A stretch of DNA of 64,000 bases, taken from assembly GCA_964234715.1 (NCBI GenBank), contig OZ174282.1; one strand, 5' to 3'. A program made the translations under genes and the position numbers. Shown piece after piece: positions 1 to 64,000 of the stretch (its first letter is position 1; the number at the start of each line of letters is the position of its first letter). Origin of the DNA: Podarcis melisellensis. Taxonomy: Eukaryota. Under the pieces are notes generated by a model, which was not told the origin of the DNA, made no database searches, and saw only the letters and a list, made by a program, of their open reading frames with translations.

Positions 1-1529
1 CAGGATTTCACCAGGAAGACATGGGACATGAACTGTCTGGAAAAGAAGCTGTATGTCCACCCCAAAACTTTTGCAGGCACAAAGATATTGAAAGCAGGGT
101 CAGGTAGATAAGCACCCCTATACCATCAGCAGCACAAATAACCAGGAATGCATAGAATAAAGGACGTCAGCAGGGGGCTGAAGTGTTCATTCAGAACTCC
201 TATACATAACAAATGGTTGCAGTTGAGGGTTTGGTCCTCCTCCAATAAGCAGTTATCAAATTGTCCAGCTATTATGTTTTTAAAGGACACAAGGCTACCG
301 ATGAAGACTTTGTCAGTATGTGTTTGGCCATAGTGTGTGTGTGCGCATGTGCACACACAATTAAACAATATCTCTGTCATATATGCAATCAACAAATTGG
401 AGTTTTCTTTCCCACTTTTTCTTCTTAGCTCAGTTTTCTGTTTGCCATCTGTTCTGGTCTACCTAGCACTCCAAAGCTTTGGGAAGAGTAGGAACACCCT
501 GCTGGCCCCTCTCACCCTGCAACCTTATGAATCAGGCAACAGCCACTTGCTGCAGTAAGGGACAAGATTCTCCAAGAGAGGGAGATGGGAAGACTGGCCC
601 ATGGGTCCTCTCATTCGCAGTCCAATCCGTGGGGCCAGCACACACACAGATCCATCTACAGGCTGCCCTTTTTTCTGCCTAAGGGCATGTAGCAGAGAAA
701 AAGCCAGTGGTTCTATTCAACTGGGGCAGAGATTCCTGCACCAGGTTAAGTGCTGGGAAAGGGGAAGCTGCCTTTGTTGCCAAACTCAGGAAAGAGGAAG
801 AGGAGGAGGGGTAAGGTGGAGTGGAGGACAGAGAGCAAAAAAAAAGGGGGGGAGAAAGGGTGGAAATTGAGAGCTCTAAGGAGAGCGAGTCCTGTCCGGT
901 GAGGAAAGAGCAGGGTTTCCAGCTTTTCCATTGGTCATCGGAGCTGTAATTTGATGTAGAAGTGACTCATCTTCATGATGTGAAAAGGTTAACCTGCTAA
1001 TTTCTATGCCTCCCCCCATGAGTTGACAGGTACCGGAAGAAAGAGAAATGAGGGAGGAGGCTTGCCAAAAGACCTGTAGAACAAGAGAAGGGGGTTCAGA
1101 AATACCCACTGAAACAGGGAAAAGATGTAGAGAGATTCAGAAGAACCTGTGAAAAGAGAGGGAAAAGGAAAACCAGGGAGGTTACTGTAGGTTTGAGGGC
1201 GATTCCAGAATGCTAGTGGGACAGAAAATGATTTCTGCAGTGGGATGGTTGGGAGAAAAGGCAAGGAAACTGAAAGGGGAAAAGCACAGTAACTGATGGG
1301 ACAAGAGAGGAAAAGGGCATGTGCAATGAGCTGAAGAGACAAAGCAGAGTTGTTAGAGAAGCACAGCTTGCTGGATGTGAGAATAAGGCAAGTCTTCCCA
1401 GGCCTACCATCCTGCAGGCACTTCCAGCAACCCACAAACAGAGGAGGTCCTCCTCCTTCTTTTCTCTAGCAATGAGTACTTGGAGGTACTCTGAACATGG
1501 AGCTGCAATCACCAAGAGCTGTAGAGGGG

Positions 1530-1655
1530 GGTGGTAGTATTCATCTAAGCTTGACTCAGAGTAAACCCACTGAAATTAAGAAACACGACTATGGTAAATT
1601 TGATCCATTAATTTCAACAGGTCAATACTGAGTAAACTTTAGTTGAACAGCATCC
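1530..1655. mobile_element. Degenerate palindromic MITE (similar family to 61590-61710)
   Basis: Imperfect inverted arms ACTCAGAGTAAACCCACTGAAATTAA / TTAATTTCAACAGGTCAATACTGAGT. Confidence 0.5.
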
Positions 1656-1729
1656 AGAGAATTCAACTCCAAGACTTTGCTGAATCCACTTTTCAAGCCA
1701 GGAAAAAACCAGCATCTACCACAGCATCC

Positions 1730-2070
1730 CATCTCAGGAATTCCACAAGTGAACTGCATTGTGTAAAGACATACCATCATCTGTTAATCCTTTCATTGGT
1801 GGGCCCCAAGTTCTAATAAGAAAGGGAGAAAAACTCCTCTCTGTTCCATGTTCTGCACATGATGCATAATTCAATGAACTTCTATTAAGCTCTTTCTTTT
1901 CCAATCTAAAAACCATTAAGGGCTTTAATTGCCCCTCATACAGAAGGTGCTCTAACCTCCTGATCACTCAGGTTGCCCTTTTCCTGCTCTACTGCATGCT
2001 TTTGAGAAGGGACAACCAGAAAGGTGCACAACTGCAGCAGTGCCAGAGATGAACATAAAGCCATTAAGCT
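1730..2070 (-). mobile_element. CR1 LINE ORF2 3' fragment
   Basis: Translation MIRRLEHLLYEGQLKPLMVFRLEKK resembles the CR1 C-terminal motif [25 protein letters not shown]. Confidence 0.75.
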
Positions 2071-2812
2071 CCTTGGACACCTCCTTTCCAGGCCCCAGCT
2101 TGGAATTTTCCTTTCCCACCCACCCCAGCTACATACAGAACTGGATTTTGCACTGAACTTTACATCATTCCAGTCCCAATACTTCCTTAGAAAGTCAGTT
2201 TCTAACTACAACTTGCATCAGCCCCATCTAGCTTATTTAGTGCTCAGGGATGATGCAAGCAGTTCTCCGAAAAGATCTGGGGGGTACCACATTGAGGGAG
2301 GGGCTGTTTTAAATGTTTAATCATTCAAGTTTTAATTGTGCTTTCCACCAACTTGTACAATGGGCTAAGGAGCCTGTAATTTCTGGCCTCCTCCATAATA
2401 TATATTTAAAATAAATAAATTAGATTTATTTTGGCTACCCTCTAATAGCCTCTGGTAAATTGAATGATTTAACAAACCCTTACATATTTCTGCTAGAAGA
2501 TCAACAATTTCAAGGGAGGGCTAATAAAGATGGGAGCTGAAAGGCCTACAGTGATGAAGAGAAGAGAAAAGGCCACCAGGGGTGCAAAAAGAAACAGGAA
2601 GTTAACTCAGAAGGCATTAATATATGACACAAAGGTTTTTCTGTGGTTAACACGGTGCTGCAACTTCAGTTAATGTAGAAGTGCCTCTTTCAAAGTGAAT
2701 GGAGTTGGGCATCCTGTCTCTGCCTTAAACAGGCAGACCCACAGCTATCAGCAAGGAAATTCGAGCCCTGGAACCCAGGACTGTGACCCCCTCATCCATC
2801 CCCTACACATAC

Positions 2813-2947
2813 CTGAAATTTGTCCTCAGCTGCAGCCAGTTTCCTGAGGTCAAGCATTTGGTTCTCCAGCTCCTCCACTGTCTGAATCAAGATGGTGTTC
2901 TGGTCACTCAGATCTATGATGTAGGCCTGTAGAAGCCTCACCTCCAT
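2813..2947 (-). CDS. Exon 3 of the coiled-coil gene: MEVRLLQAYIIDLSDQNTILIQTVEELENQMLDLRKLAAAEDKFQ
   Basis: Strong acceptor TTTTTCTCTCTTCTCCATGTGCAG and donor CAG|GTATGT. 135 nt, phase 0 to 0, with clear heptad periodicity. The gene continues beyond the left edge of the window. Confidence 0.8.
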
Positions 2948-4645
2948 CTGCACATGGAGAAGAGAGAAAAAGTAGAGCCTCAGACACCCGACTCAGTGTT
3001 GAGAATTAGGAAACAAGGACAGCAGACTGGGTCTACCCCAGAGGGCATTTTCTGAGAAAGTGGCTTGGCTCAGAAACCAGCTGGCAACAATGACAGACCC
3101 CACCATCAGGACCCAGAACGTGGAGTTGAGTATGGTCCTAGTCTACCTGGAGGGGCGGGGGAGAAACCAAACTTCAGAAAAGGGCCTTCCTATCCAGGTC
3201 TTGTTTGCCTTTGCAGGAAGCAGCTGGAGCTACCTTTTGCAGGAAACAGTTGGGTCTGGCCTTCTGCATACCAGAATCACTTAGTAACCTTAGGAAGCCA
3301 CTGTCTTCAGGCAGCCTATGCAGAACTTTGCAGCCAGAACATCTCTTTCAACTCAAGTGTGTCTTTCTTTTCTGAGAGAAGGATATGTGGGAATGGCAGC
3401 AGGTAGGCGGGAGGAAAAGGCAATAAATGGAGAGAGGGTTCTGGCTGCTCTTTCCAAAACCTCTCAATCTTAAACCATCAGGGGTGTCATCTCACAGAAC
3501 CAATAGTCTTCGACAGTACAGGGACTTAATCACAACATTGAGGTTTTCGGCCACAGAAAGGCCGGAAATGACCCAGCACCAAGCCACAAATGTCCCAAAC
3601 TCATGTCTCCATTCCCAGGATGTCCCTCTTAGCTCTGGCCCTGGCCAACTCCCTGCTGGAGAACAGCAGAAGGGACCAAATCCATGTTGCCATGAGACAA
3701 AGCCAGGGCCAGCTCACCTGGTGGGTTTGCAAGTTCACTTGTGCCACCATTTGCCAAGATAGGCAGCCACCTCTCCCTTCTAGCTGCTGGGAGCAGGAAA
3801 AGGAGGGCAACAAAACTGTGCCTCCCAGTAGCTACCAAAAATGAAGGAGTTCACCCAGAAGTCTTCACTGGTAAAGTTTTGGCACACGGAAACCTGTTCC
3901 TAATCAACCAAGCTACTCCTTTGGGGTCAAATAAAGTGATTAGCTTATTAAGTAGCAAGCTTTTAATAAGCAAACGTGACTGAAAATTCTCCTCCACATC
4001 CTGATAATTTCAGTGTTTCTAATTCATTATTAGAGCCTAGATTCATTAACTATTCAGTTTATAGATATTAATGCTTAAGATGCATGCATCACCTGCCAAA
4101 ACCTGAAGAGAAATTGTTTCAATTAGCCTTCATGGATCGTGAATCCTACCAGCTGGGTATTTTTAGACAGAAGAGACAAACACATTCCTAAGCAGTGCTA
4201 ATGTACAGATAGGATATGTGTAGAAGGTCACTTGAGCAAAGCTATAGTGCGTGAGCAAGGAAAGTTACACCTTCAAAAAAATGAGGAATACTGATGCAGT
4301 TGATGCCATACGAGTTCAGGTGCATAAGCAAACATGTGATTTGGAAGACAGGCTAAAGTACAATGGAAAACAGCCTCCACAGAATCATTTATTGTCTAGC
4401 CACAACTCTCCCTCACTGTCTTCACCTTTCCTGCCAGCCAAATATTTGTGGTGTTAGAAGCCATAGCTACTTGTCTCATCACAGACAGAAATGGCAGGAA
4501 GAAGATGCGACCCTGCTTCTATACTCCATTTTGTAGAGCCCCCTTGACAGTTGCCCACCTCCCCAAGGGTACTCCTTCGTGTCTCTTACTGATAAATATA
4601 AATACATAATTGACACCCCACACATTCAGCATCAATGTATGTTCC

Positions 4646-5135
4646 CATAAGAGAAGCCCTGCTGGATCAGGTAAAAGGCCCATCTGGTCTAGCATCTTGT
4701 TCTCCCAGGGCCCAACCAGATGGCCCAATGGGAACTCCAAAAGCAGGACCTCTGCCCACTTGCGATTCCCAGCATACTGCCTCTGGCACTGAAGGTAATT
4801 AATACACAGCCATCATGGCTAGTAGGATAAGTACTGGATAAGTCCTCCAGGAGGTTGTCTAATTCAAGTTGGTGGCAATCATCACTACATCCTGTATCAA
4901 GGAATTCCATCATTTAAACTATGTGCTGTGTGAAAAAGTAGTTCCTTTTGTCTGTCCTGAATTTCCCAACATTCAGTTTCACTGAATGGCCTTTGCTGAA
5001 AGTGAAATCCATCTTTTTCACTTTATCCAATATATAATTCAATATACCTCCTTCATATCTTCCCTTAACTCAAGCTTTTTTTCCAAACTAAAAAGGCTCC
5101 AACATTGCCACCTTTTTATCCAAACCTTCAATCAG
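4646..5135 (-). mobile_element. CR1 LINE 3' end fragment
   Basis: Squamate CR1-type 3' UTR terminus (CATAAGAGAAGCCCTGCTGGATCAGG on plus) plus degraded ORF2 tail. Confidence 0.7.
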
Positions 5136-6129
5136 TGCTACTGACGGCCCATGACAGAAACACAATATTACATGTGTGTTTTTTAATCTGCAAGGGAGTG
5201 CTGAAGCACCTGAGCACCATGAGCTGGCATTGGGGAGAATCTGGCCTATGGGGAAATCTATGCAAAGCCTCTGCCACAGGTTAGGCATGACTGGAGAATC
5301 CTGAACTTTGCCACATCTTTCAACAGTTCCAAACTCTGAGAAAAAGATGCAGCTCCTCACTTGTATTGGCAGTTTCTTATTCTTGCCTGCCAGTCCTATT
5401 GGAATGAAGCAGGTTCTTTGTTGTTATTTGAACTTCGTGGGAGAAAAATCACTCGGTCATTAGACATCTCCAACTATGGTCAAAACACAGCAGGCCAGAA
5501 GTAGCAACAGATTTATTATTACCGCAGTACAGGAAAAACATTTTTTGTCTGTTACATGATCCAGTTAATTACCCATGCAATGCAAAGCTACTCTTGGCTT
5601 CAGCAGAAACTCCACATATGCCCCCAGGGATGTTAAAAGGAGGTGTTTTTAGGGGGTGGGGAGGAAAACCTCAGGCTCGGAGGACTAAGACTCACAAGAG
5701 TCCCTTGAGTATTGCAAACTTTGGGGCTAACTTCCATGGCTTCAGGTTCCCTATGACAATACTCATGTCAAAATCTCTGGAAAGAGATGCAAAGTGTCCC
5801 CAGATACTTTGGATGTGGGAGGGTGGGAAGAGAAAGGCCTCCCCCTCTCCCATACAGAATCCAGAGCTGCAGAGTTAGGACAGACTGTTAAAGGAAACTG
5901 TCTGGGAACAAGAGTGCCAGAATTGCAGTAAGCACACCAGAGGTAATGGAGAGGGCTGTTCTTCCTGGACTTGTGCTGCTTCCCCAAAAGAATTGAGGGA
6001 GGGAGAGATCCTTCTGGCATGCAAATGAAAGTCATGAACAAGCTGGATATGGAACCTTGAACTCCAAGAAACTGAAGGGGAATCCCTAGGAATTCCCAGG
6101 CTTTAGTACTCATATGTAAGTCGTAAAGA

Positions 6130-6310
6130 ACAGGGATGCTTCAAACTCTATAATTTATTATGTGACATAGTAGACTTGGACTGGACGGGCCCAAATTCAA
6201 ATCCTGGCTCTTCTACTGCCTAACCTACAGTACAAAGTTGTTGTAAGAGGGGGAACCATTTAAGTAACCTGGAGCTCCTTGGAGGAAAGGTGGAATAGAA
6301 ATATTAAAAA
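6130..6310 (+). mobile_element. Old MIR/CORE-like SINE remnant
   Basis: B-box-like AATTCAAATCC, core CCTAACCTAC...GTTGTTGTAAG and an A-rich tail. Confidence 0.4.
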
Positions 6311-8029
6311 TAATTAACTACCAGTAATTAATTACAGTGCAAATGTGAAATGCAGCCTAGACTGTCATCAGCACAGACAAGTCCAAGCCAGGCTACTGGG
6401 CGGTCAACAAGGGGTGGAGCAAAAGACTTTGCACTCTGTAGATCTGAGCATCCACCTCTGCACTCCACCCCACAAACTAAAATGGCACAGCCATGATTCT
6501 ACATAAAGACACTGCAATCGCTCCACTTGCTCCGGAAGGGAAAGAGGGGGCGGGGCAGAAAGGGCTCCATGCAGAGGATGATGAGGACAGGGCAAAGAGG
6601 GAGGGACTCCTTGGTGGTGACACCGCTGTCCTATAAGGCAGCTCACTCTACACCAACTTCAATGTCATTTTGGCACCAGATGGAAATCTATTTGCTTCCG
6701 TAGATCTTTTAACAAATCATTGTGGCTATTTTACATTGCTTTTATCAGATGCCCTTTGATTTTATGGTTTTGGTGTTTATGTATTTGTTTTTATTTTTAT
6801 TTGAAAGATATCCTGGAAATATTATACTGAAGAGCAGCCCATACCTTCTAAAAATGAAACAAATAAATAAACCCACAAATGAGAGGGGGAGGGATCTGTG
6901 GCAGCCAATCTAGAAGGAAGCTGAACTGGAAAATCTGCAGGGCCCCCTCTCCCCAGCACCCATCAGTGACCAAAACCAGACTCAAAGGGATGCAGATAGT
7001 TCCAGTGTTTTGCATACTGGGGGCTGAGCAAGAGTCCACAGAGCACCAGCTTCTGAAATCTACTTGTGAAGCAAGATATTGGCACCACATGTAAGAGAGA
7101 TAAAACTAAGTATGCTGGATCCTGTTAGCCCAGCTACTGGATGAGCTGCTGCAAAATTCCAGCTACAGAGGCAGATTAATACAAAAACAGGAGAAGAACA
7201 GCACAGTTTTCACTAAGGAAGCCAAAGATGAATTCAGTGAGGAGGAGAAAAGGACATGAGAGGGAGAGTCTGTGTATTGTGAGCAAGGGAGTGGGGAGGG
7301 AGAGGGAACCGAGGCTGATGTGCTGCTGAGAAAGAGGGCCAAAAAAGAAGAGGGTCAGAGGGAGACACCAGAACCATCAGCATTAAAGAGTAGCAACATC
7401 CAGAGCCAGAACTTCAAAACCTCCTCTCTCAAGAACCAAAAGCAGCATTGCCCACCAAACATCTGCAGCTTGTTAAAACTACGAGGGACTGCGACAGCCA
7501 CTTGCCAAGAGCGTCAGAAGAGTACGGCTTATTGCAGTTTCTCTAACTAGGGCACAGAGATCTTCCTGACAGCCTTTGGAGCTATGGGCAGCTGTGCAAG
7601 CAGAATGTGGGACAACACACTAATACTATTCTAGCCTTCCTTTTCAGAAACCAGAGGTTTCACTCTGTGTGTGTAAAAGAGACAACAACTTCTTGGCAAC
7701 GGAAGTAATGTGCTGGCAGTACAGAGCTCTATGCCTGGCTAACACACCTCCAGCTTGATCGTCAGTCCAACTGCAGCTGAGTCTCTGAGCCTGACTGATC
7801 TCATTAATCCAAGTAATCTTCTACGGAAAGATCAAATCAGCCTGGAATGCCCATCAGTGGCCAAACAATGGAGCTCTTCAGAAATTTCAAAGCCACAGGA
7901 GCATAAGAAGAACCCTTCTGAATTTAAGAAAAAAGGCCCTGCACCTTGAATTGAGCTCAGTAATTAACTGAGAGCTAGTGGGACTGTCTTAACGTTTTTT
8001 GGGGGGAGAGAGAGAGAGAGAGAGAGAAT

Positions 8030-8260
8030 GAATGTTGTCACCCAGCCCAGGTCAGCAGTTGTGTTCTGAAGTAGCCACAGTTTCCAAATTGTCTCCAAAG
8101 ACAGCCTCAACAATAACGCATTACAATAATACTGTTTTGAGATTTCCAGAGCCTGGATGACTGGAGGGAACGGTGCAAAGGGGCTGTAGGAGGCCACAAA
8201 CCAAAGCTTGTGAAAAGTACTCAGAGCTACTGAGAATAGCTGTGCTTCCCGAGTCAAAGC
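8030..8260 (-). mobile_element. Degraded L2 LINE fragment
   Basis: Minus-strand translation YYCNALLLRLSLETIWKLWLLQNTTA resembles L2 DYCNALYxGLPLKxxRKLQLxQNAAA. Confidence 0.6.
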
Positions 8261-8859
8261 TGGATATGCAAGTTCTAACTGCACTCCTGATATTTATCAG
8301 ACACACAGATCAGGCAAGAACAGGCTGAATATCACATCCTTGGGCAGGCAAACCACCCACAAACAGTATCTCCATCTTGTTGGGATTGTATCACTAGGTT
8401 TTTTATTGTTTGTTTTCTTGTGGTTATAGTAAATGTTTGATAGAAAGCCCAAGGGTGAGAGACCTGTGGCCTCTCTCTGCAGATGTTATTGGACTCCAGT
8501 TCCCCATCAGCCCCAGTCAACATGACCAATGGTGTGCTCTGCCACTGAGCTCCAGCCTTCCCTCATCACCCTTGTTACTTTCCACCAAATAATAGAGGCT
8601 GAATTTTGCCCCAATGCAGACAAAAAGAAGGTTCAAAAGAGACCCAACCAGTATTCTGGATCTCTATATTCCTTGTCTGCTGCCCCCACTGGACAGGTTT
8701 TAGTCGTATGTCCAAAGCCTGCAAAACAAGTTTGAAAATAAATTGACAGAACAAAAGGAATATACATGTATGCGCCACAGGAAGCAACACCCCTCAGTCA
8801 AACAGTTTGTACAGTAATATCAGCAAACTATTTTTTCTGAGTCATTCCATCCAGCTCAA

Positions 8860-8997
8860 TATTTTCTCTAGTGACCAGCAGCAGCTTCCCAGAGGTTCTC
8901 AGCTTCCCAGTCCTTCCTGGAGATGCTGCTGGGGACGGAACCTGGAATCTTCAGCGTGCACAGCTTTGTGTCTCCGCCATCGAGTTACAGCCCTCTT
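8860..8997 (-). mobile_element. tRNA-derived SINE (same family as 56150-56300 and 61055-61250)
   Basis: Minus-strand head GAGGGCTGTAACTCGATGGCGGAG...CCAGGTTCCGTCCCCAGCAGCATCTCCAGG with A/B-box remnants. Confidence 0.55.
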
Positions 8998-9018
8998 GTA
9001 GCTACAGCATGCAACATT

Positions 9019-9272
9019 AGAAGAAGAAGAAGAAGAGTTTGGATTTGATATCCCGCCTTTCACTCCCTTTAAGGAGTCTCAAAGCGGCTAACATTCTCCT
9101 TTCCCTTCCTCCCCCACAACAAACACTCTGTGAGGTGAGTGGGGCTGAGAGACTTCACAGAAGTGTGACTGGCCCAAGGTCACCCAGCAGCTGCATGTGG
9201 AGGAGCGGAGACGCGAACCCAGTTCCCCAGATTAGGAGACTACCGCTCTTAACCACTACACCACACTGGCTC
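9019..9272 (-). mobile_element. Young full-length tRNA-derived SINE (Squam3-like) with (CTT)n tail
   Basis: Minus strand starts GAGCCAGTGTGGTGTAGTGGTTAAGAGCGG (A box), has GGTTCGCGTCTCC (B box) and ends in (CTT)n. CpGs are retained. Confidence 0.85.
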
Positions 9273-10949
9273 ATTAGTAAACAATCCACCAAGATCAGAC
9301 TTGGTTGGAAGGAGGAGGACAAAAACAATATTTGCCAATAAACATGTCTCTACAGAAAACAGGTTACACAAGCCAGACCTTGGTGGGCCTTCCACGTTCT
9401 AGCGATTCCAAGATAAACTGGTTGAGAAATTTCTACATAAAAACTGTAATTCAAGAAATGAAAAGCTTTCACGGCATCCAGTACATTTCAATCCTGCTGC
9501 TCACCAAAATAATTTGTGAATATCCATTGTCTTCTGCTCCACAACAGTTTATCTTTATAGACTAACTTTGCAGAGTTAGAAGTATTAGTTGGAAGTAGTA
9601 TTATATGCTTAGACTTAGAAAGGCAGGGGGTGGGCAGTACATTGACACCGCAGATAAGAATCCTACAATGTGTGGACACTGAAGACAGGGCTATCATCAA
9701 TAGGCTATTTAACAAAATCCTCTACAAATTTTCAAATTTAAAAAAGAAAAGAAATATATGTTCACACAAAGCTGCCAGAATGTCTTTATGTTCTCCAAAA
9801 CAGCAATAGCAAACCCTCCCAAGGAATCTCTTTTCCCAACCAAGTATTCACACAGAGAAACACCTGCCAAGGCAGGAGAAGCCAGTTTAGAGAAAGGTGG
9901 GGTGGTGGAAGAGGAAATCTTTCAGCTCTTTCCTAACAGAGATCCCAAAACTAGCTAAGAAAAAAAATAGACTTCTGTGGAGCTTTGCAGGAAATAATCA
10001 AAGCTGCCTCAGTAGCGACATCTTTGTGCACACACTTTTTATTTGCAACAATTCCCACAAAGAAAGACCAACTGTGGGGAATCTCTGGCCCTCCTGGTGG
10101 TGGGGCACTCATTAAGCGCAGCAGCAGTTCTCGTTTTGCCTCCTAGGCCTTTTCTGCCCCAAGTCACACTCATCCACTTATGACATTAGCTGTGGAACTA
10201 TTGGGAAACTTAAAGTGCACTCCTGGTTGTTTCTTGGCAAGTGGGGCTTGTCACTGGGCTTTTAAAATTTGGTGGTAAATACAAGCACCGCTGACAGGGC
10301 ATTTCACAAATGGGGAACCACCACTGAAAATACTCTGTCATGGGTCAACCCCTAACAGACAAACTAAACAATAAGACCAGACAAGAGAAGGAGGCTTTGC
10401 AAGGCCAGGTGGTTAGGTGGCAAGGACAGGCTTAGAGTTCCACTCCCTACTCTTGTGCATCCCTTTTGCTGTTAAAATCAGGATGTATCCCACTAACAAA
10501 ACAAAGGCCGGCCTCTGTTCTGAACGTGATGCGTTTTCCCCCCTGTAAGGCCTAAACACAACAGCTGCAAAGCAGTCCAAAGGATGAGTCCCTCAAACCA
10601 ACACAGCACTCCTAAGTGCACCTGCACAGAGGACAACATAATGAAAAAAAGGAGCTGCTGGCATCTGGCTGGGGGTAGGGGATCAACAGGAAACAAAGGG
10701 ATGACAAAAGACATTCTGTGCGCTAGCTCACTCCAGAACTCAGAAGCTTCAGATGAACCAATGCCAGTTCAGAGCAGAAGCCCAGATTTCCCAGGGCTTG
10801 TGTTGTGTTTTCCAAGCTTTAGGCTCCTGTGGCTGTTACTCAGCTGGATCCAGGCTGTCCCTGCCATGACACAAGTCCCCACCATTCAGTCACTCAACAG
10901 GTTGCTTGTTAGGCAGGATCAGTTATACAGTGAAGGTCAATTGCCACAG

Positions 10950-10952
<3 letters not shown>

Positions 10953-11006
<54 letters not shown>
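10953..11006. repeat. (CT)n microsatellite
   Basis: About 27 perfect CT units. Confidence 0.97.
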
Positions 11007-11008
<2 letters not shown>

Positions 11009-14000
11009 AGTATGTTCCTTCGCATACACTCTGGGCTGGAGTCTCAACAGGCATCTATACAAAATCCTTGGATTGACACAGCACTGCCAGGATAGTTATT
11101 GCAATGACTCAGTTGTGAAGGGGTTTGACAAACACATTTGAGAGGCCAACTGGAATCATGACCCCTTCAACAGGTAAAGCTTTTACCTGCAAAGACAAGG
11201 ATCAAACTACCGGTACATGTGACATCTACAATTAAGCAGCAGGAGGATGTGATGGAGAGGTGCTTGAGTCCACGCACCTTAGCAAATGCACTCTTGATCA
11301 GTTTCCAGGCCCAAAGGTGGAAAAGAGGGCTGGTGGAGTAACTGTCCAAAAGTAAAAAAATAAAACTAAGTATGTGCTTTTTCTTTTTTTAAAGTAGCAA
11401 ATTTTGATTTTGTAGGATATGTGCCTAAGGAGTTTCCCCCTCTGCCTCTGCAATAATTGAGCCCAAAAGCCCTTCTTCTTTCCAATCACAAAGAGCAGCT
11501 TTGCACCCCGGCTACACCAAGGAGCACTTCAGAGCAACCTCACACCAAAACGGCTGATTTCTCAGGGATGCTGCAAAGGTATTCAATAAAAAGCTTTTAA
11601 ATGCATATTTTTAAACTTGCAACAGGAAAGCTTTCCTGTGTCAAGACAGTAATTCTTATAACAGCATTGATCAAAATGTCATTCTTTTATGAGTGTACAA
11701 TACCTTTTAATGGCATACAACCAGCCATTAGGGTTATACCCCTCCATACAGCAGAGGCATCTTCCTGGAAAAAGGGAGCCCCCGGCCAAGGCACGGGCAA
11801 GCCAAGCACAGCCCTTTTTCATCATTGCAGCAGCTCCCCAAATGGTCTTCCTGAAGACACAATATTCAAGGCACACGTGTAGCAGGGACTGGCTTTTGCT
11901 CCCCATTCTCAGGAACACACCCTGCTCTAAAGTGGCAATGTTTTGACTCTCACTGGGGGTAGTTCCACTTTCATGCAGCCTCCCTCCCTATCTTTCATCT
12001 GACAACCACTACCCCCCTCTACATTTTCTCATCCGATCTGGCAGAGGATGAAATGCCTCCTGTTTTGTTCTAGGCTTTTAGTTTCCAAAGATAGAAACTA
12101 AGTGTCTAATGAACTGCTTCTATTCCACAGCTCATTTGAAGCCCTCCAGTGCTCTGGCTCTTCAGAGATTTTTTTTTAAGAACGGTATTGGAGATTGCAT
12201 TTACTCTGCTTGAATGAAGGGTGAGTAGGAACCCTGGACAAGAGCGCACCAGCACTCTAATTCTCTCATCCAGCTAAAAATACCAGCGGGGGAGGGAACG
12301 GGCAGTCTCCCCATCTCCAAGACCTTTCACGTATGCTATTTGTAGAATTCAATACAGGCTGATGGCTGTCATGCAGGCACAGAGCAAAACCTCTCAATAT
12401 TTTTGCACCCCAAGACCACCAAAGCCAACACAAATAATATGCCCCTCATACAAGGCCACCTTATTTTTCAGAAATGGGCTAGTTAGTTTCTACACTGGTC
12501 ATTATTTGCCAGGAATATTCCCTATCTGAACAAAAGAAAGCAGAAGGATAAGGTTTCTACTTTACACAGAAAGAGTGATGAAGAGGGTTCGAGGTACATG
12601 CAGATGTCAATGGTCACCCAGCCAGAGACTCTAGGATCCCTCACCTTCCAGCACCCTGCTCAGGAGCCACTTGGGAGTCTGGATGCTCAGCGAGATCGTA
12701 AGAACTCATGAGCACAAACAAACTGCAATGGGACCCAAGCCTTTCCTTAAAACACAGCAACATGAAGTCACAAAACCTCATATGCAAGGGGGATAAATGA
12801 GAGAAACTATGACCATGTCCAAGGAGCGTCCTTCTCTTTACAGGCTAGTATAATCACACAGCCAGCACTACAATATTTGCCAGAGATACCCACACTACCC
12901 AGTTTTCAGCACTAACTACAACTGCATCCAATGCCAGAAGAAGATTGGGCCCACTGCCACATAAATATCACCTAAATTTTGCTTTGGTCAGCAGGACCAC
13001 ACTGGCATAAACATGACAGAGACATTGACCCTTTCTCGACTCTCCTTTGCTGAGCAAGTCCATAATGGCAGGCAGCTGTTTGCAGCTGTATTGGTGGGGT
13101 GAAGGCAGCACTTGAGTCAACTCACCATGTGATTATCACTCCTACTAGTGGCAGAGGAAGCACATGAGCCATGCAGAATACAAAAATCCCATATTTGCAG
13201 AATGGAGGCTTCACCAGGAGGTGGAATGAGGCTGAGAGCAGAACTGGCTGTCAGTTCCAGGATCTTTTGCTCTTCTTATGTAGTTAATAGTTGTTATTAA
13301 TACCAATATGTGTTGTCTAAAATGATGATGGAGTATTAACAATCCTATCCTTAGTTGTATTTTTTTCTCCATTGTTTATGAAAGTGTTGTAACTTTGCCT
13401 ATTCTCATTCTTAATAACTCCTAGCAATATTAAAGCTGCACTCTTTTGAGGCTTGCATTATACTATATTCTACTTCTTACGTTGTGCATATCACTTTATA
13501 AGACTTTGACTAAATGTGCTACAACATTCAGAGAATCCTAATCGTGAAGGTGAATGAATTGTTTAAATTGAAATTTGTTATGTAAAGCTTAATATTTTTT
13601 TTTTAAGTGCTACAACATTAACCCAGCTTTTCTTTGCCTCCACCCTGTTCTGCTTGGCATCCAGCCTGAAGAAGTGTTCTAGAGACCTGGAAACTTGCAC
13701 GTTATTTTGTGACATTTTGGCTGCTCAAATAAAATTTTACTTATGGACCAAATATAGCTACCTTTATTATCTCTTTCCATTTCCCACTTTCTAATATGTA
13801 AAAAGTGCCAAAAATGGCATCTGGGTAATTATGTGTGCCAAGCTAGACAACTCAGAAAGAAGTCTGAGCTCTTGTGGAAAGTTCCAGCTGCCCTGTCAGC
13901 ACTCAGTGGCAGAACTTCTGAAAGAAGTGGATCAAGGGGCCTGGCTATAGGGTTGCTCATGGCTTGGGGAAAATTATTATCAATTATTATTATGCTTGCT

Positions 14001-14639
14001 GCACTCAGATACCATTTGTCAGCCAATGTGCTGCTGTGCATCTCCACCACGCAGAGTAGCCTGTCAGAAACAGTCCACAAAGGCAGAAGTACCTGAGCAG
14101 AGCTGCATCCATTATCTGGAACAGTCAGTTCTAGACTTTGTCCTCCTTCAAAAACAAGACTCCTTGGGGAGCTTGATTCAGTCATCCAGATACAGCCCCT
14201 TTACTTTCCAGCAACACAGCACATGATCAGCATAATAACCCACCTGTGCCCTCAACCCTAACTCTGGGTAGGTTTCCAAGGGGCCTTAGACCTGATCCCC
14301 AGGGACACCTGGTGAGCCTGTAGGCCTCATTTTTCCTCCATGAAATAGAGCAGCTGTGAAAAACATTGCAAGAAAATGCCAGGCCCACGTGGATTTCCCA
14401 GTCTGCTTCCACAGGTGAACAACCACAATCTAATTTTGGATGCAAACAGAAAGAAGATAGCCAAGAGGCTAAGCGGCTTGATCACCCAAGAACTCAATGG
14501 TGCCAACATGTCTGGCAGCTGATGCCCCAGATACACCTTGCAAACTTGATAAAGCTGTGGGATAAATAGCAAACAGTAACAACCACTGAAGAAACCAGCC
14601 ACTAGTTTTGCAGGCATACCAGTCACGGGGGTATGTGTG

Positions 14640-14978
14640 CAGTGCTGTATTTATGTGTAAGCTAAACAAGCTATAGCTTAGGACCCCAGTCTCTTGGGGC
14701 CCACCAAAAAATTTAAAGGAAAAAAAACCTGGATGTACATTTCCAAAATATATGATAAAAAAACAAATAAAGCCTACATACAGCAATAGTGTTTTGTGTT
14801 TTGTAGGCTCCTATGATGTAAGAAATGGGCCACGCTTGCTAGCCTGCTCCCTAAAAGATCACTGGTTTGCTCATTTCTAACAGCAACAATTTGTTGTTGA
14901 CAAAGGACAGCTGGACATAGAAAGGGCCCCATTACCTTCAGTAGCTTAGGGCCTCATCAAACCTAAATCCGCCCACTA
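14640..14978. mobile_element. Non-autonomous DNA transposon (hAT-like MITE) bordering the CpG island
   Basis: Imperfect terminal inverted repeats CAGTGCTGTATTTA...TAAATCCGCCCACT and internal repeated TAGCTTAGG(A/G)CC motif near both ends. Confidence 0.55.
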
Positions 14979-15110
14979 AGTGTCGGGCGGCCACTCCCTT
15001 TGGGCAGTGGAGGGCGAGCCAGCAGTACCCTAGCAGGAGGGGACAGGATGTTGCTGGGGGACACCTCCTAGTACAAAGGGAGACCTAATTAAGGGAAAGA
15101 GGGGAGATAC

Positions 15111-15241
15111 CTTGCGAGCGCCTTCCGGATTCTCCTCCAGCTGGATTCCCACGCAGTGCAGGCGCTCTTGGTAGAGGGTGCGGAGCTCTCCAAAGAGACG
15201 CTTCAGGGCACGAGAGGCCGGAGGGCGGCCCAGGCATTCTG
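15111..15241 (-). CDS. Exon 2 of the coiled-coil gene: (A)ECLGRPPASRALKRLFGELRTLYQERLHCVGIQLEENPEGARK
   Basis: Branch-like CTGAT, acceptor CCTTTCTCCCCAG(CAG) and donor AAG|GTATCT. Open frame with helical character, phase 1 to 0. Confidence 0.72.
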
Positions 15242-15439
15242 CTGGGGAGAAAGGCGGCCATCAGAACCGGGAGACGGGGAGATCCGAGGGTGGGGGCGCC
15301 TCCTCCTCCTCCTCCAGACCCCGCCCTTGTTCCCCGGTGGACACGAGGCGGGGGATGGGAGGGGTCCGCGAGGGATGCCTTTGGGGGAGGGGCTTTCTCG
15401 GAGGGGCAAGGGGCGCGTTCCCTGCTACGGCCTCCTCAC

Positions 15440-15476
15440 CGCAGGCCTCTTCGCGCTCCGGCGCCTCCATCTCCAT
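15440..15476 (-). CDS. Exon 1 CDS of a coiled-coil protein gene (PMFBP1-like candidate): MEMEAPEREEAC+G
   Basis: ATG in strong context (GAGATGG) inside the CpG island. Donor CG|GTGAGG, phase 1, compatible with exon 2. Confidence 0.6.
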
Positions 15477-16919
15477 CTCCTGCTTCAAACGGGGCCGCCG
15501 CTAGTCCTTCTCCCCGCCCACTAAGTGATGGGCACGCCACTCGGCCAACGGCGATGGAGTGCCGGATCTGGGCCCGCCTTCTCCCCCGTCAGAACCCAAT
15601 CACCGCTGCCTGGGGCGGAGAGCCGCGCAACGGACCTTTCCGAGCTGGAGTCGCTCTACCTTGCTGGCACCTGGAAGGCCGAAAGCGGCTTAGGCGATTG
15701 GCTTTTGGTTCTCCCTTCGGCCAATAAGGAACGAGGTATTGCAGGCAAGCTCGGCAGACGGGAGAGCGGACGCCGGTCACCATGGCGACCGCGCGGTAGA
15801 GACACTGCGAGGGGGCGACACGCCCTCTTGTCTTTCAGGCCAGGGGAGGCAGGCCGGTGTGGCAACCCGGCCTTCCTCCCCGCCCCAAGCCAAGGCCCAG
15901 CCCTGCCCTTTGCGAAGCGCCGGTACCTTCGGGCAGTCGCCCGTGAATGCGGACTCCAGCCCCGCGGAGGGCACACACAGGCACCGGGCCTTTCTGGGGG
16001 TCTTCAGGTTCCGCTGCTCGAGCGCCTGTTGGGCTCGTACGGTGAAGCTGCCGCCAGGCGGGCAGGATGATCCGGCCGCGAATGTTGTGTGGAAGTAGAC
16101 TGCCATTGGCCATGGAGGCTCCATTGAGATGCCAAGCCTAACAGCGAGGTTGGAACTCCGCCTCGTCTTTTCATGTGGGTGGGTGTCCCGCCCCAGTGTA
16201 GGCAGCGGGGTGTGGGTTTTGCGGAGGGCGGCGCTTCCTCCTATTCATCCTAAGTCCACCCGCAGTCAAATTTATTTAATCACAACCCCCCTCCTGCAAC
16301 AGTCCAAATATGAGAGAAGAAGGAAAACGTGGGCCCACTTTCCTTCTCTGCACTGGTGCCTCTTGCTCAGCAGTCTCAGTGTCCCCAGAGTGGCCAAGCT
16401 GTTGCTTCTGGGAAACCGCAAAGCAGCCGGACATCTCCTTGGCAGTCATGGATGCAAATGCTGATGGCAATAAGAGAGGATAAGACTAAGGTGCTACTGG
16501 ACAATTTTTTAAAAATAAATAAATTATTTATTTATTTCAATTGCATCAGACCAACACAGCTACCTCCCTGAACCATGGAAGAGGATGAGGCTAGCCACTA
16601 GCATTGAGGAGAACCAGGTTCTTCCTCTACAAATTGAGGCAGTTTGCTTTTCACAGGGATTACCAAGTGGTGGAGATAATATTGCATTCAGACCTTGCCC
16701 TTCAGAGGCACCACCTCTGATCCTAGAGGTCCTAGACACAGCTATCATGACTATAAGCACCAGCAGCAATATGACCAGCTGCTACCAACCCCAGCAAGCA
16801 CGACCAATGAACAGGTATGATGGGATTTGTAGTCTGAGAAGTTTAGTCAGCCCTATTGATAGCAGGTTAAATCTCTATAGCTAGCAGGAGAGAGCTGGCT
16901 TAGTGCTCTTGGACAATGT

Positions 16920-17060
16920 AGAGCAGGTGTGGGGGAGAACTCTGGCCCTCCAGATGTTGCTGAATTACAACTCACATCATCCCTAGACATTGGCCATGCT
17001 TGCTGGGGCTGAAAGAAATTGTAGTTTAGTAGCATCCAAAGGTTCCCAAAGCCTAGTGTA
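16920..17060. mobile_element. Palindromic hAT-like MITE (related copies ~8450-8530, ~16780-16860, 61763-61873)
   Basis: Shares GGCCCTCCAGATGTT...ACTACAA.TCCCATCA...GTTGTAGT core with the 61763 copy. Confidence 0.6.
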
Positions 17061-20000
17061 GAAGCAGGTTGAGTAGCACTGAACCCATTCACTTCAGCTG
17101 AAGGAGCAGCACATGCAGGAACCCATTTTGTATGTGCAGCTCTACATCCCATAATAGGCAAACTCTCTACATTAAATTTGCTACCCATTGCTTACTGCCA
17201 TGCTGATAGTCTAGGTCCTGGGCCCTCCTGACAACAATGCCAAGTCTTCCCTGCCAAGCTGCCTTCTGCTTTACCTTCCTCACCTTCAGCTGTATTGTGC
17301 CACAGAACATGTGATGCTGTGCTTGGAGGGCACAAGAGTTGGCATGTGGCCTGAAGGAACCGGAGTTGTGTATGCTCTTCAGTGCAGTGCAACGAGCTCG
17401 CCTGGAATCTCACCAAGCCAAGGAAGACCAAATGCTGTTAAGTGAGTGGGGCTGGGTAGAAATCAAATCCTCTGCATGTGGCTGGTTCAGAGGATGAGAA
17501 ACAGGAAAATCTTTTTTCAGAGCAGAAGCTCAGACAGTGACTGACTCTTCTGGAACAGAGGAGAGAGAAAGGACACAAAAGAGACTGAGGGGAAGCTTGG
17601 ACAGCAACTGTTCTCAGTTAATCCAGAGCCCCCCAGTAAATAAAATTGTAGGCAGTTAATAAATTACAGAAATAGGGGAAAGAAGCATTTTAGGAGGCAG
17701 CTTAGTTCATCTGGAGGGTACCTGGCGAGCTCCTATTGTATGTTGGGGCGGAGGGAGGGAGGAAAGAGGGCTCTAAATTGCCTTTCAGCTCTTTTAAATT
17801 ATTTCTGCAGATCTTATTACAGGAGAGAAGCGGCTGCAGAACAACCCGGAATTCCAGCAGCCAACTGCCCACCAGACCTGTTATGAAAAAGTAGAAAGTG
17901 CATATATAGCCCACAAGCCTGGTGGAGGCAATAAAAGATGCCTTCGACTTCCATTCATCACTTTGTCATCTTCAGCTACATTCAGATAGTGGTTAGCAGA
18001 GCTCACAACATGGGCAAATTAACACATACGAGTCCCTTGCTGGCTTCCTCCTCTCATAGCTTCCCACAGGAGATATATATTCCATTTCCATGGCTCCTGC
18101 CTCCTCTCCTCTTTGGGCCCCATCCCAGATGGAAAGAAAAAAGAACTCTTAGGGTATGAAATGGGATGGGGGTGAAGAAAGGAGAGTGTGTCACAGGCAG
18201 CAGCAGTAGCAGCACAGCCAAGGGGCTGTACAGTTGCTATGAATTATTGTGGCAATGTGACACAGCTTTCCCCCTCCATCATACTGAAGCATGGTTGCTT
18301 CTGGTACTGAGGGGCTGAGAAGTTAAGAGATCTGCCCTAAAAGATTTGGCAGTGCAAAGAAGACAGCTTTGCCCTCAAACCCTGCTGCTCATAAGATGCC
18401 TGGAGGCACCTAGGTGGCCGTTGCTATCAGAACAGGGTAATGGGCTAGGTGGACCTTTTGTCTGATCCCATACAACTGCTCTTACATTCTTATACCCAGA
18501 GTATCTGTTGTGGAAGTTGCAGAGGGTGCAATGGAAACGTAACAGCTGTCCTACCCTGCCTGCAGCATCAGCTCTGGTGCGCCACTGCTCCCAAGAGCCC
18601 TTTTCTGTTCCTTCAGGGAAGAGGACCAACCTGGATCTTCTACTCTGTCCCTGAGCTCCAGCCCTCAGCCTCTTGCCTGGCCTTGAATAGCTGTCTGTCA
18701 GTGGCAATGCTGAGAAACTCAAAGCCAGTCTCCAAGAAATCCATGCCCCAGGTCTCTAGGGGCACAGCTGAGTTCCTGGAGATCACACAAATCATCTGGG
18801 ATCTCATCTCTTAAACTTTAAATCCACTGCCATAAGATATAAATAGCTTGGGCACAAGCCAATGTAATCTACCCTTCCACTGTGCAGTGTGTATATACAT
18901 GGACACTAAAAATAAACTACAACACAGAAACTGATCCTGCTGGATTAAGACAAATTTGGATTTTAATGCCCAGCTTTGCTCAGAGTCCTAGAGTTCAAGG
19001 GTCGATATAGTAGATTGCAAGAAGGGTATAGGTTAGTCAAGCCTCAACATTTTATCATAATAAACCAGATGTGGACAAAACACCAAGTTGAAGCCCATAA
19101 ATCTATTACAGTGAACTGTCAATGTCCCCCATGGCAGGGTCATTTGTTAATTCATAGCTGGGTCTCTTTTTTCAACAGACCTTGTAAACTCTTTCCTGAA
19201 ACATCAATAAACCATCTGCTTTGACTAGTTAATCAAATGACTTTATTCAGTCCAAAGCCATTTTTTCCTAATAAAAACAGAGTATTTATCTCCACGGCTA
19301 TAAAAGAGGATTGTTTTCAACTATTCACTTATAGTTAAGAAGCGCATTTAGTCTGGATTGATTTCCAATGCCTTGGTCATATCCTGTCACTTTCCATTTC
19401 TTACACACAACATCTCAGTTTAGCTACTTAGCAGCAAAAAAAACACATCCTAACTTGGGGCTGGGCACCAGTTCAGGGAGGCAGAAAAGTTCCCATCAGG
19501 ATTAAGAGCAGCATTCTCTGACAAGCAGTAGAAGGACAGGTGTCTCCTGCGCCTGTACGTCTTTCACATCTGGCATTCTGTTGCAGAGGACCCAACTCCT
19601 TTCCTGGGACTGGCTTTCTAAGGAAGGATATGTGCCCCAGAACTGCTCTGTAACTACAAATTCAATTGCAAAACAACCAAACTGCTCCCAGTTGCACTGA
19701 AGCAACCACGCGCTTTTAGGGATCATAACAAGTACATTAACTGCCCTTGTCTGTCTAGCAGAGCTCTGCCTTTGACAGTGCCAGGAAAACAGAGTCTTGG
19801 AGCCTTATGCCATTGGAGGCACCTGGTACAATCCTGAGTTCAGCTGCCGTACTCACTGTGAGGCCAATTCCTGGCCTCTCAACCCAACCAACTTGTCAGG
19901 GGTAAGTCTTAAAAAAAAAAAAGGCGGGTGGGCATTCACACAGGAAATACATACAAGAATCCGGTGCCCCAGTTCTGTCCTATCTGCCCCAGTGGGGAGC

Positions 20001-21305
20001 AGAGGGTGAGGAAGGCAAAGTCATTTATATAATGTGCCTCTCTGCTGTGTTTCTAATGGCCAGAGCTTTTGTTCTGCTGTTGCTGGCTGCCCATGACAGG
20101 CAGGAAGCCACAACCTCCCTTTATGCCATTGCCTTATTCAGCAATTTACATCCAGCATAAAAATCAAATATGCATGTTGCTATCGCCTCACCAACAGCAG
20201 TTTCAATTTTTGCCTTGCTGTATTCTAAATGGGGGGGGGGGCACAGATGGGCAGAGTCACTTTGCTAGACCTGAAACTTGAATTTCTGTCTGCTTTATTG
20301 CTAAGCGGTTGGATGGGAATGGCTGAATACAGCTTCCTAAGAAGGGAGTGCACAGAGAAGGCCTCTTGGGAGGAGGGACAGCAGCATCCACAGGGGGCAG
20401 ACTCCTTGGCTTCGACTGGACATAAGAGGGTCCATTGATGGGTCTTCTGGCAGCCTGGCTCTTGGAGCTCTTGAAGAGAAGGGGCAAGCTTTCTTGAGGG
20501 AATTTATTAAGGGAATTTCTGTCCAGGACAGCTAGCACCCCAAGACAGGACAGCCCAACAATGCTCACAGAGCTTCCCTCCTGGATTCCATGGAGTCACT
20601 GGACACACAGGGAGTTTCAGCCATCAGATCACTGCCAATTCTGAACAAAGTGAGAAAGCATTTCCAAGGCGAGATGGGCAGTGACTCAAGCTGACTCCAT
20701 GAAAAGACCCAGGAGCATCCACTCAGCTCTTATCCCTGCTCCATGTACACACCAAGCCCTTGCCCCGGGCACCTTTGACTGGCTCTCATCAAGGTGCTCC
20801 CTCCGGAGAGTCTGTCTAGAACTTCATCACCATTTTCATTTGGGGCAGCTCTTGAAGGCACAAGTGAAGCATCATTCAAGAATTTAGATTCCAATGGATT
20901 TTGGTCGTTTAAAAAGAGCAGCAATGCTGGAGCTATGCAGACAGTCATGCTCCCCTGAGCCCTAAGGTGGTGGGGAGGAGGCGAGAGGCTGCATCCAGAA
21001 ACTGAAGCCCAACAAGCCGCAGGGCAGAAGCCAGAACCAAATCAAGCTTCATTTCTCTTGCTTGTTCAGCTGGCAAAGGCAAACTGCATTGCCCAGGATA
21101 TCTTCTCTTCTTTTGCTTGAAGGCTAAGAGCCTTTCCCTTGGAAGCTAAGCAAGGAACACAGCTGGCTCCACCGCTGGGCATCCCAGGCCCCATCACAGC
21201 AGTAGCAGAGCTTTGGTCATCTCTGCTCCTTTGAGACTCAGCAGAAAGGAATGGAGGACTCCAGTCTCCATGATGACAGAATAAACTCCACAGGTTATTA
21301 CAAAT

Positions 21306-21425
21306 CATGGGCATAGCCGGGGGGGGGGGGCAGGGAGGGGCAGCTGCCCCCCAAGCAATAAAAAACAATAAAAATACATAGCAGAGGTTCTGCCACTCCT
21401 AACAAAAATCCTGGTCATGCCCATG
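21306..21425. mobile_element. hAT-type MITE with 8-bp target-site duplication
   Basis: TIRs CATGGGCATAGCCGGG / CCTGGTCATGCCCATG. Flanks TTACAAAT (21298-21305) and TTGCAAAT (21426-21433) are 7/8 identical. Confidence 0.75.
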
Positions 21426-23669
21426 TTGCAAATGACAAGAAATACAAGTAAAACAAAAAGCAACCCCCAGCACTGTAGGCAATGCTTATTTTGAGAATTC
21501 CCTGCTACAGTGTGCGCATGTGTGTGTGCACACGTGTGTGCACTCTTAAGTCAAACAACTCCTTTTGTTCCCCTCTGCTCTTTACCCTGTGCTGAGAAGG
21601 AAGTTGCCAGGACTTCCTAATGGTTATTGTAGGGTGCAATATCTTTCTCCAGCCTCCGCACACCCCTTATCTTCTTCCAGCTGCTTTAGTGCCCCATTGC
21701 TGGGCTTGCTTTCATAGGCAGGGATGAAGGCTTCCTCATGTTGTCTACAGCTCTGTCACATTCAGCACTCGATCCACTGCACTGCATACAACCAGTTTCA
21801 AACCTGCTGGTGTGGACAGCCTGAGGAAGGTGCCTCAGCCTTGGTGCCTGCCCATAAAAGCAAGCCTAGAGAGAGAGGCGAGGATGATGTCAGCAGGTCC
21901 CAGAAACCTTCTTTGTTGTGAGATATTGGGGGGGATTTGAGAGTTTGTTTGGGGCCTGGGTAGATGGGTGGAGTCCTGGGTAAAAGCCAGGGGGCTGAGA
22001 GGTGCTGAGTGAGGAAGTGTGTCAGAAGAAGGAATTTATATCAGTATTTATTTGTAATTTGCATTAATGGTTTTATTATATATTTTTGTAACTTTTTTTG
22101 TTTGTTTTAGTTTGCTATATATTACTTAAGAAATATTTATATATACATTGGCTGGCATAGAAATAGTCTAAATAAATAAATGTAGACTATGTGTTGAAAG
22201 CTGAACAGCCTCTTGATATCCTTCCCCTTCCATCACTCAAGCAGAGGTTGCTCCATGGTAGGAGGAAAAGGAGTTTTCCACATGCACAGAGGATACTCTC
22301 CAGTTGCCGGTAACCATGATAATGGAATAGAGCCACTGTCTGTGCTCCTGCACTATTATACTACTAACAGTCCGTATTTCAGAAGTAGGCAACATACTAG
22401 GGCCAGATGTTGGAAAGAAAAGTCAGGTTTTTGATGATGCAGGAATATTAGTGCTGCAGAAGTGTCTGGAATTGCCATTGTTCAAAGTATCCACTCCTTG
22501 CAAAGCCTCTAAACATTCTATGGATAGCACCTGAAGCCAAAATCGCATATAGTCAAAACACACTGGCTGCAATGGTGGGTGGGATGCCTGCTCCCTTTAT
22601 TTTTGCTAAGCACATAAAGCTGACTGTGTATAAGCTAAATATATGTTTGTTAAGAGCATATCAGCGAGCAAAAAACAAATTAAGAATTATCCATATTGCT
22701 CGTAATATCGTTCTTGTGGGGGGTGAGATGGTGTGGGGGCTTCAATTAAACCGCTAGAGTCAAACTATGGCCAAGAGTGAAGAGAAACTGAGGGCAGAGA
22801 TCTGCCAGGCTGCAGTTCTCAGCAGTTCATGGCTATATTGGAAATGTTTGCCTTTCGACCATCACCATCCATGCTTCACCATGTCTGGCAAAATAATATC
22901 TCTCTCTCCAATATCAGACCAAGTATTCCAGTAAGAAATGATAGAAGTACCTCTTTTACCCCTCCCCACACAGGTGCCTGGATCAGGGTGAGGGGGCATG
23001 CCATCTTCCCCGAAACAGGAATGAGAGACTGGCTATACTGGCAGGGTCAGCATCTACTTTGCAGGTCCAGGAAAAAGTACAAACTCATTTAGAGACCTAG
23101 TCTCATAATTCCTGTCACATCCATCTGGATCCCATTGATCTTTCCTTGCTCCCCACCCCCCACCCCAATGCTTCAGAGGCTCCTTCCTCTCCTGGCCTGT
23201 CACAAGAGGTGCTGTTAAATCAAAAAGGCAGCTTTAATCTTTCTGCTGTCTGACAAGGAGGGAGCAAAAGCTGGTGTTGGAACAAGAGCCCCTTGGAGTC
23301 ATACAGAGAGCTCCCTGGTGATGCTGCCAGCAGCCCTTCCCTTTCCCGGCTTCATGTGGAAGTTATTCATAAGCATCCTCATCTCTTCTCCATTGGTCTC
23401 ACTGATCAAAGACGGGAAACGGGAAACCCTTCTTGAAAAGTTGACTCTCCACTTCCAGCTCTTAACCTGAGAGGTGGGAGGGAGGGCAGGCACTTTGCCA
23501 GCACCTGTCTATGCATTTAGTAGGGGTTTTAAATTCTTCTGCAGCCCCATTTGAAAACAAAATGAAACCCACAGTTGGAGGCAGCAAAGCTTCTGAATAC
23601 CAGTTGCTGGAAATCACAGGAGAGTGCTCTTGTGCTTGAATCCTGCTTGCTGGTTTCCCACAGGCACTT

Positions 23670-24331
23670 GCTTCGATCACTGCAACCTCTACGTTAGATT
23701 ATTGCAATGTGTTATACATGAGGCTACCTCTGAAGACAGTTCGGAAACTTCAGCTGGTACAGAATTCGGTGGCCAGGTTGCTCAGCAGGGCAAGACAGTT
23801 TGAGCATATCACACTGATCTTGTCCTGACTGCACTGGCTGCCAATCAGTTTCGAGGCCCAATTCAAAGTTCTGTTTTTGACCTATAAAGCCATAAATGGC
23901 TCAGGACCACAATACCTCAAGGACCACCTCTCTCTGTATGAACCCAGCCAGACCCTGAGATCATCCTGTGAGGCCCATCTTTGTGTGCCTCCTCAGGAGA
24001 GGTCTGGAGAGTGGTAACACAAGAATGGGCCTTTTCTGCAGTGGCTCCCCACTTGTGGAATGTTCTCCCAGGGAGGTTCAGCTGGTGCCTTTGTTATACA
24101 GTACACCTTTAGGCACCAGGCGAAAATGTTCCTCATCAACCAGGCCTTTGACTGATTAACATCCTATATCCTTTGAAATATGTTGGTAGAAGGGGGAAAT
24201 TATTGGTTTGTTTTCTTCCTGTTCTTGCTTTTATTATGTATTTTGTGTTTTTTTATATTGTAATTTTATGTTGTAAACTGCCCTGAGATCTACAGATGAA
24301 GAGCAGTATACATATTTTAACAACAACAACA
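23670..24331 (+). mobile_element. L2 LINE 3' fragment with (CAA)n tail, inserted into a CR1 3' end
   Basis: Encodes degraded LDYCNVLY..LPLKTVRKLQLVQN..ARL...LHWLPI. The CR1 3' UTR halves lie at ~23575-23668 and 24332-24406. Confidence 0.75.
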
Positions 24332-24629
24332 ATCTGGTTAGCCACTGGGAGAACAGGATGCTGGACTAGATGAGCCATTAGCCTGATCCAGCCAGCTCTT
24401 CATATGAGATGGGGTGGATCTAGAGAAAGTCTTGGGCATGCAAAGGAAAGAGCCACCAAGCTTTCCTTTCTCCCCCCCCCCATACTTCAACCCACCATTG
24501 TTCTATTCTGCAGTGGACACTGTGAAGATAGCTGGGAATTGGGAAAACAGCTGGGCTCCTCATAAAGGAAGTTTTGGCCCACAGAAGAAATACTTAAGTC
24601 AATCGCTTCATTTAAAATTCCTGCAGCTG

Positions 24630-25025
24630 GTTCAGAACAAAGGGGCCCATCTAGTTGTCCAGCCACCCCTTCTCATAGGGACCAACCAGATGCAAGTAGG
24701 ACTTAAGTGCAACATTAGTGCTCTGCTCACTTGTGCTCCCCAGCAACTGGTGCAGACTGTGTTGGACTGTAGAGGTAGGACGTAGCCTGATCCTCCATGA
24801 TTTGTTTAATGCCCTTTTTAAAGTGGTCCAAGTTGGTGGCCACTACTATTTTGTGTGGTCATGAATTCTATCATCTAACTATTTGCAGTATGAACTTTCT
24901 GTTGCTTGTTCTGAAACATCTAATACTGGACAACCTCCATCAAGTTCTAGTGTTGTGAAAGGGAGATAAACCTCCACACATAATTTTTCACACCACCTTG
25001 CCCATTATTTTTTCTAAGCTAAAAA
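24630..25025 (-). mobile_element. Degraded CR1 3' fragment
   Basis: Similar to the 4646-5135 copy (GGCCCATCTAGT...CCAAGTTGGTGGC...GAATTCTATCATCTAACTA). Confidence 0.55.
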
Positions 25026-36650: not shown

Positions 36651-39329
36651 TTCATTAAAGAAAATAAAAAATGTAGAGTGAACATTATGAAGAAAAATTA
36701 TGAGGCATCATCTCAAGCAATAGTTTTGAGAAATATGAACCTGCTCCTGTTTTTCAGTGATTTTAGCCAATGAGTGAAATCAGTATAGAGATATAGAGAT
36801 ATTCAGAGTCATACAAGCCCAACAGAAGACCAAAAATAAAATTTAAAAATGACCCAGGAAGTCCCTTCTGGAGGGACTTCCTGAATCATTCCGAAGTCAT
36901 TTTTCAGCCTTCTTTGGTGCTTGTGTCACACTAGATTTTTTGTAGATTCAGGAAATGGAGAAGGACTGCCAGGTTCATTTGGAAGGGACTTTTTGGTTCA
37001 TTTTGAAACTAAGTTTTCATCTTCCCTAGTAGAGAAGTGATTCTTGTCCAGAGAAAATAAATGAAAAATCCAGCTGTGACTGGGCAATACCATGGCCACC
37101 AAAGAGCAAAAAGGCAGAAATTCATGCTCTTTCTAACTCAGCTTTCTTTTTTAATGCAGAAATGTTGCCTATTCTGCTTGTTTACATTAAAAAAATTGCT
37201 GGGTTAATGCAAACACAGGTGCAAATAAAATCCATCTTAATGTTGTGGTGAAGAAAGCATGGGTTACATTAGTAGTTGAGAGTTGCTATGTTAATTTTGC
37301 TAGAGCAGAGGCTGAGAGAGAGAAATAGATCTCAACCGTATGGTGTGCTGGATTGGGATTATTTTTTGGGAGAATCCAGTTGTGGGGTAGGGTTGTAAAG
37401 TTCATTGTTCAACATGGGATGGGGGAAGGAGGGGTAGAGGGATTATTGTGGGCGGATAGTTGCTGCTAATATAAATTAATGGCAGCTTCATTTCCAAGGC
37501 TCATGCCCCTTTTGTTAAAAAGTAAAGAAAAAAGAAGCCATTTGAACATTGCTGCAAATACTAGAAGGTATAAATGAATAATAACAAATGCTCCTAGAAT
37601 GCACTGGTTGCTTTTAAATAATTTAATATTGACTCTATCTAAACATGCCACTGTAAACCCTCAGCCAATTTCGACCACCTCTTCCCTCCGCCATCTGAAA
37701 TACCACACTTAGTTTTGCACTGAATGTTGTATTGCCAACCTAACCCACAGAAAGTGGGGAACCTCTAGCCTGTGGGCTAATGTTGGCCAGCTAAGTCCTG
37801 CAAAGATGCTTTGGGTAATGATGATCAGTGCTCACTTGCCCAACACTTGATGCCATACATGCTAACAGGTATGATGCAGGGACGGGCAAAGATTCAAAGG
37901 TACAATTGGGAGATTAAAGTGAGCTCCCAATTTTCCTTTGCTGGAGAAAAGTACAACTCTCATGACCCATCAGCTGATCTGCAGTGGGAATGTGTCATGC
38001 TTCAGGAGGGGGAAGTGGCTTCCACCGTGTGTGTGAGGGATCTCCAATTTAGCAGCAAATTCAGTGGCAACAGTTACTCCCTCCCAGCACTGCTCTATAA
38101 ACCTCAGATTTCTGGATTTTCAAAGAGCAATGTGTGGCTGTTTGTAAAAGAGTTTTCAAATAGCCAGTGCTGAAATAAAAAACAGTGTCACTGTGATGTC
38201 AGGTGATGGACAGGTGGGCAGCTCCATCCAGCTGTCAAATTTGATGCATGGAGAAATAAGAATCTGGCTCACCAGCTAGGAGAGGATTCCCTGCCCCAAA
38301 CTACAAGAATATAACTGAATATAACAGCTCAATAAACTGGAGTTCTTTGCATAGTTTAGTCCTGGCAACAGGGTCTTGTACTTTTAACAGCTGTGTGGTA
38401 GGCAGAAATTCAACAGATCAAGCCTTTTCTAGTAAGGAAGCAAATTATGGAAAAAGCCTCATCTGCTGATTTTCTGTTACTCATACCTATTTACTTGTGG
38501 GGTGGTGGTGGTTCACCTGCAAAAGAGGACACAAATTTGTATATGACACTTAAGTACAGGCAAATTATATGCAAAGTTATATCCTGTTTTGTGAGTAGGT
38601 CAAAAGGACAAGTCCACACACAATGTATAAATAAATTATGATGTTTTCCTCTTGCTCATTGTGGGTAGAAGGGAGTGGGAAGAAGGAACGGGGAATGCTG
38701 CTGGAGGGCTCTTAGGGAAGGATGGAATATGTCCCATGACAGTGTCTGGTTTTGAACTACTGACATTTCCAGCTATGTTCTGGGAAAGCTGATGATGGGA
38801 GGGGTGGGCCCACTAGAACACCTTTTCTGGGCAAGTTCGGGGAAGAAGGAAGAGAGCATCTGCAGCAGCCATGACTAGAAGCAGAAGTACCTATCCTGCT
38901 ACAAATTGCCAAATGCCAACTGTCCAGAGCTATCCAGACCTCTTCAAAAGGCTCTCTCGGTTTAAGGGGCCCCATGTGCAAAACTAGGGGAAGGACCATT
39001 GCTCATTGGCAAAGCAGAGGGTTCCACAGGCAGTTCCAGTTAAAGAATGTAAGGAAAGCCTGCTGGATCAGGCCAAAGGCCATCTATTTCTATTATCTTT
39101 ATAAAAGCAGATAAAGCCATTACAATGACAGACCATATAAAACTGTTCCAAATTGAAGAGAGCAATATAAATTCAGTAAATGAGGTGGGTCCCACAGAAC
39201 AAAATACTTTTAACTAGGGTGAAAAAGGTACATCTTCACCTTATGGCAAAAGCTGTGCAATGAAGATGCTCCTCTGCAGGAGACAGAGTCCCACCATTTA
39301 GGAGTTGTCCAAAGTTAGAGCCTAAACAG

Positions 39330-41400
39330 TGGTATGAAGATGAAGAAGGTAGAATAATAGTGGTGGAGGTCAAAGTGGAAGGGAAAAGTTGGATAATTGT
39401 GGAAATATATGCCCCAAACGAACAGAAATGAATCTTCTATATATTTTTTTAAAAAACCAGAGGAAAGTCTATTTGAATTATATGATGGAAAAATAATAAT
39501 AATGGGGGACCTGAATGGGGTCACATTTCTGGAGTATGATAGGTCAAATCGGGAAACAAGATCCAAGGAAGGGAAACTGCCAAATTCCGTTGGAATAAAA
39601 GTAGGACAGCAAAACTATAAATTAAAAGTATTTGCAGATGACTTAGTATTAACTTTACAACATCCAAGTGAGAGCATACCAGAAGTGATAGATGAATGAG
39701 ACAGATTTGGAAAACTAGCTGGTTTCAAATTAAATAAAGGAAAAACCAAGACGATGGTTAAAAATATGGACAACCAAGCAAAAAATGATCTAGAAATCAT
39801 GTATGGGTGAAAAGTAGAGAGAAAAAATTAAATATTTGGGGATCTGGTTAACAATAAACAACTATAATATTTACCAAGATAACTATGTAAGGGTTTGGAA
39901 ATAAATAAAGAGAAATTTGGAAATATGGAAAAGAATGAAACTATCGTTACTGGCAGAATTTTGGCTATTAAAATGAATGTCCTTTCAAAAATGCTGTTCT
40001 TATTTCAAAATATCCCAATAATTAACAACACTAGATGCTTCAAAGAGTGGCAGAAAAATATATCAAGGTTTATCTGGCAGGGAAGAAAGCCAAGAATAAA
40101 ACACAAAGTCATGACTGATAAGAAAGGAAGAGGAGGCTTCGCTCTACCAGACTTCCAAATCTACTTTGAGTCATCATGTTTATGATGGATAAAAGATTGA
40201 ATATTGTTGGAAAATATCAGAGGTTTAAATTTGGAAGGACATGGTATACAATTTGGGTGGCATGCCTGCCTGTGGCATGGGAAGGCTAAAATTTATAAAA
40301 CCTTTACAAATCATGTGATCAGAAAAATATATATACAGAGTATGGGAAAAGTACAGAAATCTATTAGAAAAGAAAACACCAATATGGATATCCCTGACTG
40401 AAGCCACTGCAAGAAAAGAACAAATATGGACAAACAATGGTTAACATATAAAGAAATCTTAGATCTTTCTGGACAGGAACCAAGGTTGAAAAATCCCAAG
40501 GAATTAAAAAAATTACTAACAGATAGCTTACAGAAACATCAGATAAACAAACTGTTTAAGATGGATAAAAACACTGGATTTGCAGAACGAAAATCCCCAA
40601 TTCACAAGGGATTTATTAGATATGAAAGTGAAAGTATTATAGAAAAATGTACAAACTGCTGTTAGAGTAGGATACAAAAGAGAAATTTGTGAAATCAAGT
40701 ATGATTAAGTGTTCACAGGATGTGGGTTATAACATTGATTATGAGCTGTGGGAGAATTTATAGACAGTAAATATGAATTTTATGGCATGTTACGCATTAA
40801 AGGAAAATATGATGAAGATGGCCCACAAATGGTATCTAACACCTGCCAAACTAGCGGAAATGTTTAAAAAAGAAAACGGTAAATGTTGGAAATATAATGA
40901 AGTAGAGGGATTCTGGGAATTCTGGGAAGTAATTTACAATGAATTAAAAAAGATATTGTAAAGAACCTTCCCCAAAAAGCTCGAGACATTCCTTTTGGGA
41001 ATGGTAACAACAGAAGTCCCTCAAAACAACAACAACAACAAATATTATATGCCACCACTGTGGCCAGAATCTTATTGGCACAAAAGTAGAAAATGGATAC
41101 AGTACCCACCAAGGAAGAGTGGTGGTTTAAAATGCCTGGATATGCTGAATTGGCAGGCATAATGAGTAGGGTAAGAGAAAAGGAGGATAAAGAATATAAG
41201 GACCAGTATAAACAAATAACTAACTTAGCAGGTCTTGAGTAAATCCAGCAGAAAAGGAGTTAATAGAATTTAACAGATGAAGACATTTGAAGATTAAAAA
41301 TTTGGAATACGTGATTTAATAGAAAATAAAGAAACCAGGGAAAGGGTGGAAGGGGAGTCATCAGATATTTAGTTGTATGTAGGGATTGGTATGAAAGCTG
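39330..41400 (+). mobile_element. Degraded, internally deleted L1/Tx1-clade LINE in the last ZFHX3 intron (antisense to the gene)
   Basis: A-rich. Fragments IIMGDLNG (APE endonuclease), LKVFADDLVL (RT), [50 protein letters not shown] and KWYLTPAKLA, with many stops and frameshifts. Confidence 0.85.
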
Positions 41401-41468
41401 TACAATTGGGGGAGTGGAGGAAAGAGGATGTGGAATGTGTTTTTTGTCTCCATATTAAAAATGCGAAC

Positions 41469-41516
41469 TGTATGTATGTATGTATGTATGTATGTATGTA
41501 TGTATGTATGTATGTG
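41469..41516. repeat. (TATG)n microsatellite
   Basis: About 11 units directly after the L1 3' region. Confidence 0.95.
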
Positions 41517-42014
41517 TGTCTCCAGCAATTCTGAGGGACTGCCAAGAGAGCTCCCGTCCTCAGGAAGGTTGCTTGGTAGGGTAGTGTTCATTGATAACTT
41601 TCTCCTCCTCCTCTATTAATGTGTCTAATCCTCTTTTTAAAGCCATCCAAGTTGGTGGTGATCTCAGCTAATATGTCTGGGAAAGGCCTCTATGTCTGCT
41701 TTCGACATAGCAGCCAGAGATAAAAGCAGGGGACTAGATGGACCAATGGCCTGAGTGCACAAAGCACACCAGGAAGCTGAATTCCAGCACAGCCTTCCCT
41801 CTGGCACGCTAGCTTTGCAGGAAGAGAATTCAACTTTGAGGTGCTTTCACAAAAACAACCCCCTTTGTCTGCCTTCTGATGGGAGAGTCCCAGGCAGATT
41901 CTGAAAGTCTGAATTGCCCCTGTAGTGCAAAAAGTGGCACTTCAGTGTTAAGTGGTAAAATTAATTGCAACTACAGAGCATCAGTTCTGCAAGGATCTGT
42001 GCTAGTCACCTGTA

Positions 42015-42430
42015 GGTTACAAAGCCCAATTCAAGGTGTCCAAGTTAATTTATAAAGCTCTAAATGAATTGAGACTTCAATGCTAGAAGGAGCATCTGTC
42101 CTTATACCAGCCTGCAAGAGAGGCCCTGTTGGCAGTCCTGTTGCTAAGCAGCCCATGATTCAGTGATTCGTGGTAGGACTGCTCTGCAGTGGCACCCTGG
42201 CTATGGAGTCCCCTTCCCCCTGAGGCCCTATCTGGTTCATCAGCACCAGCTGAAGATGTACTTCTTCATCCAGGCCTTGGGGTGTTTCAGTATGGACCAG
42301 CTGAAACTGCATGATGCCCATCTGTTGTATGATATTGCTGGGATTTCAATTTTGTATTATATTTCATACTTTTAACGCTCAGGTATTCTATTTGTAAACC
42401 ACACTGGGAGCAAATGTGATGTAAAGTAGT
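42015..42430 (+). mobile_element. Degraded L2 3' fragment
   Basis: GCCCAATTCAAGGTG...TATAAAGCTCTAAATG...GAAGGAGCATCTG motif shared with the other L2 copies. Confidence 0.5.
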
Positions 42431-43223
42431 TTAGAAAATGAACAAACAAACAAATTCAGGTTGCAGAAAAGCTGGTTGTGAGAAATCATGATGATTATCA
42501 TCCCACTGTGGTAAAAGAAGCGCCCACAAAACAGGAGAGGCCAAACAGGGGCCTTGGAAATGCCTGCATGAAAGCCAACAAATGAGCAATGGTCAAGGTG
42601 TTCAAGGCATGGAACCAAGGACTGAGAAGCCAACTGCTTGAGGCCAGTTCTTGCTCTGCAGGAGGGACAGGAAGGGTTGTCACAGGAAGGCCATGTGCCA
42701 TTTTTTCCTGCTAACTGGAAGCTCTAGCCCTTTTTATCCCCTCTGTAGTTACTGCATGAGGAGCGGCCTCCAGAGGATTAAATGACATTTTGAAATTAAT
42801 CAAATTGGTGTTGTGAATTGTATTTCTTGCTGTTGGGTCTAACTATAAACTTTATTGTTAATGCTTATGTTACGCTACCAGCAGGGTCCAAGAGCAGAAT
42901 AAGAATAAAAACAAAAACAAAATAGAGTTGGCCTTGGGACTTGGAGGGAGGAAGGAGCCTATATTGCTTCCTCAACCCCTGATGGCAGTGGTGACTGGTT
43001 CTCAAGCAACCAAGAACCATCCACCTAAACAGGAACCTTGTCATTGCATGCTGAGCACTTGTGGACGACGTCAGTCAGAAACTGGATCTGAGGAAGGCCA
43101 TTTTTGCTTGTAGCAACCCAGAAATTCCTCCAGCAACCCTTTGAGGCTCACAGTGCATCAAAATCCCTCCTCCCCAGGACATGTACCAAAGAAGCGGTGG
43201 GGGGGAATGCAGTGGAAACTCAC

Positions 43224-46200
43224 CTGTGTTTGAGGGAGTGAAGCCAGGCAAGGATGGGCTGTTGAGGCCCGGCAAGAGGACAGGAGGGATGCCCTGAAGT
43301 GCTGCTGGGTAGGTGGCAGGAAGGTTCAAAGCCTGCAGAGGGGGGCTGTCAAACATGCCTTGCTGCTGAGCAGCCAGGCCGAGAACTTCATTGGCCTTCT
43401 TGATCCGGTCCAGCTCCTGCTGCGCCATCAACTGACGGACAGTCGCTGGGTCAAAGTACTCCTTCTCTTTGTCCAGCTGGCTTCCGATGGTGTCCTTCAC
43501 TTTGGAAATGTGCTGCTGAGAGAAGATATGGTCACGTACAGACAAGCGGGCACTGTACTTGACACCACACAAAGTGCACTCTGTTTTGGGTCCCTCGTAA
43601 CTTGCTTGGTTAATGCCAAAATGCTTGGCCATACTGAGCTTGGCCTTCTTCTCCTTGGCCCGAGCATTCTGGAACCAGACCTGAACAACTCTCTTTGGCA
43701 GCCCAATATCGTTGCCCAGGACCTCACATTCCAGCATGGTTGGAGTCCTGTAGTCATTAAAGCAGGACTTTAGGACCTTCAGCTGGAGGTTCGTCATTTG
43801 TGTCCGGAAGCGCTTCTGTCCTGGCCGATCCCCGCTATCTCCAGACTTGCCCGCTGAGCCACTTGTGCCAGGGCTGGGTGAGCAAGGGTCTGCCAGGCTG
43901 GAGGTCTCACTGTAGTCCACAGTACCTTCATTGTCATACTCTTTGCTGTAGTAACTGGGAGCTGGGCTGACAAGGCCAGAAGACAGTCTGTCTTCATACT
44001 CTGACATTGCGATCATGGCAGCCTTGGTCAGGCCCTCACCTGGCCCTGAGGTGCATTTGGCTTCAGTGTTGATCCCCGTGGCACTGTCATTGTCTGCATT
44101 GCCTTCATCCCCCGTGGTGGTGTCTGTGATGGCTGTGTTGACAGAGGAGCAGTCATCGTTGTCCAGCTTGGTGTGGTCAAAGCTCAGATTGACAGAGGAC
44201 ATAGAGGGGCTCTCAAAGTCCTCTATCCCTTCTACTTTAATGGAGGAGGGGCTCAGCAGAGTTCGAGGAGAGAGCTCCAGAGACTTGCTCACTGGGGAGA
44301 GCGGAATGCCCTGGCTATCGCTGCTGGTGAGTGGCAGGTGAGCAAAGCTTGCTCCATCAAAGAGGTCTCCCTTCATCTGGAGCCCTCCATCACAATCTAA
44401 AAGCATGGCTGACAAGGTCAAGTTGTACCCTGCCCGCTTGGCTTCATGCCAGTGCCGCGATCGGATGTGTGCTTCCAGGGCTGTTTTGGCTTTGAAGAGG
44501 GCCCGGCAAAAAGGGCACCGCCTGTGGGCCTGGGCAGGCCCCACTGCCCGGAACTGCCCCTTCCGCTCCCGGGCTCGAGTGTTCTGGAACCAAACCTGCA
44601 CCACACGTTTTTTCAAGCCTACTTCGTGAGCAATGTGGTCGAGCATCTTTCTGGTAGGGTTGGAATCAAGTAAGTATTTCTGGTAGAGAATTTCCAGCTG
44701 TTCTGGGGTGATGGTTGTTCGGAGACGCTTGTCCCTCTGGGGCTCCTCCCCGCCAGTGCTGCTGTCATTCTCGCCAGGACTTGCACTGGCTTTCTCCTCC
44801 AACTTTCTCTTCAGTGTGCTCATGGTGGATGTTGGTGTGGAGGGTGAAGTGGCTGAGCTCATGGGCAGCTGGGGGAGTGTCCCAGATAGCAGCTGACTGG
44901 CCAGGAGGGGGTTGCTGGGGTCAAAGAGCATGAAAGGCATATCCAAAGTCCTGTCCAGAAACTGGGGGTGGATAAACTGGTTCTGGGCGCTCAAGAAGTG
45001 GAGCTGCTGATGCTCTTGCCAATGCTCAAAGGAGGGAAATGCCAGTTTGCACTGGTCACATTGGTAGGGGATGAGCTGAGGAGGCATGTTGGCCAGCTGT
45101 TGAGGGGTGGATGTGTGAAGGGGCTTGAGGTGTAGGTGAGAGAGTTGTGAGGGGCTAGGACTGGACTGTGGCAGCACAGACTGTGGAGGAGGCTGGACTG
45201 ATTGCTGTGGGGTGGGTGGGGAGGCCTTTGGGTGTGCTGAACTGGCCTTTGGCTCGCCTGGGTCCTGCTGCTGCTGCACCTCCTGCTTTGGTTGTATTTG
45301 CTTCTCTGGAGTTTGGTTTTGCTGCGTACTTGGAGGTTCAGGTTGCTTTGGTTTTTCGTCTGTAGCTTCTGCTTTAGAACTATAGATGGAGAAGTCATCG
45401 TCTGCTTCAGCAGTGAGCTGTGGTAGGAAAGCTGAGGAAGAGCAGGCTGTGTTTGCAGAAGACGTGGGGGTGCTGTAGGCCTGGGAAGGCATTGGGGTGC
45501 TGCAGGAGGAACTGGTTGGGGTCAGCAGCTCTGCTGCATCCATGGAATCCTCGTTCTGACTGTCATCCTGCCCGTCTTCATCCTCATCCTTGTAGCACAG
45601 CTTTTTCTGATGTTTGATCAGGTCAAAGATGCGCTGGAAGACAAGGCTGCACTTCTTGCACTGGTAATTCAAGTTGCTTGTCCGGATGTACCTGTCATTT
45701 GTCAGCTCCCGTCGCTCTCCATCCTTCCCTTCCCCCTGATTCTCATAGTTTTTCCTGGCTTTCTGGCGAGCATTCTGAAACCATACCACTATCACACGGG
45801 TTGGAAGGTTGAGCAAATTCGAGAGCTGCTCGAATTCATCATCCTTGGGGTAAGCATTGGCATCAAAGAAATCCTGCAGCACTCGGAGCTGGTAGTCAGT
45901 AAAGCGAGTCCTGGAAGACCTCTTGCTTCCCCAGTACTCATGTTTTTGAGGCTCTGGAGAGGGTGGTCGAGAATCTACCTTCAGGTCCTCCAGGCTGGTA
46001 ATTGGAGGGTTGCTGAAGTTGTATGGGGAGTCCTTGTTGCGCTGGCGCTCTTTGAAGAGTGTGTTCCGAAACCAGTGCTTGATCACCTTCTGTGGCAGTC
46101 CAGACTTGTCTGCCATCTCCTTGATCTGCTCCTCGCTTGGGGAATTGTTGATATCAAAATATTGCCTCAAGACCCGGAGCTGGTCATCTGTGATCCGCGT

Positions 46201-48734
46201 GCGTGGCCTCTTGTTCTGCTGCTGCTGCTGCAGAAGGCCTGGGTTGAGCTGGTGTTGGTACAGCTGGGCCAGGTCTGCAGGCAAAGCATCCACGGGGCCA
46301 AGCTGCGGCGGCAACTGGGCAGGCAAGGTTTGCAAAGGCATGGTCTGCATCATCAGGGGAGAGAAGATGGGCAGCTCCATAGGCATGGAAAGTTGAGTGA
46401 GGGGCAGCGATGGTTGGGCTGGTGTAATGGTGGGAGATGTAATGGATGGAGCCGAAGCAGGAATGGTAGGTGTAGAAGGCTGCTGTGGAGGTGGAGCAGG
46501 CAGAGGAGGAGGAAGAGGTGGAGGGGGCGGTGGCGGCGGGGGAGGCGGCGGCTCTGGAGTTTGAGGCCGCAGTGGGTACAGCTTGTCGTAGTGTTCACGG
46601 TACTGCTTGGCAAACTTTTCCAGCTGCTTGAAGGGGAAGTAATGCTGGTGGACATGTTCTTGGTGGCTCTTCAGGATGAGGACGTTGGAGAAGAATTTCC
46701 CACATGACTCACATTCCAACTTTTCCAAGTTGTCACCCTGCTCTGTCTTCCCAGCTTTCTTCTGCACCTTCTGCTTGTTCTCATTGTATTGAATGACCAA
46801 CTCAAAACCAAAGTTTTCCAGCAAGGCTTTTGTGGCATTCCCACGTGCATCTGAGGCGATACGAGGAGGAAACATAGAAGGTTCTGCAGGGCCCGATCCT
46901 GTCCCTGCCGACTCTGGCTTGTCTTTGGACTTCAGGGTGTCAGGCAGGAGGTCTTTAGAGATAGAGGTGCCATCCCCCTTTTCAAAGCTCTCCTGTTCCC
47001 TTTGGACTTCCTTCTCCTTCCCAAAAACCTTGCTCTTCTTCTCTGAGTGTTGGCTCTGCTGGAGGAGAACACAATGAGGCGGCTGTGACAGCTGACCTTG
47101 AGGCAGCTGCTGCTGTGGTGGCTGCTGCAGGAGTGGTGGGTGGCCTGGCTGGGGGAGCTGCACCTTCAAGTCATCCAGAAGGCTAGGTCCAGTCCCAGTC
47201 AGTGTCAGCGTGCCGCTGGTCACAGGCAAGCTCACTTCGGGGTTCAGCTGGAACTCGGCACTGGGAATGTAGAAGGGAAAGAGAAGGTGCTGCTGCTGCT
47301 GGAGCTGGAGGAGGGTCTCTGTGGTCATCGGGAAGTGGGGCAGGAGAGCAGGGTTGAAGAGCTGTGACTGGATGAGAGCAGCTTGTTGCTGGAGCTCTTG
47401 CTGGAGCTGCGCCTGTACTTGCGCCTGTGCCTGCGCCAAGGTGTGCGCTTGATGCTGCTGCTGCTGCTGCTGTTGCTGCTGCCGCGAAGCAATCATGTCA
47501 GCCAGTTTCTTACGGTTCACCTCTTTGGGCTCAGAGGGGCTTGCAGCAGCTGCCAGGGTGGAGCTGGTACTGATGGGGTTGCTGAGAGAAGGGATCCCAG
47601 TGCTCTCGCAAGAGACCTGGCTGAGCAGGCTAGAGACGGGAGCTGTGCTGGCAGTGCTTGTGTTTGTCATGGCAAAGGAGGTGGTGGTAGTTGTGCTGAT
47701 GGGGCTGGGTGTGGAAGAGCCCAGAGAGACGCTGCTGCTGCTGCCGCCACCACTGCCACCAGCAGCTCCATTGCTGTTGCTGCTGCCACTGCTACCCCCT
47801 GCAGCCTCCAGTTTGGCAGCTCGTGCCTTGGTCTGATGTAGGACGGACCGCATGTGGATCTCTAAGGTGGAGCTCTGGCTATAGGCCACGCTGCAAGTGC
47901 TGCACTTGAAGGGTTTGTTGTCGGGGCTGCTGGTGGGCTCCGGCTGGCCAGAGGTGGACTCTTGGAGGGCTCGTTTCAGCTTGTGCAGGTGAGAGACTGA
48001 ATTGTAGTGGACCAAAAGGATGTTTTTCTGTGTGAAGGATTCTTTGCAAACTGTGCACTTGTATGGGCGGGATGGGTCCAGGAACTTCTCCATGGTGAAG
48101 TTTGGGCCCTTTCGGAAGGGGAGAGCTCGTTTTGGTTCTGAGCCAGAGTCTTCCTGTACAGACCCAGAGTCACTTCCTGTGGGACTTTGCTTGTCCTCTA
48201 GGTCACTCTCCTCCTCTTTGTCTTCCTCTACTATGACAGTATGGTCTTCAGCCAGCGAAGGGTCACCCATGGCCAGGAGGTCCCCGTTGACCAGAAGCCC
48301 ACCGTACAGTTGCTGGATGTCAGCTTCACTCAGTTCCAGGTGACTTGTCTCCAGGTGCTTCTTGAGGGCTTGAAAAGTGCGGAAGCTGCGTTGGCAAAGG
48401 CAACACATAGTAGCTGCCCGGATGACATGGTACTGGGAGTGCAGCTGGAGCTTCTCGATTGTTTTGAAGGCCAGGCTGCATTGGTTGCAGCGGTATTTGT
48501 AAACGTGACGGTCAGAGACAGGCAACTGGGGCCGCTTAGTGTGGACCTCATTGAAATGCGCTTGCAGGGCAGTGGAGCTTTTGAACACCTGGCTGCAGCC
48601 CTTCTTCCAGCACAGAAATCCAGCATCATCCCTGGCAGAGGCCTGGTCAGGAAGAGCAGGCTTTGGTTCTGCCCCACGCTCCCCTGTGTTCTCAGAAGGC
48701 AGTAGCAGGCCTTTGCCTAAGTCCTCTGAAGTCT
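43224..48734 (-). CDS. ZFHX3: ZFHX3 giant penultimate exon (5511 nt, phase 1 to 1): multiple C2H2 zinc fingers, Q- and P-rich tracts, and all four homeodomains
   Basis: This is the 1904-aa ORF trimmed to acceptor TTTCTCCACAG and donor GTGAGT. Homeodomains: [11 protein letters not shown]...[11 protein letters not shown] (~46215-46040), [12 protein letters not shown]...[11 protein letters not shown] (~45925-45750), [11 protein letters not shown]...[11 protein letters not shown] (~44730-44560), [11 protein letters not shown]...[11 protein letters not shown] (~43815-43645). Confidence 0.98.
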
Positions 48735-49679
48735 CTGTGGAGAAAGAAACAAAGAGGAGACCATGAGAGCCCTTGTCAGCCATAGACACATCCTCTGGGC
48801 TATTTAAGGAGTCAACAGCTATATGCTATTCATCTGGACATGTTGGGACCTCTCACCAGACTCTTCTCAAATGGATCAAGGGTGAAGACCCCAACCTTCT
48901 CCCTTTCTCACCAGAAGAACAAGATGCTCTCCTTCACGCTATCCTCTGTCTTGGCTCTGCCTTCACATGAACCTCTCTCTTCCCACTCAAAGCTCAGGCC
49001 TCACCCACTTCTGCTGCCTTTATGCACACACTATGAATGTGTGGTGCTTCTTCAACAGCGTTTTATAATGCATGGCACCAAACTGGCAGAATGTAACACC
49101 TAGTGATATGTCAGCCATACTGCAATTAAGACTGCTGGGAAGGGGCATGAGGGAGAAGGAGAGCAAGAAGGGCATTCCAGGTCATTTTTCGTTGTGTGTG
49201 GGAAAACACAAATATGTTCCCGGTTAGATGATGGAGATCTGAATGCACTAAAAGCTCCCCTCCCAACATACACCCAGAGGCAATCTGTGCTAATCTTTCA
49301 TAATATGGTGTTCTGTACAAGGCCAAAATTTGGTGCTCCCAAATGGAACCTCGATTTTGCACCCCCTAGGCTTGATGCCCTGTGCAGGGGAACCACCTGC
49401 ACCACCCTAAATATGGCACTGATACACCCTTGGTCATGCATCAGACTCACAGAGTTCCGCCTACCTTTGGCTCAAGCACCAGAAACTCAATTTGGGCCTG
49501 TAGACCACAGAAAGACTCGCCTCTGCTGCCAAACAGGCTAAGTATCATCACCCACTCAGAGTCCCAAACAGAAGGTGCAGAAGAGCTCAGACATGCCAAG
49601 AGTCACTTCTAGACTCTGGAGCATCTGAAAACCCTGAGGAAAAAGTGCCTCCAACTGAGCAATTAAAGTTGGTACTGAC

Positions 49680-49782
49680 CAGGCTGCTTGGTTGACTCAT
49701 CCGTGCTGGTGTTCCCATCTCGATCTGGTGTTGCAGCTGGAAGAAACATACTGCTAGGCATCATAACCTCTGGGGTTGTCAC
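49680..49782 (-). CDS. ZFHX3: ZFHX3 coding exon (103 nt, phase 0 to 1): [34 protein letters not shown]
   Basis: Acceptor ...CTACAG and donor GTCAGT. Phase fits both neighbours. Matches the ZFHX3 motif [17 protein letters not shown]. Confidence 0.95.
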
Positions 49783-51369
49783 CTGTAGATACCCAAAAGA
49801 GAAGAAGACAGGCAAAAATGTCTTTAAAACTTTTAATATGTTGTCAGTCTTGAGCCCCCACACAGACTGGTGTTTAAATCAGCCCAAAACGTTCCCACTG
49901 TTACATTTTGGACATAATTAGGGGCACATTTTCAAAGAATAGTATTATTAATATTTTCCTTTATGCTCAGCTTAGTCTTTGATCATTGATAATGTTTTGT
50001 CATAGCTGTGAAAGTTCTTACGCAACTGATTAGGTAGGTATGTTGAAAGGCCCATCTTAAGTGGCTGAAGAAGTAAGGAAGCTCTTAATTAAACCACATA
50101 TTGGAAACCTCACTGCAGTTTTGAACCAGGAAGGGCTGTAGTAGCACTATTTTCAAAATTGCTTAATACAAAAAAAGGAGCTAGAAAAGGAAAGAGAGAT
50201 GTGTCAAGGGAGGCAGGAGAAAGATAAATGGAAGGGACAGCAGATTGTCTTTGGCAGGCAAAGAAGAAGCTTCAGTCTCCCTTTCTGCACATCAACAGAA
50301 AAAGCAGCAACAGCACAGCCCTCCTCTTCACTTGGGCTCAAAGAACAAGCAAGATCTCTTGATAGCAAAGGCCGGAAGGTCAACGTTGAGGAAAACACAC
50401 AACCATCCATGTTTGTTATGGCTGAAAAGAATACGATGAACTGAATAGGCACCCATAAATGATGATAAAAAGGGTCTACATTAGGAGCAAATGTAGGTCC
50501 CTACACAGGCATGCAAAGATCATCATGTACTCTTGAAAATATTGGCTGTCGCATGCTAATGATGAAGTGGAGTTCAAAGATGGGATGGCCACAATGGTTG
50601 CCTTCTGATGATGCACCTCTGCAGAAGGGAAGCTGTGCTAATTTCTAGCAGCAGCCAACTCCGGTTGTTTGGCGAACAGTAGTGCCTTTGCTGGGCCTTA
50701 GCCGACAGCATCAGTGGCACACATACAAGACGGCGCTCAAAAGCAAACAGTACCAGAATGGACAGCAGCCATTTTGCTCACTCAAACAAGAGTTCTGTAG
50801 GCTGCAGTGGTGATGGGAATAAGCAGATCCAGAGTTAGAAATCATTATATATGGGCTTGGAAAATAAAATAATAGGCACCATTATGCCATTAAATAAATC
50901 TATGCTGCAACCATATTTAAAGTCACTATGTAAAGTTCTCCCCTGTCCAATTACATTTAGTATTTATTTCATTTAGCAAAATTTTTATATTGCTTAATAA
51001 AAAACAATCTCCAAGTGGTTTACATAAACGTGTAACGAAGTCAATAAAAATAGTAATTAAACCAACTTTAAAAGTAGAAGATAACAAAATAAAATATAGG
51101 TAAAACCTTAGAACTTTTTTAAAAAAACAACAAAACAAAACAAATGAACATAATTAAATTATATGTCTTTGTAGACTTGCTTAAAGGTTATTGTTTTTTA
51201 ACCAGTACAATCAAAGCACCTGGCTCATATTAATATTGTAGGCTGACTCCAATGATGATGATGATGATGACTATTCAGTATATTTATAGCTCGCCTTTCT
51301 TACAGGATATCAATTATAAAATAAAATACATAATAATATCATGGCTCGGAGAAGCAGAGTCTCTTTAAG

Positions 51370-51830
51370 GAAAGGCTGCTAAAACGTTCAACTTTTTAGT
51401 TTTTTGGGGGGGAAGATGACTAATCACAAGTGGCATGATACGGGTAATGAATGATAGGGTGGGGAACCTCCCCCACCCGCCAAAAAATTCTAGAAATCTG
51501 GGTCATACTCTCAAGTTGATTGGCAATAGGTCCAAAACTGACACCAATGAAGTATTTCTTCAAAGAACACCTACTGAGCTGAAGGAATTCACAGCCTCAC
51601 GATGTAGCAATGTTTCCTTCTTTGATGGCTTTTTAAAAAGCATTAAATGAATTCATGAGCGGGATGTGTCTGTATGTCTGTCCATGGTGGTGGTTGAGAG
51701 GCAGCAGCAAACTAAAGGGTGGCACTGAACAAGGGATGGCTGCTGCCTACTCCCGAGGGTGCTTCGAGTTCCTACAGGCAACTAGCTGGAAAAGAATTAT
51801 GGGAAGACGGCTGGTGTCCTGAACCCTTAT
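51370..51830 (+). mobile_element. Degraded CR1 3' fragment
   Basis: SRNLGHTLKLIGNRSKTD resembles CR1 TRGHxxKLxGxRFRTD. The CR1-type 3' UTR follows. Confidence 0.6.
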
Positions 51831-53136
51831 AGGGGAGCAGAAACAAAGCTGATGTATGAAATTATTTAATATATGGTATAAAGACAATTTAAAAACAGAC
51901 AATATGTATTTATTTGTTTTCAAAGTAGAAACATACATATTGTCTCTTTTCATCTTTTGACCTTCTATTAAATCATTTCATACATCAGATTAGTTTTTCC
52001 TCATCTGTAAAGTGTCTTTGTTTTTCTATCATTCCAACTTTTTTCATCTTTGACCTGAATGCAGAAGTCCATTCTTGTCTTGCTTTATGAAACACACACA
52101 ATTTGGAAAAATGAGTACAAAAATTATTGGGAACAAGAAACTCCTTGCTTGCTTGAGCACAAAATAAAAGACGGACACAAAGCTGATCCAGTGGAAGACT
52201 TTCCCCACTTTTTGTGAAAAAGCAAGTGCTCTGCTTTACAAAGACTGGCTGGTGCCTCAGGGCTCTGACTTGGGCTACACAGGCTACATAGAGACACCCC
52301 ACTTTTCATTCTCCTCCTGCTACACAACAAGGCAGCTACTCTCCTAGAATTTTTACTTTTTGTAGAAAGGAAACAGCTCTAATCCTTCTCTTCAGTGTTT
52401 GTTTGGGTTTTTTTGTCTCAAGTACAATTGCCCTAAAGGCCAATATGCTCTCCCTCAAACTGGTTTCTGTATATTCCTGTTGTAACTGTTCTGCCTATTT
52501 GGCTTTGACAACCACTGAAGGGCACTACTAGTATCCACTGACTAGTAATACCCATGGCAAATTCACATAAGTAAATGCCCAATGAGAAGGAGGAGGCTGG
52601 AGTCAGTGGACCTGGGAAGCTGCACAGAGGGTTTTTCCAGGGATCCTGGCTACACACCATGTAGAGGCTATACAGGAATGAACAGATCCTGTCTCTGAAG
52701 GGAGATGAACCAGGAGGCACAACAAGTCCCCTCCAGCATTCCTGTCTATTTTCAAGGCTGTACCATCCCCTATGGAGAGATGGGGCTCAGAGTAGCCCCG
52801 AGGGTAGGATTTGAGAGATGAAGGAAGTGGGAAGAGGAAAGACAGCAGGAAGGAACAACAAGTGCCACTCTTAGCACTATCAACAGGACAGGCACTTTCT
52901 CTTCCTCTACAGAAATTATGAAAATAATTCAAAAGAAAGTGTGGGGGAAAGGCCCAGCGGAGTAGAAAAAGAATAATGTTATCTAACCTAAGTTGCACAT
53001 TATTACAGCAAATCATGGTCTTTCCCCACAAAACTAGGACGGTAGCCACCCCCACTACCAGACTCAGTACGATGGATCAGTAATTGTTTTCATACACTTT
53101 AATTAGAAAAACTGAGATGGCTACGAATAATAATGG

Positions 53137-53267
53137 NNNNNNNNNNNNNNNNNNNNNNNNNNNNNNNNNNNNNNNNNNNNNNNNNNNNNNNNNNNNNNNN
53201 NNNNNNNNNNNNNNNNNNNNNNNNNNNNNNNNNNNNNNNNNNNNNNNNNNNNNNNNNNNNNNNNNNN
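53137..53267. other. Assembly gap (N run) in a ZFHX3 intron
   Basis: Run of N. Confidence 1.
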
Positions 53268-55809
53268 GTTGTCTTGCCGCGTCTTTAATCATAATTCCTG
53301 ATTGGGATTCAAGAAGGCAGTAAGCAGCGATTCTTTGTCTGCCTTCACCTTCCGTCAATTAACTCTCCCTGAAATATAATCATCAACCTCACGTGCTCCT
53401 CTGCATTTCAATCTGCTGCTGCAAGCCAACCAGTTCTTCCTTCCTTCCCACCTTAGGTGTGCTTAACTCATTCCCTTTCTCTGGTGGGATACTGCCCACC
53501 CCCCAAGCATTTAAAGGCAGGAGGCTGAGATGGGGAGGGATGCCCCAAGGACCAAAGGGCCCTGTTAAGAAGTGACTTGAGCAACACCCCAGGTGTCATT
53601 TCAGCTCCCTCAAGGACATGCTCCTCAGCAAGCAGTAGTCATGAGTGGAGAGCTACAGATCCTTTTAACAAGGAACACCAGTTCTGCTCAGAAGAGGTGA
53701 CCAAAGCTGGCTTAACCTTGTTTTGCTCACCAATGGCATCAAGGGATTTATGCCTGGAGGGAGCCAAGTTGGTGGAAAGCAAACCAGTGTGCCGCCCCTT
53801 CCTTGTTGCTTCCAAATGGCATGCAAGAGCCTTAATTTCTGCCCGTGGCCCACTTTTGCACTACAGATTGCAGCATTGTGGCATGTCCACCTGCCCCTTC
53901 TATTTGGCAATGCCCTGTAGTTTAAGCTACCAGTGTGGGTCTGAGCATTGCAAGATCCCAAATGTCAGCTGGTACCCAGCCCAGGTGTTCCCCTATGCCT
54001 TCTCCGAAAAGAGATGCCACCCTAGGTAGTGAGAGGAATGAAGAAAGAGAGGAATGAAGCCCATTCCTCTACTATCTTCTTGTATCAGACCCCATTGTCA
54101 GTTCAGACACTCCCTGCCCCCTACAACGGCTGGAATCTAATTGGTCCAAAATGAAACCTCCAGCAAGAGTCTGACTGAGAAGACACATTAACATCTCCTC
54201 TGTCCGTGCAATGGGGGAGGGGGGAGTTGTACAAGACGAGGTTCCAGAGCCAGACAAAGGAGGCAATTTCCATTACAAAGAATGAGAGGGAGAGCGGGCA
54301 GGAGTGTGTGTGCTGGAGAGAAAAGCTTCATTAGGCTCAGAGAGGCAAAGCGATGGCACTATACCAAGGTCACTTCTAATTTAGACCATCTAATTGGCAA
54401 ACATGGCTCCAAATGGCTATCATCTCACAGGGCTCAGAATTAATGAAGGCCGATTATTTTCATTACCTTCATCCGAGATGGGGAATGAGACGGGGGGGGG
54501 GGGTGAGATGAGGGAGAAAAGAGGATGACCGAATGACAGTGGAAGGGAGAGAGAGACACACAATGGGGAGAGGAGAAGATGCAAGTAGGGTGAGAAACAG
54601 CACCAGAATGCAACTGGGGAGGAAAGACAGATGAATGATGGAAGGCAAGAAAGAAAAAGAGCTTTTTTACTGCCTTCAGCCCCTCTGATGATTCTGCCAA
54701 ATCAACACAGTCCTGCGAAAAGTGAATCAGCCACAAGACTAAAAGCTGGGGGATAAGTCAGTGCTGAGCATAGAGAAGGCAACACACCATCCCCAATCAG
54801 AACTGCAGTAGCAACCTTTGGTCTTCACAACCTCACCCCAACCCCAATCGCTGGTCAGCTGGTGTACAACACCCCTCTCATAATTGCCCTTGCCCCACAG
54901 ACAGTAGTGCAGCACAACAGGCCTCTGACGAAATGGGGAGAGGGCTCCCCTGCTATTGTTGACAGGGAAAGAGGGGGGCACTGTGGAATACCCAGATACA
55001 CAGCACACCATGGTATCAGCAAGTAGCTGTTGCTATGGCAACAGTCATATTAAACATGGCAGGTTCCTGAAAGGCACATGATTAAGTAAGATTAAGAGAA
55101 GCCTCTCCCAGCCCCAGTGCAAAGGCCAGAGAGGGGCCCTCACAAGAGCTCTGAAGGGACCCTGCCTTTCTAGGAGCAGCATCCTCTTGCCAATCGCTTG
55201 GGCAGACTGATGTCAGGAAAAACTCAAGACGACAAGTAGCTGGGGCAAAGATCAGAATGCGCTTTCAAGCAATCATGAGTGACATTCTGGGAGAGCCCTG
55301 GAAGCAAAGAGGCTCTTTCATGCCGAGGCCGAGTCAGCAGCAGCAGCTTATGGGATTGGAAGGAGAGCTCTTCTGCTGCCTAGGTAAGGTCCCCCTCAAC
55401 TGTTTATAATAGTGCCATCAGTGGGCATGGCACCTAACAGTGACAAACGCAAAGGGACAGGTTTAGAACGTGAATTTCAACAAGAGGGAATATGGAGGAA
55501 TTTGGGGACAGAGTGGATGAAGACACACAAAGACAGTCACATGTACTACTTGGGATTCCCTGTAGTGGTGTGTGCACAGTAAGGACTTAAGCCAAACGAG
55601 GGGAGGAAACCCCTGGAGAGCTCGAAAGATAAAGCCAAGACACTTGTGCTGGATATGGTACTCTGCTGCTGGATTTTGAATAGAGATGAAAGAACTGGTG
55701 AGGAAAGGGAAGGCAAAGTCAAGGCAAAGGGCAATCAGAGCAGAATCAGCAAAAGGGACTTAACAGGAAGAGGCAAGTTTGTGCAATAGAAAAACTTTGA
55801 ACAAAAAAT

Positions 55810-56120
55810 GTGTAGGCCATTTAGACAAGACAAAAGAAAGCACCTTATCAGATAATACATAATTAGCATGTGGAATTTCCTACCACAAGATGTGGTAACA
55901 GGTGGACACTAAGCTTGGATAGTTTTAAAAAGTGATAAATGCATGGAGGATGCCTCTTCTATTAGGCATGTCAGCAGAATGGAATCCCTTTGAATACCAG
56001 ATCTGGAGAAAAGCTCCATGCCCTTCTTGGAGGTTCCAGAGGCATCTGGGTGGTCAGTGTCAGAAAGTGGGCTTGGCAGTAAAGGACCCCAGTCCTATCC
56101 ATCAAAGCAGTTCTTCTGGC
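55810..56120 (+). mobile_element. Degraded CR1 3' fragment
   Basis: TTTAGACAAGACAAAAGAAAG...TGTGGAATTTCCTACCACAAGATGTGG...GGATAGTTTTAAAA and 3' UTR remnants. Confidence 0.55.
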
Positions 56121-56149
56121 CTCAGTCCTGTGGGACCAGCTCACTTGCC

Positions 56150-56300
56150 TGAGGAGCTTAGAAAGCTGCCTTATACCAAGTCACACCATTGGTCCACTGA
56201 GTTCAGTATTGTCTATACGAACTAGCAGCAACAACACTCCAGGGTTTCAGGCAAGGAATATTCCCTGGGATTGAACCTGGGATACCTTCTGCATGTAAGA
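56150..56300 (-). mobile_element. tRNA-derived SINE with CR1-like tail
   Basis: Aligns by eye with 61055-61250 (TTATACCAAGTCA...TCCAGGGTTT...GGATTGAACCTG). Confidence 0.55.
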
Positions 56301-56802
56301 AAACATGTTCCCCTGGCCTGTGATGTCAAAATAAGCTTCAGCCTGTGCTAAAGGAAGGCCCGATTCCTACTTTTGTATTGCTGACCCAGGTCACAACTCA
56401 AGAGGTGGCATTTCAACAGTGCCTGGTATCTGCTTGCCTACTGGCAGGTGTGTTGAATTTGGGCAATTCACTGAAGAGAAGGAGCAGGATCAGGAGGAGG
56501 AAGGGAAGAAATAATGCAGGCAAGATGGGCCTTCTAGGGGTGGGGAACATTTTTCCCATTGAGGGCCACATTTTCTTGGGGGTAATCTGTCACGTCAATC
56601 AGTGGGTGGGGTCACCCGCTTTTTCTGCCACCACCACTCTTCATTTTCCCACCTCCCCTGGTGATTGCCAGGGTGGGATGGGTTGGTTTTCCAAGAAGTC
56701 AAAACCAATTGCTCGCAGGGGACTTTATTTCCTCCTTGCCTCTTGCCCTCCCTTTCTTTGGCTGAGAGGTGCAGGCTGCCCACCCACAATATAGAGACTC
56801 AC

Positions 56803-57003
56803 CGTCAAAATGAGCTTCTCCACACAGTCCGGGGAGACGCTGTGGAGGTGAGTGAGGTGCAGCTGCAGGTGGATCTTGTTGCTGAGCATGTCCTGGCAGA
56901 GAGGGCACCGAAGCATTGGCTGGACCGAGTGCTGAGTCATGGCATGGACCCTCAACCGGTTGACATCGGTGTTACTGTACTTGCAATATGGGCACTGATA
57001 TAC
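56803..57003 (-). CDS. ZFHX3: ZFHX3 coding exon (201 nt, phase 0 to 0) with two C2H2 zinc fingers: [67 protein letters not shown]
   Basis: Acceptor ...TCCTCCAG and donor GTGAGT. Contains two C-x2-C...H-x4-H fingers and a recognisable ZFHX3 sequence. Confidence 0.96.
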
Positions 57004-57215
57004 CTGGAGGACAAGAAGACATCACAAGCTTTGGCAGAATAAAGCCTTGATAAGGTCAGGCTGCAGGACAGGTGTCTTCCTCCACCTTTTTAACACTTTT
57101 TGAAACACACTGCCCATTTCCACAGTAAGAATAATCAAAAAAACAATTTCACTACGAACTGCCTTGTGGGCCCAAGTGGATTTAAAAGTTGAATATAAGG
57201 AGGGATGGGTGGAAA

Positions 57216-57282
57216 GGAAGAAAGGAAGGAAGGAAGGAAGGAAGGAAGGAAGGAAGGAAGGAAGGAAGGAAAGAAGGAAGGA
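57216..57282. repeat. (GGAA)n microsatellite just downstream of the exon 57334 donor
   Basis: About 16 imperfect GGAA units. Confidence 0.95.
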
Positions 57283-57333
57283 AGCTGAGCCATTACTTCG
57301 CAGAAGCAAGTGCCAGTTGCTCCAGTGCCTCAC

Positions 57334-57464
57334 CTGCTCCAGCTTGGTCTCATCTGATGTTTTAGGCCATTTGGTGACAGGCGACTCAGAGCTTCTCGGA
57401 AAGGAGATACGTTTAGAGGATGCTGGGGACTCTGTCAGCTCCTTTTCAGCTGGGGTAACATGTG
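57334..57464 (-). CDS. ZFHX3: ZFHX3 internal coding exon (first visible in this window; 131 nt, phase 1 to 0): (A)[43 protein letters not shown]
   Basis: Acceptor CCCCCTTTTTTTGCAG and donor GTGAGG. The translation resembles the ZFHX3 segment AEKELTDSPATSKRISFP...EQ and splices in frame to the next exon. Upstream exons were not found in this window. Confidence 0.92.
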
Positions 57465-58514
57465 CTGCAAAAAAAGGGGGACAGAAACAACTGAATGACT
57501 ATGTGACACCTCAGCTCTGGAAGAACCTGGAGGAAAGAACAGCATCTATGAATTCCTCACAGATGGCCAAGCCTCCCATTCTGCACTGCTCCTCAGTTCC
57601 ATTCCTTTACATAAACATGCTCTGAATCTTCATTCTGAATTACTTTTGAAGCTTTGGGCTGCAAATCACCATCATCACCATCATCACCATCAAAATCGGG
57701 TCAGTGCATGCATGCCAGATATGTGCTACAGTTGTGGAAAACCTGAAACCAGCATGAGCTGGATTACCTGAAGATCCCTGAATAAACCTGTAGATCATCT
57801 TAGATCATCTGGGGAAATTCTACTTATGGTACCGCACCCTAGAGAATATCATAGGGCAGTGATCCAAAAAGGGCCATTTGGCCCAGGCTTTCTAGGCACT
57901 TTTTTTTACTTGAATCCCCTCAAATTCCTATTTTTGTACTACTGTTTTGTGAGTTTTATGTTGCATTTTTGTTCTAATGATATGGTTCGTTAGAGATTTT
58001 AAAATTACAAGTGCTTTGTAAATGCTTTTAAATAAATAAAATAAATATGTGCTGGTTGGTGCTTTCTCCCTGCAATGCCCCTGCAACATTCTAATCTCCC
58101 CACTGTATTTTTAGGGGGAGAAAAATGTCCCTTTCCACTTTGACTAAGAACCATTTTCCTTCCATGGACCAATGCAGCCAGACTGTGGGTGAGCCCAGCT
58201 GAGTCACACATGCTACAACTTTACTCTTCAGTCACCCCTGCATGCTCCATGTCAATAATCACTCTCCAAGCCTGATTCCAGGATAACACTGATGTCCATT
58301 AGTGCTTTTGGAATTACTCTGGTGAATGAACACAGGCAGACAACATAGCAAAGCTAAAACTCGACATGGATTTCTAATGCAATTTGAGTCAACAAAGGGA
58401 AGGGCATGGCAGACTCCCCATGTAGTTGGGATGGTGGGGGGAACACAGGCGGCTTGAGAGGTTCTGACACTCCCACCCACCCAAGACAATCACATCATCT
58501 ACCTCACATTGCAT

Positions 58515-58950
58515 CAAACATGCACATAACACCAGTGCTCAAAAGCTTGCACCGGCTGCCCACACGCTACTGGGCCAGCTTCAATGTTCTTGTGTCAGTT
58601 TACAAGGCCCATAATAACTTGGGCCCAGGATACCCCAGGGACCACCTGATCCCTTATGTTCTCACTCAATCTCTGATGTCTTTGGGGGAGTCACATAGTC
58701 CCCCATGGTGTGGATGTATGGGTCATAACCACAAGGAACAACACATTCATTATTGTGGGTTCAGTTTGATATCACCATTGAGATCAGACAGGCCCCTTCC
58801 CCGTTGAACTTCCAGGACTTATGGAAGACTCCCCCCCCCTTGCAGGCTTGAATTCTTATTTTATAGTTTTAAACTCCTTTTTAGTCTCCTGTACACTGCT
58901 CAGAGAAGACTCTGATTACGTGGTATACAAATGGTTGAAATAAAAAATAA
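58515..58950 (+). mobile_element. L2 3' fragment
   Basis: HITPVLKSLHRLPTRYWASFNVLVSVYKAHNNLGPGY matches the L2 C-terminal motif. Confidence 0.75.
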
Positions 58951-60229
58951 ATAACCTCCTGCTGCAATTTAGAGATAGGCATGCAGGCTTTCGTAGATGC
59001 CAAGATAAGCTCCCTCACCATTTCCTCTCTCTATCTCTTTCAAACATAGCAAAACTGGCCAGACTGGTCACAAACCCATAGAAACACCAGAAAGGCAGAA
59101 TGAACACCATTCTGGTGTGTTCCAGGAAGTTGATGCTCTTCCCAGAATGCCCGCCTTATGACCTTTGAACTCTGTACCCTGGAGCACATAAATCTGCAGG
59201 GCATCTATTATTTAAAAACTACAAGGACAAGCATATTACACCTAGCCCCCCTGAACACACACATTCAGAACAGTACTTTAATCTGTATCGAATCGACTTC
59301 AAACCCATTTCACCCTTAATGGGAGTTATTCATTTTCACTTGAAAGGTAATATATGACAGCTGGATATTTAACATGATGGATTGGCTGCCGATTAACTAA
59401 GCGGTTTAACGCTTCTGGCTTTCTCCCCCCCCCCAGCCCCCCTAAAGATGCAAGGAAGATTCTGATGGGGGAATTTGTTCAAAAGCCACAAAAGAGGGCC
59501 CTTCACAAAGTTAAATAGGCCTGAAACCAAGGCTCCCAAAGGCACCACTGAGTCACCCCATTGCTCCTCCAACCAGATAAGGGAACTGGGGCTCCTCCAC
59601 AACTCTGCCAACATTTCACACACACCACCCCCAAATTAGCCTGACTCCTACTGCCTTAAAAACTATCACCATCCCTGTTAGCAAGGGAGGCTGGGTGAAG
59701 CCATTTGCAGAAGGAGGAGACCTTCGAGCTAAGGATAGGGGCAATAGAGGAACAAAGGTTACAGGCAGGAATATATCAGGATATACATTGTTGGGCTGTT
59801 ACTGCTACAATAATTGCATATATTATAAAATACAGAGGTGCACACTATATTTCATTAGACTTCTGATGAGAAGTTATTTCATCAAGTCTACTCAGTCATA
59901 TAATTCTGCAATCTAGGTTGGTTTTAAAAGATTTACTGATTTTATCTGAGATTTTTTAAATCAATACTTTAAAATGTTTTTTTGCAATTTTAGATGTGTT
60001 TTATTGATAATGTTATCAATATTATATTTCTACTATTTATTATATTACAGAGTTTAGTGATTAAGTGATTTGTAAATCTTTCTAAAAGGAAAGAAAGAAA
60101 TGGGTTATAATGTTTAACCATGTTTCATGTATTTTAATGACATGCTGTTTGTTAAGGGTATTGGAAAAGCTTTTGGGGTTATGATACAACAAAAAGTGGT
60201 CTATGAGCACAATAAATCAATAAATATAT

Positions 60230-60800
60230 GGAAGATCAGAGAGTTTGGGCACAGTAAGCCCAATGCGTTTGTGGTGGATCTAGAAAAATAGAGGAAGCTA
60301 GGATGGTGGTGTAAGATGTATGTATAGCTGAACAGGTCTGTGCTCCAAGTTCTGGACAGAAGTAAAGTGCATAAAAGCTGAGACATGGCTGTTGTGACCA
60401 AGACAGGAGGTGACCACAGCATGAACCAGAGTCAGATTTCTCACCAAGAAGACAGAGAAAAAGGGGCACATTTTTGTGATGTTGTAAACTGTGGAACAGA
60501 CGTGACCTGACAACAGGCTGAAGAGCGAGGAGTCAAAGATCAAAAACATGTCAATGGATATGGAGTGTAGAGGAGGATGAGGAGAGTGTTTTTGGGGAGT
60601 GATGAGAAGTTAGGTTTGGGACAAAATGGGTTAAAGACAGTGATGAAGCATCCAAGCACACTGGAGACACAGGGGGGCCTGGGGTAGAGAGGTAGAGCTG
60701 GGTGTTATTAGCCTATGGATGGTACTGAATGGCATAGGATTGTACAAGATCACTCAGGGACTGTGTATAAAGAGAGAATCACAGAGGAACAAGGGAAACC
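60230..60800 (-). mobile_element. Ancient L2-like LINE remnant
   Basis: Minus-strand IFDSSL...LVHAVVTSCL...HHHPSF resembles L2 RT C-terminal motifs. Confidence 0.5.
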
Positions 60801-61054
60801 CCATTTGAGGAAGAGAAGAACATTGCTAGGGTCAAGCAGGAAGCAGAGTTTGCCTGTAGATAGCAGCAGGGCTGGCATCAGGGACTGGCATGGTCAGCCA
60901 CCTCCCCAGGGACTCAGAAAGGCCCATTGCTGATCCTGCTGCCAATGAGACACCTGGCCAGCACCCCTGCTGCCATCAAAGGAACCCCTTATTCCTGATG
61001 TCAATCTTCACCCACCCACTCATCCCTAGTGGGGAGGGGGACACAATTTTGAGG

Positions 61055-61250
61055 AACATAGGAGGTTGTTTTATACCAAGTCAGACTAATGGCCCATCTA
61101 ACTCAGTTCTGTCTACTGTGATTGGCAGTGGCTCTCCAGGGTTTTATGCAGTGAACCTTCCCAGTTGTACCTGGAGACAATGGTGGGGATTAAACCTGTG
61201 ACCTTCCTACATGCAAAACATGTGTGCCCCTCCTAAGCTACAGTCCTTGC
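61055..61250 (-). mobile_element. tRNA-derived SINE with CR1-like tail
   Basis: Minus head GGACTGTAGCTTAG...CAGGTTTAATCCCC and tail ...CCTATGTTCCT. Confidence 0.6.
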
Positions 61251-61591
61251 CCACTGTGACTGCTTGTGGTTCTCATTCATTCACCTCATCCCCCTATTCT
61301 CTCTACAGATGCTTACCCAGCAGCGGCAGTACAGACTGTGGGAGCTTTTTACCTTTTCCCCACTCTACTGATGGGCTGAGATTATGTTGTTTTGTTACTA
61401 GTGTGCTGCCAAAGCTTCCTGTGGCTTTTGTGGGGAGGGGGGCATTGTGTGTGTATTTATTTTAATTAATTGCAGCTGTTTTTCTGTATGAATTTGTTAA
61501 TCAGATAATGTAATTATGTTTAGAAACATAAACATAAACCCTGGGGTAACAAGCAACTAACGAGTGTACATAATATTAAATGGCAACAACA

Positions 61592-61711
61592 GGGTGTATC
61601 CAATGCTAGTACTACTCTGAGGAGGCCCACTGTAGTGAATGAACATGACTATCTAAGGTTCATTCATTTCAATGCGTCTGATTTGAGCAGGACTAGCACT
61701 GGATACAACCT
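61592..61711. mobile_element. Palindromic MITE
   Basis: Terminal inverted repeats GGGTGTATCCAATGCTAGT / ACTAGCACTGGATACAACCC and internal TGAATGAAC / GTTCATTCA arms. Confidence 0.7.
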
Positions 61712-61762
61712 AATAGCAACAACAGCAGACAGCCTGCAGACACACTATGAAGAGACTCTAAT

Positions 61763-61873
61763 GCAGGCATGGCCAAACTTGGCCCTCCAGATGTTCTGGG
61801 ACTACAATTCCCATCATCTGTGACCACCGGTCCTGTTAGCTAGGGATGATGGGAGTTGTAGTCCCAAAGCATC
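61763..61873. mobile_element. Palindromic hAT-like MITE, right end missing
   Basis: Arms AGATGTTCTGGGACTACAATTCCCATCATC / GATGATGGGAGTTGTAGTCCCAAAGCATCT. Confidence 0.75.
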
Positions 61874-62120
61874 TAGCAGTTCGAAAGCACCCCTAAGTGC
61901 AAGTAGATAAATAGGTACCGCTTTATAGCGGGAAAGTTAACGGCATTTCCGTGTGCTGCGCTGGTGCTGGCTCGCCAGAGCAGCTTCGTCACGCTGACCA
62001 CGTGACCCGGAAGTGTCTGTGGACAGCGCTGGCTCCCGGCCTCTTAAGTGAGATGAGCGCACAACCCTAGAGTCCGACACAACTGGCCCGTACGGGCAGG
62101 GGTACCTTTACCTTTACTTT
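61874..62120 (+). mobile_element. 5'-truncated Sauria SINE (Squam1) with (ACCTTT)n tail
   Basis: GTTCGAAAGCA...AAGTGCAAGTAGATAAATAGGTACCGCT...GAGATGAGCGC...GGGGTACCTTTACCTTTAC. CpG-rich, so probably young. Confidence 0.85.
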
Positions 62121-62769
62121 AGAAGAGATACCATAGTGGAGAGTTCTGATTTTATCACTGCAGGAGATGAAGTCTTGAGGGTGGGACACTGCAAATCAGA
62201 TCTTATCAAAAGATAAAGAAGAGGCATTGAGAATTCTTAAAGAGTTGGTGTGGATCATGGAACCAGGAATATGGTAGACAAGAAAGAGGAGAGGGTGGAC
62301 TTATAATGCTGGCCGGTTCCTCAGAGGTATTCAGCTGTGTGAGAGCATGAATTCAACTGTTTTCTTTTCCATTGAACGGAGATCATCTTTAGGCCAGGTG
62401 TTCCTAGCATCTCTGAGCCAATATTTATCTATATATGGGTTGTTAAGATATTTATCTAAGATGACTATAAAAGCATAGAAAATGAGGGCATTGCTAGTTT
62501 TGTGGGGGTACCCCAGTACATTGGAACTACCTGGAGAAAAATCCTTTCCTTGTGTTTTATAAACTTGGTGTGGCCAAATGTAGCCAGTGCTCTAGATTAA
62601 AAGCAACAGCTCCTGAAGTCACTCACTACCTCTAGGAGCTCGAGCCTTTAAACCTTCACAATCTGTCACTGACCTCAACAGGCCCATGAAAACAAGAACT
62701 TAGCAAGCGTTCCTTCCGTTTCTAATGGGACTTCTTGATAAAGTACTGGGAGACAGGTTGATCTTCTCT

Positions 62770-64000
62770 AGAAAGACATCTTTAGATCTGGCCAATATGA
62801 CCAGCTATCGCCCAGTCGCAAATCTTCCATTCTTGGGCGAGGTGATTGAGCGAGTGGTTGCTGAACAACTCCAGGCACGCCTGGAAGAAGCGGACCATTT
62901 GGATCCCTTCCAGTTGGGATTCAGGCCTCATCATGGGACTGAAACTGCCTTGGTCGCACTGGTCAATCATCTCCGGGAGTGGGCTAGGGACAAAGGTGAG
63001 ATCTGTTTCCTAGTTCTGCTGGATCTCTCAGTGGCTTTTGATACCATTGACCATAACATCCTTCTGGACTGTCTAGAGGGGCTGGGAGCTGGGGGCACTC
63101 TTATACAGTGGTTCCGCTCCTCCCTCCTAGGCCGTGTTCAGAAAGTGGTGGGGGGGGTTCAGACCCCTGGGCTCTCACTTGTGGGGTGCCTCAGGGTTCT
63201 GTCCTCTCCCCCATGCTTTTCAACATCTACATGCAGCCGCTGGGAGAGATCATCAGGAGGTTTGGGCTGGGTGTTCATCAGTATGCGGATGATACCCAGC
63301 TCTACGTCTCTTTCAAATCAGAACCAGTGAAGGTGGTGAAGGTCCTGTGTGAGTGTCTGAAGGCGGTTGGAGGAAGGATGGCAGCTAACAGATTGAGGGT
63401 GAATCCTGACAAGACAGAAGTACTGTTTTTGGGGACAGGAGGAGGGCAGGTGTGGAGGACTCCTTGGTCCTGAATGGGGCAACTGTGCCCCTGAAGGACC
63501 AGGTGCGCAGCCTGGGTGTCATTTTGGACTCGCAGCTGTCCATGGAGGCGCAGGTCAATTCTGTGTCCAGGGCAGCTGTTTACCAGGTCCATCTGGTACG
63601 CAGGCTGAGACCCTATCTGCCTGCGGACTGTCTCGGCAGAGTGGTGCATGTTCTAGTTTTCTCTTGCTTGGATTACTGAAATGTGCTCTATGTGGGGCTA
63701 CCTTTGAAGGTGACCCGGAAACTACAACTAATCCAGAATGCAGCAGCTAGACTGGTGACTGGGAGTGGCCACCGAGACCACATAACACCGGTCCTGAAAG
63801 ATCTACATTGGCTCCCAGTACGTTTCCGAGGACAATTCAAAGGGTTGGTGCTGACCTTTAAAGCCCTAAACAGCCTTGGTCCTGTATACCTGAAGGAGCG
63901 TCTCCACCCCCATCGTTCAGCCCGGACACTGAGATCCAGCACCAAGGGCCTTCTGGCGGTTCCATATTGCGAGAAGTAAGGTTACAGGGAACCAGACAGA
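62770..64000 (+). mobile_element. Relatively young L2-clade LINE ORF2 (reverse transcriptase), 5'-truncated, frameshifted, running off the window
   Basis: [72 protein letters not shown] and LHWLPVRFR. Frameshifts near 63150 and 63440, stop at 63677-63679. Confidence 0.92.

Follow-up and report, generated by a model that had tools for sequence, protein, structure and literature searches.

The closest described system is PMFBP1, also called STAP, which in mammals is a long coiled-coil scaffold linking the sperm head and tail and a testis-specific linker of the head-tail coupling apparatus, whose binding of CENTLEIN needs residues 1-282 and 750-1023 (PMC12539209, PMC8363609). The mammalian protein is the presumed orthologue of the reptile proteins considered here, given the NCBI naming of the latter and the position of the gene between ZFHX3 and DHX38. 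In turtles, sharks and rays, PMFBP1 is a longer protein of 1,045-1,870 aa, in which an N-terminal module opens a long coiled coil with a shared C-terminal region. This module, which is also found in teleost PMFBP1, consists of a LYQERL(H/R) box followed by a zipper (LQSY..DLS.QN..L.Q..EELE), as seen in Caretta (P0040), Emydura (P0046), Chiloscyllium (P0056) and Hemitrygon (P0058).

The window analyzed here is a stretch of 64,000 nucleotides of Podarcis melisellensis (contig OZ174282.1). On direct reading, its minus strand carries three exons (15476-15440, 15241-15111 and 2947-2813) with canonical GT/AG borders and phases 1/0/0, and the splice sites, matching phases and exon translations given in the initial annotation were all exact. 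The features of the locus are the following, in the direction of transcription:

34594..48789, minus strand: last two large coding exons of ZFHX3 (ORFs 43075-48789 and 34594-36261), upstream neighbour on the same strand
15477..16200, minus strand: predicted CpG-island promoter and short 5'UTR of PMFBP1, from composition and cross-lizard conservation
15440..15476, minus strand: coding part of exon 1, starting with the ATG at 15476; 12 codons plus one base (G at 15440), phase 1, donor GTGAGG
15242..15439, minus strand: intron 1, 198 nt, GT...AG
15111..15241, minus strand: exon 2, encoding the conserved LFGE..LYQERLH box
2948..15110, minus strand: intron 2, 12.2 kb
2813..2947, minus strand: exon 3, 45 codons, five-heptad leucine zipper with a core Asn, phase 0/0
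1..2812, minus strand: start of intron 3, exon 4 being located beyond the window

The ATG of exon 1 stands in a Kozak context with G at both -3 and +4, and an in-frame TAG is present nine codons upstream. The acceptor of exon 2 reads ...TTTCTCCCCAG, the CA at 15241 completing a GCA codon that is followed by 43 codons down to 15111 and the donor GTATCT. This acceptor is a CAGCAG tandem in which 15238 forms an equally in-frame alternative start with one Ala fewer, whereas Pogona presents a single acceptor, homologous to position 15238 of the window. Exon 3 is bordered by the acceptor ...TCTCCATGTGCAG and the donor GTATGT. Searches by tblastn of positions 1-11500 and 11700-30800 identified neither a further PMFBP1-like exon within intron 2 nor exon 4 (RPSLA..RPMPAE in relatives); a single, unconvincing ab initio candidate for the latter was seen in 1-2812 and was rejected. 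Should the gene set of this species lack the 5' end of PMFBP1, the coordinates listed above supply it, tandem acceptor included.

Searched separately, exons 2 and 3 both matched PMFBP1 of lizards and turtles. Exon 3 alone retrieved Elgaria LOC134408889 (E = 6.5e-9), Hemicordylus PMFBP1 (3.2e-7) and Pogona PMFBP1 (1.4e-4) with HMMER among 1.84 billion proteins, a match to lizard PMFBP1-locus proteins that is well beyond chance. Exon 2 was aligned by tblastn to residues 9-49 of Pogona PMFBP1 (E = 3e-6) and to residues 16-42 of the Emydura protein (E = 6e-4), and in the Pogona and turtle proteins alike these matches directly precede the residues aligned with exon 3. Residues ~9-98 of the Pogona vitticeps protein (XP_020644032.1 = P0006; isoform X1 = P0012) are homologous to the two exons of the window, with 50% identity in exon 2 and 55% in exon 3, and turtle, shark and ray PMFBP1 present 40-60% identity in exon 3. 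The structure of the gene is shared as well. In Pogona (contig L001), the ATG is followed by 11 codons and one base (phase 1), exon 2 extends from 11455 to 11580 and exon 3 from 24358 to 24492; the exon 2 and 3 borders and their phases are the same as in the window, and intron 2 measures 12.8 kb against 12.2 kb. The exon 1 peptides, on the contrary, differ beyond the opening Met-Glu.

Purifying selection on exon 3 is apparent from its dN/dS of 0.27-0.38. Compared to a sister-species contig (L003), it exhibits 1/135 differences (0.7%), versus 4.7% in the flanks, and is thus about six times better conserved. In the comparison with Elgaria, conservation ends at the borders of this exon. For exon 2, dN/dS is ~0.5 relative to Pogona. 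Homology of the exons, the structure shared with Pogona, and the conservation and dN/dS of exon 3 thus identify the three exons as the 5' end of the known PMFBP1 orthologue, in an arrangement already annotated in other reptiles. Of the interpretations offered by the initial annotation, the one in which the exons open a longer gene of the PMFBP1 type therefore stands, since sequence, order, phase and intron size all correspond to exons 1-3 of reptile PMFBP1. The idea of a hidden or separate gene falls, as these exons already form part of the NCBI models for Pogona, Hemicordylus and several turtles and the N-terminal module is shared by sharks; the same holds for a loss of PMFBP1 coding capacity in mammals, discussed below. 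As such, the three exons are an ordinary finding, of little import beyond annotation.

The upstream neighbour was confirmed by the three homeodomains of the ZFHX3 ORFs, which match the PDB entry 'Alpha-fetoprotein enhancer binding protein' (ATBF1/ZFHX3) with E-values of 1e-32 to 1e-38. On this side of the locus synteny is conserved, the three exons being located downstream of ZFHX3 on the same strand, as previously proposed; the proposed distance of 15 kb had, however, to be revised to 19.1 kb from the stop codon at 34594 to the ATG of exon 1. The former figure would fit the end of a ~4 kb ZFHX3 3'UTR. The long gene-poor interval expected after ZFHX3 seems not to apply here: Pogona PMFBP1 covers 57.5 kb from its first exon to DHX38, and ends 0.6 kb from this convergent DEAH helicase.

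A CpG island is found at ~15200-16200 (GC 0.6-0.7, CpG o/e 0.6-1.0). Conserved promoter blocks at ~15482-15638 include an inverted CCAAT box (GATTGG) and a GC box (GGGCGGGG), and a further conserved block, CGTTTGAAGC, immediately precedes the ATG of exon 1. Positions 15638-15482 of the window match positions 2873-3028 of the Elgaria contig L002 by blastn, and a three-lizard alignment indicates that the promoter blocks, the ATG and the phase-1 GTGAG donor are common to the window, Pogona and Elgaria. In four transcriptome-sized runs from one sample, only presumed to be RNA, 0.45 of the words sampled from 15111-15520 were found, ~0.40 being expected if only exons 1 and 2 are present.

The strong heptad periodicity reported for exon 3 was retrieved, with Leu at residues 6, 13, 20, 27 and 34 and V/I/N/V/M at the alternate core position. 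A PDB sequence search with exon 3 returned GCN4-type zippers only, with E-values of 0.013 and up. As in GCN4, one core position holds five Leu and the other is occupied by beta-branched or aliphatic residues, apart from a single buried Asn; however, no basic DNA-binding region precedes the zipper of exon 3, and the resemblance is one of type rather than of homology. Membership in the bZIP family was rejected, the residues before the zipper, at the end of exon 2, being acidic or neutral and Pfam giving nothing. Exon 3 would work like a zipper, yet it is not a bZIP family member. Neither exon 2 nor exon 3 had a Pfam match at E <= 10, the full-length relatives yielded in Pfam only generic coiled-coil noise below cut-offs, and exon 2 retrieved unnamed short clusters from the ESM Atlas, which were uninformative. 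PMFBP1 has kept this N-terminal zipper module without a Pfam entry for more than 400 million years, from sharks to lizards, although gene-annotation pipelines at times divide the module or leave it out.

Taken together, the window very probably harbors exons 1-3 of the PMFBP1 orthologue, with a CpG-island promoter, a putative N-terminal dimerization module and the body of the gene beyond the window. Transcription would most likely start within the CpG island, at a promoter that has CCAAT and GC boxes but no TATA box, 19 kb past the ZFHX3 stop codon, presumably in testis as for the mammalian gene, and the three exons are predicted to be spliced together in this species. Exons 2 and 3 encode the module, the LYQERLH box preceding the five-heptad zipper with its buried Asn, and this module may dimerize as a parallel coiled coil and thereby set the register of the long rod or nucleate it. 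The remainder of the gene would lie outside the window, past position 1, with exon 4 ~13 kb further on (intron 3 measures ~13.2 kb in both Pogona and Elgaria), for a total of ~60-70 kb ending near DHX38. Continuity into the long PMFBP1 protein relies on the orthologues, since exon 4 and the gene body are located outside the window.

Elgaria multicarinata LOC134408889 (XP_062997470.1 = P0002), the closest named match of exon 3 with 69-72% identity, could suggest another organization, in which the transcript stops short of the PMFBP1 body and yields a small, independent zipper protein. Indeed, NCBI annotates it as a 208-aa 'uncharacterized protein' beginning at exon 3 and places a second gene, of at least 899 aa, after it on the same strand. 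However, the tail of LOC134408889 continues past the shared exon and reads through instead of splicing onward, so that it looks like a truncated model, and in Pogona, Hemicordylus, several turtles, shark and ray the module is the N-terminus of one long protein of 1,300-1,870 aa with a conserved C-terminal region, which makes a separate short gene very improbable in the window. Promoter and exon 1 are conserved between Elgaria and the window, whereas exon 2 of Elgaria is divergent and devoid of a GT donor. Together with the Anolis and Sceloporus PMFBP1 models, which are without the N-terminal module, this division of the Elgaria locus into two genes indicates that the use of exons 1-3 can vary between lineages. 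The module-less models also speak for exons 1-3 being relics in Podarcis, PMFBP1 starting downstream as in these two genera and the reading frame being a leftover. There is hardly any likelihood of this, considering that the start codon, the reading frames and each of the six splice sites are undisrupted, that exon 3 is conserved about sixfold over its flanks with a dN/dS below 0.4, that conservation extends to the CpG island and promoter blocks and that the words found in the presumed RNA runs amount to about the exonic share.

The initial annotation had also proposed that the gene lost its coding capacity in mammals and left a lncRNA, LINC01572, on the same promoter. This is contradicted by human and mouse PMFBP1, which is protein-coding and essential (PMC12539209, PMC8363609), and the lncRNA-ancestor idea is unsupported. 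A narrower form, in which mammals dropped only the N-terminal exons and the abandoned promoter beside ZFHX3 became that of LINC01572, appears unlikely. Mammalian PMFBP1, with ~1,007-1,023 aa, is shorter than its counterparts in reptiles and sharks, and in human the interval between ZFHX3 and PMFBP1 is far above 19 kb, both of which would agree with such a loss. No mammalian protein was among the exon 3 matches at E <= 0.001, and word-indexed searches with the Pogona N- and C-termini and the turtle C-terminus retrieved lizards, turtles, catfish, sharks and rays, with no mammal or bird. The absence of mammals from the exon 3 search is nevertheless uninformative, because module-bearing shark proteins and full-length turtle proteins also fell below the threshold, and the word index was limiting in the other searches. 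Moreover, a lncRNA within a syntenic interval is no evidence of descent, and no paper tying LINC01572 to PMFBP1 by descent was found, a literature search on PMFBP1 with LINC01572 or CCDC18 having returned nothing on the evolution of the locus. It is just as doubtful that the module is an undescribed, Pfam-less PMFBP1 domain discarded by mammals, and perhaps by some iguanians, the orphan promoter beside ZFHX3 persisting in mammals as that of LINC01572. Whether mammals retain the module bears on PMFBP1 as a human infertility gene, and mouse work places CENTLEIN binding partly in residues 1-282.

An exon-3-like ORF (P0008) is also present on three contigs (L007-L009) of metagenome assemblies.

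According to sequence comparison, three minus-strand exons of the window are the 5' exons of PMFBP1, the coiled-coil protein in the head-tail coupling apparatus of spermatozoa. The minus strand was read directly and the bookkeeping of the exon coordinates was verified by script. Splice sites and translations were as initially described, each piece translating exactly to the peptide quoted for it.

Exon 1, 15476-15440, minus strand: ATG at 15476, 12 codons and 1 base, then GTGAGG
Exon 2, 15241-15111, minus strand: pyrimidine-rich acceptor, 2 bases completing an Ala codon, 43 codons, then GTATCT
Exon 3, 2947-2813, minus strand: after ...TCTCCATGTGCAG, 45 codons, then GTATGT

The exons were searched one by one, and Pfam gave no match in exon 2 or exon 3. 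Exon 3 alone, compared by HMMER with 1.84 billion representative proteins, returned 11 matches at E <= 0.001, including the Elgaria "uncharacterized protein LOC134408889" (E 6.5e-9, 72% identity), PMFBP1 isoform X7 of Hemicordylus capensis (E 3.2e-7) and PMFBP1 of Pogona vitticeps (XP_020644032.1, E 1.4e-4). The match lies at residues 55-98 of the Pogona protein, and what directly precedes it there is the homologue of exon 2. Conversely, when the N-termini of reptile PMFBP1 proteins were compared with the window by local tblastn, with 11570-11621 left out, only exons 2 and 3 were matched. The Pogona locus (L001) has the same architecture as the window, with exons and introns as follows.

Pogona exon 1: ATG, 11 codons and 1 base, then GTGAGG
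Pogona exon 2, 11455-11580: donor GTATCA
Pogona intron 2: 12.8 kb (12.2 kb in the window)
Pogona exon 3, 24358-24492
Pogona intron 3: 13.2 kb
Pogona exon 4: from ~37662

In Pogona the whole gene covers 57.5 kb, and 0.6 kb lie between its end and a convergent gene for a DEAH-box helicase (DHX38). Intron 3 is likewise 13 kb in Elgaria, which explains why tblastn found no exon 4 in the 2.8 kb of the window remaining past exon 3. These protein matches and the Pogona gene structure bear out the proposal of 5' exons of a longer PMFBP1-type gene, and the initial annotation was half right in its interpretation. Its other option, a separate gene, does not hold, as the same module opens annotated PMFBP1 elsewhere. 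The start of the gene was already known from the annotations of other reptiles, which leaves the finding of low interest.

This N-terminal module has two parts, a LFGE..LYQERLH box followed by LLQ.Y..DLS.QN..L.Q..EELE, and opens PMFBP1 in sea turtles, Emydura, a bamboo shark and a stingray; it is also present in teleost proteins labelled PMFBP1-, golgin- or CCDC18-like. Among lizards the annotation is uneven. In Elgaria, the annotation makes the 5' end of PMFBP1 a protein of its own, an "uncharacterized protein" of 208 aa starting at exon 3 (L002:3046-3545 and L002:10001-30559 of the Elgaria locus). The homologue of exon 2 there has diverged strongly and has GC after it where GT is expected, a pattern reflecting either a split annotation or a lineage-specific decay of exon 2. 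The PMFBP1 models of Anolis and Sceloporus (P0017-P0021) lack the module, the Anolis model opening with a short peptide whose only likeness is to the final dozen residues of exon 3; this could be a loss in the lineage or the result of incomplete models.

Similar pieces were seen in other contigs. An exon-3-like ORF (P0008, on L007-L009) is 58% identical over 33 residues, with borders that look like AG/GT; it is repeated in at least 24 metagenome contigs (JGI, ENA) and in no organism-labelled source. A eukaryote contig of an ENA assembly (L005) carries exon 2-like and exon 3-like pieces (7180-7299 and 10001-10117) 2.7 kb apart, ~7.5 kb downstream of a tubulin gene, and probably represents a PMFBP1-family gene of a fish or an amphibian.

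The heptad periodicity reported for exon 3 was confirmed, this exon being a textbook zipper with Leu at residues 6, 13, 20, 27 and 34 and the other core position occupied by V, I, N, V and M. GCN4 zippers are its best PDB look-alikes, a likeness of type only, and a bZIP is ruled out since there is no basic region. The module may form a parallel dimer that would set the register of the long coiled-coil rod. Loss of PMFBP1 leads to acephalic sperm, and binding of CENTLEIN by mouse PMFBP1 requires residues 1-282 and 750-1023 (PMC12539209, PMC8363609).

The coding sequence shows constraint. Over 1.4 kb, the window is 95.7% identical to a contig (L003, 1.8 kb) from a closely related animal; exon 3 differs at 1 of its 135 bases and the flanks at 60 of 1,269. 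Detectable DNA similarity to Elgaria ends at most 15 bases from the exon 3 borders. The dN/dS proposed as a check among squamates (Nei-Gojobori) was 0.27-0.38 for exon 3 against Elgaria, Pogona and a fourth squamate, and ~0.5 for exon 2 against Pogona.

Exon 1 lies within a CpG island (GC 0.6-0.7, CpG o/e 0.6-1.0 across ~15200-16200). Its ATG has G at -3 and at +4, with an in-frame TAG nine codons 5'. In a three-lizard alignment, the ATG and the phase-1 donor are kept, as are upstream blocks comprising an inverted CCAAT box, a GC box and CGTTTGAAGC immediately 5' of the ATG. At 15238-15243 (minus strand), the acceptor of exon 2 takes the form of a CAGCAG (NAGNAG) tandem, whose alternative start at 15238 is equally in frame with one Ala fewer, whereas Pogona has a single acceptor corresponding to this distal one. 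Four transcriptome-sized runs of one sample (~100 Mb of contigs each, possibly RNA) contained a fraction of 0.45 of the words sampled from 15111-15520, ~0.40 being expected from exons 1 and 2 alone.

The idea of a coding ancestor of the lncRNA LINC01572 fails in its broad form, since the exons are not separate from PMFBP1, which codes in mammals. More narrowly, mammals might have lost only these exons, the old promoter becoming LINC01572. Word-indexed protein searches, which reached sharks, returned no mammal among their matches; mammals are also missing from the exon 3 HMMER matches at E <= 0.001, an absence that carries no information, as full-length proteins of turtles and sharks bearing the module were missed at this threshold too. 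A literature search found no paper connecting LINC01572 with PMFBP1, and we consider this scenario very improbable.

Upstream on the same strand are two large terminal coding exons of ZFHX3, whose homeodomains match PDB entries of ATBF1 (E 1e-32 to 1e-38); 19.1 kb separate its stop codon from the PMFBP1 ATG. Runs of N occupy 30844-31019 (176 bases), near the expected end of the ZFHX3 3'UTR, and 53137-53267 (131 bases). A CT/AG dinucleotide microsatellite at ~10980-11040 (plus strand), inside PMFBP1 intron 2, appears as a SLSLSL... run in the translation of an ORF. Finally, two overlapping ORFs in different frames at 62725-63470 (plus strand), both matching Pfam RVT_1 (E 2.5e-12 and 1.7e-17), are a frameshifted remnant of a LINE-type reverse transcriptase in a ZFHX3 intron.
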